Shown: positions 1 through 64,000 of the stretch, piece after piece | Position numbering within the stretch: the stretch's first letter is position 1 | Layout of the letters: each line of letters starts with the position of its first letter | Origin: Acaryochloridaceae cyanobacterium VAR_48_metabat_390 | GTDB taxonomy: Bacteria; Cyanobacteriota; Cyanobacteriia; Thermosynechococcales; Thermosynechococcaceae | Assembly (NCBI GenBank): GCA_031422435.1 | Contig: JANPLU010000030.1 | Location: 95,918 to 159,917 of the forward strand | Length of the DNA: 64,000 nt | Direction: 5' to 3' | Made by a program: the position numbers and the translations under genes | Notes under the pieces: model-generated | Databases searched by the model: none | Seen by the model: the letters and a program-made list of their open reading frames with translations, nothing else | What the model was told of the DNA's origin: nothing

Positions 1-894
1 CCCTATGATTGGGTTCTACGCGAAACCGATCACTTGGCTGAAGGCTCGAGAGAGCTGATGAAAACGCAATATGATCTCCCTCAGGGCATGTTGAATCGAA
101 TGATTGGTGATAGTTCAATTATTTATCCGAAATATAGTATGGGTCTATGGGAAAGAGGAGCTGTTGATCTGGAGCAGTCTCAAATTCACATGATTGACGA
201 CATTATTGAAAAAATGGAAATCCAAGATGGTGATAATATCTTGGATTTTGGCTGTGGTTGGGGCTGTATTCCTAATTACATCTTGTCAAAGTTCCCCAAT
301 GTCAAATTTACTGGGCTGAACCTAAGTCATGAGCAATGTGAATATATGCGTCGAAAAATGCAGGATCCGGAGAGTTATCTGAGTTCTGGGCGCTTTACTT
401 TGGTAGAAGGGGATCTTAACGAAGTAAAGTTTGCCGAAAAATTCGATAAAATTTTATCAGTTGGAGTTTTTTGCCATGTAGGCAGTTTGACTCATGCCTT
501 TAAGAAGCTGGCTGCTTTCTTAAAGCCTAATGGTAAATGTTTCATTCACATCATCACAGTGCGGCTACCCAATAATATCTCTAGTGCTTTTACCCATAAG
601 TACATATTTCCCCACGGTCGCTACTGGAAATATGATGCCATTCCTAGCTGTAATCAAGACTTGAAAACAGTGCAAAGCTGGTATCTCAACGGCATGAACT
701 ACTCCAAAACCCTGTCGGCCTGGTTAGAGAACTTTGATAACAGCTATGACGAGGTTAAAAATCTAGATTACAACATGGACTACGCGAAGTTCCGTCGCAT
801 CTGGCGATTTTATTTAATCTGGTTTGTGTCTAACTTTGCGAGTTGTAATGGCGAAATCAACGGTAATGGTCAGTTTCTAATGGTTCATGCCTAG
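1..894 (+). CDS. SAM-dependent methyltransferase, cyclopropane-fatty-acid synthase/coclaurine N-methyltransferase-like (5' truncated by window edge)
   Basis: Frame is open from base 1. Motifs ILDFGCGWG, FDKILSVGVFCHVG, KYIFPHG and RRIWRFYL are typical of the CMAS family. Confidence 0.8.
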   Translation, partial: PYDWVLRETDHLAEGSRELMKTQYDLPQGMLNRMIGDSSIIYPKYSMGLWERGAVDLEQSQIHMIDDIIEKMEIQDGDNILDFGCGWGCIPNYILSKFPNVKFTGLNLSHEQCEYMRRKMQDPESYLSSGRFTLVEGDLNEVKFAEKFDKILSVGVFCHVGSLTHAFKKLAAFLKPNGKCFIHIITVRLPNNISSAFTHKYIFPHGRYWKYDAIPSCNQDLKTVQSWYLNGMNYSKTLSAWLENFDNSYDEVKNLDYNMDYAKFRRIWRFYLIWFVSNFASCNGEINGNGQFLMVHA

Positions 895-916
895 AGGGTT
901 TCATGTCTAAAATCAG

Positions 917-2065
917 CTATCCCCCTAAGCCTTGGAGCAAAGTGCTGAGCCTACGGAAGTCTTCAGACTGGCCTTGGCCTTGGCTAAGGTAGAGCTGCCG
1001 CGCTGTTCTAAACTCAGCAATGGCCTCTTCTTTGCGGTTTCGATCCTGAAGTGCCAGCCCTGCTCGATGATGAGCCATCGGGTTTTGAGGCTGACTTTGG
1101 ATGGCTTGACGATACGCAACCAGCGCCCCTAGAGAGTCCCCTTTTGCCCGCAGAATATCGCCGACGCCAATGTGTCCATCCGGCAGTTGGCTGTCGGCAT
1201 TAGTGGCGCGGCGATAGGCTCCTAATGCCTCATCTAGGCTCCCTTGACCCTGTAAAATACTGCCTGCTTTAACGTTAACCTTGGCATTGCGAGGTTCTAA
1301 GGTCATCGCCTGCCTTGCAGCAGCGGTTGCCTCTTCAACATTCCCCTGAGCCAGAAACGCATAGGCTAGCCCGATCTGCACTTCTCCATTTTTAGGTGCG
1401 AGCTGTGCCGCCGTCTGAAGCGCTTTGATTGCTTCAGGAGTTTGCTGCTGCTGTAACGCTAAGATGCCCAGTGCGCGGTAGGCATTCGCATTTTTAGGAT
1501 TGATAACCACTATTTGTTGATACAGCTTGAGCGCATTCGTATAGTTCCGCTGACGACTATAGATGACGGCTAATCCTTCATAGGCATCGGTGCGCTTTGG
1601 ATCAAGCGCAATCACCTGTTGATAGGCTTGAGCTGCATTAACATAATCATTGAGGTTGGCAAGGGAAAAGGCCAAGGCATAGTAAAAATTAGGGTCACGA
1701 CCCTCTAGGGAGATCGCCTGCTGGTAGGTTTGCACCGCCTCTCTATAGGCACCCTGCTGAGCCTGAATAAACCCAATGGCTGAAACGATGCGCGCATTTT
1801 TAGGGTCTAAAGGCTGAGCCTGCCGATAAATTTGAAGCGCTGCGTCATATTTACCCGCATCAATCAAAGCCTTCCCGCGCTTAAACAGTTCATAAAGCTG
1901 AAGGGCATTGGCTGGGGATGGCAAAACGGGTCGCGCTTGCGCCATTACGCGAAAGGGCGTAAAAGCCCCCAAACCAAGGGACAGCAATAAACCTGCAATA
2001 AAAATGGGCTGAGTTCGCACGAATGGCTCCTCATTGACACAACAGAACAATTTCCTTGACTGCAT
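917..2065 (-). CDS. Tetratricopeptide-repeat protein with N-terminal signal/hydrophobic segment
   Basis: Repeated ~34-aa helical units (e.g. AVQTYQQAISLEGRDPNFYYALA); hydrophobic N-terminus; exact start uncertain. Confidence 0.85.
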   Translation of the reverse strand: MQSRKLFCCVNEEPFVRTQPIFIAGLLLSLGLGAFTPFRVMAQARPVLPSPANALQLYELFKRGKALIDAGKYDAALQIYRQAQPLDPKNARIVSAIGFIQAQQGAYREAVQTYQQAISLEGRDPNFYYALAFSLANLNDYVNAAQAYQQVIALDPKRTDAYEGLAVIYSRQRNYTNALKLYQQIVVINPKNANAYRALGILALQQQQTPEAIKALQTAAQLAPKNGEVQIGLAYAFLAQGNVEEATAAARQAMTLEPRNAKVNVKAGSILQGQGSLDEALGAYRRATNADSQLPDGHIGVGDILRAKGDSLGALVAYRQAIQSQPQNPMAHHRAGLALQDRNRKEEAIAEFRTARQLYLSQGQGQSEDFRRLSTLLQGLGG

Positions 2066-2484
2066 TCGAGGCTCAATTGAGCCTTCTTAAAAACTTGAAC
2101 ACAGATGGGGCGATCCTAGCCTACCTTAAGCGTAAGAGTTTCAACCCGCTTAACGCCTTATTGTGCCCTTAGGCCAATCATTAGTGATGACTGACTGGCT
2201 GCCACCCAACGATTAGGTACGTCCCCTCTTGCAAAATTTGGGATAAATCCGTTACGCTATTAAAACGTAGTCGATATGACTATGACTTAGCTCGCGGATA
2301 GTTGTTTGCAAAATCGCTAAGCAAAGTTTTCTAGACGTTTCGGCTGCTCAACCTCAGCGCTGGCAGCGTTCTAAAAATCTGTCTAATGCCGTAGAGGCAT
2401 TGATCTGTTCACTGCCTAAAATTCGCTTTGTCCCTTTGACAGCTACACCCAAAACCACTCATTTTTACAAGACTGGCTTAAACC

Positions 2485-3960
2485 ATGACTGAACCTCAGA
2501 AATTAACCACTGCTGATGGCATTCCCGTTGCGGATAATCAAAACTCACTCACTGCTGGCTCCCGTGGCCCTGTCCTCATGCAGGATTTCTTCCTGATGGA
2601 GAAACTGGCTCACTTTAACCGAGAGCGGATTCCTGAGCGAGTTGTACATGCGAAGGGCGCAGCGGCTTTGGGGACGTTTACCGTGACCCATGACATTAGT
2701 CGCTACAGCAAAGCAGCGCTGTTTTCTGAAGTAGGCAAACAGACCCCCGTGCTGATCCGATTCTCAACGGTGGGAGGAGAACGAGGTTCCGCTGATGTTG
2801 AGCGTGACCCCAGAGGTTTCGCGATTAAGTTCTATACTGAAGAGGGTAACTGGGACTTGGTAGGTAACAATACCCCTGTGTTTTTCATCCGAGATCCGCT
2901 TAAGTTCCCTGATTTTGTCCACACTCAAAAGCGAAATCCCCAAACCAACTGTAAAGATCACAATGCAAAGTGGGATTTCTGGTCTGTCAGCCCTGAGGCG
3001 CTCCATCAGGTCACTATTCTGTTTTCAGACCGAGGCATCCCTAAAGACTATCGCCACATGGACGGGTTCGGGAGCCATACGTTCAGCTTAATCAATGCCC
3101 CGGGTGAGCGCGTTTGGTGTAAGTTTCACTTTAAAACCCAGCAAGGCCACCAAACTCTGACAGAGGCAGAAGCCGCCCAGGTGAAAGGGGAAGATGCCGA
3201 CCATGCAACGCGCGATTTGTTTGAGGCGATCGCCAATAACAACTTTCCCAAGTGGCGCGTGTGCATTCAGGTCATGACCGAAGCACAGGCCGCCAACCAT
3301 GCCGATAACCCCTTTGACCTCACCAAAATTTGGAAGCACTCAGAGTATCCGCTCATTGACGTCGGGATGCTGGAGCTAAACCGCAATCCAGAAAACTACT
3401 TTGCTCAAGTGGAGCAGTCGGCCTTTAGCCCCAGCAATGTCGTGCCAGGGATTGGATTTTCGCCAGATAAAGTGTTGCAAGGCCGTCTCATGTCCTATCC
3501 CGATGCCCAGCGCTATCGGTTGGGAGCGAACTATCAACAACTGCCTGTCAATCAGCCTAAATGCCCTGTGATGCACTACCAACGAGATGGCTTTATGGCA
3601 CTGGGTAATAATGGAGGAGCGGGGCCAAACTACGAACCCAACAGCAGCGAAACCACACCCAAAGAATGTCCGGCCTATGCCGAACCGCCTCTTCCCTTAG
3701 GGAATGCCGCTGCTGATCGTTTTAGCCACCGCGAAGGCAATGACGACTATTCTCAAGCAGGCGCACTGTATCGACTGCTTCAGCCAGAGCAGCGGGCGCG
3801 TCTTGTGCAGAATATCGCTGCCAGCTTGAGTCAGGCGAGGCCAGAGATCCAACTGCGTCAGTTGTGCCACTTCTTTCGGGCTGATGCAGAGTATGGGCAA
3901 AAGGTTGCCGAGGCGTTAGGGATATCTCTGGATCCGTCGATGTTTTCTGCTGAGAAATAA
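2485..3960 (+). CDS. katE: Monofunctional heme catalase (small subunit)
   Basis: [15 protein letters not shown] active-site motif, RFSTV, and proximal heme-ligand motif [14 protein letters not shown]. Confidence 0.95.
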
Positions 3961-3995
3961 ATGGCGATTTTGGCTAAGCAGTTCTAATTGTCCGT

Positions 3996-4024
3996 GTAGG
4001 GGCATGACAATGCCATGCCTCTAC
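3996..4024. repeat. GTAG-type REP-like palindrome / possible bidirectional terminator
   Basis: GTAGGGGCATG-ACAATGC-CATGCCTCTAC between convergent katE and glgP. Confidence 0.6.
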
Positions 4025-4059
4025 CAAAGTAAGTTCTGGACGTATTTGATGCACGACCC

Positions 4060-6564
4060 TTAACAGTAAGCGGATAGCTCCACAGGCACTGGCTTTACAT
4101 CCCAAATCTCATCGCAGTAATCGCGAATAGATCGGTCAGAAGAGAACTTACCCATCCGTGCCGCGTTTAGGATTGACATCCGCGTCCAGCGTTCCTGATC
4201 GCGGTAGGCCAAGCTAACCTCATCTTGACAATTGATGTAGGGTTCAAAGTCTGCGAATACAAAGTACGGGTCTTGGTGCAGCAGCAGGTCTACCAGCGGC
4301 CTAAAGATATCGCCATCGCCGTGGGAGAAAAAGCCAGACGAAATTCGGTCGATCGCCAGCTTTAGCTCTGGATTTGCGTGGTAATAGTCCATCGGCTGAT
4401 AGCCTTGGGCACGTTTGGCGTAGACTTCTTCTGCTGTTAGCCCAAATAAGAAAAAGTTTTCGGCTCCAACTTCCTCACGGATTTCGACGTTTGCGCCGTC
4501 TAAGGTACCAATGGTCATGGCTCCATTCATTGCAAACTTCATGTTGCCCGTTCCAGAGGCTTCCTTCCCTGCGGTTGAAATTTGCTCTGATAAATCGGCG
4601 GCTGGGTAAACGCGCTGGGCAAACTTCACGTTGAAGTTTTTCATGAACAGCACCTTCAGCCGTCCCCGCACGTCTGGATCGCGGTTGACGATATCGCCCA
4701 CGGAGTTGATCAATTTAATAATCAGCTTCGCCATATGGTAGCCTGGAGCGGCCTTGCCTCCAAACAGGAACGTACGCGGCGTAATTTCGACATCAGGATT
4801 GGCCTTAATGCGGTTGTACAGCGTAATGATGTGCAGCACGTTGAGATGCTGACGTTTGTACTCGTGGATGCGCTTGGCCTGAATATCAAAGAGCGAGGTG
4901 GGATCTACCGTTAGACCGTAATGATTCTGGATATAAATCGAAAGATCGCGTTTGCGATCAAGCTTAATCTGTCGCCAGCGCTGCTGAAACTCAACGTCAT
5001 CCACATAGGCTTCAATCCCACGGAGTTCGTCCAAGTTCCGCACCCATTCTGGCCCAATTTTTTCCGTAATGAGTTTGGCAAGGGGCTGGTTGCTCAGTAC
5101 CATAAACCGACGGGGCGTTACGCCATTGGTTTTGTTGCTGAATTTTTCAGGGTACATTTCCCAAAAATCTTTGAGAACGTCTGATTTCAGCAGGTCGGTA
5201 TGGAGTGCGGCAACTCCATTAATGGCATGACTACCCACGCAGGCTAGGTGAGCCATCCGAACATAGCGATCGCCACTTTCATCAATCAGCGACATCCGTG
5301 CCAGTCGCGCCTCATCATCGGGGAAGCGAATCCGAATTTCGTCCAAAAAGCGAAGGTTTATTTCATAAATAATTTCGAGATGACGCGGCAAAATTTGAGA
5401 GAACAAATTAATCGGCCAACGTTCTAAAGCCTCTGGCATCAGCGTGTGGTTGGTGTAGGCCAATGTCTTTTGCGTAATTGACCAGGCTTTGTCCCAGGGG
5501 AGATCGTGATCATCAATGAGTAGCCGCATCAGCTCCGCCACTGAAATAGCGGGATGGGTATCGTTGAGCTGAACTGCAAACTTTTCATGGAAATGGTCGA
5601 TGGGAATACCCTGACGCTCCAAAATTCTAATCATGTCTTGAAGAGAGCAAGACACAAAGAAAATCTGCTGGGTCAAACGCAAAAGCTTACCCTGAGAGCC
5701 ATCGTCATTAGGGTACAAAACCTTAGAGATATTTTCAGAAAACACCTTCTCGTGGACTGCACCCACATAGTCGCCGGAGTTAAAAGCCCCAAAGTCAAAA
5801 GATTCTGGAGCCTGAGCCGTCCAGAGTCTTAGGGTGTTCGCAGTATTGGTCTTGTAGCCCATGATGGGCGTATCGTAAGGGATGCCCTGTAGAACCTGAT
5901 AGGGTGCCCACCGAACTTTCTTATTGCCTTGGTTGTCCACATAGTGTTCGGTATGTCCCCCAATTTTGACGGAAACAGCCCACTCTGGTCTTGGCAGCTC
6001 CCAAGGGTTTCCGGCTTTGAGCCATTTATCCGTCAGCTCAATCTGCCAACCATCTTTAATATCTTGGGCAAAAATCCCAAACTCGTAGCGAATGCCATAG
6101 CCAATCGTCGGAATGTCTAAGGTGGCTAGGGAATCGAGATAGCAGGCTGCCAATCGCCCCAAGCCACCGTTGCCTAATCCTGGTTCTTCTTCTTGCTCTA
6201 GCAGGTCGTCAAAATCGAGACCCAGCTCGGTCATGGCCTGCTTGGTCTGGTCATAAATGCCTAGGTTAACCAAGTTATTGCCCAGGTGAGGCCCCATCAA
6301 AAACTCTGCGGAAAGGTACGCCACGGTGCGCGATCCGCTAGTGGTGTAGGTGGCAGCAGTGTTGATCCAGCGCTGAAGCATGCGATCGCGCACGGTGTAG
6401 GCCAGGGCTTGATAGTAGTCGTTCTGGCTGGCAAGACCTGGAAACTTACCCAGCACGTAGAACAAATTGTCGAGAAACGAGCGCTTGAGAATATCCACGC
6501 CTAGCCCTGTGCGGCTAAGATCACAGGTCATCGTTTCAATGGTCAGGTTAGAGGCCGTTTGCAT
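4060..6564 (-). CDS. glgP: Glycogen/starch phosphorylase
   Basis: GLGNGGLGRLAAC, QLNDTHP, KRIHEYKRQ and PLP-lysine motif EASGTGNMKF. Confidence 0.97.
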   Translation of the reverse strand: MQTASNLTIETMTCDLSRTGLGVDILKRSFLDNLFYVLGKFPGLASQNDYYQALAYTVRDRMLQRWINTAATYTTSGSRTVAYLSAEFLMGPHLGNNLVNLGIYDQTKQAMTELGLDFDDLLEQEEEPGLGNGGLGRLAACYLDSLATLDIPTIGYGIRYEFGIFAQDIKDGWQIELTDKWLKAGNPWELPRPEWAVSVKIGGHTEHYVDNQGNKKVRWAPYQVLQGIPYDTPIMGYKTNTANTLRLWTAQAPESFDFGAFNSGDYVGAVHEKVFSENISKVLYPNDDGSQGKLLRLTQQIFFVSCSLQDMIRILERQGIPIDHFHEKFAVQLNDTHPAISVAELMRLLIDDHDLPWDKAWSITQKTLAYTNHTLMPEALERWPINLFSQILPRHLEIIYEINLRFLDEIRIRFPDDEARLARMSLIDESGDRYVRMAHLACVGSHAINGVAALHTDLLKSDVLKDFWEMYPEKFSNKTNGVTPRRFMVLSNQPLAKLITEKIGPEWVRNLDELRGIEAYVDDVEFQQRWRQIKLDRKRDLSIYIQNHYGLTVDPTSLFDIQAKRIHEYKRQHLNVLHIITLYNRIKANPDVEITPRTFLFGGKAAPGYHMAKLIIKLINSVGDIVNRDPDVRGRLKVLFMKNFNVKFAQRVYPAADLSEQISTAGKEASGTGNMKFAMNGAMTIGTLDGANVEIREEVGAENFFLFGLTAEEVYAKRAQGYQPMDYYHANPELKLAIDRISSGFFSHGDGDIFRPLVDLLLHQDPYFVFADFEPYINCQDEVSLAYRDQERWTRMSILNAARMGKFSSDRSIRDYCDEIWDVKPVPVELSAYC

Positions 6565-6903
6565 GCATCAATTCCTTTACAACTAAGGCGTCCAGTATTT
6601 ATTCCAATCGACGGTCGATAAGCCAGAGAGATGGCTTACTGCGGATAGTCTTCCACAAACCTCTAGCCCTTAGCGGTGTTTGATAGACACACGCCCTATT
6701 ATTAGTTAGCTGTCACTGCCTTGACCTTATCTTCTCAAAGCAGATCGTTACTGTTAGTGTTGCATCACTCTCTCACATCCTAGAGTTTTATGGACAGGAT
6801 TGATTACGGCTATTGCAAGCTTTTCACACTCATCGGCTCGAAATGGTTGCCCATGACACCAAATGTGTTGAGTCTGGAGCCTGATGGGGCAATTGCTGAG
6901 CAC

Positions 6904-7395
6904 CTAGGCACTTAAAACCCGATCCAACCAGCGGTTCACAACGCCGCGAACTTGATGGGTACGGTACCATCGCTGAAAGGCTTTTTCGTAGGCTTCCCCG
7001 CTGATGTGCAAAACGTTCCAGGTTTTAAGTCCTAAAAATAAGCCCCAAAACAAAAGAATGTAAAGCGACCAGGGAAACCCAAATCCCATTAATACATTGA
7101 GCAGAATTAGGCTGCCGTTAATGATGCTAAAGCGACCCACTTTTCGCTTAAGGTCTGCGCGCCGATGCTGATTAAAGGCTTCGCGCTTTTGGTTTTCGTC
7201 GTTAGACTGCATCCAGGCTTTTTCGGCCTGCTGCACAATCGCCGCCGGAATCGCTAAATCTTGGGCAATGTCAAGAAGCTGCGTGCGGGAGAATTCACCT
7301 GCGTAGGCGTGCTGGGCGATCGCTAGGTTCAGGATTTGCTGCACCTCTTCTTGAGAATAGATCTGCTTATCGTCGGGCGCTTCAGAATTTGCCAT
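6904..7395 (-). CDS. Cyanobacterial 2TM-domain membrane protein
   Basis: YSQEEVQQILNLAI N-terminus followed by two hydrophobic helices. Confidence 0.7.
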   Translation of the reverse strand: MANSEAPDDKQIYSQEEVQQILNLAIAQHAYAGEFSRTQLLDIAQDLAIPAAIVQQAEKAWMQSNDENQKREAFNQHRRADLKRKVGRFSIINGSLILLNVLMGFGFPWSLYILLFWGLFLGLKTWNVLHISGEAYEKAFQRWYRTHQVRGVVNRWLDRVLSA

Positions 7396-7654
7396 CTTGA
7401 TTGTTCTCCCCTGAATGCATCCAGGATCAGATATGAACTTATTTTAATCATTCCACCTAAGGATGAGCCAACCCTCTGTGCTCAGGTCGAAATAGCCGTA
7501 CCTCCTCCGTTTTGATACTGCGAATTTGCATATTTCCACGCCATTGACTAAGGTGTCTAAATCAAAGTCTGTCGAGAGCTTTTTGCCACAGCATTTGCCA
7601 CAGCACTGGTTCTCTAAAATAGACGGCTATTCTCTCTCCTTACTGGATCTGCCT

Positions 7655-8608
7655 ATGCGTTGGTTTACATACCCCAAGCGATCGCCCTTCTTTCCCTTAA
7701 GTTTGTGGTTTCGCACCCAGTTTCACACCCTTAAACTTCAGATTCAGTCTACGCCTCTAGCGCTCAGACTATCTGTTGTTTTAATCGCCCTTCTGGGAAC
7801 CGTATTGGTACACCCTGCCCAAGCATTTCTCGCGCAAATCACGCCTACTGCACCCCAACTGGGCGACACGATTACCGTCACAATGCAGGCCGATACGGGG
7901 GGCAGCGCTGCGCCTCAAGTGCGTTTTGGTGCCAAAAATTATCCTGCATTTAGCGTGGGGGCAAACCGTTATCGCACGCTGTTGCCTACCACGCCCCTAG
8001 ATAAGCCAGGGCCTTTCACTGTTCAGGTCGATAAAGCTGGGGAGTCGCGCGCGTTTAAGCTCAATCTTAAAAAACGGTGGTTTCCGACTCAGAGTATTTG
8101 GTTGCCGCCTGGAAAAGATTCCAATGTCGATGAGTATGAATTTGATCAGGTAGATGCATTTAAAGCCATCGTGTCACCTCAAAAATTCTGGAATGGCCCG
8201 TTTCGCAAGCCGAATAATGGCCCTGTCACCACAATTTACGGCGTGCGTCGCTACTACAACGGCGTGTTTGCAAAAGACTACTTCCATCGCGGGGTCGATT
8301 ATGCGGGGGCTTACGGATCTCCTATCGTGGCACCTGCCGATGGACGGGTGGCGCTGGTAGGTCGAGAAGCCAAACGCTTTAAAGTTCACGGCAACTGTGT
8401 AGGACTCGATCACGGTCAAGGCGTGGAAAGTATTTACTTGCATCTCAGCCGAATTGATGTCAAGGAAGGAGACTTTGTGAAGGCGGGGCAGGTTATAGGC
8501 GCTCTGGGAGGGACAGGCGCTGTAACCGGCCCTCACCTCCATTGGGGGCTATTTGTGTTTGGTAAATCAGTAGATCCAACGCCTTGGCGCAATCAGGGAT
8601 TCAACTAA
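7655..8608 (+). CDS. M23 family metallopeptidase
   Basis: HRGVDY and HLHW zinc-binding motifs; start uncertain (ATG 7655 chosen, ORF open from 7526). Confidence 0.9.
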   Translation: MRWFTYPKRSPFFPLSLWFRTQFHTLKLQIQSTPLALRLSVVLIALLGTVLVHPAQAFLAQITPTAPQLGDTITVTMQADTGGSAAPQVRFGAKNYPAFSVGANRYRTLLPTTPLDKPGPFTVQVDKAGESRAFKLNLKKRWFPTQSIWLPPGKDSNVDEYEFDQVDAFKAIVSPQKFWNGPFRKPNNGPVTTIYGVRRYYNGVFAKDYFHRGVDYAGAYGSPIVAPADGRVALVGREAKRFKVHGNCVGLDHGQGVESIYLHLSRIDVKEGDFVKAGQVIGALGGTGAVTGPHLHWGLFVFGKSVDPTPWRNQGFN

Positions 8609-8733
8609 GCGTTCTCTAATTGCGCAGGGGTGCGCAGACTTAGAAGTGTTGCTAAACTCTAAAGAATTCTGGTGAAAGACAAAGATTTTTTGCTCTGAGT
8701 CTGCCTACCCCCTTTGCTAATCGCCCAACTGAT

Positions 8734-11700
8734 ATGACAGATACTTCGGTTCAAGCCTCGGTGCCCTTTGTCAACGATGCTCAGGATGCAATGGCGGCAG
8801 TGAATAGTGGCGGTTTAGCCGCTCCTCAGCCAGTCCAATTAAGTTTATCCACGCAGATCGGCATTTCAGGTTTAACTCAGACGATTGGGTTTGCCGAACG
8901 TCACATTGGTTCAAAGGCTGGAGAACTTCAGGCCATGCTAGGGTCGCTGGGGTTAGGTTCTCTTGAAGATCTTGCGAACAAAGCCGTGCCTGCTGCCATT
9001 CGGCTCCAGTCACCCCTAAACCTAGCGCCTGCTGCTACGGAGTCTGAAGCGCTGGGGATATTGAGGGCGATCGCCGACCAAAACCAGGTCTTCCGCTCCT
9101 ATATTGGGTTGGGCTACTCCGGCTGCATTACGCCCCCAGTCATTCAGCGCAATATTTTAGAAAACCCAGGCTGGTATACCCAGTACACCCCTTACCAGGC
9201 CGAAATTGCCCAGGGTCGCCTTGAGGCGCTGTTGAACTATCAAACGATGGTGACAGACTTAACGGGGCTAGAAATTGCCAATGCTTCCCTACTTGATGAA
9301 GGAACTGCCGCTGCCGAAGCCATGACTATGTGCTTCAACCTCAGTAAAAAGAAAGACGCAAAGACATTTTTTGTCTCCCAAACCTGCCATCCCCAGACCA
9401 TTGCAGTCATTCGTACCCGTGCGATGCCTTTAGAGATTGACGTGGTGGTTGGCGATCACCAAATGTACGATTTTGCCAGCGCCCCTACTTTCGGCGCACT
9501 GCTCCAGTACCCTGCCAGTGACGGTACTGTTCATGACTACCGTGCATTTGTCGAAAAAGCCCATGCCAGTGGCGCACTGGTCACAATTGCCGCAGACCTT
9601 TTGAGCCTTACCTTACTGACCCCACCTGGGGAATTTGGCGCAGATATTGCGGTTGGCAGCACGCAGCGATTTGGAGTGCCCTTTGGTTACGGTGGGCCTC
9701 ACGCTGCGTATTTCGCCACAAAAGATGCCTTTAAGCGTCAAATTCCAGGGCGAATTGTGGGTGTATCCCATGATGTGCAGGGCAATACTGCCCTACGCCT
9801 TGCCCTCCAAACCCGCGAGCAGCATATCCGGCGAGATAAGGCGACGAGCAATATCTGTACGGCACAGGTGCTGCTCGCGGTGATGGCAAGTATGTACGCG
9901 GTCTATCACGGTTCCACTGGACTGAAGCAAATTGCAGCGCGGACACATCAGTTGACTTCGCTGTTGGCAATTGGCTTAGGTCGTCTGGGCTTCGTTGTTA
10001 AAACCGAGCGATTTTTTGACACGATTCAGGTGGGTCTGGGTGCAGTGACGCTGGGTGAATTAGAAGGGCGATCGCAGTCCTACCGCATCAACTTCCGCCC
10101 TGTAGATCAACAGACCGTCGGTATCTCCCTAGATGAAACGGTCTCTGTGCAGGACGTTTGGGATATTTTGACGGTGTTCGCTGGAAGTACCGCCCTAGAC
10201 TTCACGATAGAAAGCCTGATAGAAGCGCTGCCGTCAGGGTACGAAGCCCCCTTTGCGCGGACGAGTGCCTATCTCACCCATCCGATCTTTAATCAGTATC
10301 ATTCTGAAACCGAGCTGCTGCGCTATGTCCAGCGTCTGCAATCGAAGGATTTATCGCTGACGCACTCCATGATTCCGCTGGGGTCCTGCACCATGAAGCT
10401 GAACGCCACCGCAGAAATGATTCCGGTGACGTGGCCTGAGTTTGGTCAAATTCATCCCTTTGCACCCCTCTCCCAAACCCAGGGCTACCAGGTTTTGTTT
10501 CAGCAGCTTGAGCAAATGCTGGGGGAAATTACGGGGTTTGACGGCATTTCTCTTCAGCCTAATGCGGGTTCTCAAGGCGAATACGCAGGGCTATTGGTGA
10601 TTCGCAGCTACCACGAAAGTCGGGGCGATCGCCACCGCACTATCTGCCTCATCCCAGACTCCGCCCACGGTACCAACCCCGCTAGCGCCGTCATGGCAGG
10701 CATGAAGGTCGTGGTAGTGGGCTGTGATGAAGACGGCAACATTGATATGGATGACCTGCAATCCAAAGCAGAGGCTCACAAAGAAAATCTTGCCGCCTTG
10801 ATGGTGACGTATCCTTCTACCCACGGAGTGTTTGAAGAAGGCATCCGCGACATTTGCAACATCATCCATGCCAATGGCGGTCAGGTCTATATGGATGGTG
10901 CAAATATGAACGCCCAGGTGGGGCTATGCCGTCCCGCAGACTTTGGAGCGGATGTTTGCCACCTGAATCTACATAAAACCTTCTGTATTCCCCACGGTGG
11001 CGGCGGCCCAGGGATGGGTCCCATTGGCGTTAAGGCACATCTGATTCCCTTCTTACCCAACCATCCCCTCACGGCGGTAGGTGGCGCGCAAAGCCTTGGG
11101 CCAGTTTCCGCAGCGCCTTGGGGCAGCGCTAGTATTCTGCCCATTTCTTGGATGTACATTGCCATGATGGGTGCCGATGGCCTGACGGATGCCACTAAGG
11201 TCGCAATCCTTAATGCCAACTACATGGCGCAGCGTCTCGATCCTTACTATCCGGTTTTATTCAAAGGTACTTCAGGGCTAGTGGCTCACGAGTGCATTTT
11301 AGATCTGCGCCATCTCAAAAAGTCAGCAGGTATTGAAGTCGAAGATATTGCCAAACGCCTGATTGACTATGGCTATCATGCACCCACGGTGTCTTGGCCT
11401 GTCCCTGGCACCATCATGATTGAGCCAACGGAAAGCGAATCAAAGGCTGAGCTAGATCGCTTTTGTGAGGCGATGATTGCTATCCGTGCCGAAATTGCGG
11501 AGATTGAAGCGGGTCAAGTGGATGCCCAAGACAACCCCCTCAAATATGCCCCTCATACGGCGGCAGTGGTGACAGCAGACGAATGGACTCACTCCTATTC
11601 GCGTCAGAAGGCTGCGTTTCCGGCTGACTGGGCGCGGGAGAGCAAGTTTTGGCCTGCGGTGGGGCGAATTGATAATGCCTATGGTGATCGCAATTTAGTT

Positions 11701-11736
11701 TGTAGCTGTTTGCCTATAGACGCCTACGCCCATTGA
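8734..11736 (+). CDS. gcvP: Glycine dehydrogenase (decarboxylating), glycine cleavage P protein
   Basis: [41 protein letters not shown] (PLP Lys) and C-terminal GDRNLVCSC. Confidence 0.97.
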
Positions 11737-11776
11737 ATCAATAGACCCTTGGCATAAATTCATTCAATCCATGAGC

Positions 11777-12589
11777 CTAAAAATGCTGTATCGCTGAGCT
11801 GCCCACGCCCTGAAACATCAGCCAAGACATCACAAAATTGCTAATAAAAATAAACAGCAGCGTCGTCACCACAGCCGCCGTTGTAGATTGCCCCACACCC
11901 TTAGCGCCTCCCGTGGTAGTTAGCCCCCAGCTAGAGCCAATAATGGCAATAATGGCACCAAACACCATTGCCTTTAGCAGCGCACTCCAAATATCCCAGA
12001 GCGTCATAAAAGACTGTACTGAATCCAGAAAAGCCCCAGCGGGAATCCCGTACATTAATGCAGCAACGCCCATTCCTCCGCCAATACCTGTCATCAGACA
12101 AAAGATTGTCAAGACAGGCAGCATTACGCAGCAGGCAATCAGCCGTGGAATCACCAGATAATCTACCGGATCGGTATTGAGCATCTGAAGCGCATCAATT
12201 TGCTCGGTCACCCGCATGGTGCCAATTTCTGCGGCAAAAGCAGAGCAGACGCGTCCCGTCAAAATGACCGCCGTCAACACAGGTCCCAGTTCACGGGTCA
12301 ACGCTAAAGCCAAGACCCCACCGACAGCGCTGCCCAGCCCAAAATTGAGGAACTCCCGCGCCACCTGAATGGTGAACACCATCCCCACAAAGGTCGCGGT
12401 CAGCAGCGCTACCAGCAGAGACTCTGGTCCTACGATCGCCATTTGCTCTAGGGTATTTCGGCGATGGATTTTGCCCTGAATAAGATGCACCAATACCTGA
12501 CCACCGAGTAAGACGGCGGATAGTAACCTTTTGCTCCAGGTATTGAAGCTCTTCCACTCAAAGCGCAACTGATGCCGAGGCTTGACCAT
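11777..12589 (-). CDS. mlaE: MlaE/TGD1 (Ycf63-like) lipid ABC transporter permease
   Basis: RELGPVLTA, AEIGTMRVTEQIDAL and GGAKGVGQSTT motifs. Confidence 0.92.
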   Translation of the reverse strand: MVKPRHQLRFEWKSFNTWSKRLLSAVLLGGQVLVHLIQGKIHRRNTLEQMAIVGPESLLVALLTATFVGMVFTIQVAREFLNFGLGSAVGGVLALALTRELGPVLTAVILTGRVCSAFAAEIGTMRVTEQIDALQMLNTDPVDYLVIPRLIACCVMLPVLTIFCLMTGIGGGMGVAALMYGIPAGAFLDSVQSFMTLWDIWSALLKAMVFGAIIAIIGSSWGLTTTGGAKGVGQSTTAAVVTTLLFIFISNFVMSWLMFQGVGSSAIQHF

Positions 12590-12716
12590 AAGCCGTAGGA
12601 GATACCCTCAAATCCACTAATTCAGCCTGACTGGAATTTTGACAGGTTTATCTCTTTGGAGTGGCTTTAGAGTCTTAAGCCTTTACAAAAAACAACAGAT
12701 AAAGGGGCGACGACTT

Positions 12717-13919
12717 CTATCCCCGCAGCTTCTGCGACCAAACCCGTGTGGGCAGACCCCACACGTAAATGAACCCTTCTGCCGCCTTATGGTCAAAGGC
12801 ATCATCACTGCCGTAGGTGGCAAGGTCAGACGCATAGAGCGAGAATTCAGACTTTCGCCCAACGGGGGCGGCAATGCCCTTAAAGAACTTCATTCGTACC
12901 ACGCCTGTTACCCGCTGTTGGGTTTGCCCAATAAAGGCATCCAGCGCCTGTTTGAGCGGGCTATACCAAAGGCCGTTATAGACAAGCTGGCTATAGCTTT
13001 CTTCAATGCCGCGCTTGTAGTGGCTAACGTCAGCGGTTAGCGTGAGGCTTTCGAGGTCGCGGTGGGCGGTAATGAGCGCAATGAGGGCAGGGGCTTCGTA
13101 AATTTCACGAGATTTAATGCCTACCAGTCGGTTTTCAACCATGTCGATGCGGCCTACGCCGTGGCGACCTGCCGTTTGGTTGAGGTGACGTACTAGCTCA
13201 ACAGAGGCAAGGGGTTTACCGTTCAGCGCGGTGGGCAAGCCTTTCTCAAAGCTGATTTCAACGTATTCTGGCTCATTGGGCGTGTTGGCGATCGCCGTTG
13301 TCAACCCAAAAACCTCCTCCAATGGCTCAGTCCACGGGTCTTCGAGAGGCCCTGCCTCAATGCTGCGTCCCAGCAAGTTGGTATCAATACTGTAGGGCGA
13401 CGATTTTTTGACCGGAGATGGGATGCCATAGCGTTCACCATAGGCGATGGTCTCTTCGCGGCTCATGCCCCATTCCCGGGCAGGGGCAAGCACTTTAAGG
13501 CTAGGATTGAGAGCGGTAATCGAAACATCAAAACGCACCTGGTCATTGCCTTTGCCCGTACAGCCGTGGGCTACTGCATCTGCGCCGTAGCGGTCGGCAG
13601 CCTCAACCAAGAGTTTGGCAATCAAGGGACGCGCCAATGCCGTTGAGAGCGGATAGCGATTTTCGTAGAGGGCATTGGCCTGAATCGCGGGGAATGCGTA
13701 GTCTTCAATAAAGCTTTGGGTCGCATCCGCCACCAACGATTCTTCGGCTCCGGAATCTAGCGCCTTTTTTTGGATCGGGCCTAGCTCATCTCCCTGTCCC
13801 AAGTCAGCCGCCAGGGTAATGACCGACTCAACTCCCCACTCTTTCATAAGGTAAGGAATACAAACAGAGGTATCCACCCCACCGGAATAAGCCAATACAA
13901 CCTTTTTGGCACGCCCCAT
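12717..13919 (-). CDS. argG: Argininosuccinate synthase
   Basis: [24 protein letters not shown] and [11 protein letters not shown] at 13919. Confidence 0.97.
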
Positions 13920-14074
13920 AGTCTTCTCACGCAAAATGACAACAGGCTCCTATCTTAAGGGATTAAGCCCAGTTCAGCCGCATCTTTTTTGAGGAGGCGA
14001 TCGCAGAAAAACTCCCCTGCTTGGCGACCGCGAGAGTCTTTATACTAGGAACGTCTGAACCAAGGAGTGCGCCT

Positions 14075-14983
14075 GTGTTTTGCAGCATTGTAATTCCAAC
14101 TTATAATCGTAAGCCGATTTTAGAAAAATGCTTGCGGGCACTAGAAAAACAGACCTATTGCGGCAGCTACGAAGTGGTTGTCGTAGACGACGGCTCGACG
14201 GATGACACCATTCCTTGGCTTCAGGAACAGGCGCTTACCTTTCCCCACGTCCGGCTACTGCAACAAAACCATCAAGGGCCTGCCGCTGCCCGTAACTTTG
14301 GTGTTGAACAGGCGGCAGGAGACACCATTGTTTTTATTGACAGTGACCTCGTGGTTACGGAGGTGTTTCTGCAAGCGCATATAGAGGCGATGACCCAAGC
14401 CCAGCAGTCACTGGGGCATAATCGCCTATTTACCTATGGCGCAGTCATTAACACTAGCAACTTTGATGCCCCCACTGCCGAAGCCTACAAAATCACCGAT
14501 TTTTCAGCCGCCTACTTTGCCACTGGAAATGTGATGATTTTTAGACAGTGGCTCCTTCAGGCAGGGTTATTTGACACGCAATTTTCTCTCTACGGCTGGG
14601 AAGACCTAGAGCTAGGCATTCGTCTCAAAAACCTGGGGTTAAAACTGGTCAAAGTTCCCGAAGCCGTCGGATATCATTGGCATCCAGCCTTTACGCTCGA
14701 TCAGCTTCCGGCACTAATTGATCAAGAACTCCAGCGCGGCAAAATGGGTGCGGTTTTTTACCGAAAACATCCGACCTGGGCAGTCAAAATGATGCTACAA
14801 ATGACGACGCTGCACTGGTGCTTGTGGGGTGGCCTGTCTTTGGGAGGAACCCTAAACGAGCGCTCCTTGCGTCCAGTCATGGCTTGGCTGATTCAAAAAG
14901 GCAAGCCAAGTTTAGCCTACCAAGTTGCTCGGATTTTTCTAAACTGGTACTGCTTGCAGGGGCTTAATCAAGCGATCCGGTAG
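14075..14983 (+). CDS. Glycosyltransferase family 2
   Basis: SIVIPTYNR, VVDDGSTD, FIDSD and GWEDLELG; GTG start follows AAGGAG. Confidence 0.9.
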   Translation: MFCSIVIPTYNRKPILEKCLRALEKQTYCGSYEVVVVDDGSTDDTIPWLQEQALTFPHVRLLQQNHQGPAAARNFGVEQAAGDTIVFIDSDLVVTEVFLQAHIEAMTQAQQSLGHNRLFTYGAVINTSNFDAPTAEAYKITDFSAAYFATGNVMIFRQWLLQAGLFDTQFSLYGWEDLELGIRLKNLGLKLVKVPEAVGYHWHPAFTLDQLPALIDQELQRGKMGAVFYRKHPTWAVKMMLQMTTLHWCLWGGLSLGGTLNERSLRPVMAWLIQKGKPSLAYQVARIFLNWYCLQGLNQAIR

Positions 14984-15012
14984 AGCGTCCACACCTTGCT
15001 AAACCATTACCT

Positions 15013-15645
15013 TTAGCGCAGAAAAGAGCTGACCAGCCAAAACAGGACAAAAATGACCAGTGTGGCAATGGTTTGAGAAGTAATGCCTAGAGGCGGTAGA
15101 CCAAACTGTAACAAAAGCGTACTCAATAGCCCACCTAAAACTAAAGTGCCTAGGGTGAGCAAAAAGGCGCGACCTAGCCGCTGCTCTTTGCGATTGAGCC
15201 AATACATCGTGAACCCAACACCGAGCGCCACCAAGAAAGCCAGCGAGTCTTCTGTCCGGCCTGCTGTAGGCGACTGATTGACCACCGCAATGGTTCCTAA
15301 TGCCGTAAAGACGCCTGCTGAGGTCAACACTTCGGTGCCACTGGGCTTATCAAGGGTCTCCTGAAGCCATGCGGGGGTTTGTGTTGCTTTAGATATTGCT
15401 GCGGCTCTAGATGCTTTTTCCGCAATTTTTTCAGCAAACCGAATGCCTTCGGGGACGGTCACTTTGCCTTCTTGGCGCTTGCGCAGCCGATCCATCAAGA
15501 TGGCATCGTAGGCGGTCTCAATATCTTGCCGCGCCCGTTCATCATTGGGATGGTTCTCAACGAGGCGATCGCGGGCACTCTGAATCTCTTCAAAGGAAGC
15601 ATCTTCAGGCACTTCCAGCTTTGAGTAGGGATTTTGTTCGCTCAT
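15013..15645 (-). CDS. CPP1-like (J-like domain plus TM helices) protein
   Basis: NPYSKLEVPEDASFEEIQ...AYDAILMDRLRKRQEGK and C-terminal TM helices ending WLVSSFLR. Confidence 0.85.
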   Translation of the reverse strand: MSEQNPYSKLEVPEDASFEEIQSARDRLVENHPNDERARQDIETAYDAILMDRLRKRQEGKVTVPEGIRFAEKIAEKASRAAAISKATQTPAWLQETLDKPSGTEVLTSAGVFTALGTIAVVNQSPTAGRTEDSLAFLVALGVGFTMYWLNRKEQRLGRAFLLTLGTLVLGGLLSTLLLQFGLPPLGITSQTIATLVIFVLFWLVSSFLR

Positions 15646-15793
15646 GCGCTTGTCTTCCATGGCCCTTCCAGATGATTGAGATCGTAAACTTTTCTGGCAG
15701 CCACTGCTGCGCTCAGCTTTCTTTTCTTAGTCTAACGGTTGTCGAATAAACCTACTCTTAAATTTAATGCGTCCAAGCGTCTAGACTTCAGCT

Positions 15794-16591
15794 CTAGCGC
15801 ATAGATTTTGCGATCGCAGGTTGACTTTGCAGATAGCCTAAAAATTCCGTCAGTTCTGCATCGCTAAGGTGCTGCCGCGATCGCTTGCCGTAGGTTTGCT
15901 CTAGATAGCGACGACCTTGAGCATTCGTCCAGCCTAGACGCTTTAGCTCAACATCTGTATGGGCAATGATGTCTGATAAGTCAACGGGAGCTGCAATAGC
16001 GACGGTTGTATTACGACGCTCACTCTCAGAATTTCTGCTGTTGTTCTCCACTCGTGGAGGAACGTAGGAAGGCCGTGCAGTCGCAGCAGCTTGCGGAAAT
16101 AACAGCTCTTGCCCCAAAGCCCGACCCGATAGCTGCGGTTGAGCAGGTGCAGAATCAGCAGAACCGCGATCAAACCATGACATCTGCTGCTGTGGCGACT
16201 CTTGAAAAGCGCGTGCCGCCTGATCTGCCATCGCCCAATCTACCTCTACAGACGGTTGAAACGCAGCTTCTGAAAGGGGCAAAAACTCACCCGAATAGGC
16301 GGTAGGCGTGGGGAGCCTAGTTCGACTTTGGACGGCAGACCTTTCCGGCTCTGCATTGACAATTTGAGCCTGGGTCGAATAGGGGCGCTCCTCAATCCCC
16401 AGAACCACTAGGGCACGAACGCGCGCCTGATCTTCGGCTTGCTCAATGCTGGCTGCTGCCGATAGACCTGTTGCCAGCGTAGACCCACCGACTTGAATAC
16501 TGGCTCGAACAATATATTTACCCTCGTGGATATTGAGCAGTTCTGAAATCAGGCTACCCATGGGATATTGGCTTCTGAACTGAGCGTACAT
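15794..16591 (-). CDS. Conserved cyanobacterial hypothetical protein
   Basis: Structured-looking termini (FRSQYPMGSLISEL; DVELKRLGW...YGKRSRQHL) joined by a low-complexity linker. Confidence 0.7.
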   Translation of the reverse strand: MYAQFRSQYPMGSLISELLNIHEGKYIVRASIQVGGSTLATGLSAAASIEQAEDQARVRALVVLGIEERPYSTQAQIVNAEPERSAVQSRTRLPTPTAYSGEFLPLSEAAFQPSVEVDWAMADQAARAFQESPQQQMSWFDRGSADSAPAQPQLSGRALGQELLFPQAAATARPSYVPPRVENNSRNSESERRNTTVAIAAPVDLSDIIAHTDVELKRLGWTNAQGRRYLEQTYGKRSRQHLSDAELTEFLGYLQSQPAIAKSMR

Positions 16592-16824
16592 AGCGGAAAA
16601 CCTTAAGGCATTAAGCGGTCAAATATGGAGCTAAAGGTGCGGGCGTAGAGGGCACTCAAACAGATCTAGGAACATAGTTTTATCATGCCCAGCGAGTGGG
16701 GTCAACTGCAATAGATGCGGCTTTCTGTCTAGTAATGAAGGGCTAATGAGCCTTCATAACAAGCAAACTAATGGCACAATAGGCAACAGAATACATTTTC
16801 TCAGCACGATACATTAGCAGCACT

Positions 16825-18114
16825 GTGGCTCAAGTTGTTTTAGAAAATCTTTGTAAAAGCTTTCCAGCACGTCCAGGCCAAAAATCTGCGGCGTCAGCAC
16901 AGCCACTACTCACGGCATCCGGCGCAATCTCCCCCGCCGCCAACCCTCAATCCGGATCGGGTGCAGCGCAGAGCATTTTAAAGCACGTCAATTTGACCAT
17001 TGCCGATGGCGAATTTATGGTGCTGGTGGGGCCATCGGGATGTGGTAAAAGTACCCTCCTACGTCTGATTGCCGGACTTGAAACGCCTACGCTTGGCAGT
17101 ATTTGGGTGGGCGATCGCCACGTCAACGACCTGCCTCCCAAGGCGCGCGATATTGCCATGGTGTTTCAAAGCTATGCACTTTACCCCCACATGACGGTCT
17201 ACAACAACCTTGCCTTTGGTTTACGGCGAACAGGCTCACAAATCAAGGGCAGCAGCAATGTTAATTTTGCGGCGCAAATTTCTAACGCATTTACTCGAAT
17301 GCTGCCTAAGGCATTGAGTGCCCAATCAAAGCAAGAGCAGGCTGTTAATCAAACCGTGCGGCGGGTTGCTCAAATGCTAGAGCTAGAACCACTGCTTGAT
17401 CGCTACCCAAAACAGTTATCTGGCGGTCAAAAGCAGCGGGTTGCCTTAGGACGAGCAATGGCGCGAAACCCTCAAGTTTTTTTGATGGATGAGCCGCTTT
17501 CTAACCTAGACGCAAAGCTGAGGGCGCAAACCCGCGCCCAAATTGTGCAGCTTCAGCGGCAGCTTGGCACCACCACCATCTATGTCACCCACGACCAAAC
17601 CGAAGCCATGACCATGGGCGATCGCATCGCCGTCCTTAACGCTGGCGAAATTCAGCAGATTGCCGCACCCCTAGAGCTATACCAAAAACCTGCCAATCGC
17701 TTTGTTGCAGAGTTTATCGGTTCACCCCCCATGAACTTTATTGACATGGTGGTTAAAGAAGGAACACATCTTGTTCATCCGCACTTTAACCTGATGCTCC
17801 CTCAAGTCTGGGCTTTAGTGCTTCAGCCCTATATTGGCAAAGCCATTACCCTAGGGATACGACCAGAACATTTCAGCGTAACCACCCATAGCGCCCAAAC
17901 CCTTCCCGTTGAGGTTGCCCTTGTCGAAGCCCTAGGGCATGAAACTTACCTCTCCTGCATTTTGGAGCATGAGGGCATAGAGACACCGTATCTTCAGGCT
18001 CGCACCTCTCCCCAGCAGGTGATTCAACGCGGCGATCAAATTGGGTTAGCTATTAATCCTGAGCAGGTGCATATTTTTGAAGCTCAGAGTGGTGTAGCGT
18101 TACTTCCAACCTAA
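16825..18114 (+). CDS. Carbohydrate ABC transporter ATP-binding protein (MalK/UgpC-like)
   Basis: GPSGCGKST, LSGGQKQR, DEPLSNLDAKLR, YVTHDQ and a C-terminal TOBE-like region. Confidence 0.93.
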   Translation: MAQVVLENLCKSFPARPGQKSAASAQPLLTASGAISPAANPQSGSGAAQSILKHVNLTIADGEFMVLVGPSGCGKSTLLRLIAGLETPTLGSIWVGDRHVNDLPPKARDIAMVFQSYALYPHMTVYNNLAFGLRRTGSQIKGSSNVNFAAQISNAFTRMLPKALSAQSKQEQAVNQTVRRVAQMLELEPLLDRYPKQLSGGQKQRVALGRAMARNPQVFLMDEPLSNLDAKLRAQTRAQIVQLQRQLGTTTIYVTHDQTEAMTMGDRIAVLNAGEIQQIAAPLELYQKPANRFVAEFIGSPPMNFIDMVVKEGTHLVHPHFNLMLPQVWALVLQPYIGKAITLGIRPEHFSVTTHSAQTLPVEVALVEALGHETYLSCILEHEGIETPYLQARTSPQQVIQRGDQIGLAINPEQVHIFEAQSGVALLPT

Positions 18115-18496
18115 TCTTCAGAAAAATTCCGTGGGCATTTCCCCTCCTGCGCGTTAGGCTAGATGCAGGGAATAATTAACATTTGGTGAAGTCTATAGTG
18201 CTCTTAACGTTTCAAGCTTTGCAGTGCCCCTCAAAACGATGCCTTGTAGGCAAAAATTCTAAGCCCTATTTGGATCAAAGCGCTACATAGTTGATACACT
18301 TTTGTAAACCTAATGTCTTCTGAACGTTGGAAGCCATTGCATCTTTAGTCATTCAGCTAAAATGCAAGGCCGCAGAATGCTCCTGCTGGCATCACTCAGC
18401 GAGGATGAGACAAACAGAAGACCCAGGTTTAAAGACCGCTACGCGAGAACACCCATTTGGGGGTGGTGAAGAGACTTTGTTGTGGAGAGGGAATCT

Positions 18497-18808
18497 ATGC
18501 TACACCGCAAGATTTATCAGCTTTATAGTGAAGGGCACGAAGTATGGGTGTTCTTACGCGACCAGCAGCGCTGGTTAGAACGTGCCCGCATTATTGATAT
18601 GGAAGGCGACCTTGTCACGCTTCGCTATGAAACCGACGAAGAGGATGAGGTGTCTTCTTGGGAAGAAATGGTTCGCCTCGAAAGTATTGGTGCGGTGACG
18701 CGAAAACTAGCTTCGGTCTCTCGAGGGGAAGGAGAACCTCTCGTCTCGGATGATTGCCCTGAAGCGGAGCAAATTCCTAACCCCCACCCTGAAGCGAACC
18801 ACGATTAA
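18497..18808 (+). CDS. Conserved cyanobacterial small protein (DUF6679-like)
   Basis: MLHRKIYQL...WEEMVRLESIGAV; GGAGAGG upstream of ATG. Confidence 0.75.
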   Translation: MLHRKIYQLYSEGHEVWVFLRDQQRWLERARIIDMEGDLVTLRYETDEEDEVSSWEEMVRLESIGAVTRKLASVSRGEGEPLVSDDCPEAEQIPNPHPEANHD

Positions 18809-18837
18809 GGCAATTTCTGATCTAGCGATCGCCCCCC

Positions 18838-18866
18838 GTAGGGGCGCGCATACCTTGCGCCCCCAC
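18838..18866. repeat. GTAG-type REP-like palindrome / possible bidirectional terminator
   Basis: GTAGGGGCGC-GCATACCTT-GCGCCCCCAC between convergent genes; same 29-nt length and GTAGGGGC start as the copy at 3996. Confidence 0.6.
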
Positions 18867-18898
18867 AGAGTGTTTGGCAGTTTTTACGTTCACAGCAA

Positions 18899-20689
18899 CT
18901 ACCTCTGTTGAGTAGCTTCTGGCGGCGGAGTGTCGCTTAGCTCAAATACAGGGCAATACCCTTCTGGGGAAACTTTGCTGCCGTAGAGGCTAGAGCGTTG
19001 GTTCCAGCAGCGTTGACTGCGGTAATGTTTACAGTTGATGCAGCCTTTGAGAAGCGTGTCGCTAGGGCGACGGGTTTTCATCATGAGTTCCCGCTGTGAG
19101 ATACCCCGCAGCACCAGCATTTCACCTTGCCAAGTGGCTTCAATTAGTCCGGTATCGGCAAAACTCCGCCACCTTGGGTCTTCCATGATCTGTCGAGGCA
19201 GGATGGCTATCACCTCCGCTGCTTGCTCCTGCACTTCTCCATTAAAGACGGCATCAACACCCGTGGGCATGGCAGGCTGAATCAACCCTTCTCCAATGGG
19301 AAGCTCAAGTCGGTTTCCGACCCTTGGAGAATGCAGGTGATAGCGATTGGCTAACTCTTCTAGACTAATTAAGTCGGCAAGGTAAGCGGGGCTACCGTGC
19401 ATAAACACGACGTGCTGAGGCCGCAGATTATGAATAAGCTGAGTGGTGCCTGACCCATCGCAATGTTCTGCCAGCAAAAAGGTATCGAGATCGATGGTTT
19501 CGGCATGGAGAAGAGTATTCCAATAGGAAATGTTACTGGAGTCTTCGGACGCCTTATCAGAAAATAGATCGGGCGGTGGAATTGCTTCCTCCATTGCTGA
19601 AGTGGGGAATTCGCGGGGACGATGTTCTGGTACTAGAACAAGCCAAGGATGTTCAGTTTGTCCGCCGCCGCAATAGTTCTGAATATCAACCGTTTCCCCT
19701 ACCAGAACGATGCAGGGATGAGTGAACAGAGGCAGTTGCTGGGCATTAAACATCTGCCCTTTTGTTTCGCTGAGCCGACGCACACGTGGACGAACGCGCT
19801 CATCCCAGAAGAGCGCCTGATGCTGGGCAAAATTTTGAACCGTTGGGGGCAGATGGGGCAATAGCTCTAGATAAGCGTCGCAGCCCAGCGCAATGGAGTC
19901 TTCTACCCAAATGTCTAAATTTTTTCCTGTAAAGGTGTGGTGACTCCGCATCAACATTAACAACTCTTGGGCTAAGCCTAAAGCGGGTACTGGCGTTAGC
20001 ACCGACTGCCCTTGCCGAATGGCCTGCATAACGCGCTCGGCAAACTGATTTTCTTGCTGGCGACGGTGAGGATGACGCGCGGTTCCAAAACTGCCTTCTA
20101 GAATCAACACGTCGGGGGTAAGTCCGCGCAGTTCTGAGAGCGGCAGACCGTCAACCAGACGAGAATTAGACAGCAAAAAGTCTCCGGTATAGAGAATGGT
20201 GTAGGGGCGAACCGCTCCCTTTCCCTGAGGGGTGTAGGTTAATAGACAGGCCGCAGCTCCAGGAAGATGTCCGGCTGGATATAGCTCAAGGGTTAATCCT
20301 GGTGCCAGTTCTGTAGGGGTACGCCACGGTAAAGGCTGACAAAAGCTGGGTAGGGTCTGTCGCTCTAGAACAGACGGCCAGTTGAGCGGCAGCAGATGCG
20401 CCGTCACTTCACTGACGAAAATGGGCAGTGTAGGGAAAGCGTTGTGCAGGTCTAAAAGCCCCCGCGCATGATCTGCGTGAGCATGAGAGCAGATGGCAAA
20501 GTCCGCAGGGCAGGTAGGGTCGATGGGGGTGGCAGAGGTTGGGGCAAAGGGACTGGAGGCAGAGAACAGCGATCGCAGGTCATTTAGCCCACAGTCGCAC
20601 AAAATTCGATAGGGTCCCATCCGCAGTAAAAAGCAGACGCCTTCTTTTGCGTGACCCGTTCCAAAGGGGATGCACTCTAGCTCAGTCAT
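18899..20689 (-). CDS. MBL-fold metallo-hydrolase, beta-CASP-like (putative RNase), with Cys-rich C-terminus
   Basis: SHAHADH, AGHLPGA, YTGDF, FMHG; C-terminal CINC...C...C. Confidence 0.85.
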   Translation of the reverse strand: MTELECIPFGTGHAKEGVCFLLRMGPYRILCDCGLNDLRSLFSASSPFAPTSATPIDPTCPADFAICSHAHADHARGLLDLHNAFPTLPIFVSEVTAHLLPLNWPSVLERQTLPSFCQPLPWRTPTELAPGLTLELYPAGHLPGAAACLLTYTPQGKGAVRPYTILYTGDFLLSNSRLVDGLPLSELRGLTPDVLILEGSFGTARHPHRRQQENQFAERVMQAIRQGQSVLTPVPALGLAQELLMLMRSHHTFTGKNLDIWVEDSIALGCDAYLELLPHLPPTVQNFAQHQALFWDERVRPRVRRLSETKGQMFNAQQLPLFTHPCIVLVGETVDIQNYCGGGQTEHPWLVLVPEHRPREFPTSAMEEAIPPPDLFSDKASEDSSNISYWNTLLHAETIDLDTFLLAEHCDGSGTTQLIHNLRPQHVVFMHGSPAYLADLISLEELANRYHLHSPRVGNRLELPIGEGLIQPAMPTGVDAVFNGEVQEQAAEVIAILPRQIMEDPRWRSFADTGLIEATWQGEMLVLRGISQRELMMKTRRPSDTLLKGCINCKHYRSQRCWNQRSSLYGSKVSPEGYCPVFELSDTPPPEATQQR

Positions 20690-20719
20690 TAGCGCCCCTC
20701 CAAAGTGGCAGCAGCAGCG

Positions 20720-21592
20720 TCATTTTACCTGTATCGCTGTGCTGTGCTGCTCCATTTGCTCTATCAGAGCCTGCCAGAGGAGCTGTGTTAAAGAGCCAGG
20801 ACAACTCGGCAGTATCACGTCGTTAATTTGGCGCACAGGCATCAGCAGCCGCACCGATGAACTTAAGAAAGCCTCTTGCGCTGAGCCTAAATCTTCGGGT
20901 CGCAGCACAATCTCTTGGTGCGGGATGTTGTGCTGTCTCAACGCCTGCATCAAAAATGTGCGGGTAATCCCCTGCAAAATGCCGACTTCTACAGGCGGTG
21001 TTTGAACCACGCCGTCTCGGACAATCCAAAGGTTGCTGGTGGTGGCTTCTGTAACTTCGCCTTGAGCGTTGAGCAGAAGCGCATCGTCTGCACCCATCTG
21101 CTGTGCTTCTAGCAGCGCCAAGATGTTGTTGAGATAATTCCCTGTTTTAGCGGCAGGGTCGAGAGCCTGCTTACTATTGCGCAAACGCTCCGGAATGACC
21201 AAGTGCAGCCCCGTGTGTGACATCACTGGCTCTGGGGGAATGCTGGAAATGACAATCAGAAGGTTTGGCTGAAGTGTTTTGCTGGGCTGAAGGCTAATGG
21301 TAGCCTCAGTACCGCGACTCACCACAATTCGCACATAAGAATCTGACCAATCTGCTTGGGCTAGGGTTTTTTCAACCTCGGCCTGAATTTCTGCATCTGT
21401 CCAAGGCACGTCCATGTACAGATAGGCGGCAGATTGACGGAGGCGATCGAGGTGTTCTTTGAGGCCAAAATGACGACTGCGAAAGGTTCGGACGACCTCA
21501 TATACGCTATCTCCATACAAAAAACCTCGGTCTAAAACCGAAACTTGAGCCGTTTCTGAAACATGGCCGTTGAGGTTTGTGAGGAGCGGCAT
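20720..21592 (-). CDS. Class IV PLP aminotransferase (PabC/IlvE/Dat-like)
   Basis: DRGFLYGDSVYE, AKTGNYL, EATTSNLW and ILQGITR. Confidence 0.92.
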   Translation of the reverse strand: MPLLTNLNGHVSETAQVSVLDRGFLYGDSVYEVVRTFRSRHFGLKEHLDRLRQSAAYLYMDVPWTDAEIQAEVEKTLAQADWSDSYVRIVVSRGTEATISLQPSKTLQPNLLIVISSIPPEPVMSHTGLHLVIPERLRNSKQALDPAAKTGNYLNNILALLEAQQMGADDALLLNAQGEVTEATTSNLWIVRDGVVQTPPVEVGILQGITRTFLMQALRQHNIPHQEIVLRPEDLGSAQEAFLSSSVRLLMPVRQINDVILPSCPGSLTQLLWQALIEQMEQHSTAIQVK

Positions 21593-21661
21593 AGGGCTTT
21601 TTGTACAGATGACATTGTTAATCTATCTGAATTTCTGTAGCGTAAAGCCTTCTCGTTAAGA

Positions 21662-21979
21662 TTATTTGTCAATCTCTTGCTTCATGCGCTCTAGGGTTTT
21701 AGTCATTTGCTCAAACATTTGTTGGGATGTAATTCCAAATTGACTCATCTGCGTATTCATCTGCTCAACAGTGAGCTTTGCCATAAAGTCATCGGAGAGT
21801 TCAAACCGCTTCATAAACACGCGATAGCGATCCATCATAGCTTCCATTTTCTCAATGAAAAGCACCTTGCCTTCGCGGTCAAACTTGCCGTAGTCACCCC
21901 CCAATTTTGTTAATGACTGATAGTCGTCGAAAAGGTTTTTGGCTTCACTTTGGACAATTTCAGATTCAAAAAATCCCAT
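21662..21979 (-). CDS. DUF1825 family protein
   Basis: MGFFESEIVQSEAK...YGKFDREGK...KRFELSDDF, a recognisable cyanobacterial family. Confidence 0.8.
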   Translation of the reverse strand: MGFFESEIVQSEAKNLFDDYQSLTKLGGDYGKFDREGKVLFIEKMEAMMDRYRVFMKRFELSDDFMAKLTVEQMNTQMSQFGITSQQMFEQMTKTLERMKQEIDK

Positions 21980-22183
21980 GGCTGGTTCCGGTTCCTTCCT
22001 GTGGTCAAACTCAGACAGGCAGACAATTTATACCTTTATGGTATCGCCTGCGATCGCCCAAGCCTAGGGCGACCCATTAGGGAAAACCGTAATGCTACGG
22101 GTTCGATAAACTGGTGTAAGGCTGGTTCTAAAAAATGCTCTAACAATGCGTTTGGCCTTTTACTGCTGTTGCCTGTGACGCCT

Positions 22184-23341
22184 ATGCAAGTTTATTTGGA
22201 CTACAGTGCCACAACGCCCTGCCGCCCTGAGGCGATCGCCGCACTCCAAAACTCCCTCACCCAAGGATGGGGCAACCCATCGAGTCTGCACGAGTGGGGC
22301 AAACGGGCAGCTTTTGCTGTCGAAGAAGCCCGTTGGCAGGTGGCGCAGCTCATTAACGCGCCGTCGCCAGACTCCATTGTGTTTACTTCCGGCGGTACGG
22401 AGTCTAACAATTTGGCGCTGCTGGGGGCTGCTCGTCGGTTTGACGCGCCGCAGCATTTGATTATTTCTAGCGTGGAACATCCGGCGATCGCCCAAACTGC
22501 CGCTTTGCTTAAAACTCAGGGCTGGCAGGTCACGCAGCTATCTGTCAATGCCTATGGTCGTGTAGACCCTGAAGATTTACGGGCGGCACTTCAGCCCAAT
22601 ACGGCGATCGTTTCTATTATTTATGGACAGAGTGAAGTGGGGACGCTTCAGCCCATTGAGGCATTAGGCACCATTGCTCAGTCTGCTGGGGCGCTCTTTC
22701 ATACCGATGCGGTACAGGCGGCGGGACGCATCCCGCTTAATGTAGAGGCACTGCCCGTTGATTTAATGTCGCTTTCTAGCCATAAGATCTATGGCCCTCA
22801 GGGCATTGGTGCGCTTTATGTCAAACCAGGTGCCATGATTGAGCCAATTTGGGGCGGTGGCGGTCAAGAGCAAGGGTTACGTTCTGGCACACCTGCGGTT
22901 GCGCTCATTACGGCCTTTGGTGTTGCTGCGGCCTGTGCCCGAGCGGAGGTTAAAACCGAACCGGATAGGCTGCGGGGATTGCGCGATCGCCTTTTAACTC
23001 AGCTCCACGATCTTGCACCCCTTAAACTTACAGGGGATCCGATCCATCGGCTACCCCATCACGCTAGCTTTTGTTTGATGACCGCCCCGCCCATCAGCGG
23101 TCGAGAGATTGTCAAACAAATGAATACAGCAGGTATTGGGATTAGTGCGGGTTCGGCCTGTCACAGCGGCAAGCTTCAGCCCAGCCCAGTGTTAACTGCC
23201 ATGGGCTATGAGGCAAAACTGGCACAGTCTAGCCTTCGCATCACCCTTGGGCAGGCAACCACCGCAGAAGACATTGACTGGGCTACAGTTGCACTACGCC
23301 AGATTGTGGGTCGGCTCACAGCCACTGCCGTGCAAGTTTAA
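22184..23341 (+). CDS. Cysteine desulfurase (NifS/IscS-like, class V PLP)
   Basis: YLDYSATTP, GNPSSLH, FTSGGTE, SSHKIYGP and SAGSACHS; ATG at 22184. Confidence 0.93.
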   Translation: MQVYLDYSATTPCRPEAIAALQNSLTQGWGNPSSLHEWGKRAAFAVEEARWQVAQLINAPSPDSIVFTSGGTESNNLALLGAARRFDAPQHLIISSVEHPAIAQTAALLKTQGWQVTQLSVNAYGRVDPEDLRAALQPNTAIVSIIYGQSEVGTLQPIEALGTIAQSAGALFHTDAVQAAGRIPLNVEALPVDLMSLSSHKIYGPQGIGALYVKPGAMIEPIWGGGGQEQGLRSGTPAVALITAFGVAAACARAEVKTEPDRLRGLRDRLLTQLHDLAPLKLTGDPIHRLPHHASFCLMTAPPISGREIVKQMNTAGIGISAGSACHSGKLQPSPVLTAMGYEAKLAQSSLRITLGQATTAEDIDWATVALRQIVGRLTATAVQV

Positions 23342-23354
23342 TGAACTATAAAAA

Positions 23355-23386
23355 AGCTGCCATTAATCTCAAGATTAACTGCAGCT
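23355..23386. terminator. Probable bidirectional intrinsic terminator
   Basis: AGCTGC..TTAATCT-CA-AGATTAA..GCAGCT stem preceded by an A-run, between convergent genes. Confidence 0.55.
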
Positions 23387-23415
23387 ATGAAAAACGGATT
23401 GAATGGAGGGCTAAT

Positions 23416-23565
23416 TTACCTCGAAAAAGTGGGACGACCTGCCTGCAAAAGCTGCATTGAGTGAATTTGAGCATCGACCAAGAAAAACAGGCTGGCAAAA
23501 ACTATAAGGTAAATGCCCAGCGCTAAACTGGTTTTAGAACGTAACAGTGAGGGGAGTGAGTTCAT
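23416..23565 (-). CDS. Small single-TM protein, 49 aa (not in ORF track)
   Basis: Hand translation MNSLPSLLRSKTSLALGIYLIVFASLFFLVDAQIHSMQLLQAGRPTFSR; AGGTG just upstream of ATG; terminator downstream. Confidence 0.55.
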   Translation of the reverse strand: MNSLPSLLRSKTSLALGIYLIVFASLFFLVDAQIHSMQLLQAGRPTFSR

Positions 23566-23735
23566 CTTTCACCTGCACGGATTCAGATAGTAAGTGCACT
23601 CACAGTATGCTCCAAGCAATTAAAGAATGAGCAGAACTTGTTCAATCGTTAAAATAATCTAAATTTTTCGTCACAGAAATTAATGAAGCTCAACTGCTTT
23701 ATTTTCCTGTAGGCCACAGAGGAATATTAAGAGCG

Positions 23736-24383
23736 CTACACGGCTAAAGGCAACGGGCAAGACACATTCACCCCGCCTAAACCGCAGTAGCCATTAGGGT
23801 TCTTTTCGAGATACTGCTGATGATAAGCCTCAGCAAAGTAAAACTCAGGCGCATCTAAAATCTCGGTCGTAATGCTGCCATGTCCTGCATTTTTGAGCGC
23901 CTTTTGATATTCATCTCGTGAAGATTCAGCTAAGGCTTTTTGCGCGGATGAATAAGTATAAATGCCTGACCGATATTGAGTGCCTGCATCATTACCTTGG
24001 CGCATCCCTTGGGTGGGGTTGTGGCTTTCCCAAAATGCTTTAAGCAGTTCTGCATAAGAGATTACCCCAGGGTCAAACACGACGCGCACCACTTCGTTAT
24101 GACCCGTCATGCCAGAACATACTTCTTGGTAAGTCGGGTTAGGGGTAAGCCCCGCAGCGTAGCCCACGGCTGTACTGTAAACACCGTCTAGTTTCCAGAA
24201 TGCTTTTTCTGCCCCCCAAAAGCAGCCCAGTCCAAACATGGCAATTTCCATGCCTTCTGGATAGGGTGGCTTGAGAGCATTGCCGTTTACGAAATGGCGA
24301 TCTGGGACTGAAATTGCTTCTGGGCGACCTTTGAGTGCGGTTTCGGGGGTGGGAAGCGTGGATTTTTTGCCAAAGCCAAACAT
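23736..24383 (-). CDS. msrA: Peptide-methionine (S)-S-oxide reductase
   Basis: [29 protein letters not shown] and NPNGYCG. Confidence 0.97.
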
Positions 24384-24510
24384 AGCAACCTAACTTTTAG
24401 ACTAAACAACATTAATGTGTCTTTAGCCTAACGAATTTGGGTAAAAAGGCTGAAGGGGCGATCGCCGTACCTAGCACAGCCCATTATGTTGAGAATGGCG
24501 CAGAGAGACG

Positions 24511-24921
24511 CTACTCCCTGACCCAGCGACGATAGAGATTTTGAATGGACTGCGTGATGGTATTGTGCAAGCTGGAGTTAGAAGCCGCCAAAACCTCCTT
24601 TTGCTGAATTTCCATGAGAAACTGTGCTTCAGCACTGTCCACATCGCCATCGCTGTAGATTAGTCCGCTAATTTCTTCAAGGAGCTGCTGCACTTCTTCG
24701 GGCGCTGGCTGCTCACCTAGATATTCATCAATCCAGCAATGGCATTCCTCGGTTGAGACAGCGCGTAGGCCATTAATCCAAGGGTTGAGTTCTGCATCGT
24801 CTGATAACCCTTTTTGCTGGGCAATTTTTTGCAGACGCTGCTGTTCTTCGGGCTGCACTTTGCCATCTAGCCAGGCAGCACCAATTAAAATCTTGAGCAG
24901 TTGTTTGGCATTCTTAGACAT
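24511..24921 (-). CDS. TerB-family (tellurite-resistance-like) protein
   Basis: AAWLDGKVQPEE and YSDGDVDSAE repeats. Confidence 0.8.
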   Translation of the reverse strand: MSKNAKQLLKILIGAAWLDGKVQPEEQQRLQKIAQQKGLSDDAELNPWINGLRAVSTEECHCWIDEYLGEQPAPEEVQQLLEEISGLIYSDGDVDSAEAQFLMEIQQKEVLAASNSSLHNTITQSIQNLYRRWVRE

Positions 24922-24936
24922 AGTAGAAGTGCTCCT

Positions 24937-25569
24937 ATGGTGAAAGACGGTTTTCTACAGGTCGCAGGGGTGGATGAAGTGGGACGGGGTTGTCTTTTTG
25001 GGCCTGTGGTAGCGGCTGCGGTCATTCTATCGCCCACCGCAGCAGAAGCGTTGCTGAAGGCAGGCGTTAAAGATAGTAAACAGCTTCGGGGGGCAACCCG
25101 CGAGATTCTTTACGAAACCATAAGAACCTATGCGGTAGACTGCCGCATCGGAATGGCTTCAGCGCAAGAAATTGATCGCATTAATATTTTGCAGGCTAGT
25201 CTGCTGGCAATGCGTCGGGCGATCGCCCGTCTTTCTCCCGCCCCCGATCTTTGCCTTATTGACGGAAATCGCCCCATCCCTAATTTTGCAATTTCGCAAC
25301 AAACCATTATTAAAGGCGACCAGACTGAAGTGGCGATCGCCGCCGCCAGCATTATTGCCAAAGTATGGCGCGATCGCCTTTTGGTTCGTTTAGACCGTCG
25401 CTACCCGGGTTATCACTTAGCCTCCAATAAAGGATACGGCAGCCGCGTCCATCAAACCGCACTGCAAACCCTTGGCCCAACTCGTCAACATCGGCTATCA
25501 TTCTCGCCCTGTCAAAGAAGTTTATGTCATGGCGAGCAGATCCTTTTGCCCCATCAAACCTTCGTGTAA
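24937..25569 (+). CDS. rnhB: Ribonuclease HII
   Basis: AGVDEVGRG, KDSK, LIDGN, IAAASIIAKVWRD, NKGYG and HRLSF. Confidence 0.95.
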   Translation: MVKDGFLQVAGVDEVGRGCLFGPVVAAAVILSPTAAEALLKAGVKDSKQLRGATREILYETIRTYAVDCRIGMASAQEIDRINILQASLLAMRRAIARLSPAPDLCLIDGNRPIPNFAISQQTIIKGDQTEVAIAAASIIAKVWRDRLLVRLDRRYPGYHLASNKGYGSRVHQTALQTLGPTRQHRLSFSPCQRSLCHGEQILLPHQTFV

Positions 25570-27528
25570 AGTAGCCCGATTGCGACCTGCTGCTTTGGCT
25601 TGATACAGTGCGCCATCCGCCGCTTCAATGAGCGCATTGGGACTCATTGAAAGCGTTGGGACAAAACAGGCCACACCTAAACTTAGGGTCACAAAGTCGT
25701 CGGTGAGAGAATGGCTATGGGGCAGCCTTAGACCTGCAATATGAGACTGGATCAGTTGAGCAACACTCATCCCTCCTTGTGCATTGGTGTTGGGCAAAAT
25801 AACGGCAAATTCTTCCCCGCCGTAGCGTGCCGCGATGTCAGCCGGTCTTTTGACGCTCATCTGAATCGCCTGCGCCACCTGTCTTAGGCAAGCATCACCC
25901 CCTAAGTGCCCGTAGGCATCGTTGTAGCGTTTGAAATGATCCACATCACTCATAATCAGCGTTAAGGGCTGCTGCTCCCGTGCCAGTCGTTGCCATTCCA
26001 GCTGTAGGCATTCGTCAAAGCGACGGCGATTCGAGAGCTGCGTCAGACCATCCACACTGGCTAACTGCTGGAGTTCTTGATTGGCAACCTGGAGCTGTTG
26101 GTAAAGCCCCGACTGGTGAATGGCAATAACCAATTGGTTAGACAACTGCTGAAGCAGGTTAATTTCTAATGGCTCCCAACGGCGGGGTGCACTACATTCG
26201 TTGATCACCAGCAACCCCCACAAATTTTCATGTTCCCCAATCGGAACCACTAAATTGGCCTGAATCCCTAATTCTGATAAATTCTGTTGCTGAACGTCTT
26301 CTGGTCTAGATATCGCCAAATCAGGAATGGAATGGATTCGACCGGAGCGATAGAAGTCGGCAGAAAAGAGGGGCTGCGCTTTATCTCCCCAACATAAGTT
26401 TTTAAGTAGAGGTACAGTTGCATCTACCGATTCAACGGCAATGCTGCCGCTTCCGTCAGGCTGAAACTGATAAATCAACGCTCGGTCAACCTGTAAAAAC
26501 GCACGGACTTCCGTCACCGCCATCGTTAAGATTTCTGCAAGATTCAGCGACTGACGAATGCGCTGTGAGATTCGGTTAATTAAGCGCTCTCGCACCATCT
26601 GCTTTTGTAACGCTGCCTTTGCCCGCTTCCGCTCTGAGATCTGCCGCTGTAGCTGTTCATTAGCGTGCTGAAGACTAGACGTTCGCGTATCCACAATTTT
26701 TTGGAGCGTTGTGATTGTCAAATGGGCTTCCATCGGATCCACAATGCTGAGGACGCTGGTTTGGGTCACAATTCCTGCTAATGCTCCCACAGCGTCAACG
26801 ACAACTAGACGCTGAAGACCTTTGGCCTTCATTATTTCGTGGGCATTCCATAGGGTTTCTTCCGGCTGAATTAGCGTCAGGGGTGCGCTCATAATGGCGG
26901 CAGCGGCGGTTGTGCCAAGGTCAATGCCTCGTAAACTCAGTTGGGCAATATCGCGTTCTGTCACAATGCCAATGGGTTTAACCATCAGATTTGGCTCTTG
27001 CGTTGTAACCACCACACAGCTCACCCGATGCTCATGCATGAGTTGCGTTATGGCAAGAGCCGAAGACTCGGCTAAAGCTGAAACAACTGCCGTAGACATT
27101 ACTTCTCTGACTCGCCGAAAGTGCAGTAGATCCACGGGGTTTAGAAAGTCGCGTAGGCTCTCCTGCGTAACAATGCCGCCGCAGGTTCCGGTTGATGTGA
27201 CTACGGGAAGGTGTCGAATTTGATGTTGACGCATCTTTGCCAAGATTTTTAGTAAATCCTGGGTCACAGGTTCTTCTAAGCAAGTTAAATTGCGCGTCAT
27301 TACGTCTGCGATGGTTAATTCGGCTAGGGGTTTTCCCGTGGCGACTAACCGAACTAAATCACGATGGGTGAAGATGCCGACTAAGCGTTGTTCGTCACTG
27401 ACCAAAGCGTAGTCCGCATGTTGACCGGCAATAAGCGCCAGCACTGCTGTGACAGATGCGGTGCCATCCACATTGAGGGGAGTGCGATTAATCGCCTGAT
27501 GTATCGAAAAATCTGAGGTTAAGGTCAT
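25522..27528 (-). CDS. Diguanylate cyclase with CBS pairs and GAF domain
   Basis: Four CBS-like repeats, GAF (DRALIYQF...WGLLVINEC), RPAD I-site and GGEEF. Confidence 0.92.
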   Translation of the reverse strand: MTLTSDFSIHQAINRTPLNVDGTASVTAVLALIAGQHADYALVSDEQRLVGIFTHRDLVRLVATGKPLAELTIADVMTRNLTCLEEPVTQDLLKILAKMRQHQIRHLPVVTSTGTCGGIVTQESLRDFLNPVDLLHFRRVREVMSTAVVSALAESSALAITQLMHEHRVSCVVVTTQEPNLMVKPIGIVTERDIAQLSLRGIDLGTTAAAAIMSAPLTLIQPEETLWNAHEIMKAKGLQRLVVVDAVGALAGIVTQTSVLSIVDPMEAHLTITTLQKIVDTRTSSLQHANEQLQRQISERKRAKAALQKQMVRERLINRISQRIRQSLNLAEILTMAVTEVRAFLQVDRALIYQFQPDGSGSIAVESVDATVPLLKNLCWGDKAQPLFSADFYRSGRIHSIPDLAISRPEDVQQQNLSELGIQANLVVPIGEHENLWGLLVINECSAPRRWEPLEINLLQQLSNQLVIAIHQSGLYQQLQVANQELQQLASVDGLTQLSNRRRFDECLQLEWQRLAREQQPLTLIMSDVDHFKRYNDAYGHLGGDACLRQVAQAIQMSVKRPADIAARYGGEEFAVILPNTNAQGGMSVAQLIQSHIAGLRLPHSHSLTDDFVTLSLGVACFVPTLSMSPNALIEAADGALYQAKAAGRNRATLHEGLMGQKDLLAMT

Positions 27529-27615
27529 AGGACAAACCAGGAAGTTTTTATAAAAACCCTGAGGGATGATTAACCTAGCATTCCCTAACTGCGTTGTTTG
27601 TCTTAACGCAAATTT

Positions 27616-28938
27616 TTAGAGACTATCATTAACCTTAGCGACAAGAGTCTGTTTACTTTTTAATTCACCTCGGAATGCCAGAAGTGCTGTTCCATAAGCG
27701 GCCTGCTGCTGTGGTGAGGGATAGACCGATACCTTAAGCTGTCGCTGCCGAATCTGTCGCCAGCACTCATTTTGGGCACCACCCCCCGCTGTAAAAACCT
27801 GCTGAAGCGAGGATGCGCCCATTTGTTCTAAAAGCCTATACCCCGTCGCTTCAATGCGAGCCAGACTTTCGAGCAGACCGTGTAAAAACTCAGCGTCATT
27901 GATAGGTCGGGGCGTTATCTGTGGCTGTAAATTAGGCTGATTGAAGGGAAAGCGTTCTCCTGGCGTAAGGAGCGGATAGTAGTGAAGCGGACTTTCTTGG
28001 CTGGAGTCAATCTGCGAACTGAGCTGCGCTAATGCTTGGGGCGAGAAAAAGTGCGCCAGTGCCAGCCCCCCTGTGTTGGAGGCTCCCCCTGCCAGCCAAA
28101 GATTCCCGAAGCGATGGCTGTAGATGCCGTACTCGGCACAGTCGATGCGCTGCTGGCTCAGCAGCTTTAAGACCAGCGTGGAGCCGAGGGAGGTGACGGC
28201 TTCTCCTGGCTCTGTGGCGGGACTGGCAAGGAATGCCGCAATGCTGTCGGTGGTGCCCGCTCTGATTTGACAGTTGAAGGGCAGATCGAGTTGGGCTGCT
28301 ATGGCTGGAGAAACTACTCCAATGACAGTCCCTGGGGGCAATACTTTGGGCAAAAGCGGCTGAAGGGGCTGGAGCAGTGGCGCGGAAAACCAGGCTGGAT
28401 AAATTTCTAGCGCTGGGTCATAGCCTAGCTTGAGGCTATTATGGTAGTCGCTGATGCCAAGCTGTCCGTGCAGTAAAAAGCTTATCCAGTCGGCCTGATG
28501 CAGAAAATGCTTCGCCTTTGTCCACTTTGACTGGGTTTGAAAGGTTAAGAGCTTGACTAAGCTTGAGCTGGCGCTGAGTACGCAGTGATGGGCTGGCGCA
28601 ACGGTGGAAAGCGAATCGAGAACTGCCGGATCGCCTTTGTCGTTATACATCATGGGCGGACACAAAGGCTGACCCGACTGATCGCACAGCAATACAGTGG
28701 AAGAAGTGCCGTTGATGGCGATCGCCCTAAGCTGTGACCTTATGTCCTTAGGTAGGTTGCCCAACAGCTCAAACAACATTGCTTTCCAGCCCAGTGGGTT
28801 ACGCGCATCTTGAACTGAACCAAAGGCCAGTGACTGCTCATGCAGAATTTGGGTGGTGGGAGAGAGGGCGGGCGTTTGGTGTATGGCGATCGCCCGTGCC
28901 CCAGAAGTGCCAAAGTCTAGTCCTAGAAAAGCATTCAT
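27616..28938 (-). CDS. FGGY-family carbohydrate kinase
   Basis: LGLDFGTSGAR, GTTDSIAAFLA, SLGSTLVLK and TAGGGA. Confidence 0.9.
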   Translation of the reverse strand: MNAFLGLDFGTSGARAIAIHQTPALSPTTQILHEQSLAFGSVQDARNPLGWKAMLFELLGNLPKDIRSQLRAIAINGTSSTVLLCDQSGQPLCPPMMYNDKGDPAVLDSLSTVAPAHHCVLSASSSLVKLLTFQTQSKWTKAKHFLHQADWISFLLHGQLGISDYHNSLKLGYDPALEIYPAWFSAPLLQPLQPLLPKVLPPGTVIGVVSPAIAAQLDLPFNCQIRAGTTDSIAAFLASPATEPGEAVTSLGSTLVLKLLSQQRIDCAEYGIYSHRFGNLWLAGGASNTGGLALAHFFSPQALAQLSSQIDSSQESPLHYYPLLTPGERFPFNQPNLQPQITPRPINDAEFLHGLLESLARIEATGYRLLEQMGASSLQQVFTAGGGAQNECWRQIRQRQLKVSVYPSPQQQAAYGTALLAFRGELKSKQTLVAKVNDSL

Positions 28939-29022
28939 TGCTTATTAGCTGTATCTCTTTCGCTCAATCATCTTATAGATCTTGTAGTGTAGATAGCATA
29001 ACCTCTGCAACCCATCCTGCCA

Positions 29023-30468
29023 ATGTCTTCTACCGCCCAACCGAATGCTCAAGCTGGCTCACTCTGGTCTATCAAGTACGAACCTGCCTTTGAATCTTTA
29101 GGGGATGACTACGCTGATGCAGTAGTTGGGGCTGAATTTCCGCAGAATATTCTGCGATTTCGTAATGAAGATGTGTTGCAAAAAATTGGTCTAACCCCCG
29201 CACAGGTTTCTGACCAAGATTTTATCGAAGCTTTTGGACAATTTCGGGGTCGCAGTCCGCTGCTGGCAATGCGGTACCACGGCTACCAATTTGGGGAATA
29301 TAACCCCAGACTGGGCGACGGACGTGGGTTCTTATACGGTCAGGTACGCGGACAAGATGGCGAACTGTATGACTTTGGCACCAAAGGGTCTGGCACTACG
29401 CCCTACTCTCGCGGCGGCGATGGACGACTGACCCTGAAGGGCGGGGTACGCGAGGTAGTTGCGTCTGAGGCGCTACATCACTATGGCGTGAGAACCTCTC
29501 GATGCTTGAGCCTGATTGAAACGGGCGAAGATCTTTGGCGCGGTGACGAACCCTCTCCGACGCGATCTTCAACGATGGTGCGCTTTAGCCGCTCCCACAT
29601 TCGGTTTGGTACCTTTGAGCGGCTTCATGCTCTCCAGCGCCCCGACCTCATTGGCAAGCTGCTCGATCACGTTATTGACACCTACTATAGCCATCTTTCT
29701 GCCGACCCCGATCGCTACGCTAAGTTTTACGCTGAGTTAGTTCAGCGCACGGCTAAACTAGTTGCCCAATGGATGTCTGTCGGTTTTTGCCATGCGGTAC
29801 TGAATACCGACAATATGTCGATTACCGGAGAAAGTTTCGACTATGGGCCGTTTGCCTTTATTCAAACCTACGATCTGAAGTTTGCAGCGGCTTACTTTGA
29901 CTACTATGGGCGCTACAGCTACGGCAATCAGCCAGGAATTTGCCGCTGGAATTTAGAAATGCTTCAGAAGCCTTTGGGGATGGTGATGCCTGCTGCTGAT
30001 CTAGATGCTGGGCTGCAATGCTTTGAGGATGCCTACTACAGCACCTATCGCCAGCGGATGATGCAAAAGCTGGGGTTTGCGCAGGCTGATACGCCTGATG
30101 CGGAAGCGCTGTTGGTCAGTACGCTAGAGTTTTTGCAGGCGACCCAGGTGGGCTATCACGACTTTTTTTCAGCCCTGCGCCAGTCGTTTTCGCCGCTATG
30201 GTATACCGATGCAGGCCATATTTTAAACGATGTCGAGGTTGTGGCAAAGCCGGAGTGGGCGGAGCGATTAGAGACTTGGCGGCAGCTTTACCATCGCTTG
30301 CTGACGCAGCATCCTGAGTCAGAAATGCCGGAAGTTGCAGAACGTCTGCGTCGACATAACCCGCTCACAGTGCCCGTGCGACCTGAAATTGAGCGGGTGT
30401 GGGAGGCGATCGCCACCACCGATAACTGGCAGCCTTTCTATGACTTACTCAAACAGTTTCCAAAATAG
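29023..30468 (+). CDS. selO: Protein adenylyltransferase SelO/YdiU family
   Basis: [36 protein letters not shown] and DYGPF. Confidence 0.93.
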
Positions 30469-30951
30469 CGGCCGCTTGGTTCTGTTTATTCAGCAGACTT
30501 GTCAGTCAGGCTTTCTCGTGGGGTTTTGAGGGTGAGGGGGTGGACTGTCTCTAGCGCAGCAGCAGACTACTTGAGTAACTGCGATCGCATCTTTTCACTC
30601 AGCCCCTGCACCTGAGTAAAATCTGCCCCCGCAATACTCTCAAACTGCTCAAACTGCACATTTGCCCAGTTCAGTCAGGAAAGCTAAAAAAGTGCGGGTG
30701 TCTGGTTTGCCTAGCAAACGGTGCATCCTTTGGATAGGGTCGCGGATAAATCGGGAAATTCTAAAGTTCATATTCAGGTCGTCGCAGCCATGTCAATATG
30801 CTTGCGAACTACGTGATGTAAGCATCTTTAAAATTCTTCTAGAGGCGTTAAGGATCGTTATTTTGTTTCTCATATTTAGGGCAGCAAATTTAAGTCTTCC
30901 ACTCTCTAAGACCTGGGAACCGTTTAAAGTTTGTCAACCCCTATCTAATCT

Positions 30952-31686
30952 ATGTATAAGCCCTTCCTCAAGCATCTAGAGCAATCCCTCTTTCAACGGT
31001 TTGAGCTACAAAGCCGTCCTATCCCAGCAGACCTAGAGGCTCAAATCAGTGTGCGCGGTAAAAACCCAGCCACCATCCGAAGCTGGTGCTACGAGTGCCC
31101 TGAATTTCGGAAAATTCGCTACACCTACATTGACGCGGGTGCTAGCGCCCAAATCTTCAATAGCGTGATTTATCCCGGTCATAATTCTGAATTGCCCCTG
31201 CTAGGTATCGACTTTCTGTCCTTTGGGCAAGTCAAAAACCTGATTGTGATGGACTTTCAGCCCCTGTTTCAAGATGAGGCGTATCTCAAAAAGTATATCC
31301 ATCCGCTCAAGGCGCTTCACGAAGCCTATCCAGATCTCGCCCAAAATCTAGAGATGAAGTTCTACGACGCAAATCAGTATTTTTCTAAATATCTACTGTT
31401 TGCCAAGACAGACCCAGAAACGGTTAAAACACGAGTCTTTGAGGCGTTCAAAGACTATCTAAACCTTTACTGGAAAATGCTGGAGGAAAGCACACCGCTA
31501 ACCGATCCGTCAGATATTCAGCGCATTGTGAAGGCTCAAAAAGACTACGACCAGTACAGCGCCGACCGTGACCCCGCTTCGGGTCTATTCAGCAGCTATT
31601 TTGGGCATGAGTGGTCAGAGAAGTTCCTGTACGGATTTTTGTTTGAGGATGCCAAGCCTCTTGCTGTTGCCTCCGCCGTAAGGTAG
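30952..31686 (+). CDS. pebA: 15,16-dihydrobiliverdin:ferredoxin oxidoreductase
   Basis: Ferredoxin-dependent bilin reductase motifs [27 protein letters not shown]; directly upstream of pebB. Confidence 0.92.
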
Positions 31687-31718
31687 TTCAAGTCTTTATC
31701 CTTCGCCACCCTTCCCAA

Positions 31719-32462
31719 ATGACGCTTTATCAGCCCTTTTTAAACTATGCGATCGCCCTTCTTCAGGAGCGCATAGATTTACAGCCTTACCCCATTCCGG
31801 CGGGGTTTGAGTCAAAATCGGCGATGGTGGGTAAGGGTAAGCATCAAGATGAAGTGCTGACGACCAGCTACGGCTATCAGACGCCTAAGCTGCGGCAAAT
31901 TCGTGCAGCTCATGTGCAGGGGGGCAATACGCTTCAGGTGCTAAATTTTGTGATTTTCCCCCACCTAAATTACAATCTGCCCTTTTTTGGCGCGGATTTG
32001 GTGACGCTACCAGGGGGGCACCTCATTGCCCTAGATATGCAGCCGCTCTTTCACGATCTGGCTTATCAGGCGAAGTACAGCGACCCCATTTTGCCGATTT
32101 TTGAGTCTTATCAGCAGCGCTTACCCTGGGGTGGAGATTTTCCTGAAGAGGCGAGCGCCTTTTTCTCGCCTGCATTTTTATGGACAAGACCGAAAGAAAC
32201 CGAGGCGGTTGAGACAGATGTATTTGCGGCATTTAAGGACTACCTAAATGCCTACCTCAATTTTGTAGATCAGGCAGAACCCGTTACAGATGCTGAAGCT
32301 TTAGCCAATATAGAAGCGGCTCAGTTGCGCTATCTGCGCTACCGTGCTGAAAAGGATCCGGCACGGGGCATGTTTAATCGGTTTTATGGGCCAGAGTGGA
32401 CAGAAGAATACATCCACGGTTTTTTGTTTGACTTGGAACGTCAGCGACAGCTTTCAGCTTAA
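31719..32462 (+). CDS. pebB: Phycoerythrobilin:ferredoxin oxidoreductase
   Basis: [23 protein letters not shown] and EKDPARGMF...[11 protein letters not shown]. Confidence 0.93.
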
Positions 32463-32466
32463 TGAT

Positions 32467-33342
32467 TTACGCAACCTCTAAAAACTGATTCACATGACCT
32501 AAATAGCGCTCAGGATCTTCCAGCATAGGGAAATGTCCTGTCTTAGGAATCACGCAAAACTCAATCATAGATTCATTCAGGTCAGCCGCCTGCTTACCCA
32601 TCGCAGCCGGAATAATCTGGTCAAATTCTCCAGAAACTAGTAGCGTCGGCACCTTGAGCTGGGCAAACTCCTGGGGCATAGTTTCAGAGGCCTGTTTGCT
32701 TACCGCCGTAAACATCGTGCCCAAAGCCGCCGATTCATCTGCCATTAAAAAATCATCTAAAAATGCAACGCGCTCAGACTTCGGGATGGGCTGACTCAAG
32801 AACCGCGCCATAAAGATTTGGTCTACCCAAGGAATTTTAGCGAGCCACTGCGGTCGAAATTTAACGGCATAGCCCCCAAACTGATGGAACTGACTAAAAG
32901 CCTTCTCGTCGTACTCAAAAATGCCGTTACAGGTCAAAATTGCCTTAATCACCCGCTCTGGGTAGCGATTTAAAAACAGCGTTGCCACCGAAGCCCCTGT
33001 AGAGTGGGCATTTAGGTAAACAGCGTCTAGCTTGAGCTGTGTCAACAGCTCGGCTAAATCATCGGCATAAGTCACAAGGTCATACTGCTCCCAAGCCGTT
33101 TGAGGCGTAATAGAAGCCGTTGGTTTTGAAGCAGTCGGCGCTTTGGAGCGACCAAACCCGCGCAAATCATAAAGCAAGCAGTTAAAAAATGGCTTTAGCG
33201 CCTCGGCAGTTGATCGCCAGTATCGTGCAGAACCTGCCCACCCATGCATAAAAACCATCACAGGCTTGTCAGAAGACATCGGATCCGATAATGCAATCCA
33301 CTCATAGTAGTGGGGGACATCACGGATGGTTATGTAGGACAT
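32467..33342 (-). CDS. Alpha/beta fold hydrolase
   Basis: HGWAGS, YDLRGFGRS, AHSTG nucleophile elbow and GHFPMLE. Confidence 0.9.
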   Translation of the reverse strand: MSYITIRDVPHYYEWIALSDPMSSDKPVMVFMHGWAGSARYWRSTAEALKPFFNCLLYDLRGFGRSKAPTASKPTASITPQTAWEQYDLVTYADDLAELLTQLKLDAVYLNAHSTGASVATLFLNRYPERVIKAILTCNGIFEYDEKAFSQFHQFGGYAVKFRPQWLAKIPWVDQIFMARFLSQPIPKSERVAFLDDFLMADESAALGTMFTAVSKQASETMPQEFAQLKVPTLLVSGEFDQIIPAAMGKQAADLNESMIEFCVIPKTGHFPMLEDPERYLGHVNQFLEVA

Positions 33343-33374
33343 ATCAACAAAAACTCAATTGCTAAGCCGGATCT

Positions 33375-34742
33375 CTAGGCAGACTCTGGGGTTGGAATCG
33401 AAGAAGGATGCATTAACAGCTCAGCCGAGGAAAGTTTCTCAACCATCTCTGGCGTAATCACGCAGCGCGTCAGGTCTTTACGAGAAGGCAACTCATACAT
33501 AATCTCTAGCATGAGTTCTTCTACAATGGCTCTGAGCGCCCTCGCACCCGTCTTGCGGCGGTAGGCTTCACGGGCGATCGCCGTAATGGCATCCGTATGA
33601 AACTCAAGCTGCACGTTGTCCATGTTCATCAGCTTTTGGTACTGCTTGATCAGGGCGTTGCGCGGCTCTGTCAAAATCTTACACAGCGTCTCTTCATCCA
33701 GCGGGTCGATCACAGAAATGACCGGAATCCGACCAATAAATTCAGGAATCATCCCAAACCGCACTAAATCTTCCGGAGCCAAGTGACGCAGTGAATTTGC
33801 CGCACGAACCTCTCGCGGCATCGGCTCACCCTGCACAAAGCCCATCGACTTTCTGCCCGTGCGCTGCTCAATAATTTTGTCTAAGCCCACAAAGGCTCCG
33901 CCGCAGATAAACAGAATATTAGTGGTGTCAATCTGGATGCAGTCTTGGTAAGGGTGCTTGCGTCCCCCTTGGGGCGGCACATTTGCTGTGGTGCCCTCCA
34001 GCATTTTTAAGAGCGCCTGCTGCACCCCTTCTCCAGACACATCACGGGTAATAGAAGGGTTTTCGCTTTTACGCGCAACCTTATCAATTTCATCAATGTA
34101 GATAATGCCGCGCTGGGCTTCTTCTACATCTAGATCCGCCACCTGAAGCAGCCGCAGCAAAATATTTTCAACGTCTTCACCCACATAGCCTGCTTCTGTG
34201 AGCGTGGTGGCATCGGCAACGGCAAAGGGCACATCCAGCATTTTGGCAAGGGTTTGAGCCAATAGCGTTTTGCCACAGCCCGTCGGCCCAATCAGCAAAA
34301 CGTTAGATTTTTGCAGTTCTATTGTGTCTTCTAGGCTGCCGTCTGCCTCGCCACTTTGAATCAGGCTCAGACGTTTATAGTGGTTATAAACCCCCACAGA
34401 TAAGACTTTTTTGGCCTCATCTTGACCAATCACATGTTCGTCTAAATAAGTCTTAATTTCTCGCGGCTTTGGAATTTGGTTGAGCGACAGTCGAGAAGCA
34501 GAGCGCGGCGTAGTGCGACGACGCTGCTCAACCGCCGCTGCTTCTCGGCGGGCAGTGGGCGCGGCTGCGGGAGCGGAGCTTGGCCCTGACTCAAACAGCT
34601 CTTCGTCTAAGATTTCGTTACAGAGATCGACACACTCGTCGCAAATATAAACTCCTGGCCCCGCAATTAACTTGCGAACCTGCTCTTGGGATTTCCCGCA
34701 GAAGGAGCATTTGAGATGAGAGTCGTACTTAGACATAGCCAC
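33375..34742 (-). CDS. clpX: ATP-dependent Clp protease ATP-binding subunit
   Basis: CSFC...CDEC zinc finger, [14 protein letters not shown] and GARALR. Confidence 0.97.
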
Positions 34743-34764
34743 TGCCTGCTTAGACGTTGATGGG

Positions 34765-35457
34765 TTATGAACTGACGGCCTGACGTTGACTGAGGATATC
34801 TTGACGAGTCAAAACCTTGTCAATCAAACCATACTTTTGCGCTTCGTCAGGAGACATAAAGAAATCGCGGTCTGTGTCGGCTTCGATCCGATCTAGAGGT
34901 TGACCTGTATGCTCAGCCATCAGCTGGTTAAGCTGCTCTTTGAGATACATGATTTCTTTGGCCTGGATCTCAATGTCCCGAGCCTGTCCTTGGGCACCGC
35001 CGAGGGGCTGGTGAATCATGATTCTGGAGTGAGGTAAGGCCATTCGCTTGCCAGGGGTGCCTGCCGACAGCAAAAATGCGCCCATGCTGGCGGCTAAGCC
35101 AAAGCAAATGGTGCAGACGTCTGGTCGAATGTGCTGCATGGTGTCAAAAATTGCCATGCCTGCGGTAATGGAGCCGCCTGGAGAATTAATGTAGAGATAA
35201 ATATCTTGCTCTGGATCTTCTGCATCTAAAAACAGAAGCTGGGCAACAATTGCGTCAGCCACTGAGTCATCAATGCCGCGAGAAGAACCATTGCTGCCGA
35301 GAAACACAATGCGCTCTCTGAGCAGTCTGGAATAAATATCAAAGGCTCGCTCACCTCGACCGGACTGCTCAACCACCATAGGCACGATCGCCTGGGGAGG
35401 ATTGAAGCTGTCATCATGTCCTGATGAGCGCGTAGCGCGAGAGTGAGAAAAAAGCAT
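34765..35457 (-). CDS. clpP: ATP-dependent Clp protease proteolytic subunit
   Basis: [16 protein letters not shown] and MIHQPLGG; between tig and clpX. Confidence 0.96.
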
Positions 35458-35638
35458 ATGCGCGTCTGCTCTACTTCAAAAGGAATAAGAAAAGGATCGG
35501 CTGAGCAACAGCGAAAGAACATGATACAAACGCGTTGAGCAAAGCTTCAACTCGCTTTCACTTCATTATGCCTTAACTGCTGCTCAATCCGCTGGCTGCT
35601 GCCTATTGTCTGCTGACGCTGGCAATGGAGTGATCGCC

Positions 35639-37135
35639 CTAGCTTTCTTCTTCGGTCTTTGTCTTGGAAGTCCGACGACGAGTGGTCTTTTTTTGCTCTT
35701 CTGGCTGTTTGTCTTCGACAACGGCGGTCGCGGTGGTTTCTACCGTTGCGGCTGAGGCTTCTGGCAATGCTGCTTCTGGCTCTGGCTCCATTTCAATTTT
35801 GTCCACCAGCGTGACTTCAGAGTGTTCTTTGAGCCAGCCTACGACCTTTTCTTTGAGTAGTTCATCTTCAAGCACTTCTCTGAGGCGATCGCGGTCTATG
35901 TTCTTCTTGTCATCAATCTGGTCAAACACCTCTTGATAACGCGCTTCTAGGGCTTCCGTCTCAATTTTGAGAGACTCTTGAGCCGCAACTTCAGCCAGCG
36001 CCAGGGTACGCTTTACTCGCCCAATCGCCTCATCTCGAAAGCGATCTTTTAGACCATCAATGGCATCCGCCGGAAACAGTCGTTTGACATCCATGCCCTG
36101 AGACTGAAGACGAGAGGCCAGCTGATTGATCAGAAAGCTGACCTCGTTGGAAATGATGGTTTCGGGCAGGTCAACCTCAACTTCTTCAACAAGGGCATCC
36201 AGAAGCTTCGTTTCAATGTTTTCGTTGGTTTTATCTTGGGCTTCTTTTTGGTAGCGCTCTTCTAAAAATGTACGCAGTTCAGCCAAGGTTTCAAACTCGC
36301 TGATTTCTTTGACAAAATCATCGTCGAGTTCTGGCAGCTCTTTGGTCTTAATTTCTTTGAGCGTGACCGAGAAAACCGCAGATTTACCCGCTAACTCTTC
36401 TTGGAAGTAGCCTTCAGGGAACTGCAGCTCTAGTTCTTTGGTTTCTTCAGGGTTCATCCCGACAATGCCTTCGATAAAGCCAGGGATAAGCTGTCCTTCA
36501 GATAGCTCGACCTGAAAGTCTTCAGCACTGCCACCTTCAATGTCTTGAGGATCTTCTTTGTCTTCGCCTAAGAAATACTGACCTGAGAAATCAATGACCG
36601 CAACGTCACCCAGTTCGGCGGCGCGGCCTTCGACGGGTATTAGGGTAGAGCGAGAGGCACGCTGCTCATCAATGACGAGATCGGCTTGAGTGGGGTCGTG
36701 CTTGACTTCTTCTGCGGTCACTTTAAATTCTGTGTAGCGCTTGAGCGTTGCTTTGGGCGGCACATCAATGCTGGCGCTATAGGTCATGACAGACCCTGGC
36801 TCAAACTGGGTGAGCATCTCATCAAAGGAGGAGCGAAGCTGAAAATTGCCCAGTGCCGCAATCTCTTCTTGGGCGATCGCCTCTTTAAAGGTTTGCTCAA
36901 CCAATTCTTCTAAAGTTGCGGCCTTCATCTGCATTGCGCCGTAGCGCTGAAGCACCACCTGACGGGGCACCTTGCCACGCCGGAAGCCAGGAATTTGGGC
37001 AGACTTCATGAACTTAGTAACGGTCTGCTCGTAAGCTTGGCGTGATCGCTCTGGAGAGATTTCGATTTCTAGCCCAATCTGGCTACCAGGAAGCTTTTCC
37101 TGGGTGACTTTTAATTGTTCTTGTGTTTTAGACAA
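35639..37135 (-). CDS. tig: Trigger factor
   Basis: IPGFRRGKVP ribosome-binding signature and FKBP-like IPGFIEGIVGM; TTG start after GAGGG. Confidence 0.95.
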   Translation of the reverse strand: MSKTQEQLKVTQEKLPGSQIGLEIEISPERSRQAYEQTVTKFMKSAQIPGFRRGKVPRQVVLQRYGAMQMKAATLEELVEQTFKEAIAQEEIAALGNFQLRSSFDEMLTQFEPGSVMTYSASIDVPPKATLKRYTEFKVTAEEVKHDPTQADLVIDEQRASRSTLIPVEGRAAELGDVAVIDFSGQYFLGEDKEDPQDIEGGSAEDFQVELSEGQLIPGFIEGIVGMNPEETKELELQFPEGYFQEELAGKSAVFSVTLKEIKTKELPELDDDFVKEISEFETLAELRTFLEERYQKEAQDKTNENIETKLLDALVEEVEVDLPETIISNEVSFLINQLASRLQSQGMDVKRLFPADAIDGLKDRFRDEAIGRVKRTLALAEVAAQESLKIETEALEARYQEVFDQIDDKKNIDRDRLREVLEDELLKEKVVGWLKEHSEVTLVDKIEMEPEPEAALPEASAATVETTATAVVEDKQPEEQKKTTRRRTSKTKTEEES

Positions 37136-37359
37136 CGCTCTTCCCTCGGTAGACTCAGCTAATAGAACCAATCAAATGCAAACGAGCCGCGTCAAACCAA
37201 AAGGCAGCGGTGAATGCAGAACATAGCTTTGTGTTTTGCACAGTCCTCTATTGTAAGGGATCTATTGCCTATCTCAGCCTATCGCACGAGCAGCCGTAAT
37301 CTACGCTCAAAATGTAAGCTCTTGCGTCCCTCCAAAATGCTGTATTCTCGCCCCAAAAC

Positions 37360-37662
37360 TTAACGAATGGGTTCATGCACCGTCACCAGTTTTGTCCCAT
37401 CAGGGAAGGTCGCCTCTACCTGCACGTCGTGAATCATTTCAGGAATGCCGTCCATCACGTCATCGCGGCCTAGCAGCGTTGTGCCGTAGCTCATCAGGTC
37501 AGCAACGGTACGCCCCTCACGGGCACCCTCTAAGATGGCGGCAGAAATGAAGGCGATCGCTTCTGGATAATTCAGCTTAAGCCCCTTGGCTTTACGACGT
37601 TCTGCCACTAGTGCCGCCGTAAAAATGAGCAGCTTATCTTTTTCTTGCGGGGAAAGTTGCAT
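37360..37662 (-). CDS. ureA: Urease gamma subunit
   Basis: [11 protein letters not shown]...KLNYPEA...[14 protein letters not shown]. Confidence 0.97.
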
Positions 37663-37697
37663 GATTTAGATCCTTATCCTTAGTTAGACTGACCAGA

Positions 37698-38609
37698 TTA
37701 AACTTGCCAAACGCGAACGGGACAGGCAGGCTGCCCTAAGGCATAGAATCGCACATGATTCCAAACTTGCGTAAACCATTGCCGAACCTCTGAAGTAGAT
37801 TGGCCTCGGTAACGGCAAATCACCCCTTGCTGTGCGCGAGTCACGCCAATTTCACCCTGTAGCCCCAACTGAGTCCAGATCTCCCGAAGCTGCTGCACAA
37901 AATCACGGTCTACTTCCTGCCCAATCCAGGCGAAGGTGCCCACCACAGGGCATTGATTGAGTCCATGGGGATGATCAACCATGGGCAGACTGCCAGGGAG
38001 CCACTGCCGATCAATCCAAAGCGGTATGCCATCTCGCCAGACCTCCGTGTGCGATCGCCATTCTCCTTCTTCAAACCGTTCTCCGCGCGCAGTCCGCCCA
38101 AACCGATAGATATCCCACCCTAGCCAAGCGGCATTTTGGCCTAAGTTTACCTTCAGGGTTTGCTTAAACTGTGCCTGGTTGAACAAAATTGTCTCTTGGG
38201 GTAGCCACTCTAAATAGGCGTGTTCTGCAATGTCAATCTCAATCACCTGCTGCGTCGTTTTGCCTTGAGCGCAGTAGATTTTGCTCGCCGCAGCCGTTGT
38301 GATTACCGCATGGGTATGGGGCGCTAAGTTGAGGCTGTAGAGGAGGCGATCGCCCCCCACCATGCCGCCAGCAGTATGAATCAAAATGGCGTGGCAAATG
38401 CTCGGATCTTCTGGATACAGTGGCCTTTGCACCTTGAGGGGCGCTTGATGCCAAACCTTGGCTAACCGTGTTTTATCTTCAGAACGATCATAGGAAAGCG
38501 CCACCGCACCTTGCCAGGGAGCCGTTTCCTGCGGCTTGATTGGCACGATAACCTGGGAACCTTGAAACCTTAGTGCGGCGTCGCTTGATGGAGAGTGAGT
38601 CACATCCAT
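37698..38609 (-). CDS. ureD: Urease accessory protein
   Basis: PLKVQRPLYPE, HTAGGMVGGD, WLPQETI and GRTARGE. Confidence 0.93.
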   Translation of the reverse strand: MDVTHSPSSDAALRFQGSQVIVPIKPQETAPWQGAVALSYDRSEDKTRLAKVWHQAPLKVQRPLYPEDPSICHAILIHTAGGMVGGDRLLYSLNLAPHTHAVITTAAASKIYCAQGKTTQQVIEIDIAEHAYLEWLPQETILFNQAQFKQTLKVNLGQNAAWLGWDIYRFGRTARGERFEEGEWRSHTEVWRDGIPLWIDRQWLPGSLPMVDHPHGLNQCPVVGTFAWIGQEVDRDFVQQLREIWTQLGLQGEIGVTRAQQGVICRYRGQSTSEVRQWFTQVWNHVRFYALGQPACPVRVWQV

Positions 38610-38814
38610 TGCTGGGTCAATAAAAGTCAAAAATAAGCTGGCTTAATCTAAATTGCGTATTTTTACGGATCAGTTTTACGTTCTAAGATGTCCATCCTAA
38701 CGGAAAGAGTCTGCGGGAGCGAAGAAGTGGCATCTCACCATAAGATGCAGCCGCCTATATGAACATAGCCCCCTTTTTTATGATTTTTGTCTCAACACGC
38801 TGACGAAATGAACT

Positions 38815-39954
38815 ATGACCTACAGCCCCAACGCCCAGTCAGGACAAACGTCCCAGCCCCCTCAATTTTCGCCAGCAAAGGCACTGCATAAATTTGTCAC
38901 AGAAGAACGATCGGGACGTCTAAGTATTATTGACCCCAACGATACTTCGGTGGAATGGTGCGTTTATTTTGGGGGCGGTCAAGTTCACTATGCCACCAGT
39001 CTGGTGGGGCACCGTGAGCGGTTGGCCTACTTATTCAGTCGTGAATCTACAGGTCTAGAACCCTGTCTCAGTATTGATGCGCCCTCAGATTATCAGATGG
39101 TGTATCAATATTGGCGATCGCAGCAGCTTTCTCTCCACTGGGTTCGTCAAGTTTTAGCGACGCTTACCCAAGAGGCACTAACCCAGTTTTTAGCTATTCC
39201 CCAAGGTCAGCTCAAGTATGAGTCTAGTATTGGTCTAGATCCGCTGCTGCTCTCTGTTCCTTTTCGGCAGTTGGTGCTGCCCGTGCGTGATAACGTAGCA
39301 CGCTGGACCAATTTAAGAACCGACCTTAGTTCACCCTTTCAAAGACCCGCCATTCTCAATCACGATAATTGCCTCCAAAGCTTCTGGAGCGAGAGCGGAT
39401 CTGGTCAACAGCGTCAGAAAATTATTGCCTTGGTCGAAAAAAATTTGACGCTTTATGAAATCGCACATCAATGTTCTATTGATGTGTTGGATCTCGCTAC
39501 TTTGCTCAAGCCAATCCTTCGCAGTGGAGGTATGGAAATGAGACCGTATCGGGTCATGTCTACTCAAAAGCGTCCTGTTGTAGCCTGTGTGGACGATAGC
39601 CCCACCATTCAGCAGTTTGTCAAGCTTTCCTTGGAGTCGTCAGGCTATGATGTGCTGTCTCTTTTTGACCCCACCCAGGCGATGCTGCCGTTATTGAATC
39701 ATCAGCCCATCATTATTTTGATGGATATTGAGATGCCAGGCATTGACGGCTATGAACTCTGTCGTTTAGCGCGTCAAGTGGAGGCTCTACGCCGCGTTCC
39801 GATTGTGATGCTGACAGGACGCGAAGGCATTATTGATCGGGTCCGCGCCCGGATGGCGGGCTGCACAGCATACCTTACGAAGCCGTTTAATCCTCAAGAA
39901 CTTTTGGAGCTTGTCAAAAAGCTGGAATTGGCAATTCCAGTCGCGTCCCTGTAG
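38815..39954 (+). CDS. PatA-family response regulator (PATAN/DUF4388 plus receiver)
   Basis: N-terminal SGRL...WCVYFGGGQVHYA; C-terminal CVDDSP...MDIEMPGIDGYELC...YLTKPF. Confidence 0.88.
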   Translation: MTYSPNAQSGQTSQPPQFSPAKALHKFVTEERSGRLSIIDPNDTSVEWCVYFGGGQVHYATSLVGHRERLAYLFSRESTGLEPCLSIDAPSDYQMVYQYWRSQQLSLHWVRQVLATLTQEALTQFLAIPQGQLKYESSIGLDPLLLSVPFRQLVLPVRDNVARWTNLRTDLSSPFQRPAILNHDNCLQSFWSESGSGQQRQKIIALVEKNLTLYEIAHQCSIDVLDLATLLKPILRSGGMEMRPYRVMSTQKRPVVACVDDSPTIQQFVKLSLESSGYDVLSLFDPTQAMLPLLNHQPIIILMDIEMPGIDGYELCRLARQVEALRRVPIVMLTGREGIIDRVRARMAGCTAYLTKPFNPQELLELVKKLELAIPVASL

Positions 39955-40039
39955 CGTCAAGGACAGGTTTAGCGGATAGTGCATGGGAGAATTCCGAATT
40001 GATTGGCAAAATCAGCTCCCCCAAAACCTGGGTATTATT

Positions 40040-41020
40040 TTATTGTTCTTCGTAAAGATTCTTTTTGATGTGCTGCTGGGCAAAGGTATTGCGCTCCCAA
40101 AAAACGCCATCTACCCACCCTTGGATACAGGATTCAGCTTCAGCCAATTCCAAGCGACGTGCCGCTAAAAGACAGTAGTCTTGCTCTAAATCAATGCCCA
40201 AGTAGCGGCGACCTAACTTTTTTGCTGCAACCACCGTTGTACCGCTGCCCAGAAAGGGATCTAGCACTAAATCTTCAGCATTAGAGCTGGCCAACAGCAG
40301 CTTTGCCAACAGCTTCTCACTCTTTTGAGTGGGATGAAGCGTGTTTTCTGGCATGGACCAGAATGGAATGGTGATGTCTGTCCAAAGATTGGATGGGTAA
40401 GTGTCGCGGAAGCTGCCTTGTTCGGTGGCCTCCCAGTCACGAGGCTGTCCCTGGGCGTCTCGGTAAGGCGCTAAAACGCGCCGTCGCTGCTTGACTGCCT
40501 CTGTATTAAAGGTGTACTGCTCTGAAACGGTACAAAACCAAATATCTTCGCTGGCGTTTTTCCAGTTGGCTTTTGCCCCGCGACCTTTTTCGCGCTCCCA
40601 GGTAATGCGATTGCGCACAATGAGGTGTTCGGAGGCTGCCATAAAAATAGAGGCAGACGAAAACCAGTCGCCGCAGATGTAGACCGTAGCGGTTTTTTTA
40701 AGCAGCGGCTTAAGCGATCGCAGCACTCGATCCAGCCAATCGGCATAATGCTGCACAGACTGACGGTTAAACCGCCGTCCATTAAAGCTTTTGGTGAGAT
40801 TGTAGGGCGGATCCAAAATCAGCAGATCCACACACTGCTGAGGCAGCGACGGCGCAAGAGCAAGACAGTCTCCATGAAGAATGCCCGATTGCCACACTTC
40901 ATCAGCCACAGGCAGCGGGATCTCAAGGAAGTGCGATCGCAGACGGACGCAGTCCTCTGGCGTGAGAACGATGGATCGATTCAGCCGAGAGTAAGGCTTG
41001 CCCGAGTTTCCGGTCGTCAT
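40040..41020 (-). CDS. Adenine/N4-cytosine DNA methyltransferase (beta class)
   Basis: DPPY precedes HPTQK and DPFLGSGTT. Confidence 0.9.
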   Translation of the reverse strand: MTTGNSGKPYSRLNRSIVLTPEDCVRLRSHFLEIPLPVADEVWQSGILHGDCLALAPSLPQQCVDLLILDPPYNLTKSFNGRRFNRQSVQHYADWLDRVLRSLKPLLKKTATVYICGDWFSSASIFMAASEHLIVRNRITWEREKGRGAKANWKNASEDIWFCTVSEQYTFNTEAVKQRRRVLAPYRDAQGQPRDWEATEQGSFRDTYPSNLWTDITIPFWSMPENTLHPTQKSEKLLAKLLLASSNAEDLVLDPFLGSGTTVVAAKKLGRRYLGIDLEQDYCLLAARRLELAEAESCIQGWVDGVFWERNTFAQQHIKKNLYEEQ

Positions 41021-41173
41021 TGCTACGCCTATCTACTAAACCTATATCCGTTGTTTCTATAATTCTGAAGGCGTAGCGTAGCGCATTCAAGTCTAGGCCC
41101 CAACATATTTCAAGGCTCATGCCTGCCCACAGCAGCAATTTGTTGACAAGTTTAAGATTTTTGTCAATCCTGC

Positions 41174-41202
41174 TTGACAAAAGTTTACATAATCGTTACA
41201 TT
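41174..41202 (+). promoter_or_regulatory. Sigma70-type promoter overlapped by HLR1-like (RpaB) direct repeats
   Basis: TTGACA (41174) - 17 nt - TACATT (41197); repeats TTGACAAA-AG-TTTACATA-ATC-GTTACATT. Confidence 0.65.
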
Positions 41203-41251
41203 AGCTTCATAGAAGTTTACAAAACCTGCCGTCCGCAGAACAAAAATACCC

Positions 41252-41422
41252 ATGCACACCACCCAAGACGAACGTGGCCTGTTAAACAATTTTGCAGTTG
41301 AACCTACTCTCTACTTTGCTGAATCCCCTTCCATCCAGCAGCAGCGTCGATATCTGATTCAGGGTGTCGTGGCAGTTGCGTTTGTTGCCGTTCTATTAGG
41401 CGTAACCTTGACCGTTAGTTAA
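41252..41422 (+). CDS. psb34: PSII assembly factor Psb34 (Ssl1498 family), 56 aa (not in ORF track)
   Basis: Hand translation MHTTQDERGLLNNFAVEPTLYFAESPSIQQQRRYLIQGVVAVAFVAVLLGVTLTVS; LNNFAxEP motif plus C-terminal TM helix. Confidence 0.85.
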   Translation: MHTTQDERGLLNNFAVEPTLYFAESPSIQQQRRYLIQGVVAVAFVAVLLGVTLTVS

Positions 41423-41487
41423 GGCATGACGACGTTCAAATCACTGTGTTCAAAACGCTACAGATAAAATTTTGAGAGGAATCCCCG

Positions 41488-41685
41488 ATGTTTGCACCCA
41501 TCGTTCTTGCGCTTAAAAGCTGGCTTGGCAGCAAAACTTTGAATCAAACGCGAGGTAAGGCGATCGCACTGCACTCTAAAGTCATCAACGCTGTGTGCAA
41601 TCGTTTTGGCATTGAAAGCAGCTACCGTCAAAGCTTGATTCGGATGGCGCGGGATAACGGCAAACAGCTTGGGCTGTTGGCATAG
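41488..41685 (+). CDS. Conserved small cyanobacterial protein
   Basis: RGKAIALHSKVI...LIRMARDNGKQLGLLA; GAGAGG upstream. Confidence 0.75.
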   Translation: MFAPIVLALKSWLGSKTLNQTRGKAIALHSKVINAVCNRFGIESSYRQSLIRMARDNGKQLGLLA

Positions 41686-41743
41686 TTCGCCTATCTCTTT
41701 TGCAGCTTCTTCTAAGTTGATTTACCTATCAGGAATGACAATC

Positions 41744-41977
41744 ATGATGACTTTATTAGTTTCGGTAATTTTGGTCGGTTGGGCCGCCGCAGCCATCCTA
41801 GGCACTCAAGCCTACTTTCGCGGTGAGCAATCTAAGCCCATCCATGCCCGAAACTGGCGCTCAGAGTCTTTTGAGAAAATCGCTCAAACCTTTACGGGTG
41901 AACTAACTGACCATGCTCAGCGTACCCCTGGCTTTGAGGTTGCAGATGCTTTTTCAAGCGCAACGTTGAGCAATTAG
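41744..41977 (+). CDS. Small single-TM protein, possibly Psb35-related
   Basis: N-terminal TM followed by GTQAYFRGEQSKPIHARNWRS; AGGA upstream; family assignment from memory. Confidence 0.6.
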   Translation: MMTLLVSVILVGWAAAAILGTQAYFRGEQSKPIHARNWRSESFEKIAQTFTGELTDHAQRTPGFEVADAFSSATLSN

Positions 41978-42009
41978 TAATAATCACTAATGGCGCTTAA
42001 TCATACTCT

Positions 42010-42046
42010 AAAGACCCTACCGGAGCTGGCTCTGGTGGGGTTTTAT
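42010..42046 (+). terminator. Intrinsic terminator
   Basis: ACCCTACCGGAGC-TG-GCTCTGGTGGGGT stem followed by TTTAT. Confidence 0.7.
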
Positions 42047-42133
42047 TAAAGCGAAGCGCTGAGCCAAGGTGGAAAAAGAGGGTTAGCGTTAAGATAGGCA
42101 GCATAGGGAATATCCATTAAAGCGTTCTGCTCT

Positions 42134-42820
42134 ATGAGCCTCAGACGCTTTCCCTCAATGCATTTTAGGGAGACTCGCGTGACGGAAAGCTACAACGACA
42201 ACCTCTTTGATCGTCTGTTTATTGGGCTGTTTTCACACAAAATGGCGATCGCCCTGGGTAAAAAGACGACACAATCTGGCTATGACGGGTTTGTAGATCT
42301 GTCGCAGCAAATTATGCAGGGTCGTAACGCCATGCAGCAGCAGGAGCTGGTGTCCGTTGTGCTTAAATCTTTGGTTCCTGCGCCCATCTTAAAAATAATT
42401 CGGACATTTTTTTCGCCCACAAAGTTAGTTTGTGAGCTAAATGCGTGGTTTGCCACCATACTGTTTCAGTGGCTGGTGGGTCCGTGCGAAGTTCGTGCGA
42501 TTGAAGTGGTGGATAAAAACGGTCTACCGAGACTGCAGCGCAGCGAAGTCTACATCAAAAAGTGTCGCTATCTCGAGCAAAGCGGCTGCGTGGGCATGTG
42601 TATCAACATGTGTAAGCTGCCCACCCAATCCTTTTTTACCCAAGATTTTGGGATTCCGCTTACCATGACGCCTAACTTTGAAGACCTGAGCTGCGAGATG
42701 ATATTTGGTCAGATCCCTCCGCCTCTGGAAACCGAAGCGGCCTATCATCAACCCTGTTTAGTGGGACAGTGCACTACAGCCGCAACGGCTCCTGCTTGCC
42801 CAAAGGTTCATGAAAAATAG
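42134..42820 (+). CDS. DUF4033 / D27 beta-carotene isomerase-like protein
   Basis: FQWLVGP, KCRYLEQSGCVGMCINMCKLPTQ and PNFEDLSCEMIFG. Confidence 0.88.
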   Translation: MSLRRFPSMHFRETRVTESYNDNLFDRLFIGLFSHKMAIALGKKTTQSGYDGFVDLSQQIMQGRNAMQQQELVSVVLKSLVPAPILKIIRTFFSPTKLVCELNAWFATILFQWLVGPCEVRAIEVVDKNGLPRLQRSEVYIKKCRYLEQSGCVGMCINMCKLPTQSFFTQDFGIPLTMTPNFEDLSCEMIFGQIPPPLETEAAYHQPCLVGQCTTAATAPACPKVHEK

Positions 42821-42856
42821 TAGCTGCTGCGATCATTTTGCTCGTGTTTAGGGCTG

Positions 42857-43204
42857 TTAGTCGTGGGCTACTTGCGCTGCTTCGGCTTGCTGAACAAATG
42901 GCTCTAGGTCAACAGTTTGGGTCATCTTTGAAAGAATAGCCTCAATTTCTGCCAAATATTCGCAGCCAAAGCGATCTTGTGTTGAAAGTATGCGCGTTAG
43001 AGCATCTACAATTGTCTGTTTACAGTCGGCTGCGCTTAGGCCATTTTGGTGCCCTACCATCAGCTGTCGCAAAAAATAGGCATACCCACCCGTCATCAGG
43101 CCCATTAGAAGCGCATTTTCATGTCTCAGTGCCTCTAGCTCTTGGTGTATGTCTTCAGGAATCTCTGGGAAATAGGTCACGGCGCTCGCCCTAAAGCTGA
43201 ACAT
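42857..43204 (-). CDS. Hypothetical protein
   Basis: 115-aa ORF beginning 3 nt after the dioxygenase stop codon. Confidence 0.5.
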   Translation of the reverse strand: MFSFRASAVTYFPEIPEDIHQELEALRHENALLMGLMTGGYAYFLRQLMVGHQNGLSAADCKQTIVDALTRILSTQDRFGCEYLAEIEAILSKMTQTVDLEPFVQQAEAAQVAHD

Positions 43205-43207
43205 TCG

Positions 43208-44041
43208 TTAGGATTTTACGTTGAGAACCCGCTTAACTAAGGGTCTTAACGAACAGTACCAAACATTTTTGAGCTTGAACCATCCATACTTCAAAACGTT
43301 AATAGGATGCAGACGCTGAGCATAAAACTGAACAAACTCTGGATGTGGCTTACCATCACGCGCCATGACAAAGTAGGGCGGTTCAACCAGCGGATCAAAA
43401 CAGTGGAGTGGCAAACACTCTAAAACATACGCCCAACGAGACTGATTGGTCGTGTTGGGTGCCGTACAGTGTAGTAAGAAGGACGAAAAGACCACAACAT
43501 CCCCTGGTTCTGCCTCAATCATCACGGGCGCTTCAATGTTACGCTCGCAAGAAAAAAAACTCTCAACATAGGTGTGAGGAAAAACCGTTTGCTCCATAAA
43601 GTATTGACCCGGCTGAACCCAAAGCGCACCATTGTCAGCCGTAACTTTAGTTAGCGGAATCCAAACCTGATAGTAAGGATGTTTGAGCTGAGTGTAGCGA
43701 TTATCCTGATGCCAAGGCATCATACTTGCCCCTGGATCTTTTGAAATCGCCTGATCCCATCGTACCCAAATATCGGAACCAATAATTTTTGATAGTACAT
43801 CTACAATTTTGGACTGGGTGATAAGTTCTCGAATTTTTCCACTGCGACTTAGAAACTCAGTATGGTAGTGCAACCGATTTTGATCACATCCGAAAGTGTT
43901 TTCTTTCTGGTCAGATGACTGAATATTTTCCCATAGAGCTTTTATTTCTTCAATAGAGAATAATCCTCTATAGATAATATAGCCCTGCCTTTCAAATTCT
44001 TCTCGACCCCCTGAGTTAAAGTTTACTGTTTTCTCTAGCAT
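43208..44041 (-). CDS. Phytanoyl-CoA dioxygenase (PhyH) family Fe(II)/2-oxoglutarate enzyme
   Basis: WHQD, WIPL...NGAL, PGDVVVFS..LLHCT..N....R. Confidence 0.88.
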   Translation of the reverse strand: MLEKTVNFNSGGREEFERQGYIIYRGLFSIEEIKALWENIQSSDQKENTFGCDQNRLHYHTEFLSRSGKIRELITQSKIVDVLSKIIGSDIWVRWDQAISKDPGASMMPWHQDNRYTQLKHPYYQVWIPLTKVTADNGALWVQPGQYFMEQTVFPHTYVESFFSCERNIEAPVMIEAEPGDVVVFSSFLLHCTAPNTTNQSRWAYVLECLPLHCFDPLVEPPYFVMARDGKPHPEFVQFYAQRLHPINVLKYGWFKLKNVWYCSLRPLVKRVLNVKS

Positions 44042-44381
44042 TTTTTTGACATAAAGTGTACTGTCTTTCGCCTCCCTTGTTTAAATATTTGGGTGCGGCT
44101 TGTTGTGCTGCTATCGTAAAGTCCCCATTCTCTTCAGTGCAGAACAAGAAGTGATATGGCTTTGAGGCTTAACCTATGCAGCAGCACTCTTATTATCTCA
44201 TTCCGTCAAGAATTAGCCCGTCTGACTCACTGGCTTAAGTATACCTTGAGCAAATTTAAAGCAAGACGCGACTATTACTGGAAGAAGTGTGTTCCTCAAG
44301 GTTGATGTGAACGGTTCATCAATACCCTGTTAAGTCGAATTCAAATAAGATAGAAAAAGTCTATAAAATCATTTTTTATTT

Positions 44382-44903
44382 ATGTCTGCGCTCAACATCC
44401 AATCTGTTGATTCTAAAGATAGTGCTGCTAATTCACTGCCTTCCTGGAAAATTAAGCTGCTTTATGACGGTTTATGTCCGCTGTGTCTAAGAGAGGTTGA
44501 TTTTTTGACTCGTAGAGATGCAGGGCGCGGTCTGGTTAAATTTGTCGATATTGCCAACTTAGACTACAGCGCTGCAGAGCATGGCGGCGTTGAGTTCGCC
44601 CAAGCCATGGGACGCATTCATGCGGTACTCCCCGATGGAACGATTATTCGTGATGTAGAAGTATTTCGGTCTGTCTATAACGTTTTGGGTATGAGGTGGA
44701 TTTATGCCGCCACACAATGGCCCATGATTCGCCCTCTTGTCGATAAGCTTTATGACTTGTGGGCAGGTTGGCGCTTCGCGTTAACGGGTAGGCCCAACTT
44801 GGCAACTATTATTGCAGAGCGTCAAACGCTTCTCGATAATCGTGAGGGAGAAAGATGCAGGCTTATTCGTCTATCAGGGGACAAAATTTCCTGTAGCTCA
44901 TAA
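44382..44903 (+). CDS. DCC1-like thiol-disulfide oxidoreductase (DUF393)
   Basis: LLYDGLCPLC (DxxCxxC) and AMGRIHA. Confidence 0.88.
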   Translation: MSALNIQSVDSKDSAANSLPSWKIKLLYDGLCPLCLREVDFLTRRDAGRGLVKFVDIANLDYSAAEHGGVEFAQAMGRIHAVLPDGTIIRDVEVFRSVYNVLGMRWIYAATQWPMIRPLVDKLYDLWAGWRFALTGRPNLATIIAERQTLLDNREGERCRLIRLSGDKISCSS

Positions 44904-44944
44904 AGTTTAAATACAGTGGCTATTCTGACATTGATTAATCATCT

Positions 44945-45553
44945 CTAAGCGATGTCAGAGTCAGCCTCAACATTGAGTTCTCGTTGTTTTGTGGAGGCAG
45001 ATGCTTGCGCCAAATCTTTGGGTTCGCCAGGGATAGAAGTGGTCACACTGGGTAAAGATGCTCCCCGCAGCCCATCCCTGATGTACTCAGCCGTCTCAGT
45101 TGAAAGCACAAACAGCGGATAGGGTTTATCCACCCCTTCGCTAAAAATGTGCTGATGGTGGAGCGGCATTTCCCAGCTATAGCCTCGGCTCAGCAATACT
45201 TGGGTTTCACGCCAGCGCCGCAGCAAATCTGATAGCCCTTCCGCTGAACGATGGATAAAGACAAAAATTTCGACATCGGTCTTAATTTGCCATTCTGGAT
45301 CGCACATTAGAAATGCTAAATCACAGGGAATGGTAATGAGTTCGTAAGGGCTATCGTGATTTGGATTAGTGAGCTGCCGCTGCCGAACTTTTACAAGAGG
45401 CAGCGGAATCGTAATCACACTCTCGCCAGACCGACGAATGCTGGGGATTTTTTCAAAGTAGGGGCGATGATGCCTGAGTAGCTCAACTGCGCGATGATGA
45501 TGGCTGAAGGATGCCAGCAACGCTTCATAGTGATTTTGTAGAACAGACATCAT
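44945..45553 (-). CDS. Conserved cyanobacterial hypothetical protein
   Basis: HRPYFEKIPSIRR and PCDLAFLMCDPEWQIK; ATG at 45553 avoids overlap with pyrF. Confidence 0.75.
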   Translation of the reverse strand: MMSVLQNHYEALLASFSHHHRAVELLRHHRPYFEKIPSIRRSGESVITIPLPLVKVRQRQLTNPNHDSPYELITIPCDLAFLMCDPEWQIKTDVEIFVFIHRSAEGLSDLLRRWRETQVLLSRGYSWEMPLHHQHIFSEGVDKPYPLFVLSTETAEYIRDGLRGASLPSVTTSIPGEPKDLAQASASTKQRELNVEADSDIA

Positions 45554-45627
45554 AAGAAAACTTAAGCAATCCGGTTGATCTGCTATGTTCAGTTGTACCC
45601 GCTTTTGCTCTAAATCTTTCTCTTGAA

Positions 45628-47067
45628 ATGACCTTTGCAGAAAAACTTGATGCCGCGGTTCAGCGCAATGCCAGTTTGCTCTGTCTCGGCTTAGATCCAA
45701 ACCCCGAAATGCTTCCTATTCAATCTCAGGAGTCTTTCGCATCTTTAGGTGAAACACTCAAGGATTGGCTAGAAACAGTTGTGGCACAAACCCAAACGTT
45801 GGTGTGTGCCTATAAACCAACCCTTGGGTTCTATCTGGCCTTGGGCGCTGAGGGACTGGATCTGCTGACAGCGATTCTAGGCTGTATCCCTGACGATATT
45901 CCGGTCATTTTAGACGCGAAGCACAGCGATCTGAATACCGCATCTCAGCTTTCTAAAACATTTTTTGACCAGTGGCGCGTGGATACCGTGACCGTGAATC
46001 CCTATATGGGTCAAGAAGGGGTTACGCCATTTTTGCTTTATCCGGACCGTGCAGTCTTTGTCTTAACCCATACGTCTAATCCCTCTGCTGAGGTTATACA
46101 ATCCTACCCTAATGCGGAGATGCCCCTCTATTTAGAAGTGGTAAAGGCTGTTCAAAGTTGGGGTAGCCCCGATCAGTTGGGGCTGGAGGTGGGTACGACA
46201 GAGCCTTTGGTGTTAAGGCAGGTTAGGGCGATCGCCCCCGAGCGCACAATCCTTGCCCGCAGTATCTGGTCAGACACAACAGACCTGAAGGCTATTCTAG
46301 AGGCTGGACTCAACAGTGCTGGAGCTGGACTGCTGCTGCCCGTCCCTCAAGACTGGTTAGGTGAAGCCCAGTTAAACCAGCATGTACAGACCCTTCGCCA
46401 AGATATTAATACGCTGCGAGATCAGCTCAGCCAAGGGCCATCCACCTGCGATCTCTGGCAGCCTCAACGTCAACAAATGCCGCTGAACCCGAGTCAGGCA
46501 TTGATTGTGCAGCTTTATGACATTGGCTGCCTGATGTTTGGCAGCTATGTCCAAGCCTCTGGCGCGGTTTTTCCCTACTACATTGATCTGCGACAAATAA
46601 TTTCTAATCCGCAGCTTTTTCATCAGGTGTTAGAAGCCTATGCTGTTCTAACGCAGCCGCTGAAGTTTGACCGCATTGCAGGCATTCCCTACGGATCGTT
46701 GCCCACAGCTACGGGATTATCTCTCAAGCTCAACCATCCCATGATCTATCCGCGCAAAGAAGTGAAAGCCCACGGCACTCGTCGTCTAGTGGAAGGTCAG
46801 TACGAGTCAGGCGAAACGGCGCTGGTGATTGATGATGTCTTGATTACAGGGAAAAGCGTTCTCGAAGGCATCCAAAAGCTGGAAAGCTCTGGGCTAAAAG
46901 TCACAGATATTGTGGTCTTAATTGACCATGAAGGGGGAGTACGAGACAAAATGCAGGCGCACGGTTACCAAACCCATGCCGTCTTTACGCTGTCAGAAAT
47001 TTCTAAGACACTCTACGAAACTCAGCGCATTACTGAGACGCAGTATGGGGCGATCGCCCACGATTAA
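45628..47067 (+). CDS. pyrFE: Bifunctional OMP decarboxylase / orotate phosphoribosyltransferase
   Basis: LCLGLDP, AYKP and LDAKHSD in the N-terminal half; YYIDLR, RKEVKAHG and IDDVLITGKS in the C-terminal half. Confidence 0.92.
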   Translation: MTFAEKLDAAVQRNASLLCLGLDPNPEMLPIQSQESFASLGETLKDWLETVVAQTQTLVCAYKPTLGFYLALGAEGLDLLTAILGCIPDDIPVILDAKHSDLNTASQLSKTFFDQWRVDTVTVNPYMGQEGVTPFLLYPDRAVFVLTHTSNPSAEVIQSYPNAEMPLYLEVVKAVQSWGSPDQLGLEVGTTEPLVLRQVRAIAPERTILARSIWSDTTDLKAILEAGLNSAGAGLLLPVPQDWLGEAQLNQHVQTLRQDINTLRDQLSQGPSTCDLWQPQRQQMPLNPSQALIVQLYDIGCLMFGSYVQASGAVFPYYIDLRQIISNPQLFHQVLEAYAVLTQPLKFDRIAGIPYGSLPTATGLSLKLNHPMIYPRKEVKAHGTRRLVEGQYESGETALVIDDVLITGKSVLEGIQKLESSGLKVTDIVVLIDHEGGVRDKMQAHGYQTHAVFTLSEISKTLYETQRITETQYGAIAHD

Positions 47068-47957
47068 CCCTCAGTACCTGCGCTGTATTGCTGTAGCCAA
47101 GCCATTTCAAAGGATCGAGGATCTTGCCGTTCTCCCGCTTGGTCAATCGCCCTGTGAGTGGTAATGCGATTCTCTCCTACTCCACACTGTGCAATCAACC
47201 AAGCCAGGGAACTATACTGTGCAGCGCTATAGCCCGTATGTTCAGGCTCGTCATTGTATCCATCCGACGGCGTTTCTAGGGAAATGTGATAGGCAAAATT
47301 ATTGACCGAAGACTTTAACTGTTTATTGGTTTGGACGGTTTCAAGGCCGTCTCTGCCTGGGAAGGCTGAATCTCCGGCACCGTAGGCGCGCTTGAGTGGA
47401 TCCACTAGATAAAGAATAGACCCATCTTTACGAATAATCGTGTGATAGCTGACCTGGTCTTTGTCCTGAGAGTGGGGCGTAAGCACCGTATTGACAGCAC
47501 CCGAGGCGGCTGAGGTGGTCTCATGCAGCACAACGAGCAGCGGGTAGTAAATGGGCTTTCCCTGACTGTTATGAGAGAGGCGATTGCCAAAGTTACTGGG
47601 ATGGGCATCTATTCGATATTGTGGAGGGGCGCTTAGGAATATACTTACCGTGCTTGAATAACCTTCGGTCTCTAATTTCTCAAGACGCATCAGCTCATCT
47701 ACAGGGAGTTTAGGGGCGCTTTGGTAAAGACGCTCTAGCATCACAAGCTGCTGCTCAAGCTGCCTGGTCAAGTTGGGAGCAGACGTTTGTATGGATAAAG
47801 CAGCAGCAGCGCTGGGTTTTGAAGCATCAACCTGGGGAGCGCGACTATTGACGGAGTGAACTTGCTTAAATAAAACCATCGTGATTAGTGCGCTAATCAC
47901 CACCAGTTTTGTCGTTCTAGAAGCACTCCGCCACAGCCGCACGAGATTAAACACCAT
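47064..47957 (-). CDS. N-acetylmuramoyl-L-alanine amidase (Amidase_2/PGRP-like)
   Basis: N-terminal TM; VLHET, SYH, ISLE, THRAID and RQDP; shares TTAA stop overlap with pyrFE. Confidence 0.85.
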   Translation of the reverse strand: MVFNLVRLWRSASRTTKLVVISALITMVLFKQVHSVNSRAPQVDASKPSAAAALSIQTSAPNLTRQLEQQLVMLERLYQSAPKLPVDELMRLEKLETEGYSSTVSIFLSAPPQYRIDAHPSNFGNRLSHNSQGKPIYYPLLVVLHETTSAASGAVNTVLTPHSQDKDQVSYHTIIRKDGSILYLVDPLKRAYGAGDSAFPGRDGLETVQTNKQLKSSVNNFAYHISLETPSDGYNDEPEHTGYSAAQYSSLAWLIAQCGVGENRITTHRAIDQAGERQDPRSFEMAWLQQYSAGTEG

Positions 47958-48154
47958 GCCTCAAAATTCAACTCATAGAATTTTCATGCCCAGCAGTCTG
48001 CAATGGCAGGCCCTGTTTTTATGAAGCGCGATTATTAAGAGAATAGGCATTAGTGATACTTAATCAGAGCAAAACCCTGCATACAGCGCATTTATACAGT
48101 AGGCGAGACTTTACATAAAAACTGTGGCAGAATACACTACTAAAACTGAAAAAG

Positions 48155-49153
48155 TTAGGTAACCTTGACCTTTTGGAGTAAGTCCTGAAGTGCTGGGGTA
48201 GACATCCGTGCGCCTAAGGTGGTGACGAGCTGTGCAGAGGCCATAGACCCTAAGCGCCCTGCCGTTGACCAGTCCATGCCATTGGTGATGCCGTAAAGTA
48301 CGCCTGCGGCGTACATATCACCCGCGCCCACAGTATCGATCGCCTTTACCGGAAACGGATCGATTTCAAAGAGGGTTTCGCCATCAAAAATAAGGGAGCC
48401 TTTAGCGCCACAGGTGATGGCGAACCCCTTGCTTAGGGTTTTAAGATGGGCGATCGCCTCGTTCAAATCCTGAGTCTCTGCCATTTGACAGGCCTCGCTC
48501 TCGTTGGCAAACAAAAAATCAACGCCGCCGCCAATCATCTCTAAGAGTCCAGCCTTAAAAAACTTCGCCATGTTGAAGTCAGAGAGGGTGAGCGCCACCT
48601 TTTGACCCGCCGCCGCCGCAATTTCTCGGGCTTTGATAGCGGCTTGCTTACTTTGCTCTCCGGTGACGAGATAGCCTTCGATGTAGGTGTAGGTTGAGTG
48701 GGCGATCGCCTCAGGCACCAGTTCTGCTTCAGAGAAACTGGAGGAGATGCCCAGAAACGTATTCATAGTGCGATCTGCATCGGGGGTTACAAAGACCAAG
48801 CATTTACCCGTGATGCCAGGTTCTGCGGGATGGGTTTTGAGATTGGTATCGACACCGCACTCGAGCAAATCGTTGAGATAATGCTGCCCTGGCTCATCGT
48901 TGGCTACTTTGCAAGAGTAAAAAGCTTTGCCGCCCAACTGACTTACCGCAATGAGGGTATTGGCTGCTGAGCCGCCCCCGCTGCGCTTGGTGGCGTATCC
49001 ATCGAGATGAGCCAAAATTTTGTTTTGAGCGTCTTCGTCCAGTAGGGTCATCACCCCTTTGTCGATGTTTAAATCCTGCAAGACCTCTGGGGTCACTTCG
49101 CACTCGATATCGAGGAGCGCGTTGCCCAAGCCGTAAACGTCGTAGCGTGCCAT
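48155..49153 (-). CDS. PfkB-family kinase (adenosine kinase-like)
   Basis: GNALLD, GGSAANT, FANESEA and DTVGAGD. Confidence 0.9.
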   Translation of the reverse strand: MARYDVYGLGNALLDIECEVTPEVLQDLNIDKGVMTLLDEDAQNKILAHLDGYATKRSGGGSAANTLIAVSQLGGKAFYSCKVANDEPGQHYLNDLLECGVDTNLKTHPAEPGITGKCLVFVTPDADRTMNTFLGISSSFSEAELVPEAIAHSTYTYIEGYLVTGEQSKQAAIKAREIAAAAGQKVALTLSDFNMAKFFKAGLLEMIGGGVDFLFANESEACQMAETQDLNEAIAHLKTLSKGFAITCGAKGSLIFDGETLFEIDPFPVKAIDTVGAGDMYAAGVLYGITNGMDWSTAGRLGSMASAQLVTTLGARMSTPALQDLLQKVKVT

Positions 49154-49319
49154 AAAACTCCTGACCAAAATATTTATGATAACGGGAGAGCTTGATTCCC
49201 GTAAATAATGCTGAATCTGGGCGATCTTGCCCGTAAGGGGCGCATCGCTTCAACGCAATTCTCTAGATTATTTAATTTACGATCTTCCGCTAAAGCTGCC
49301 TATGTCTGTAACCAAAAGC

Positions 49320-51992
49320 TTAAAGGTCGGGGCCAACCGTCACAATAAGCAAGTGATCGGGCAAGATTAATTCTTGAATGACCTGATCAATCTGCGCCAT
49401 CGAAACGGCTTCAATTTTGAGCGGAAAATCTCGAATTTCTTCGGTACCAAACCCATCCACAGCATTGATAAGCATCCGATGCACGACAGCATCTGGGTTT
49501 GCCAGCTCGACCGGATAGCTATTTACGATGCTGCGTTTAGCGGTGCTGAGTTCTGCCTCAGAAATCCCGTTTTGGCGCAGGTGCTGGAGCAGCGCAATGG
49601 TGCTGTTCACCGCCTGTTCTGTATCTTCGGGTGCGGTCTGCATTTCGATCACAAACGGCCCTGCGATTTGACCTGCCGCAAAGTAGCTATAGATGCCGTA
49701 GGTTAGCCCTTGGCGATCGCGGATTTCTGCCCCTAGCCGACTCGAAAGCGTGTCGCCCCCTAAAATTTGATTGAGAACCATCGCAGGGTGATAGCGAGCG
49801 TCGCGGCGGTCAAGGCCAGGATAGCCCATGTAGGTGACGGACTGACTCTTGCCAGGAAGTGAAATCTGTACCCGATGGGTGGCGGCGGGTAATGCAACCG
49901 CTGGAACCTGAGGCGTTGATTCAGCGACCGTGGGTTTCCAGTCGCCAAAATAGGTTTGAATTTGAGCCTGTACCTGAGGAATCTCAAAATCGCCCACTAA
50001 GGCTAAGACCGTATGCTCTGGCGTGTAGCGCTGATGATAAAACGTCTGGATGTCTTCTCGCGTAATGCCCTGCATTGTTTCAATACTAGGGAAAACGTGG
50101 AACGGATGGTCGGGGGCATACAGCTTTTGCTGAAGTGTTCTACGCCCCAGCCGCGCCGGATCGTCTAACTCCATGTGCAGACTAGAGATAATTTGCTTGC
50201 GCGATAGCTCTAGCTCAGAATCTGGGAATGCTGCCTGCTGAAGCACTTCGGCTAGAGTTTGCAGTAAAAGAGGTAGATCTGCGGCTAAGGCATGGCCTTC
50301 GACTTCAACGCCTTCTCGAAAGGCGCTAAAGTCTAAACCTGCGCCTCTGTCTTCAAGCCGTTTTGCTAAGGCTAGGGCATCGTGCGTTGCTGTGCCGCCC
50401 ATGACGGTTTCGGCAGTTAGGCTAGCAACCCCTGGCTTTGAGAGCAGATCTAGCCCATTTCCGGCCTGGATGTTGCCGTTGAGAGTAACGGTGGGGGAGC
50501 TGTGGTCGCTCAGCAGCAGCACTCGTAACCCGTTCGGGAGCGTAAAGGTTTCAGGCAGCACCTGGGTGGCGGAGCCTTTAGTGGCGTTGAGGGCTGGCAG
50601 ATACTGCGCCACCTCTGCCGGATCGACAGGTTCGCTAGGGGTAAAGTTTTCGACGGTTTGCTGGGCAGAAATGCCGCCCACTTCTGCGTCTTCATCAAAT
50701 TGGGTGGGTTCAAAGTACCCGACGGTGCGCTGGGCTGCGTTGAGGTAGGTTTGGGCAACGCGCTGTACGTCAGCGGCACTCACCTGCTGGATTTGGGCTA
50801 AGTAGCGATCGCTGTAGCAATAGTCGCCTGTGACCACTTCACTGTAGGCTAACTGACTGGCCTGACTATCTACCTCGCGGTTGCTCATCATAAAGTGCGT
50901 CATGAGCTGCTGTTTGGCTCGCTCTAGCTCTTCGTCAGACACAGGGGTTTGCTGAATGTCTGCGATCGTTTGCAGTAAGACCCGATCGACGGCTTCTAGG
51001 GTCTGCTCTGGAATCAGCGAAGCAGAGATGTTGTACCATCCTGGCTCCATGAGGGCGGCAGAGTAGGAGCTAACATGGCTGGCTAGCCCTGGCTCAATTA
51101 AGGTTTGAAAAAATCTTGAGTTGCGACCGACGGATAAAACTGCATCTAAAACATCTAGCACCGGAACGTCAGGGTGCTGGACATCTGGGATGGGGTAGAC
51201 CGATTCGATGAGAGATGCGCTGCCCGGCTGCTGGAGGAGGAGGGGAGCAGAAGGGGAATCTCCCTTTTTTTCTGGCGTTGACAAACTTGAAACAGACGGA
51301 CGAGACGCATTAGGGGCAAGCGCACCAAAGGTTTTATCAATGCTTAATTGCAGCGTGTCTGGGTCAAAATCTCCGGTGACGACCAGCACCGCATTATCAG
51401 GGCTGTAATAGGTGCCGTAATAATCGCGCACTTGTGCCACGGTAAAGCTCTCTACATCCGTTTTAGTGCCACCGACGGGCAGTCCGTAGGCGCGATCTGG
51501 AAATGCCTGACGCATGACTGCCTCGGACAGGCGATACTCTGGGCTGTTGTCGTACCCCTGAAGTTCTGAAATCACGACGCGCTTTTCGGTTTCAAGCTGC
51601 TCTTCGTTGATGAGAGAGTGACGCATCCGGTCGGCTTCGAGTACCAGCAGTGCCTCAAGTTTATCGCTGCTGACGGTGCCAAAATAGGCCGTCATGTCGT
51701 AGCTGGTGAAGGCATTAGAAGCGCTGCCTAGGGCGCTAAACAATCGTCCAAACTGGATGGGGCGGCTTTGGGTACCTTTGAATAACAGATGCTCTAGCTG
51801 ATGAGAGATGCCGTTAAGTCCGGGGCCTTCATTGCGGGAACCCACGCGGTACCAAACCTGAACGCTGACAACGGGTGCGGTATGAATTTCTTTGGTTAGT
51901 ACCGTTAGGCCATTGTCTAAAACTGTTCTTTGGACTCCGCGAGTCAATGTGTTCATAGTTTGAGCAGCAGGAAAGGTCATGGAGGGAATCAA
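49320..51992 (-). CDS. M16 (pitrilysin/insulinase) zinc peptidase
   Basis: HQLEHLLFKG inverted zincin motif, NAFTS and IRDRQGLTYG; start uncertain. Confidence 0.92.
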   Translation of the reverse strand: MIPSMTFPAAQTMNTLTRGVQRTVLDNGLTVLTKEIHTAPVVSVQVWYRVGSRNEGPGLNGISHQLEHLLFKGTQSRPIQFGRLFSALGSASNAFTSYDMTAYFGTVSSDKLEALLVLEADRMRHSLINEEQLETEKRVVISELQGYDNSPEYRLSEAVMRQAFPDRAYGLPVGGTKTDVESFTVAQVRDYYGTYYSPDNAVLVVTGDFDPDTLQLSIDKTFGALAPNASRPSVSSLSTPEKKGDSPSAPLLLQQPGSASLIESVYPIPDVQHPDVPVLDVLDAVLSVGRNSRFFQTLIEPGLASHVSSYSAALMEPGWYNISASLIPEQTLEAVDRVLLQTIADIQQTPVSDEELERAKQQLMTHFMMSNREVDSQASQLAYSEVVTGDYCYSDRYLAQIQQVSAADVQRVAQTYLNAAQRTVGYFEPTQFDEDAEVGGISAQQTVENFTPSEPVDPAEVAQYLPALNATKGSATQVLPETFTLPNGLRVLLLSDHSSPTVTLNGNIQAGNGLDLLSKPGVASLTAETVMGGTATHDALALAKRLEDRGAGLDFSAFREGVEVEGHALAADLPLLLQTLAEVLQQAAFPDSELELSRKQIISSLHMELDDPARLGRRTLQQKLYAPDHPFHVFPSIETMQGITREDIQTFYHQRYTPEHTVLALVGDFEIPQVQAQIQTYFGDWKPTVAESTPQVPAVALPAATHRVQISLPGKSQSVTYMGYPGLDRRDARYHPAMVLNQILGGDTLSSRLGAEIRDRQGLTYGIYSYFAAGQIAGPFVIEMQTAPEDTEQAVNSTIALLQHLRQNGISEAELSTAKRSIVNSYPVELANPDAVVHRMLINAVDGFGTEEIRDFPLKIEAVSMAQIDQVIQELILPDHLLIVTVGPDL

Positions 51993-52508
51993 GAACAGCC
52001 TAAAGATGTCGAGAGACTCGACTTTTGCAAAAGTCTCTCTGGCGTGGTTTAGCTGCCACCACTTATTTTAGTGTAGGGGTGATTGATAAAATGTTGACTG
52101 CTTTCAGATTAGGCAAATTAGGCAAGCACCAGCTTGGCACAAAGCCTCAAGACAGACCTCCTCCACCATTACCTCTTAGATTTTTGAGTTTGCAGTGGCT
52201 GGTTGCGATGAGCGTTGTGCAACAAAGTCATAAGAAACGGGCACACTCGTATGGAAGGCAGGGTATTTGTACAGTCTAAATCAGGGATGCAGTTAAAATT
52301 CTTGCGAAAGAAGGTTTAGGGATGGTTTCATTTACGATTGCCTGAGGTCGCAACATATCCTGCATACAGATTGAGTAGACTTAAGACTGTTTTCAAAGAT
52401 CCCTACGAGAAGAACTTTCATTATCCTGTGGGTGGTTCCTTCACCATGTGATTTTGTGCATCAGTCTAGAGCTTGGTTCTATGGGAGCAAATGCTCAGGG
52501 TAAGGGAT

Positions 52509-52910
52509 ATGGCGAGTCGAGCAATTTTATGCGTAGATGATGAGCGCGTTGTGCTGTTTAGCTTGCGAGATCAGCTCACAAAACATTTTGGCGATCGCTA
52601 TCGCTGTGAAATTGCTGAAAGCACCGATGAAGCCTGGGAGGTCATTGAAGAGCTTCAGGAAGAGCAGGTCAAAATTCTGGTGATTGTTTCGGACTGGCTA
52701 ATGCCCGGGATGCGAGGAGATGAATTTCTGATCCAGGTTCATCAGCGCTTCCCAGATATTGTTACGGTTCTTTTGACGGGGCACGCGGACGAATCCGCCA
52801 TTGAGCGCGCGCGGCAAGAGGCAAATTTGTTTGCCTATGTGACTAAGCCTTGGCGTGAAGCAGCCCTCATCACGGTCATTCAATCTGGTTTGGAGACATT
52901 TGATGCGTAA
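52509..52910 (+). CDS. Single-domain response regulator (receiver only)
   Basis: ILCVDDE, VSDWLMPGM, LLTG and YVTKPW; ATG at 52509. Confidence 0.92.
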   Translation: MASRAILCVDDERVVLFSLRDQLTKHFGDRYRCEIAESTDEAWEVIEELQEEQVKILVIVSDWLMPGMRGDEFLIQVHQRFPDIVTVLLTGHADESAIERARQEANLFAYVTKPWREAALITVIQSGLETFDA

Positions 52911-54810
52911 ACGGGTAATCCTTTGCATTGATGACGAAAGGATGGTGTTGTTTAGCCTGCGGGATCAGTTGAGCTGGATTCTTAAGGAGGGTTACAGTAT
53001 CGAGCTGGCGGAAAGTGGCGAAGAAGCCTTGGATTTATTTGCAGAACTCACCGCAGAGAGTATTGATATCCCTCTGGTGATTTGCGATCAAATTATGCCA
53101 AGAATGAGCGGGTCAGAACTACTCACTCAAATTCATCGCCAGTCGCCTAAAACGCTCAAGATTATGCTGACAGGAATGGCTAGCTTTGAGGATGTGGTGC
53201 AGGCGGTTAACCACGCCAGTCTCTATCGCTATATCACCAAACCTTGGGACAAAACAGATCTCAGCCTAACCGTGCGAGAGGCGCTGCGGCGTTATGAGCA
53301 AGAGACGCAGGTCGCAAACCAGAACTGCATCTTACAGCAGATGAATGCAGATTTGGAACGCGAGATTGCCGAGCGCCATCTTGTGGAAGCGAAGTTAGCC
53401 CATGATGCGCTCCATGATGCCCTGACTGGATTACCCAATCGTGTGCTGTTTTTAAATCGGCTGGAGCAGACGGTTCAAACCGCTCAGGAAAGTTCCGACT
53501 ATCAATTTGCGGTTTTGTTTATTGACCTAGATCGCTTCAAAATTGTGAATGATAGTTTAGGGCATACCGTAGGGGATGAGTTTTTAAAGGCGATCGCCCA
53601 ACGGCTTCGTCATTGCTTACGACCCGCAGACCTGGTGGCGCGAATGGGTGGAGATGAATTCACCATTTTGCTTGAAAACATTGATAGTGCTAGCGAAGCA
53701 ACCCAAGTTTCAGATCGAATTTTGACCATGCTGAGCAACCCCTTTAACTTAGAGGGGCACATCCTCGTCTCTAGCGCTAGCATTGGCATCATCATCGGTT
53801 CTGATCAATACCAGCGGGGTGCCGATTTACTGAGAGATGCCGATTTAGCAATGTATCAGGCCAAAGCCTGCGGTAAAGCCCGCGCTGCGTTTTTCAATCC
53901 AGACCTACATGCTCAAACACTGGCGTTACTGACGTTAGAAAGCGACCTCCGCCAAGCCTTAATCCAGCAGGAATTTGTCCTGCACTACCAGCCCATTGTG
54001 GCTTTAACGACGGGACAGTTGGTTGGCCTTGAAGCCCTCGTCCGATGGCAGCATCCGCAGCGGGGCTTTATTGCACCCAATGAATTTATCCCCGTTGCTG
54101 AAGAAACTGGGGTCATTATTGCCCTTGGCGAATGGGTCTTACGGGAAGCCTGTCGCCAACTGCGCCTCTGGTATCAGGCGTTTCCTGAGTGGGGGAACCT
54201 GAGCGTCAGTGTTAATTTATCGGGGAAACAGCTTCGAGAACCCGATTTGACCGCGCAACTGGCGCAAATTTTGAAAGAAACAGGGCTAGAGGGCCAATTG
54301 CTTAAGCTAGAGCTAACGGAAAGTGTCTTGATTGGTGACGCAGAGGCAATACTGCAAACCCTCGCTGGCATCCATGCCCAAAAGATTCAGTTCAGCATTG
54401 ATGATTTTGGAACGGGCTATTCCTCCCTGAGCTATCTGCCCCGTTTTCCTATTAGCGCCCTCAAAATTGATCGCTCTTTTGTGAGCCAGATGCTCACGGA
54501 TGCTGACAACTTTGAGATTGTGAAAGCCATTATTACCCTAGCTCACAGCCTTGGCCTACAGGTGGTGGCGGAGGGAATCGAAACGCCTGAGCAAGCCGCT
54601 CAACTACGAGCCTTCGGCTGTGAATTTGGGCAAGGCTACTTTTTTGGCAGGCCGATGGATAGCGCTGCTACAGAGCAAATTCTGATAACTCCGATAGGAT
54701 GGCAGATGTCTGTAGATATAGACCCATCATGCCCAAAAAATGCCCAGGAAAACACGAATGAGCGGAAGGGAACAGAGTACAGATTGTTTATGTGTTCACC
54801 AGTGGATTGA
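52903..54810 (+). CDS. REC-GGDEF-EAL c-di-GMP enzyme
   Basis: ILCIDDE/ICDQIMP receiver, RPAD-x5-GGDEF, EALVRW and DDFGTGYSSL; ATG overlaps the upstream stop (ATGCGTAA) after GGAG. Confidence 0.94.
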   Translation: MRKRVILCIDDERMVLFSLRDQLSWILKEGYSIELAESGEEALDLFAELTAESIDIPLVICDQIMPRMSGSELLTQIHRQSPKTLKIMLTGMASFEDVVQAVNHASLYRYITKPWDKTDLSLTVREALRRYEQETQVANQNCILQQMNADLEREIAERHLVEAKLAHDALHDALTGLPNRVLFLNRLEQTVQTAQESSDYQFAVLFIDLDRFKIVNDSLGHTVGDEFLKAIAQRLRHCLRPADLVARMGGDEFTILLENIDSASEATQVSDRILTMLSNPFNLEGHILVSSASIGIIIGSDQYQRGADLLRDADLAMYQAKACGKARAAFFNPDLHAQTLALLTLESDLRQALIQQEFVLHYQPIVALTTGQLVGLEALVRWQHPQRGFIAPNEFIPVAEETGVIIALGEWVLREACRQLRLWYQAFPEWGNLSVSVNLSGKQLREPDLTAQLAQILKETGLEGQLLKLELTESVLIGDAEAILQTLAGIHAQKIQFSIDDFGTGYSSLSYLPRFPISALKIDRSFVSQMLTDADNFEIVKAIITLAHSLGLQVVAEGIETPEQAAQLRAFGCEFGQGYFFGRPMDSAATEQILITPIGWQMSVDIDPSCPKNAQENTNERKGTEYRLFMCSPVD

Positions 54811-57800
54811 AGCTCGGACTGCCCAAACGCCTCAAGCGATCGCCGTTGAGTTTGCTGCTCAGCAGTGGCGCTACGAGGCGTTAAATCAACGGGCGAATCA
54901 ACTGGCTCATACTCTGCGGAAGCTGGGGGTGGGTCCCGAAACCTTGGTGGGTCTCTGTATTGAGCGATCGCCGTTGATGATAGTGGGACTATTGGCCATC
55001 CTCAAGGCTGGGGGAGCCTATGTCCCCCTTGACCCTACCTACCCCAGGGAGCGAATTGCCCTCATGCTGGAGGATTCGCAGCTTTCAGTGCTGCTCACCC
55101 TAGAGCATCATCAAGATGCGCTACCCCCCCATCAAGGCAAAGTTTTTTGTCTCGACACCGATTGGGAAACAATCGCGCAAGAATCCGTTGAGAACCCTGA
55201 GCCGTTGGTGCTGCCGACGAATTTGGCTTACGTCATCTACACGTCGGGTTCTACGGGCAAGCCGAAAGGGGTCATGATTGAGCATCGCGCTCTAGCCAAT
55301 TTTGTTGAGGCGGCTAGCCGTGCCTATGCGATCGCACCAGAGGATCGGGTGCTTCAGTTTGCCTCCATTAGCTTTGACGCAGCGGTGGAAGAAATTTTTC
55401 CGGCCTTATGCTGTGGTGCAACCGTGGTGCTGCGAACCCAGGACATGCTGCGGTCGATCCCAGCCTTTGTAGAAACCTGTCGGAACTGGCAGATCACCCT
55501 TTGGGATTTGCCCACGGCGTTTTGGCATAAGCTCTGTGCTGAACTAAAGCGGGTAGTGCTACCCGAGTCTTTGCGCTTGGTCATTATTGGCGGAGAACGT
55601 GCCTTACCGCGCTGGCTGATGGCTTGGCGGCAGCAGGTAAACCCCCAAATTCGCCTCGTGAACACCTACGGTCCCACCGAAGCAACGGTCGTCGCCACTT
55701 GGTGCGATTTAGCAGGCCCTCAAGCCGTTGATACCTCTACCCGACTCCTCCCCATTGGTCAAGCCGTTGACAACATGCAGGTTCACATTTTAGATGACGA
55801 GCTGCGTCCGGTTCGGGTCGGGACACCTGGAGAGCTGTATCTGGGGGGCGTGGGGTTAGCCAGGGGCTATCTGCATCGCGCCGATTTAACCGCCGTCAAG
55901 TTTATTCAAACGCCCCAGAGTCGGGCGCGGGGCGATCGCCTCTACCGCACGGGCGATGTGGTGTGCTGTCGAGAAGATGGTCATCTCACGTTTCTAGACC
56001 GAGTTGACCACCAAGAGAAAATTCGCGGGTTCCGTGTGGAGCTAGGTGAAATTGAAGCGGTGTTAGAGCAGCATCCCATCGTACAGAACGCCGTGGTGGT
56101 AGCGCGGGAGGAAACACCGGGCGACAAACGGTTGGTCGCCTACGTGGTGCAGAACCCCCAGGGGGCGATCTCAGATCACTCCTTTGTAACGCCTCACCTT
56201 GAAACCGAACAAATTGCCCAGTGGCGGCTGATCCACGATGATGACAGCTTTAACCCTGCCGAGGCTCACTGGGATCCGACCTTTAATGTGAGTGGATGGC
56301 TCAATAGCTACACCGGACAGCAAATCCCCGATGTTGAAATGCGCGAGTGGGTGAACAACACCGTCAACCGAATTTTATCTCTGCAGCCGCGCCGCGCCCT
56401 CGAAATTGGCTGTGGCACGGGCTTGATACTTTTTCGGGTGGCTCCCCACTGCCATACCTATGTGGGCACCGATTTCTCAAAAGTGTCGCTCCAGCACATT
56501 CAGCAGCAGCTCACCCGTCCCGATCTGCACTTGCCTCAGGTGCAGCTCTTTGATCGGATGGCAGACGACCTCAGCGGTCTTGCGCCCCACTCCTTTGATA
56601 CGGTCATTATCAACTCAGTGATTCAATATTTTCCTAGCGCTCAGTATCTGGTAAAGGTGATTGAGGGAGCCTTGCAGGTCGTAGAGCCAGGAGGATTTAT
56701 CTTCATTGGCGATGTTCGTCACTACCCCCTGCTAGATGCCTTTGCCGCCTCAGTTGAGCTGTTTCAGGCTCCCGATGCTCTGCCAACGGAAGAGCTGCGA
56801 CGACGGGTACAAAAGCGGCGACGTCAAGAAGAAGAACTGACGCTAGATCCAGCCTTTTTTGATGCCCTCCAGCAGCAGTTTCCGCAAATTTCCCAAGTCC
56901 AGGTGCTTGTAAAAGAAGGCGTTCATCACAACGAACTCACCCGCTTCCGCTATGATGCCATTCTTCAAGTTGGCCCAGCGCCGCGCCCTTGCTTCGAGCA
57001 TCCCTGGCTTGACTGGCAGCAGGATAATCTAACCATCTCGACCATTCGTCAACGGCTGCAAAAGACTCAGCCAGAAGTTTTAGGCATCCGAGGCGTTCCT
57101 GATGCCCGTGTTTTAGCCGATGTGCAAACAGCTCGCCTCCTCGCCAGCGACGATGCCCCAACAACCGCTGGGGAAATCCGCCAGATGCTCTTAGCCCAAC
57201 TCTATGGAGTAGATCCCCAAGAATTTTGGCAGCTTGGCCGTGATTTGTGCTACGCCACCGCCTTAAGCTGCTTAGGGACTGGTGCAGCAGGCTGTTACGA
57301 TGTGCTGCTGCATCGCCGTTCTGCCGTCACCTACAGGAGTCTCCCCTGGATTTTGTCTGCGACCCCCGCACAAACGCTGTTTCTGCAACCCTGGTATCAG
57401 TATGCCAACAATCCGCTCCAGGGCAAGATCGTCCATAACCTAGTGCCCCAGTTGCGGCACTATCTCAAGGAAAAACTGCCTGCCTACATGGTGCCCTCGA
57501 CGTTTGTGATGTTAGAGGCGCTGCCCATGACCCCCAACGGCAAGGTGGATCGGCGCGCACTCCCCGCCCCCAGTTCTGATCGCCCTGCTTTAGAGATCGA
57601 ATTTGTGGCACCCCGTACCCCCATCGAACTGCAGCTAGCCGAGATTTGGACCCAGGTGATTGGCATTGAACAGGTGGGAATTTATGACAGCTTCTTTGAA
57701 TTGGGGGGCGATTCGCTGCGGGTCACGCAGTTGATTTTTCGGGTGGAAGAGGCGCTTCAGGTGGTGGTGCCACTGCTGGAGTTTTTTAAGGTTCCTACCA

Positions 57801-59101
57801 TTCATGGACTCCGAGAATATATCCATTTGGGCGATCGCCACCACCGCCGCCATCACCCAGCCACCGCGTTCATGAGCCTGTCCCAACTTCAGGCCGAAGC
57901 CCAGCTCGATCCGAGCATTCAATCGCCCTTGGAACCACCAGAGGGAGCAGAGATATCCATCGCCGCACCGCAACGCTTTTTCTTGACAGGCGCGACCGGA
58001 TTTCTGGGAACCTTTTTACTCCATGAACTGCTCCAACAAACCGAGGCGACGGTTTACTGTCTTGTCCGGGCGCAAACGGCGCAAGAGGGAAGCCAAAAGC
58101 TACAGCACGCCCTAGAGCGATATTTGCCCGATGTCGCGTTTCCCTACGCCCGCATTGTGCCTCTACGGGGCGACCTATCTCAGCCCTGGCTGGGGCTACC
58201 CGAGGCGAAGTTTCAAGAATTAGCCCATTCCCTAGACGGAATTTATCACTGCGGTGCCAGCGTCAACCTGATCTATCCCTACGCGACCCTCCGCGCGGCT
58301 AATGTTTTGGGCACTCAGGAAATCTTAAAGCTGACCAGTTACGGAAAACGCAAGCCCGTTCACTATATTTCGACCTTGGATGTGTTTGAATCCCTGGCCG
58401 CCACTGGGGTAGCAACCATTCGAGAAGAAGACAGTATTGCCCAAGGTTTAGGGATTTCTGGAGGCTACGCCCAAAGCAAATGGGTTGCCGAGCAGCTAAT
58501 GACCCAGGCTCAGTCGAGAGGGCTGCCTGTCTGCATTTACCGTCCAGGGCTGGTCACTGGGCACAGTCAAACCGGAATTGCCAATACTGAAGATCTGGTG
58601 AGTCGCTGGATCAAAGGCTTGATTCAGCTCAACTGTTCACCCCTGCTCGATCTCAGCATTGACATGTCGCCTGTGGACTACATCAGTAGGGCGATCGCCT
58701 ACCTGTCGCTCCAGCCCCAGTCCTACGGCCACACCTTCCATCTTGTTAACCCCCAACCTTTAGCCCTGAAAGACTTTGTGCAAGAACTCAATCGTCTCGG
58801 CTATCCGCTCCAGCAGGTGCCTTACGCCCAATGGCAGGCACTACTCCAGGCAGAAACCAACGCCCTCAGCCCCTTGAGTGCTGTTCTCACCGAGTCGATG
58901 GCAAAACAGTCCCTGACCCGCCTCGAAATTTGGCTAGCAGGCAACCAGATCTTTGACGGTCGCCAGACCCTTCAAGCCCTAGCCGATAGCGGCATGACTT
59001 GCCCCGCCGTAGACGATAGGCTCTTGGACTGCTATCTAACCTACCTCACTCGCAGTGGGTTTTTAGACACTCCTCACGCCCATACGTCCATTTCTCAATA
59101 A
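54740..59101 (+). CDS. Monomodular NRPS-like enzyme: A - embedded N-methyltransferase - PCP - terminal thioester reductase (no C domain)
   Basis: YTSGSTGKPKG, YGPTE, YRTGD, KIRGFRVELGEIE, LEIGCGTG, NGKVDR, LGGDSL, TGATGFLG and YAQSK; start at 54740 or 54758. Confidence 0.93.
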   Translation: MPRKTRMSGREQSTDCLCVHQWIEARTAQTPQAIAVEFAAQQWRYEALNQRANQLAHTLRKLGVGPETLVGLCIERSPLMIVGLLAILKAGGAYVPLDPTYPRERIALMLEDSQLSVLLTLEHHQDALPPHQGKVFCLDTDWETIAQESVENPEPLVLPTNLAYVIYTSGSTGKPKGVMIEHRALANFVEAASRAYAIAPEDRVLQFASISFDAAVEEIFPALCCGATVVLRTQDMLRSIPAFVETCRNWQITLWDLPTAFWHKLCAELKRVVLPESLRLVIIGGERALPRWLMAWRQQVNPQIRLVNTYGPTEATVVATWCDLAGPQAVDTSTRLLPIGQAVDNMQVHILDDELRPVRVGTPGELYLGGVGLARGYLHRADLTAVKFIQTPQSRARGDRLYRTGDVVCCREDGHLTFLDRVDHQEKIRGFRVELGEIEAVLEQHPIVQNAVVVAREETPGDKRLVAYVVQNPQGAISDHSFVTPHLETEQIAQWRLIHDDDSFNPAEAHWDPTFNVSGWLNSYTGQQIPDVEMREWVNNTVNRILSLQPRRALEIGCGTGLILFRVAPHCHTYVGTDFSKVSLQHIQQQLTRPDLHLPQVQLFDRMADDLSGLAPHSFDTVIINSVIQYFPSAQYLVKVIEGALQVVEPGGFIFIGDVRHYPLLDAFAASVELFQAPDALPTEELRRRVQKRRRQEEELTLDPAFFDALQQQFPQISQVQVLVKEGVHHNELTRFRYDAILQVGPAPRPCFEHPWLDWQQDNLTISTIRQRLQKTQPEVLGIRGVPDARVLADVQTARLLASDDAPTTAGEIRQMLLAQLYGVDPQEFWQLGRDLCYATALSCLGTGAAGCYDVLLHRRSAVTYRSLPWILSATPAQTLFLQPWYQYANNPLQGKIVHNLVPQLRHYLKEKLPAYMVPSTFVMLEALPMTPNGKVDRRALPAPSSDRPALEIEFVAPRTPIELQLAEIWTQVIGIEQVGIYDSFFELGGDSLRVTQLIFRVEEALQVVVPLLEFFKVPTIHGLREYIHLGDRHHRRHHPATAFMSLSQLQAEAQLDPSIQSPLEPPEGAEISIAAPQRFFLTGATGFLGTFLLHELLQQTEATVYCLVRAQTAQEGSQKLQHALERYLPDVAFPYARIVPLRGDLSQPWLGLPEAKFQELAHSLDGIYHCGASVNLIYPYATLRAANVLGTQEILKLTSYGKRKPVHYISTLDVFESLAATGVATIREEDSIAQGLGISGGYAQSKWVAEQLMTQAQSRGLPVCIYRPGLVTGHSQTGIANTEDLVSRWIKGLIQLNCSPLLDLSIDMSPVDYISRAIAYLSLQPQSYGHTFHLVNPQPLALKDFVQELNRLGYPLQQVPYAQWQALLQAETNALSPLSAVLTESMAKQSLTRLEIWLAGNQIFDGRQTLQALADSGMTCPAVDDRLLDCYLTYLTRSGFLDTPHAHTSISQ

Positions 59102-59126
59102 CCCCAATCCAAGAGACTTAATCCTC

Positions 59127-59909
59127 ATGTCAACAGCAGATATTCCCTACGCCAACTACACCGCTTGGAGCGCCACCGAGTACCTCAATGAGTACTACAG
59201 CGACATCATGTCCGACGAAAAATTCTGTCTAGAGTTTTTGGTGGCAGCCTTGCAGCATACCCCAGACGTTCCGGTGGCGCTGGACTTTGGCAGTGGCCCC
59301 ATTATTTCGCACATTTTGCCTTTAGTCGCTAAAGCCCAAACGGTCATCATGTCAGAATATTTAGAGTCCAACTGTGCGGCTGTGCAGCAGTGGCTGTCTG
59401 GTCACGCCGAAGCCCATAACTGGAACCCGTTTACGCAAGAAGTTTTATGTTTAGAAGGCAATCTGTCCCCAATGGCAGCGGATATTCAGGCCCGCGAGCA
59501 GTTGGTTCGCCAACGGGTGACTCAAGTGCTGCCTGGAGATGTGCGGGATGCCAATCCTTTAGGTTTAGAAAAGCGGGAATTTTTTCCGCTGGTAAGCGCC
59601 CACTACTGCGCAGAAGGCATTAGCCCCGATCTAGACCAGTGGCGCGCCTACATGGGCAATATTATGAGCATGGTGAAGCCCGGGGGCACGCTCATTACCT
59701 CCTCCTGCGGGTCTGGCATCTTTTATAAGGTTGCCGATCAGTATTTTCCATCTACTAAGCTAGAGCCTCAAGATGTGCTGAACTGCTTTTGGGAAAACGG
59801 ATTCATCGACCTGGATATTCGCGTCCGGCAACTGCCAGAGTATTTCTCGGCAGAGCAGGGCTTTTTCTATACTATTTTTGCCTGCGGGGTCAAATCAGAT
59901 CAGACTTAA
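59127..59909 (+). CDS. NNMT/PNMT/TEMT-family SAM-dependent N-methyltransferase
   Basis: EYLNEYY, LDFGSGP, HNWNPF, GDVRDANPL, VKPGGTL and YKVADQYFPS parallel the NNMT-family motif order. Confidence 0.85.
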   Translation: MSTADIPYANYTAWSATEYLNEYYSDIMSDEKFCLEFLVAALQHTPDVPVALDFGSGPIISHILPLVAKAQTVIMSEYLESNCAAVQQWLSGHAEAHNWNPFTQEVLCLEGNLSPMAADIQAREQLVRQRVTQVLPGDVRDANPLGLEKREFFPLVSAHYCAEGISPDLDQWRAYMGNIMSMVKPGGTLITSSCGSGIFYKVADQYFPSTKLEPQDVLNCFWENGFIDLDIRVRQLPEYFSAEQGFFYTIFACGVKSDQT

Positions 59910-59994
59910 GGGGGCACAACCCGATCATTAACGGGAGAGAAATGGGTAGCCTTTGAAGAAGACCCGTGGGGCAAAACCGAGCGAGCAGCACTCC

Positions 59995-62430
59995 ATGCTA
60001 AGGCAAGCACCGCAGTTTATTAGTCAGATTACGAAACGATTACCGCTGCGGATCGTTCTCACCGTTCCCTTTGTGCTACAGGTGCTTGCTGCCACTGGGT
60101 TGGTGGGCTATCTTTCAATTCGCAACGGCCAGAAAGCCGTGAACGACCTTGCGCTTCAGCTTCAGCAACAGGTCAGCGCCCGTGTCGATCAGCATTTGAA
60201 TAGCTACCTCGTACTGCCGCATCAAATCAACCAGCTCAACCTAGAGGCCATTCAGCGCGGACAGCTCGACCTCAAAAATCTGAATGAATCAGGGCGCTAT
60301 TTTTGGAAACAAGCCCAGATTTTCAAAAATTTCAGCTTCATTGGCTATGCTTTGCAGGACAACACCAACGTGGGGGCAGGGCGATGGTTGAAAGGGCAAG
60401 ATTTGGTCATCACCTACCATCCAGGGGGCAGTACCAAAGACTACACCTATACCGCTGACAACCAAGGGAATCGTACCAAACAAGTTCTTACCGCAGACTA
60501 CGATGCCCTTACCGATGCGTGGTACAAAGAAACCGTAAAGGCGGGGAAACCCTTGTGGAGCCGTGTGAGCGTTGCAGAGGGGTTTGGTTCTCATGGGTAC
60601 ATTTATGCCTCCGCCAATGTGCCCATTTATAACCAGAAGCACCAACTGCTCGGCGCATTGGGGACTGATTTACTGCTGTCGGATATCAATACCTTCCTAA
60701 AGGGAATCAAGGTGAGTCCGTTAGGGAAAATCTTTATCATGGAGCGGAACGGTTTGCTGATCGCCAATTCCGGTTCATTTCCAACCTACAAACTGATTAA
60801 CAACACAGAGACGCAGCGCATTAATGCCCTAGAAAGCGACTCACCCCAAATTCGCACAGCGGCTCAATATCTCAAACAGAAGTTTGGCACGTTTGAGACG
60901 ATTCGCTCTAGCCAACAGCTTGAATTTGTATCCAGCACATTAGAGTCGCATTCATCAATGCTTGGGGGGCAGCAGAATCGTCAATTTATCAGCGTGATGC
61001 CCTGGCAAGATCGGTACGGGCTGGATTGGCTCGTGGTTGTGCTGGTGCCCGAAGCAGATTTTATGGAGCAGATTAATACCAATACCAACACAACCATCTT
61101 TCTATGCGTTCTGGCGATCGCCGTTTCTGTAATGCTTGGCATCTTCACCGCAGAATGGGTCAGCCGACCCATTCTGCGAATCAATCAGGCTGCCAAGGCG
61201 ATCGCAGGAGGAGATTTTGTCCAAACCATCGCCCTGAAGCGACGCGATGAATTAGGCGAGTTATCTCACTCCTTTGACCGTATGGCTGCTCAATTACAAA
61301 CCTCCTTTAGCGAATTAAAAGATCTCAACACAGCGCTTTCCGCCAGCGAACAACGCCTCGCCAGCTACAACCAAGTTCTAGAGCAGCAGGTGCAACAACG
61401 CACTCAGGAATTGTCCCAAACCCTGCAACAGCTCCAGTCCGCTCAGCAAGAAATCATCCAGTCTGAAAAAATGGCGGCTTTAGGGCAGCTCGTGGCAGGT
61501 ATTGCCCATGAAATCAACTCTCCATTAGGGGCTATTCAAGCCTCCGTGAGCAACATTAGCACCGCGCTAGATCAGCTCCTGCTGGAGTTTCCCCCTCTGC
61601 TGCAAACTCTATCCCCAGTACACCAAACGAGTTTCTTTACCCTAATCGAGTGGGCAAGACAACCCAGAGATCTCCTCCCCCCCCGCGTAGAGCGCCAACT
61701 GCGGCGCACCATTCAGCAAACCCTGACGGAGCAGGGCATAGAAGAAGCCGAACTTGCCGCCCAGTCGCTGAGTCGAATGGGGTTTACCTCCAGCTTAGAC
61801 CCCATTCTGCCGCTGTTGCAAATTCCCAACACCCTTGACCTTCTGGGAGCGGCACATCACCTTTCCACCATTCAACACAATAGTCAGAACACGCAGATGG
61901 CGGTAGAGAAATCATCCAGAATTGTCTATGCGCTCAAAGCGTTTGTCCGTCAAGATGGCTCAACCCAACCCATTCGAGCGTCTGTGGTAGACAGTATTGA
62001 AACGGTTCTGACGCTGTATCAGCACCATTGCCAAAATGGCATTGAGATGATTAAAAGCATCGCGCCAGTCCCCGATATTCTTTGTTACCCCGACGATCTT
62101 GCCCAGGTCTGGTCTAATCTCATTGGAAATGCCGTGCAGTCCATGAACTATCGCGGTCGATTAGAGATTGGAGTTAACGTGCAAAACCAGAATGTTGTTG
62201 TTGAGATCATCGATTGTGGCATCGGAATTCCGCTCAACATTCAAGACAAAGTGTTTGAGCCATTCTTTACAACCAAGCCATCTGGAGAAGGGAGTGGGTT
62301 AGGACTCAGTATCGTTAAGAAAATTGTGGATAAACATCATGGAAAAGTAGAGCTAGAGAGTATGGCTGGGGCAACGGTTTTTCGAGTGTGGCTGCCGCTT
62401 GACCCTGAACCTTTAGCACTGCAACTGTAG
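59995..62430 (+). CDS. Membrane sensor histidine kinase (TM-Cache-TM-HAMP-HisKA-HATPase)
   Basis: Two TM segments, extracytoplasmic Cache region, HAMP (DELGELSHSFDRM), AHEINSPL, NLIGNA, FEPFFTTK and GSGLGL. Confidence 0.92.
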   Translation: MLRQAPQFISQITKRLPLRIVLTVPFVLQVLAATGLVGYLSIRNGQKAVNDLALQLQQQVSARVDQHLNSYLVLPHQINQLNLEAIQRGQLDLKNLNESGRYFWKQAQIFKNFSFIGYALQDNTNVGAGRWLKGQDLVITYHPGGSTKDYTYTADNQGNRTKQVLTADYDALTDAWYKETVKAGKPLWSRVSVAEGFGSHGYIYASANVPIYNQKHQLLGALGTDLLLSDINTFLKGIKVSPLGKIFIMERNGLLIANSGSFPTYKLINNTETQRINALESDSPQIRTAAQYLKQKFGTFETIRSSQQLEFVSSTLESHSSMLGGQQNRQFISVMPWQDRYGLDWLVVVLVPEADFMEQINTNTNTTIFLCVLAIAVSVMLGIFTAEWVSRPILRINQAAKAIAGGDFVQTIALKRRDELGELSHSFDRMAAQLQTSFSELKDLNTALSASEQRLASYNQVLEQQVQQRTQELSQTLQQLQSAQQEIIQSEKMAALGQLVAGIAHEINSPLGAIQASVSNISTALDQLLLEFPPLLQTLSPVHQTSFFTLIEWARQPRDLLPPRVERQLRRTIQQTLTEQGIEEAELAAQSLSRMGFTSSLDPILPLLQIPNTLDLLGAAHHLSTIQHNSQNTQMAVEKSSRIVYALKAFVRQDGSTQPIRASVVDSIETVLTLYQHHCQNGIEMIKSIAPVPDILCYPDDLAQVWSNLIGNAVQSMNYRGRLEIGVNVQNQNVVVEIIDCGIGIPLNIQDKVFEPFFTTKPSGEGSGLGLSIVKKIVDKHHGKVELESMAGATVFRVWLPLDPEPLALQL

Positions 62431-62445
62431 AGCAAGGAACGCAAA

Positions 62446-64000
62446 ATGCCGATCAGGTCTCTACAGAATTTTATAAACAGCTTCCCCTGTCGGTACTCGC
62501 TGCGGTTTGTCTTCACGGTACCTTTTGTGTTGCAGGTTGTGACGATCACCAGCTTGGTCGGATACCTCTCCTTTCGGAATGGGCAGAAAGCGGTCAATGA
62601 CCTCGCCCACCAGCTCCAACAGGAGGTGAGCGCTCGCGTTGAGCAACATCTCCATACCTACCTCACCCTCCCCCATCAGCTCAACCAGCTCAATGCGGAT
62701 GCGATACAGCAGGGGGTTTTGAACCTCCAAGACTTTCAACGCTCAGGGCGCTATTTGTGGAAGCAGGCGCAGGTGTATCAGACCATCAGTTGGCTGGGCT
62801 ACTATTTACCAACCGGAGAGGGCGCAGGCGCTGGGCGCTGGGTCAAGGGGCAGAAGGGGCTAACCATTGACCAAGTCAGCCGCAGCCCCAAAGGCGTATA
62901 TAGCGTCTACGCAACTAATGCTCAGGGCGATCGCCTAAAGGTCGTCAGCACCACTGAGTACAACCCTGTCCCCGATACTTGGTATCAAAATGCGCTAAAG
63001 GCTAGAAAGCCAGCCTGGGGTAAGGTCTTTGTGTCTCAAGCCTTTAAGAACTATGTGGCGTTGCCTGCGACCTATCCACTCTACAGTCGAGATCGTCGTC
63101 TGGTTGCCATTTTGGGCGTTGATTTACTGCTGTCCAACATTAGCGATTTTCTGCGCACCATTAAAGCCAGCCCTTCGGGCAAAATTTTTATCATTGAGCG
63201 CAGCGGGCTGTTGATTGCCAGCTCTGGAACACAATCTCCCTCTACCGTTGTGCAGGGTGTTACCCAGCGCCTGAATATTCTAGACAGCGCTGACCCCCAG
63301 ATGAAAGCCGTCGCCAAGCAGCTGGAAACCACCTTTGGATCCTTCAGCGCCATTCAGAAGCAGCAAGAACTGATCTTGCCACTTTCGCTCAATTCTTCTT
63401 TTGGGCAGCAGCAGCGTCAGTTTGTCCATGTCACTCCCTGGCAAGATCGGTTTGGGCTGGACTGGCTGGTGGTCGTGATGGTGCCAGAATCTGACTTTAT
63501 GGCTCAAATTAACGCCAATACCCAGACCACGCTCGCCCTTTGTCTGCTCGCCCTTTGTCTCTCTATTGCGATCGGCATTCTAACCGCACGCTGGGTCGCC
63601 CACCCTGTTCTGCGCTTAAACCAAGCGGCAAAAGCCATTGCCAGTGGAGATTTAGAGCAAATTGTGGAGTCATCAGAGCGCCAAGACGAGGTGGGGGAGC
63701 TAACCCAATCTTTTAACAATATGGCGAAGCAATTGCAAACCTCTTTTGGAGATTTACAGTCCTTAAACACCGCCCTCAACGAGAGTCAGCAGCAGTTAGC
63801 CCAGACCAATCAAACCCTAGAACAACAGGTTCAAGAACGCACCCATGAACTATCCTTTGCCCTGGCGCAGCTTCAGGATGCTCAAGACGAAGTTATTCAA
63901 TCGAAAAAGATGGTGCAATCGGAAAAAATGGCCGATCTGGGTCAGCTCATTGCGGGGATTGTCCACGACATTAATACGCCCTTGGGAGCCATCCAAGCCT
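62446..64000 (+). CDS. Second paralogous Cache-HAMP sensor histidine kinase (3' truncated by window edge; not in ORF track)
   Basis: Frame read by hand, open from ATG 62446 to the end: MPIRSLQNF...VPFVLQV...[16 protein letters not shown]...[13 protein letters not shown]...[16 protein letters not shown]. Confidence 0.9.

Follow-up and report, generated by a model that had tools for sequence, protein, structure and literature searches.

Stand-alone NRPS-like reductases beside dCache sensor kinases in cyanobacteria: a candidate self-made amine signal and its receptor

A cyanobacterial gene run that sets a small-molecule synthase beside two membrane sensor kinases raises the question of whether it encodes a signal together with the means of perceiving it. 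It is an open question whether cyanobacteria possess density or neighbour signals of their own, and no general synthase/receptor family is known to be established for them. The run lies at the end of the window, by which is meant the whole 64,000-nucleotide stretch of DNA analysed. Our reading, to which we give a probability of about 0.6, is that the window's system would be a self-made N-methylated amino-alcohol signal plus its receptor. Since the pairing recurs across cyanobacteria, with varied predicted amino acids and matching sensors, an amine signal of the cell's own is likely.

The six ORFs lie on the + strand in the order REC, REC-GGDEF-EAL, A-NMT-T-R, NNMT-family methyltransferase, kinase 1 and kinase 2; ORF calls and Pfam confirm the order, the domains and every junction length given in an earlier note on this DNA. 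The REC stop (52908-52910) and the REC-GGDEF-EAL ATG (52903) form an 8-nt overlap, and the end of REC-GGDEF-EAL (54810) overlaps the NRPS gene by 71 or 53 nt, depending on whether the latter starts at the ATG at 54740 or at 54758. The remaining genes are separated by 25 nt (NRPS to NNMT), 85 nt or, from the TTG at 59953, 43 nt (NNMT to kinase 1) and 15 nt (kinase 1 to kinase 2). Catalytic motifs are unbroken in all six proteins, as far as each is present. By ORF calls, an intergenic region (51993..52508, no strand assigned), divergent from an M16 peptidase gene, is the presumed promoter region of the run. The + strand has no sigma-70 consensus in 51900-64000, so the promoter was not located, and a terminator scan was uninformative.

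The run has 11 HIP1 sites in 11,492 nt, where the genome rate would give 12.0, and its GC3 is 0.50-0.60 against 0.51 +/- 0.07; on these grounds a recent foreign origin was rejected. The long residence that the earlier note had drawn from HIP1 is weakly supported, in that site density is at the genome level but the NNMT gene is found in 0/9 same-genus genomes. Within the six-gene cluster there is neither an exporter gene nor a DNA-binding regulator, and an autoinduction loop is therefore not visible. The earlier note saw no PPTase in the window either, but the genome does have a PPTase gene, on contig C23.

The putative synthase (54740..59101, + strand; start 54740 or 54758) is, by Pfam/NCBIfam and motifs, a stand-alone NRPS-like reductase, A-NMT-T-R, without a C domain. 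Its N-methyltransferase is inserted within the A domain, its carrier has the Ser motif, and its reductase part shows the NAD(P)H, Thr and YxxxK motifs. The structures nearest to it are ApnA A1 (4d4g) for the A core, 5wmm for the inserted methyltransferase and MxaA (4u7w) for the R domain. The A domain reads DAEDIGTVV as its code, followed by the A10 Lys; code and nearest structures suggest a basic amino acid as its substrate, most probably Lys (about 65%) and less probably Arg or Orn (about 30%). Judging from its family, the inserted domain would methylate the alpha-amine on the carrier, and the R domain would then release an aldehyde or an alcohol; a released aldehyde might also cyclise with the side-chain amine. 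The alcohol is favoured because the nearest R domains are of the MxaA/MxcG type. Among named NCBIfam families, MxcG also matches the A domain best, at 822 bits against a cut-off of 2300. In myxochelin synthesis lysine is the substrate activated by MxcG, whose R domain yields first an aldehyde and then an alcohol (PMC8400222). MxcG is C-A-T-R, however, whereas the window's enzyme lacks the C domain, the aryl-loading partners and the siderophore genes and has the inserted N-methyltransferase. The missing C domain and the low MxcG score led us to reject a myxochelin-type siderophore as the product.

Downstream, the + strand gene at 59127..59909 encodes a SAM methyltransferase of the NNMT/PNMT/TEMT family (PF01234), with NNMT, PNMT and INMT as its PDB matches. 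As a predicted amine N-methyltransferase it may add a further methyl group to a free amine. The end product would then be a small amino alcohol with N-methyl groups, in all likelihood a methylated lysinol. The N-methylated, reduced amino acid that the earlier note proposed is thus supported as a prediction.

Public records label relatives of this methyltransferase as GntF, the NNMT/PNMT-family methyltransferase of the guanitoxin cluster (PMC10673588). The window's protein does pass the GntF model (NF041360), with 113.6 bits against 613-615 (about 614) for the L078/L079 genes; it is 32% identical to the GntF of L079, where a true gnt cluster is present, and has no gntB/C/E alongside. By these sequence measures it is a distant GntF homologue only, the public name is an over-annotation and a guanitoxin link was rejected; GntF labels on these methyltransferases do not signal guanitoxin production. 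Distant homology to a toxin-pathway methyltransferase would nonetheless suit a different role, in which the product is an allelochemical, deterrent, osmolyte or host/neighbour cue and the kinase, with the molecular wiring unchanged, senses the product solely as a pathway monitor that tunes its production or tolerance, with no cell-to-cell signalling. This role is unlikely, though a real contender, as it accounts equally well for all of the synteny evidence given below.

The candidate receptors are two dCache kinases. Kinase 1 (59995..62430, + strand, alternative start TTG 59953) is TM-dCache-TM-HAMP-HisKA-HATPase by Pfam and motifs, with two hydrophobic peaks and H, N, G and F boxes, and its model has a dCache fold. 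Kinase 2 (62446..64000, + strand; dCache-HAMP-HisKA by Pfam) is a paralogue, 54% identical over 524 aa, and is truncated just past the H-box because contig C30 stops there, at the window's end. Contig C16 opens with a kinase C-terminal half that is 52% identical to kinase 1 over 298 aa. C30 and C16 do not overlap, and C16 is unaligned over its first ~130 nt; the start of C16 is likely to be the continuation of kinase 2, which may be intact. The periplasmic domains cover about residues 56-375 in kinase 1 and 43-357 in kinase 2.

In PctA, Arg126 binds the ligand carboxylate, a residue that amine sensors have lost (bioRxiv 2023.04.06.535858). The window's kinases share with dCache_1AA domains the fold, the WY aromatic pair and the terminal Asp, the latter two aligning with PctA in both kinases, but they have Asp in place of the carboxylate-binding Arg. 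In kinase 1 (numbered from 59953) Asp188 aligns with PctA Arg126 and the amine-binding Asp is kept as Asp239; the matching pocket positions of kinase 2 are Asp177 and Asp226, and the third aromatic is Ser in kinase 1 and Phe in kinase 2. For comparison, the dCache_1AM motif in PctD is R103, D133, F188, Y189, M215, S217 and D235 (bioRxiv 2023.04.06.535858). PctD, McpX, 3LIB, TlpQ and PacA are in the top 10 fold matches of the sensor model, with 8-16% identity to the solved domains. From the alignment to PctA the pockets look amine-type, in keeping with the earlier claim that these kinases detect the product, and both may bind a cationic ligand of the kind predicted.

Asp occupies the Arg126 position in 13/13 synthase-linked sensor domains as against 2/30 unlinked ones, but Asp or Glu is found there in 24/30 of the unlinked domains, and an acid that is family-wide does not single out the synthase's product. 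It would also suit kinases that sense an amine from the environment (a polyamine, or a cue from a host or neighbour) and turn on the synthase in response, the input being read and not the product. The distribution of the dCache family also fits such sensing, since at E<=1e-100 it is present in 35/401 genomes, with the NNMT family over its cut-off in 4, and is thus common without synthases. We nevertheless regard environmental sensing as improbable, for reasons that come from gene neighbourhoods.

The earlier note had named co-conservation of synthase and sensor beforehand as the point on which its proposal could fail. A dCache kinase of the window's subfamily is present in 11 of 14 cyanobacterial-type NNMT loci, in three orientations and with swapped kinase cores, so that co-conservation holds; A-NMT-T-R, NNMT and kinase occur together in 8/14. 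This gene-order comparison draws on relatives other than the closest ones, those with 86-90% proteins. In the 401-genome sample this NNMT stands beside the sensor in two genomes, G192 and G000, and these are also the top sensor matches. Among 23 loci of a metagenome scan the cyanobacterial cassette occurs in one, L156, which is near-identical to L009. In L007, L012 and L017 the DNA examined has NNMT without a kinase.

In L018 and L019 a methyltransferase-PLP decarboxylase replaces the NRPS while the same sensor and the same NNMT are retained, a constancy that environmental sensing leaves unexplained. The L018 decarboxylase is nearest to 4obu and aromatic amino-acid decarboxylases and is not clearly a lysine enzyme. 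NRPS and decarboxylase routes both methylate and both eliminate the carboxylate. The linked sensors form a clade that has only 86% SH-aLRT support and includes one sensor without a synthase. The sister of the kinase 1 sensor is L197, from a complete same-genus genome, which retains the kinase-1 sensor, REC and REC-GGDEF-EAL without a synthase; in that genome nothing matches the NNMT, and no stand-alone reductase scores above the cut-off of the model. L197 can be counted in favour of an environmental ligand, but together with L016, where NNMT and kinase are retained and the NRPS is missing, it fits a listener better than a pathway monitor.

The output half has a different history. REC (52509..52910, + strand, PF00072; 133 aa from ATG 52509) has its acidic pocket and phospho-Asp, Thr and Lys motifs all in place. 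REC-GGDEF-EAL (52903..54810, + strand; PF00072, PF00990, PF00563) is a predicted bifunctional c-di-GMP cyclase/phosphodiesterase with unbroken GGDEF, RxxD I-site and EAL motifs. Elsewhere, kinase core, REC and REC-GGDEF-EAL form an operon without a synthase, and receivers 70-78% identical to REC adjoin kinases of the matching core type in other genomes. The sensor domain of kinase 1 shares 44-51% identity with the sensors of five synthase-linked kinases, although their cores match its own at just 26-33%. Its core, by contrast, reaches 54-57% identity with the cores of five synthase-free operons, and in four of these the sensor is only 30-40% identical to that of kinase 1. The cluster is therefore two modules, one joining synthase and sensor, the other an output module made up of kinase core, REC and REC-GGDEF-EAL. 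The idea that all six genes form a single conserved unit can be rejected: REC and REC-GGDEF-EAL are in 0/14 cyanobacterial NNMT loci, and their merger with the synthase cassette is seen in the window's genome alone. The c-di-GMP output proposed earlier for the system as a whole accordingly belongs to the window's lineage. There, given the conserved kinase-core/REC/REC-GGDEF-EAL operon, the kinases would phosphorylate both receivers and so change c-di-GMP, once the product has left the cell, for which the cluster holds no exporter.

A merger confined to one genome is also what would be expected if there were no functional link at all, that is, if one or a few ancestral insertions beside kinase genes had been inherited and the window's run were a chance merger. 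Cyanobacteria are rich in kinases, which adds to the appeal of this explanation; a kinase-like ORF nevertheless lies within 2.2 kb of just 95 of the 2806 non-kinase ORFs (3.4%) in the window's genome. Both of its NRPS genes (2/2) have one within that distance, which exceeds chance; the second synthase-sensor pair, on contig C107, joins an enzyme with a Pro-type code to a type-2 sensor.

The window's cluster in fact belongs to a wider family, in which stand-alone A-(MT)-T-R genes have sensor genes as partners. A kinase lies within 2.2 kb in 16/22 stand-alone A-(MT)-T-R/A-R loci (in 15 as the next same-strand gene) and in 0/38 loci of multimodular or C-linked reductases, against the genome background of 3.4%. 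These counts come from 60 loci picked for their frame length, mostly about 1000-1600 aa, out of 150 listed matches; frames of ~500 aa, the majority of the long hybrids and part of the same-genus repeats were passed over. In this sample L090 and L139 were scored as multimodular from length and neighbours, the C-domain probe having missed both. Five of the 16 linked loci are from one genus and two from another; in the window's genus 4/7 further stand-alone or truncated loci are kinase-linked. Pathway monitoring draws support from the 6/22 stand-alone enzymes without a kinase and from L102, with a phosphotransferase and an EamA transporter in place of one. It does not lead one to expect that none of the 38 multimodular NRPS clusters, which make bioactive peptides, would have a neighbouring kinase, nor that outputs across loci would be diverse global signalling proteins (hybrid kinases, REC-kinases, GGDEF/EAL, adenylate cyclase) and not a cluster-specific transcription factor.

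Sensor type changes with A-domain code. A basic code pairs with sensor type 1 (10/10 kinase-linked), a Pro code or N-methyl-Ala with type 2 (4/4) and an Ala/Gly-type or related code with type 3 (12/13, with one permease-like sensor); L235, with a Gly code beside type-2 chemoreceptors, departs from this pattern. Pro-coded enzymes on separate reductase branches are both paired with type 2, and this, too, environmental sensing leaves unexplained. It gains something from PilZ domains inserted in three stand-alone enzymes, which suggest that synthases can act downstream of c-di-GMP. Phylogenetically independent contrasts, from quick trees of reductases and sensors, are three pairs for stand-alone form against kinase and two for code against sensor (sign test p about 0.5; the tree used for them left out L239 and L240, whose N-terminus is lost at a contig end). 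With so few, shared ancestry alone is statistically possible. The lack of any functional link is still very unlikely, since the linkage has outlasted inversion, the exchange of kinase cores and the replacement of the synthase, in several families and at protein identities of 44-62%. Pairs also exist for each of three unrelated dCache types and for a permease-like sensor, and junctions are overlapping or near-zero.

A small-molecule synthase gene adjoins a membrane kinase gene in CqsA/CqsS and LqsA/LqsS. RpfF/RpfC/RpfG has this layout with a c-di-GMP output (PMC12838280), the output also predicted in the window. Kinase linkage across genomes is likewise found here (11/14 NNMT loci, 16/22 stand-alone reductases). 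The Rpf, Cqs and Lqs synthases are crotonases or PLP acyltransferases, whereas by Pfam and NCBIfam the window has NRPS and NNMT families only, with a non-homologous sensor type; synthase and dCache sensor co-vary, and the output module is swapped. Nearer on the synthase side are the ham/valdiazen, pvf and mgo (Pseudomonas) systems, in which a stand-alone A-T-R enzyme, likewise without a C domain and differing in its lack of the methyltransferase, turns a single amino acid by reduction into a small, diffusible autoinducer (PMC5878181, PMC10194917). HamD, for example, makes the quorum signal valdiazen in Burkholderia cenocepacia H111 (PMC5878181). The tailoring genes of these systems encode N-oxygenases, and their product is a valine diazeniumdiolate (PMC5878181, PMC10194917), whereas the window has a predicted basic amino acid, two N-methyltransferases and adjacent dCache kinases. 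No N-oxygenase is found among the six genes or beside the enzyme in L006-L017. The available text of the two papers describes no adjoining membrane kinase, and the Pvf receptor was future work in 2023 (PMC5878181, PMC10194917). The earlier note's statement that it knew of no signalling system based on an NRPS reductase is good for cyanobacteria, where none surfaced, but HamD/valdiazen exists outside them (PMC5878181). In the literature searched, outside subscription papers, no cyanobacterial or receptor-paired A-T-R autoinducer was found. The synthase-kinase pairing is absent from the main text of PMC4247773, with 0 occurrences of 'kinase' or 'regulator', and is not described in the available text of the genome-mining paper PMC4558948; the supplements of both may include such clusters as orphans.

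The preferred reading of a self-made signal and its receptor can be extended, tentatively and with the balance slightly against it, to a widespread and diversified amino-alcohol language shared by cyanobacteria, in which A-(MT)-T-R synthases and matching kinase sensors would be joined to exchangeable outputs and some strains would only listen. Its words might be derived from Lys, Pro, Ala and Gly, with or without N-methyl, with several channels per genome (two here), an idea no firmer than the first; that PilZ-bearing synthases close a feedback loop with c-di-GMP is equally speculative. One operon here offers a synthase, a predicted product class, a candidate receptor and an output, the two different pairs in one genome are an inbuilt specificity test, and cultured carriers exist, such as Leptolyngbya sp. 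PCC 7375 (L015). If the window's system is a signal and its receptor, ligands would be assigned to three orphan cyanobacterial dCache groups and a class of orphan NRPS-like genes would be explained, with a bearing on the control of mats, biofilms and motility. Should the wider language exist, it would be the phylum's first general self-signal/receptor family and would provide the missing receptor type for A-T-R autoinducers.

The pairing of a stand-alone, reductase-terminated NRPS-like enzyme with a dCache sensor kinase recurs well outside the window. Re-examination of the run at 52509..64000 by ORF, domain and junction checks showed that the earlier note has the six same-strand genes right, as well as their domains and all junction lengths. 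Motif inspection found the receiver, GGDEF (I-site included), EAL, kinase and NRPS motifs intact. The window's end coincides with the end of contig C30, where kinase 2 is cut off just past its H-box. A matching kinase core, 52% identical to kinase 1, opens contig C16 of the same genome, though the two contigs share no overlap. GC-rich bases ahead of this likely continuation (G000:C16:1-130, locus L002) match nowhere else in the genome and are either an assembly artefact or an insertion. Only two NRPS genes are present in the genome, which encodes a PPTase on contig C23. Elsewhere in the window lie an N6/N4 DNA methylase (40040-41020) and a PhyH-family dioxygenase (43208-44041).

The synthase is A-NMT-T-R, with the C domain absent. 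Its A-domain code, read by motif anchoring as DAEDIGTVV, is shared unchanged by L234 and by 8 of 9 NNMT-linked relatives; in 35 homologues of similar length the codes are related acidic (31) or Gly/Gln-like (4). This code would probably specify Lys; a literature search for the code string found no paper. The closest solved A core is ApnA A1, presumably Arg/Tyr-activating. Two acids at the base of the window enzyme's own pocket fit a basic side chain. The MT domain resembles that inserted in 5wmm, and the R domain MxaA. The best named family for the A domain is MxcG, described in part of PMC8400222 as loading lysine. The second enzyme, a member of the NNMT/PNMT family, scores above the cut-off of the GntF model, yet is only 32% identical to GntF of a true gnt cluster and has no gnt neighbours beside it. 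Separately, a GntF at L078:9596-10420 (615 bits on NF041360) has no recognisable gnt neighbours within 20 kb, in contrast to the full cluster in L079.

An NNMT alignment scanned against genome contigs found 19 loci, of which 14 are of cyanobacterial type. A-NMT-T-R, NNMT and dCache kinase occur together in eight of these 14, and 11 have the kinase, placed downstream, convergent (L006) or divergent (L018, L019); L007, L012 and L017 have none in the stretches examined. The NRPS is lost in L016. In L018:7349-9826 and L019:7745-9823 its place beside NNMT and a type-1 sensor kinase is taken by a fusion of a methyltransferase with a group II PLP decarboxylase, a candidate other route to a methylated amine. 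The best sensor matches in 401 genomes of the phylum lie in the two genomes with this NNMT adjoining, a ranking that leans toward linked sensors because the profile was built from them; the other 18 regions were 17 weaker-scoring sensors without NRPS or NNMT, or gntF genes. The 14 linked sensors and L197 form one group in the tree (86% support). The best-scoring unlinked type-1-like sensor of that sample (L061:5949-11705) is divergent from a terpene synthase.

The sensor model has a dCache fold (pLDDT 72). Aligned to PctA, it carries Asp at the Arg126 position and retains both the WY pair and the terminal Asp; passages of bioRxiv 2023.04.06.535858 describe Arg126 as binding the amino-acid carboxylate and as unconserved in amine sensors. 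Asp occupies this position in 13/13 linked but 2/30 unlinked domains. Because 22 of those 30 carry Glu there, the whole subfamily looks cation-binding; type-3 sensors, by eye, seemingly have Glu at the same position. Such a pocket is compatible with a reduced or decarboxylated product, but is no proof of one. That the product is a metabolite with another job, and the kinase a pathway monitor, seems unlikely.

A reductase-domain search of the same 401 genomes extends the pairing (60 of the 150 matches listed were examined, picked by frame length). Among 22 stand-alone enzymes, 16 have a kinase no more than 2.2 kb away, and in 15 of these cases it comes next on the same strand; none of 38 multimodular or C-linked reductase loci has one. 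The background in the window's genome is 95 of 2806 ORFs. Five of the 16 positives come from one genus and two from another, and three (L126, L130, L131), divergent A-R enzymes adjoining ~1800-aa Ser/Thr kinase-AAA-GAF-histidine kinases, may belong to another system. Within the window's genus, a kinase adjoins 4 of 7 further non-multimodular reductase loci. Sensor type appears to follow A-domain code: basic with type 1 (10/10), Pro or N-methyl-Ala, both of which would give secondary amines, with type 2 (4/4), and Ala/Gly-type or related with type 3 (12/13), the code-to-amino-acid labels being presumptive. Independent contrasts number only three (stand-alone versus kinase) and two (code versus sensor), and are not significant. 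Inherited adjacency is considered very improbable. In a contrary case, L235:1-11139, the Gly-coded A-T-R gene points away from a chemosensory operon made up of receivers, CheW, one chemoreceptor with a type-2 dCache and another type-2 gene that is cut off. The window's genome holds a second pair (L003:8590-20000 = G000:C107:66589-78000; GC 44%), comprising an A-T-R with Pro-type code, a type-2 dCache hybrid kinase, REC-GGDEF-EAL, a PAS kinase and a receiver; its synthase and kinase have orthologues in L236. At L113:5843-11969 an A-T-R precedes a hybrid kinase in which a permease-like, multi-pass membrane region takes the sensor position in place of a dCache. As far as sequence can tell, the pairing is a family rather than one cluster.

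Three stand-alone Gly-coded A-T-R enzymes (L135:6895-10587, L136:9018-12716, L128:9117-12482) carry one or two PilZ domains inserted at the site of the window enzyme's methyltransferase; in L136 the RxxxR and NxSxxG motifs are both present in the second PilZ. Multimodular cyanobacterial NRPSs (P0054-P0060) contain PilZ as well, which suggests c-di-GMP-controlled NRPSs. Loci of Armatimonadota type (L020-L024, L141) have an NNMT homologue, present twice in L020/L021, that in most cases diverges from a GGDEF(-HD-GYP) gene and a gene resembling class I lysyl-tRNA synthetase; EamA or aldehyde dehydrogenase lies downstream. In soil metagenome loci L147, L150, L152 and L162 the NNMT homologue follows a TonB receptor and kinases and precedes a C-A-T-R (code DAESIGTVV), an arrangement that may encode a methylated myxochelin-like pathway.

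The output half has a history of its own. Of the autoinducer circuit proposed in the earlier note, synthase and sensor are co-conserved, but the window's REC or REC-GGDEF-EAL occurs in none of the 14 cyanobacterial-type NNMT loci, most of which have hybrid kinases, then a REC-kinase. Relatives of the window receiver (70-78% identical) lie instead in synthase-free kinase-REC-REC/GGDEF/EAL operons (L196-L200, L247, L249). The kinase 1 sensor is 44-51% identical to those of synthase-linked kinases, whose cores reach only 26-33%, whereas its core is 54-57% identical to those of the synthase-free operons, whose sensors reach 30-40%, except L197 at 55%. Kinase 1 is thus a mosaic of a linked-type sensor and a synthase-free-operon core, and the six-gene run is best interpreted as a synthase-sensor ‘cassette’ fused to a c-di-GMP operon. 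L197's complete genome, of the same genus, has neither an NNMT match nor a stand-alone reductase above the model cut-off. L197 would then be either a ‘listener’ or a sign that the ligand is an amine from outside. The latter would favour a kinase that senses such an amine and controls the synthase, a distinctly improbable reading.

The system would work like the A-T-R signals valdiazen, pvf and mgo, and like Rpf, Cqs and Lqs, but by their membership tests belongs to none of them. Sections of PMC5878181 describe HamD (A-T-R) as producing the quorum signal valdiazen, with pvf and mgo related; in parts of PMC10194917 the Pvf receptor was still unknown in 2023, and the valdiazen passage of a 2026 review (PMC12838280) names no receptor. 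A diatom A-T-R-R enzyme yields tryptophanol, active at picogram levels, in an excerpt of PMC13194791. Literature searches and passages from two cyanobacterial surveys (PMC4247773, PMC4558948) gave no description of the cyanobacterial synthase-kinase pairing. On present sequence comparisons the pairing is real, beyond chance and wider than first reported. The favoured reading, at roughly 60% probability, is a self-made N-methylated amino alcohol that would be formed from the predicted substrate, exported, bound outside by the paired kinases and relayed by phosphotransfer, with c-di-GMP as this lineage's output.

Follow-up and report, generated by a model that had tools for sequence, protein, structure and literature searches.

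Two cyanobacterial histidine kinases with an acidic dCache_1 pocket adjoin a predicted synthase of N-methylated amines

How cyanobacterial cells signal to one another is poorly defined, and most dCache domains have no known ligand. The quorum systems LuxM/LuxN, CqsA/CqsS and RpfF/RpfC/RpfG pair a signal synthase with a cognate sensor kinase; in each the synthase adjoins a membrane histidine kinase, and Rpf also has a c-di-GMP output. In Pvf/Ham-type signalling and Xenorhabdus ATRed, a standalone A-T-R enzyme releases a small molecule derived from an amino aldehyde. The products of Pvf act as autoinducers, and the Pvf receptor is still to be found (PMC10194917, PMC7586950).

The dCache_1 domains include amino-acid (dCache_1AA), amine (dCache_1AM) and purine (dCache_1PU) classes. 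In the amino-acid motif, Arg126 binds the carboxyl group, whereas in the amine class that position is unconserved (Gln165 in PacA) and cation-pi aromatics bind the amine (PMC10104139). For the purine class, PMC11245519 gives the McpH motif as Y121/R129/W140/F167/D169, with Gly185 at the site of PctA D173.

We describe herein a run of six genes, all on one strand and either overlapping or spaced by 15-85 bp, at the end of the window, the 64,000-nucleotide stretch of DNA that was analysed from contig JANPLU010000030.1 of Acaryochloridaceae cyanobacterium VAR_48_metabat_390 (Table 1). As in the Lux, Cqs and Rpf systems, the putative synthase adjoins membrane histidine kinases, but its chemistry differs from theirs and the sensor is an extracytoplasmic dCache_1 domain. 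Unlike in Pvf/Ham, a methyltransferase (MT) is inserted in the A domain, whose code is basic; an N-oxygenase is absent, and the same run holds genes for candidate receptors. A promoter scan found 5 candidates compared with 7.9 in shuffles, which is no excess. No published description of such a synthase-sensor cassette was found in the open-access literature.

Table 1. Genes and sensor motifs of the run, in window coordinates.
Feature	Position	Strand	Basis or remark
REC single-domain response regulator	52473..52910	+	ORF; Pfam Response_reg
REC-GGDEF-EAL protein, likely c-di-GMP output	52903..54810	+	Pfam; GGDEF, EAL, DDFGTG motifs
NRPS-like standalone A-(MT insert)-T-R enzyme	54740..59101	+	Pfam; A-domain code; catalytic motifs
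N-methyltransferase, NNMT/PNMT/TEMT family	59127..59909	+	Pfam; NCBIfam NF041360, 113.6 bits
Histidine kinase 1, 811 aa, TM-dCache_1-TM-HAMP-HisKA-HATPase	59995..62430	+	
Kinase 1 GAGRW strand	60373..60387	+	contains Gly129
Kinase 1 YDALTDAWY	60499..60525	+	Asp174 = 60514-60516, PctA Arg126 site
Kinase 1 GTDLLL	60661..60678	+	distal Asp225 = PctA Asp173/PctD Asp235 equivalent
Histidine kinase 2, TM-dCache_1-TM-HAMP-HisKA start	62446..64000	+	contig end truncates gene
Kinase 2 GAGRW strand	62827..62841	+	
Kinase 2 YNPVPDTWY	62959..62985	+	Asp177 = 62974-62976, PctA Arg126 site
Kinase 2 GVDLLL	63115..63132	+	distal Asp226

Translation of the two kinase genes yielded YDALTDAWY and YNPVPDTWY, each with the downstream Asp kept (in GTDLLL and GVDLLL), just as the first-pass annotation had read them, and its assignment of both sensors to dCache_1 was borne out by HMM scores of 47.4 and 51 bits against the Pfam PF02743 cut-off of 45. 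The Asp that it had placed at the site of the carboxylate-binding Arg is indeed in register with that residue in an ungapped alignment to YxxxxRxW amino-acid receptors. When phmmer was run against the PDB, YDALTDAWY paired without gaps with YDPRTRAWY of PctC and GTD with its distal GD, and a family profile aligned to PscC, Mlp24 and Mlp37 gave the identical register. From this register, we infer that the Asp side chain points into the pocket. An AlphaFold model of the kinase 1 sensor (pLDDT 92.6) shows a long N-terminal helix followed by a pair of PAS-like modules, flanked in the protein by two TM segments, and matches dCache_1 structures, with VIA Z values of 21.3 for PscC, 21.2 for PctD and 18.1 for PctA. 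The acid at the Arg site is not a chance substitution, since it is conserved in close homologues (D in 85 and E in 21 of the 121 aligned); Arg was found there in none of 109 of these homologues.

With the amino-acid class (PctA, PctB, PctC, PscC, Mlp24 and Mlp37), both kinases have in common the fold and the equivalents of Tyr121, Trp128-Tyr129 and the distal Asp173. However, Arg126 has become Asp, the Tyr144 site holds Ser192 (kinase 1) or Phe (kinase 2), the Asp146 site Ala or Ser, respectively, and the sensor domain, with an extra hairpin, is about 320 aa long compared with about 240-270. The absence of Arg126 and Tyr144 equivalents from both kinases rules out a canonical dCache_1AA domain. 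With the amine class (PctD, PacA, McpX and Methanosarcina 3LIB) they have in common the loss of Arg, an aromatic pair, the distal Asp and the longer domain; the F188/Y189 pair and D235 of PctD, as the motif is given in PMC10104139, correspond to Trp176-Tyr177 and Asp225 of kinase 1. On the other hand, the aromatic residues at the McpX Tyr139/PctD Trp155 and PacA Tyr186/PctD Tyr206 sites are absent, and a conserved acid occupies a site that is variable in dCache_1AM. A canonical dCache_1AM domain is ruled out on these motif positions, and the description of the Asp as expected for an amine ligand was too strong. In a pairwise sequence alignment, McpX Y139 falls opposite a gap beside kinase 1 Thr151, where a neighbouring Tyr could substitute, while the Glu-bearing relatives have Trp at the PacA Tyr186 site in 77 of 91 cases. 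Counted from a shared Pro, the sites of hydrophobic M215 and of S217 would be Tyr204/Ser206 in kinase 1 and Ala/Pro in kinase 2, and the extra hairpin of the kinase 1 model and the conserved Arg130 are at most candidates for a counterpart of the insertion with the R103-D133 pair of the amine class. The purine class is excluded as well: at the D173 site both kinases have retained Asp, and the family profile scores McpH at no more than 24.9 bits.

The sensor regions of kinases 1 and 2 are 51% identical, which, with their separate tree branches, rules out a recent tandem duplication. The two differ at several pocket positions and are probably tuned to distinct methylation states or to related signals.

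An acid at this site is widespread. Among 149 context-free representatives of the family, the residue was Glu in 96, Asp in 12 and Arg in 17, an acid thus being present in 108, and the same was true of 113 of 146 unlinked sensors. At E up to 1e-30, the family profile matches 2,735 clusters (50% identity), not all of them acid-bearing; a search of the ESM Atlas returned generic dCache clusters only. In the tree, the Asp group is nested within Glu-bearing relatives, so the local change was probably from Glu to Asp. For 24 of 44 Asp sensors a synthase was absent from view, and those retrieved with the kinases as queries are mostly orphans (6 linked, 24 not). The closest relatives of kinase 1 are orphans adjoining SelO, nitrate transport, PhoD or transposase genes, and another Asp sensor, at L045, adjoins a terpene synthase and a P450. 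The replacement of Arg by Asp had been offered as an independent hint that synthase and receptor are matched. This was not supported, because loss of Arg with gain of an acid prevails throughout the cyanobacterial family. By itself the Asp is weak evidence of such matching, given the family-wide acid, the 24 of 44 Asp sensors and the known amine receptors that need no Asp there. As a stand-alone marker of linkage it is ruled out by the many orphans and, again, the family-wide acid.

The code of the standalone A domain, DAEDIGTVVK, agrees at 7 of 10 positions with the ApnA A1 codes for Arg and for Arg/Lys (PMC5311044, Table 2), and the predicted substrate is a basic amino acid. The exact code had no match in the literature, the ApnA paper being the sole related find. 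The top NCBIfam model for the NRPS was MxcG of myxochelin biosynthesis, far below its cut-off; MxcG has a condensation domain, whereas the enzyme in the window has none. The N-methyltransferase passes the NCBIfam cut-off for GntF of guanitoxin biosynthesis, but is a distant relative, with 32% identity to the GntF of L082. Proteins of the L082 cluster find their best matches in this genome on six different contigs, at 23-45% identity. With no clustered close counterparts of the gnt genes, and in view of the 32% identity, the locus is not a guanitoxin cluster. At two loci, L012 and L013, an MT-PLP decarboxylase stands in place of the NRPS and would be a second route to removal of the carboxylate. 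This decarboxylase is closer to aromatic amino-acid decarboxylases than to Lys/DABA ones, and thus Asp pockets need not share one ligand. A BesD/HalD-like gene and a SET-domain gene are found in sister cassettes.

Evidence from synthase linkage, namely the composition of linked sensors, the varied ways of removing the carboxyl, position 129 and a survey of A-T-R genes, is stronger than that of the Asp itself. Asp was present in 20 of 22 linked sensors compared with 24 of 146 unlinked ones (16 of 89 when only well-flanked unlinked sensors were counted), so it is not equally common in unlinked kinases. In the survey, for which genes were chosen by their R domain alone, 24 standalone A(-x)-T-R genes with other codes were compared with 23 multimodule C-A-T-R controls; 15 of the former had a dCache kinase within 552 bp downstream on the same strand, and none of the latter was followed by one. 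The Fisher P values for these two comparisons (2e-10 and 2e-6, respectively) both overstate the significance, because many linked loci were found via the synthase and kin are not independent. The layout of NRPS, methyltransferase and Asp sensor is conserved across other cyanobacteria, and adjacency of synthase and putative receptor was conserved across the surveyed loci. A close NNMT relative adjoins an Asp sensor at 11 of 12 genome loci, the twelfth being a 5.6-kb contig; at L182, NNMT and A-T-R genes had no kinase in view. A single clade of linked Asp sensors was rejected (p-AU 4e-5, six changes), and synthase linkage has thus recurred. Those standalone A-T-R genes whose codes are putatively of Pro/Ala/Gly type precede other sensor types, so that sensor type appears to track the A code across cassettes. 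The best PDB matches of the sensor at L205 were the amine receptors 3LI8, 3LIB and PacA. Of the first-pass interpretation, then, the dCache_1 fold, the Asp in register and the enrichment beside synthases have stood, and the independent hint is not supported.

Position 129, in the GAGRW strand, was Gly in all 14 linked sensors that have an NNMT and Gln in all six that do not. PF01234 had no match in the six genomes of the Gln cassettes, with G158 as positive control, and two of these cassettes have a SET methyltransferase. The co-variation comprises two independent pairs only (sign test p 0.5). Among protein records, six Gln sensors occurred with an NRPS and without an NNMT match, and 6 of 7 Gly sensors with one; this tally is indirect and partly overlaps the loci, and was not counted as evidence.

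The explanation that we favour, with slightly better than even confidence, is that the Asp-pocket kinases sense a carboxylate-free, N-methylated amine derived from Lys, Arg or Orn, as predicted from their own six-gene run, and relay it to the c-di-GMP enzyme. The A domain would load a basic amino acid, the inserted MT would methylate it, the R domain would release an aldehyde or alcohol, possibly cyclised, and the NNMT-type enzyme would add further N-methyls. The product would then leave the cell and bind between Asp174 and Asp225, and the REC and REC-GGDEF-EAL proteins would receive the phosphate. The acid at the Arg site, being Glu in most of the family, would predate the cassette and make the pocket suited to cations, and synthases would have joined the Asp subgroup more than once. 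Loss of the Tyr144 equivalent in kinase 1 is an observation that goes against this explanation.

It is unlikely, though worth serious thought, that the ligand is a common amine from the environment or the cell (a polyamine or methylamine type) and that the kinases merely regulate the adjacent biosynthetic genes, the link being regulatory and not one of ligand and receptor. Orphan Asp/Glu sensors occur far more widely than the synthase (of 401 genomes, 121 have sensor homologues and 4 an NNMT), kinase 1 groups with orphans, and choline, betaine, methylamine and histamine receptors lead the Foldseek ranking for its model. However, a purely regulatory link would not lead one to expect a sensor type that changes with the A-domain code, or a pocket residue that tracks the tailoring methyltransferase.

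It is improbable that the family is read correctly but the cassette in the window has been reassembled, one or both kinases being passengers or hearing the signal of another strain. The main linked clade contains neither kinase; in kinase 1 the Tyr144 site is occupied by Ser, and Tyr204 stands where Ala is found in 18 of 20 linked sensors, kinase 2 carries Gln195 and Pro206, and the REC and REC-GGDEF-EAL module, which also adjoins L178, a sister of kinase 1, partners with differing sensors within one genus. Nonetheless, GAGRW, both Asp residues and the phospho-His box are retained in both kinases, and the genes remain tightly spaced on one strand. It is very doubtful that an amino acid or a neutral ligand is still what binds in the pocket, with Arg130 of GAGRW or water replacing Arg126 and a structural Asp. 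In favour, all 20 linked and 17 of the 24 unlinked Asp sensors have Arg130, the best PDB matches of the family profile are amino-acid receptors and VIA puts PscC level with PctD. Against it, Arg126 is what binds the carboxyl in the amino-acid motif (PMC10104139), strand alternation in the PscC alignment would put Arg130 opposite Gly127, Gly129 and Trp131, and every linked synthase removes the carboxylate.

Our preferred explanation has one cassette naming both a candidate signal synthase and a candidate receptor. If true, it would give dCache_1 an acidic-pocket class beside those for amino acids, amines and purines, and would offer a model of how A-T-R-made signals are received, something that Pvf still lacks. 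In a wider reading, which we hold tentatively and at somewhat less than even confidence, cyanobacteria may possess a widespread and undescribed set of amine signals derived from amino acids. Their makers would be standalone A(-MT)-T-R enzymes or decarboxylases, tailored interchangeably by N-methyltransferase, SET or halogenase enzymes, and each maker would be matched with a dCache_1 kinase. Within dCache_1, the Asp/Glu-x-Trp-Tyr pocket would form a new ligand class, for cations, whose Asp subgroup would recognise methylated amines from Lys, Arg or Orn, and the many orphans would be listeners like LuxR solos.

The motifs YDALTDAWY of kinase 1 and YNPVPDTWY of kinase 2 were found on translation exactly where the first-pass annotation had placed them, and both ORFs encode TM-dCache_1-TM-HAMP histidine kinases, as judged from Pfam and from reading of the sequence. 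Kinase 1 comprises 811 aa from an ATG start, and the kinase 2 ORF runs off the end of its contig, C30. YDALTDAWY aligns gap-free with YDPRTRAWY of PctC, confirming that the Asp is in register with the Arg of amino-acid receptors, and a 96-sequence family profile gave an identical register against four such receptors. The sensor of kinase 1 was modeled with confidence (pLDDT 92.6) and matches dCache_1 structures. Foldseek placed amine receptors on top by small margins (9HEH, PctD, McpX, 3LIB and TlpQ), and VIA left PscC (Z 21.3, rmsd 2.8, 237 aligned) and PctD (Z 21.2, rmsd 3.3, 260 aligned) tied. The acidic-site feature is real in both kinases, and we infer that the Asp side chain is directed into the pocket.

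Features of the window and of comparison loci (L-numbers)
Feature	Coordinates	Content
Kinase 1 motif	60499-60525	YDALTDAWY; ORF start 59995
Kinase 2 motif	62959-62985	YNPVPDTWY
Window ORF	45628-47067	479 aa; by eye an OMP decarboxylase/orotate phosphoribosyltransferase fusion
L223 (window's genome, C107)	4572-13062	A-T-R (code DVQFIAQVV), amine-motif-like dCache hybrid kinase, own REC-GGDEF-EAL
L224 (window's genome, C32)	6829-10626	Third family sensor, Glu type, beside response regulators
L012	7334-10777	MT-fused aromatic-type decarboxylase and NNMT/PNMT-family methyltransferase next to Asp sensor
L013	7619-10780	As L012
L243	5775-14585	A-MT-T-R, HalD/BesD-like halogenase, SET-domain protein, Asp sensor with AAQRWP
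L244	1661-10395	As L243
L206	9021-12752	Standalone A-T-R with PilZ domain inserted
L207	6586-10284	As L206
L234	9420-12785	As L206
L210	5949-12168	A-MT-T-R (Gly-type code), choline/ethanolamine-kinase-like gene, EamA transporter
L230	6346-12556	Standalone A-T-R, then hybrid kinase; N-terminal 520 residues a multi-pass membrane domain
L045	4177-10405	Terpene synthase and P450 pair divergent from Cache kinase
L149		As L045

The Asp had also been read as a specific amine mark and as an independent hint that synthase and receptor are matched, and this part of the claim was not borne out. The 150 top-ranking context-free representatives, drawn with a profile whose acid-rich rows bias the tally, yielded 149 scored sequences, in which the Arg site holds Glu in 96, Arg in 17, Ala in 14, Asp in 12 and other residues in 10. 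A second tally took in sensors with known flanking DNA, 181 in number or 168 once identical domains had been collapsed, exclusive of window duplicates and of 29 short loci that were replaced by longer-flank versions. Since Glu and Asp dominate both tallies, the family normally carries an acidic residue here; a FastTree tree puts the Asp sensors inside a wider set of Glu-bearing relatives, and Asp sensors recovered with the kinase 1 or A1 query were linked in six cases and unlinked in 24. L178 and L163-L165, the nearest relatives of kinase 1, sit among unrelated genes. This lack of specificity is the chief finding against the first reading, which holds in part. Sensor relatives occur in 121 of 401 genomes of the phylum, and the methyltransferase in four (two of them close); the counts within one family are 40/251 versus 4/251. 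At L224, no synthase lies beside the sensor within the locus viewed. The kinases of L045 and L149 belong to different subgroups, Asp and Glu.

Genomic context of sensors by residue at the Arg site (linked, adjoining a synthase; unlinked, at least 4 kb on both sides)
Residue	Linked	Unlinked	Short
Asp	20	16	8
Glu	2	51	38
Arg	0	3	3
Other	0	19	8

Six genes of the window run on a single strand as REC, REC-GGDEF-EAL, A-(MT)-T-R NRPS, NNMT-family methyltransferase and kinases 1 and 2; neighbors overlap or stand 15-85 bp apart. Core motifs of the NRPS are intact; its top NCBIfam model is MxcG, which loads lysine. NCBIfam names the methyltransferase GntF, an enzyme that methylates an amine, yet it shares only 32% identity with GntF of the gnt-like cluster L082. 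The A-domain code, DAEDIGTVVK when aligned to the GrsA positions, recurs more than any other in a scored set of 80 related proteins (28/80, duplicates included), and matches the codes of ApnA A1 for Arg and for Arg/Lys at 7/10 positions (PMC5311044). On balance we favor, by a slight lean, a methylated, carboxylate-free amine made by the NRPS and methyltransferase from a basic amino acid. It might take the form of an alcohol, a cyclic imine or a dimer; ATRed aldehydes dimerise to pyrazines (PMC7586950). A dication would fit a pocket whose two ends each carry Asp and whose residues 127 and 129 are small. The REC-GGDEF-EAL protein would receive the signal from the kinases; this output module also flanks a sister of kinase 1 in the same genus. 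That the kinases sense an environmental amine, with a merely regulatory link to the genes beside them, is possible but unlikely.

Several observations, here and in the R-domain survey below, do speak for a matched synthase and receptor. Of the 12 genome loci that hold a close methyltransferase, 11 place an Asp sensor next to it. In L012 and L013 an MT-fused group II PLP decarboxylase takes the place of the NRPS; its best PDB matches are 4OBU, which we take to be tryptophan decarboxylase, and aromatic decarboxylases, ahead of desferrioxamine and DABA enzymes. These loci possibly encode a putative bacterial route to N-methylated arylethylamines. A single clade for the 20 linked Asp sensors, defined after the FastTree tree had been inspected, was rejected (p-AU 4e-5). 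Residue 129 is Gly in all 14 linked sensors with an NNMT gene and Gln in all six without; each trait changes three times on a tree made with those columns removed, and there are only two independent pairs (p 0.5). A PF01234 search of the six Gln-sensor genomes gave no match. In L243 and L244, two of the Gln cassettes, a HalD/BesD-like gene occurs together with a SET gene, and these cassettes possibly make a chlorinated variant of the signal. It is rather improbable that the kinases are passengers or eavesdroppers in a reassembled cassette.

Each window kinase retains the aromatic pair as well as the Asp at the distal site. The cation-pi aromatics of the amine class, dCache_1AM, are absent by alignment, and membership is for that reason ruled out; the amino-acid and purine motifs (PMC11245519) fail as well. 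On these alignments, the window sensors are dCache_1 domains outside all three defined ligand classes. An amino acid or neutral compound as ligand is the least probable reading, and we doubt it strongly. Among 91 Glu-type sensors, 77 have Trp at the cation-pi site of PacA Tyr186, and this subgroup, larger than the Asp one, is plausibly a separate methylammonium-binding class; two Glu-type sensors, L109 and L145, adjoin an A-T-R gene.

In a survey of 55 R-domain loci, picked by ORF length and rank from among the listed matches, a dCache kinase lay directly downstream of 15 of 24 standalone A(-x)-T-R genes (five of the 15 near-identical), and of 0/23 multimodule C-A-T-R and 0/8 other R genes. 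The A-domain codes of the standalone genes vary (DVQFIAQVV, DLFNNALTY and DILQ-type, presumably Pro, Ala and Gly). The sensors vary alongside: one type is amine-motif-like, with 3LI8, 3LIB and PacA as best PDB matches, and a third type gave no clear match in a PDB search. The window's genome itself holds a second cassette, L223. The gene set of L210, with no sensor within the locus, suggests a methylethanolamine/choline route. The membrane domain of the L230 kinase looks by eye like an amino-acid permease, and a Pfam scan of that part gave no match. In L206, L207 and L234, the PilZ insert occupies the MT place of the window's NRPS, and would permit c-di-GMP feedback on the synthase.

Searches of the open-access full-text literature turned up no publication that describes the cassette or the acidic pocket. 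In its mode of working, the cassette may resemble systems of a synthase plus a cognate kinase, and in its proposed NRPS-made signal it can be likened to Pvf, in which an NRPS makes autoinducers and the receptor is still sought (PMC10194917). The weight of the finding rests on the cassette family more than on the single Arg-site substitution.
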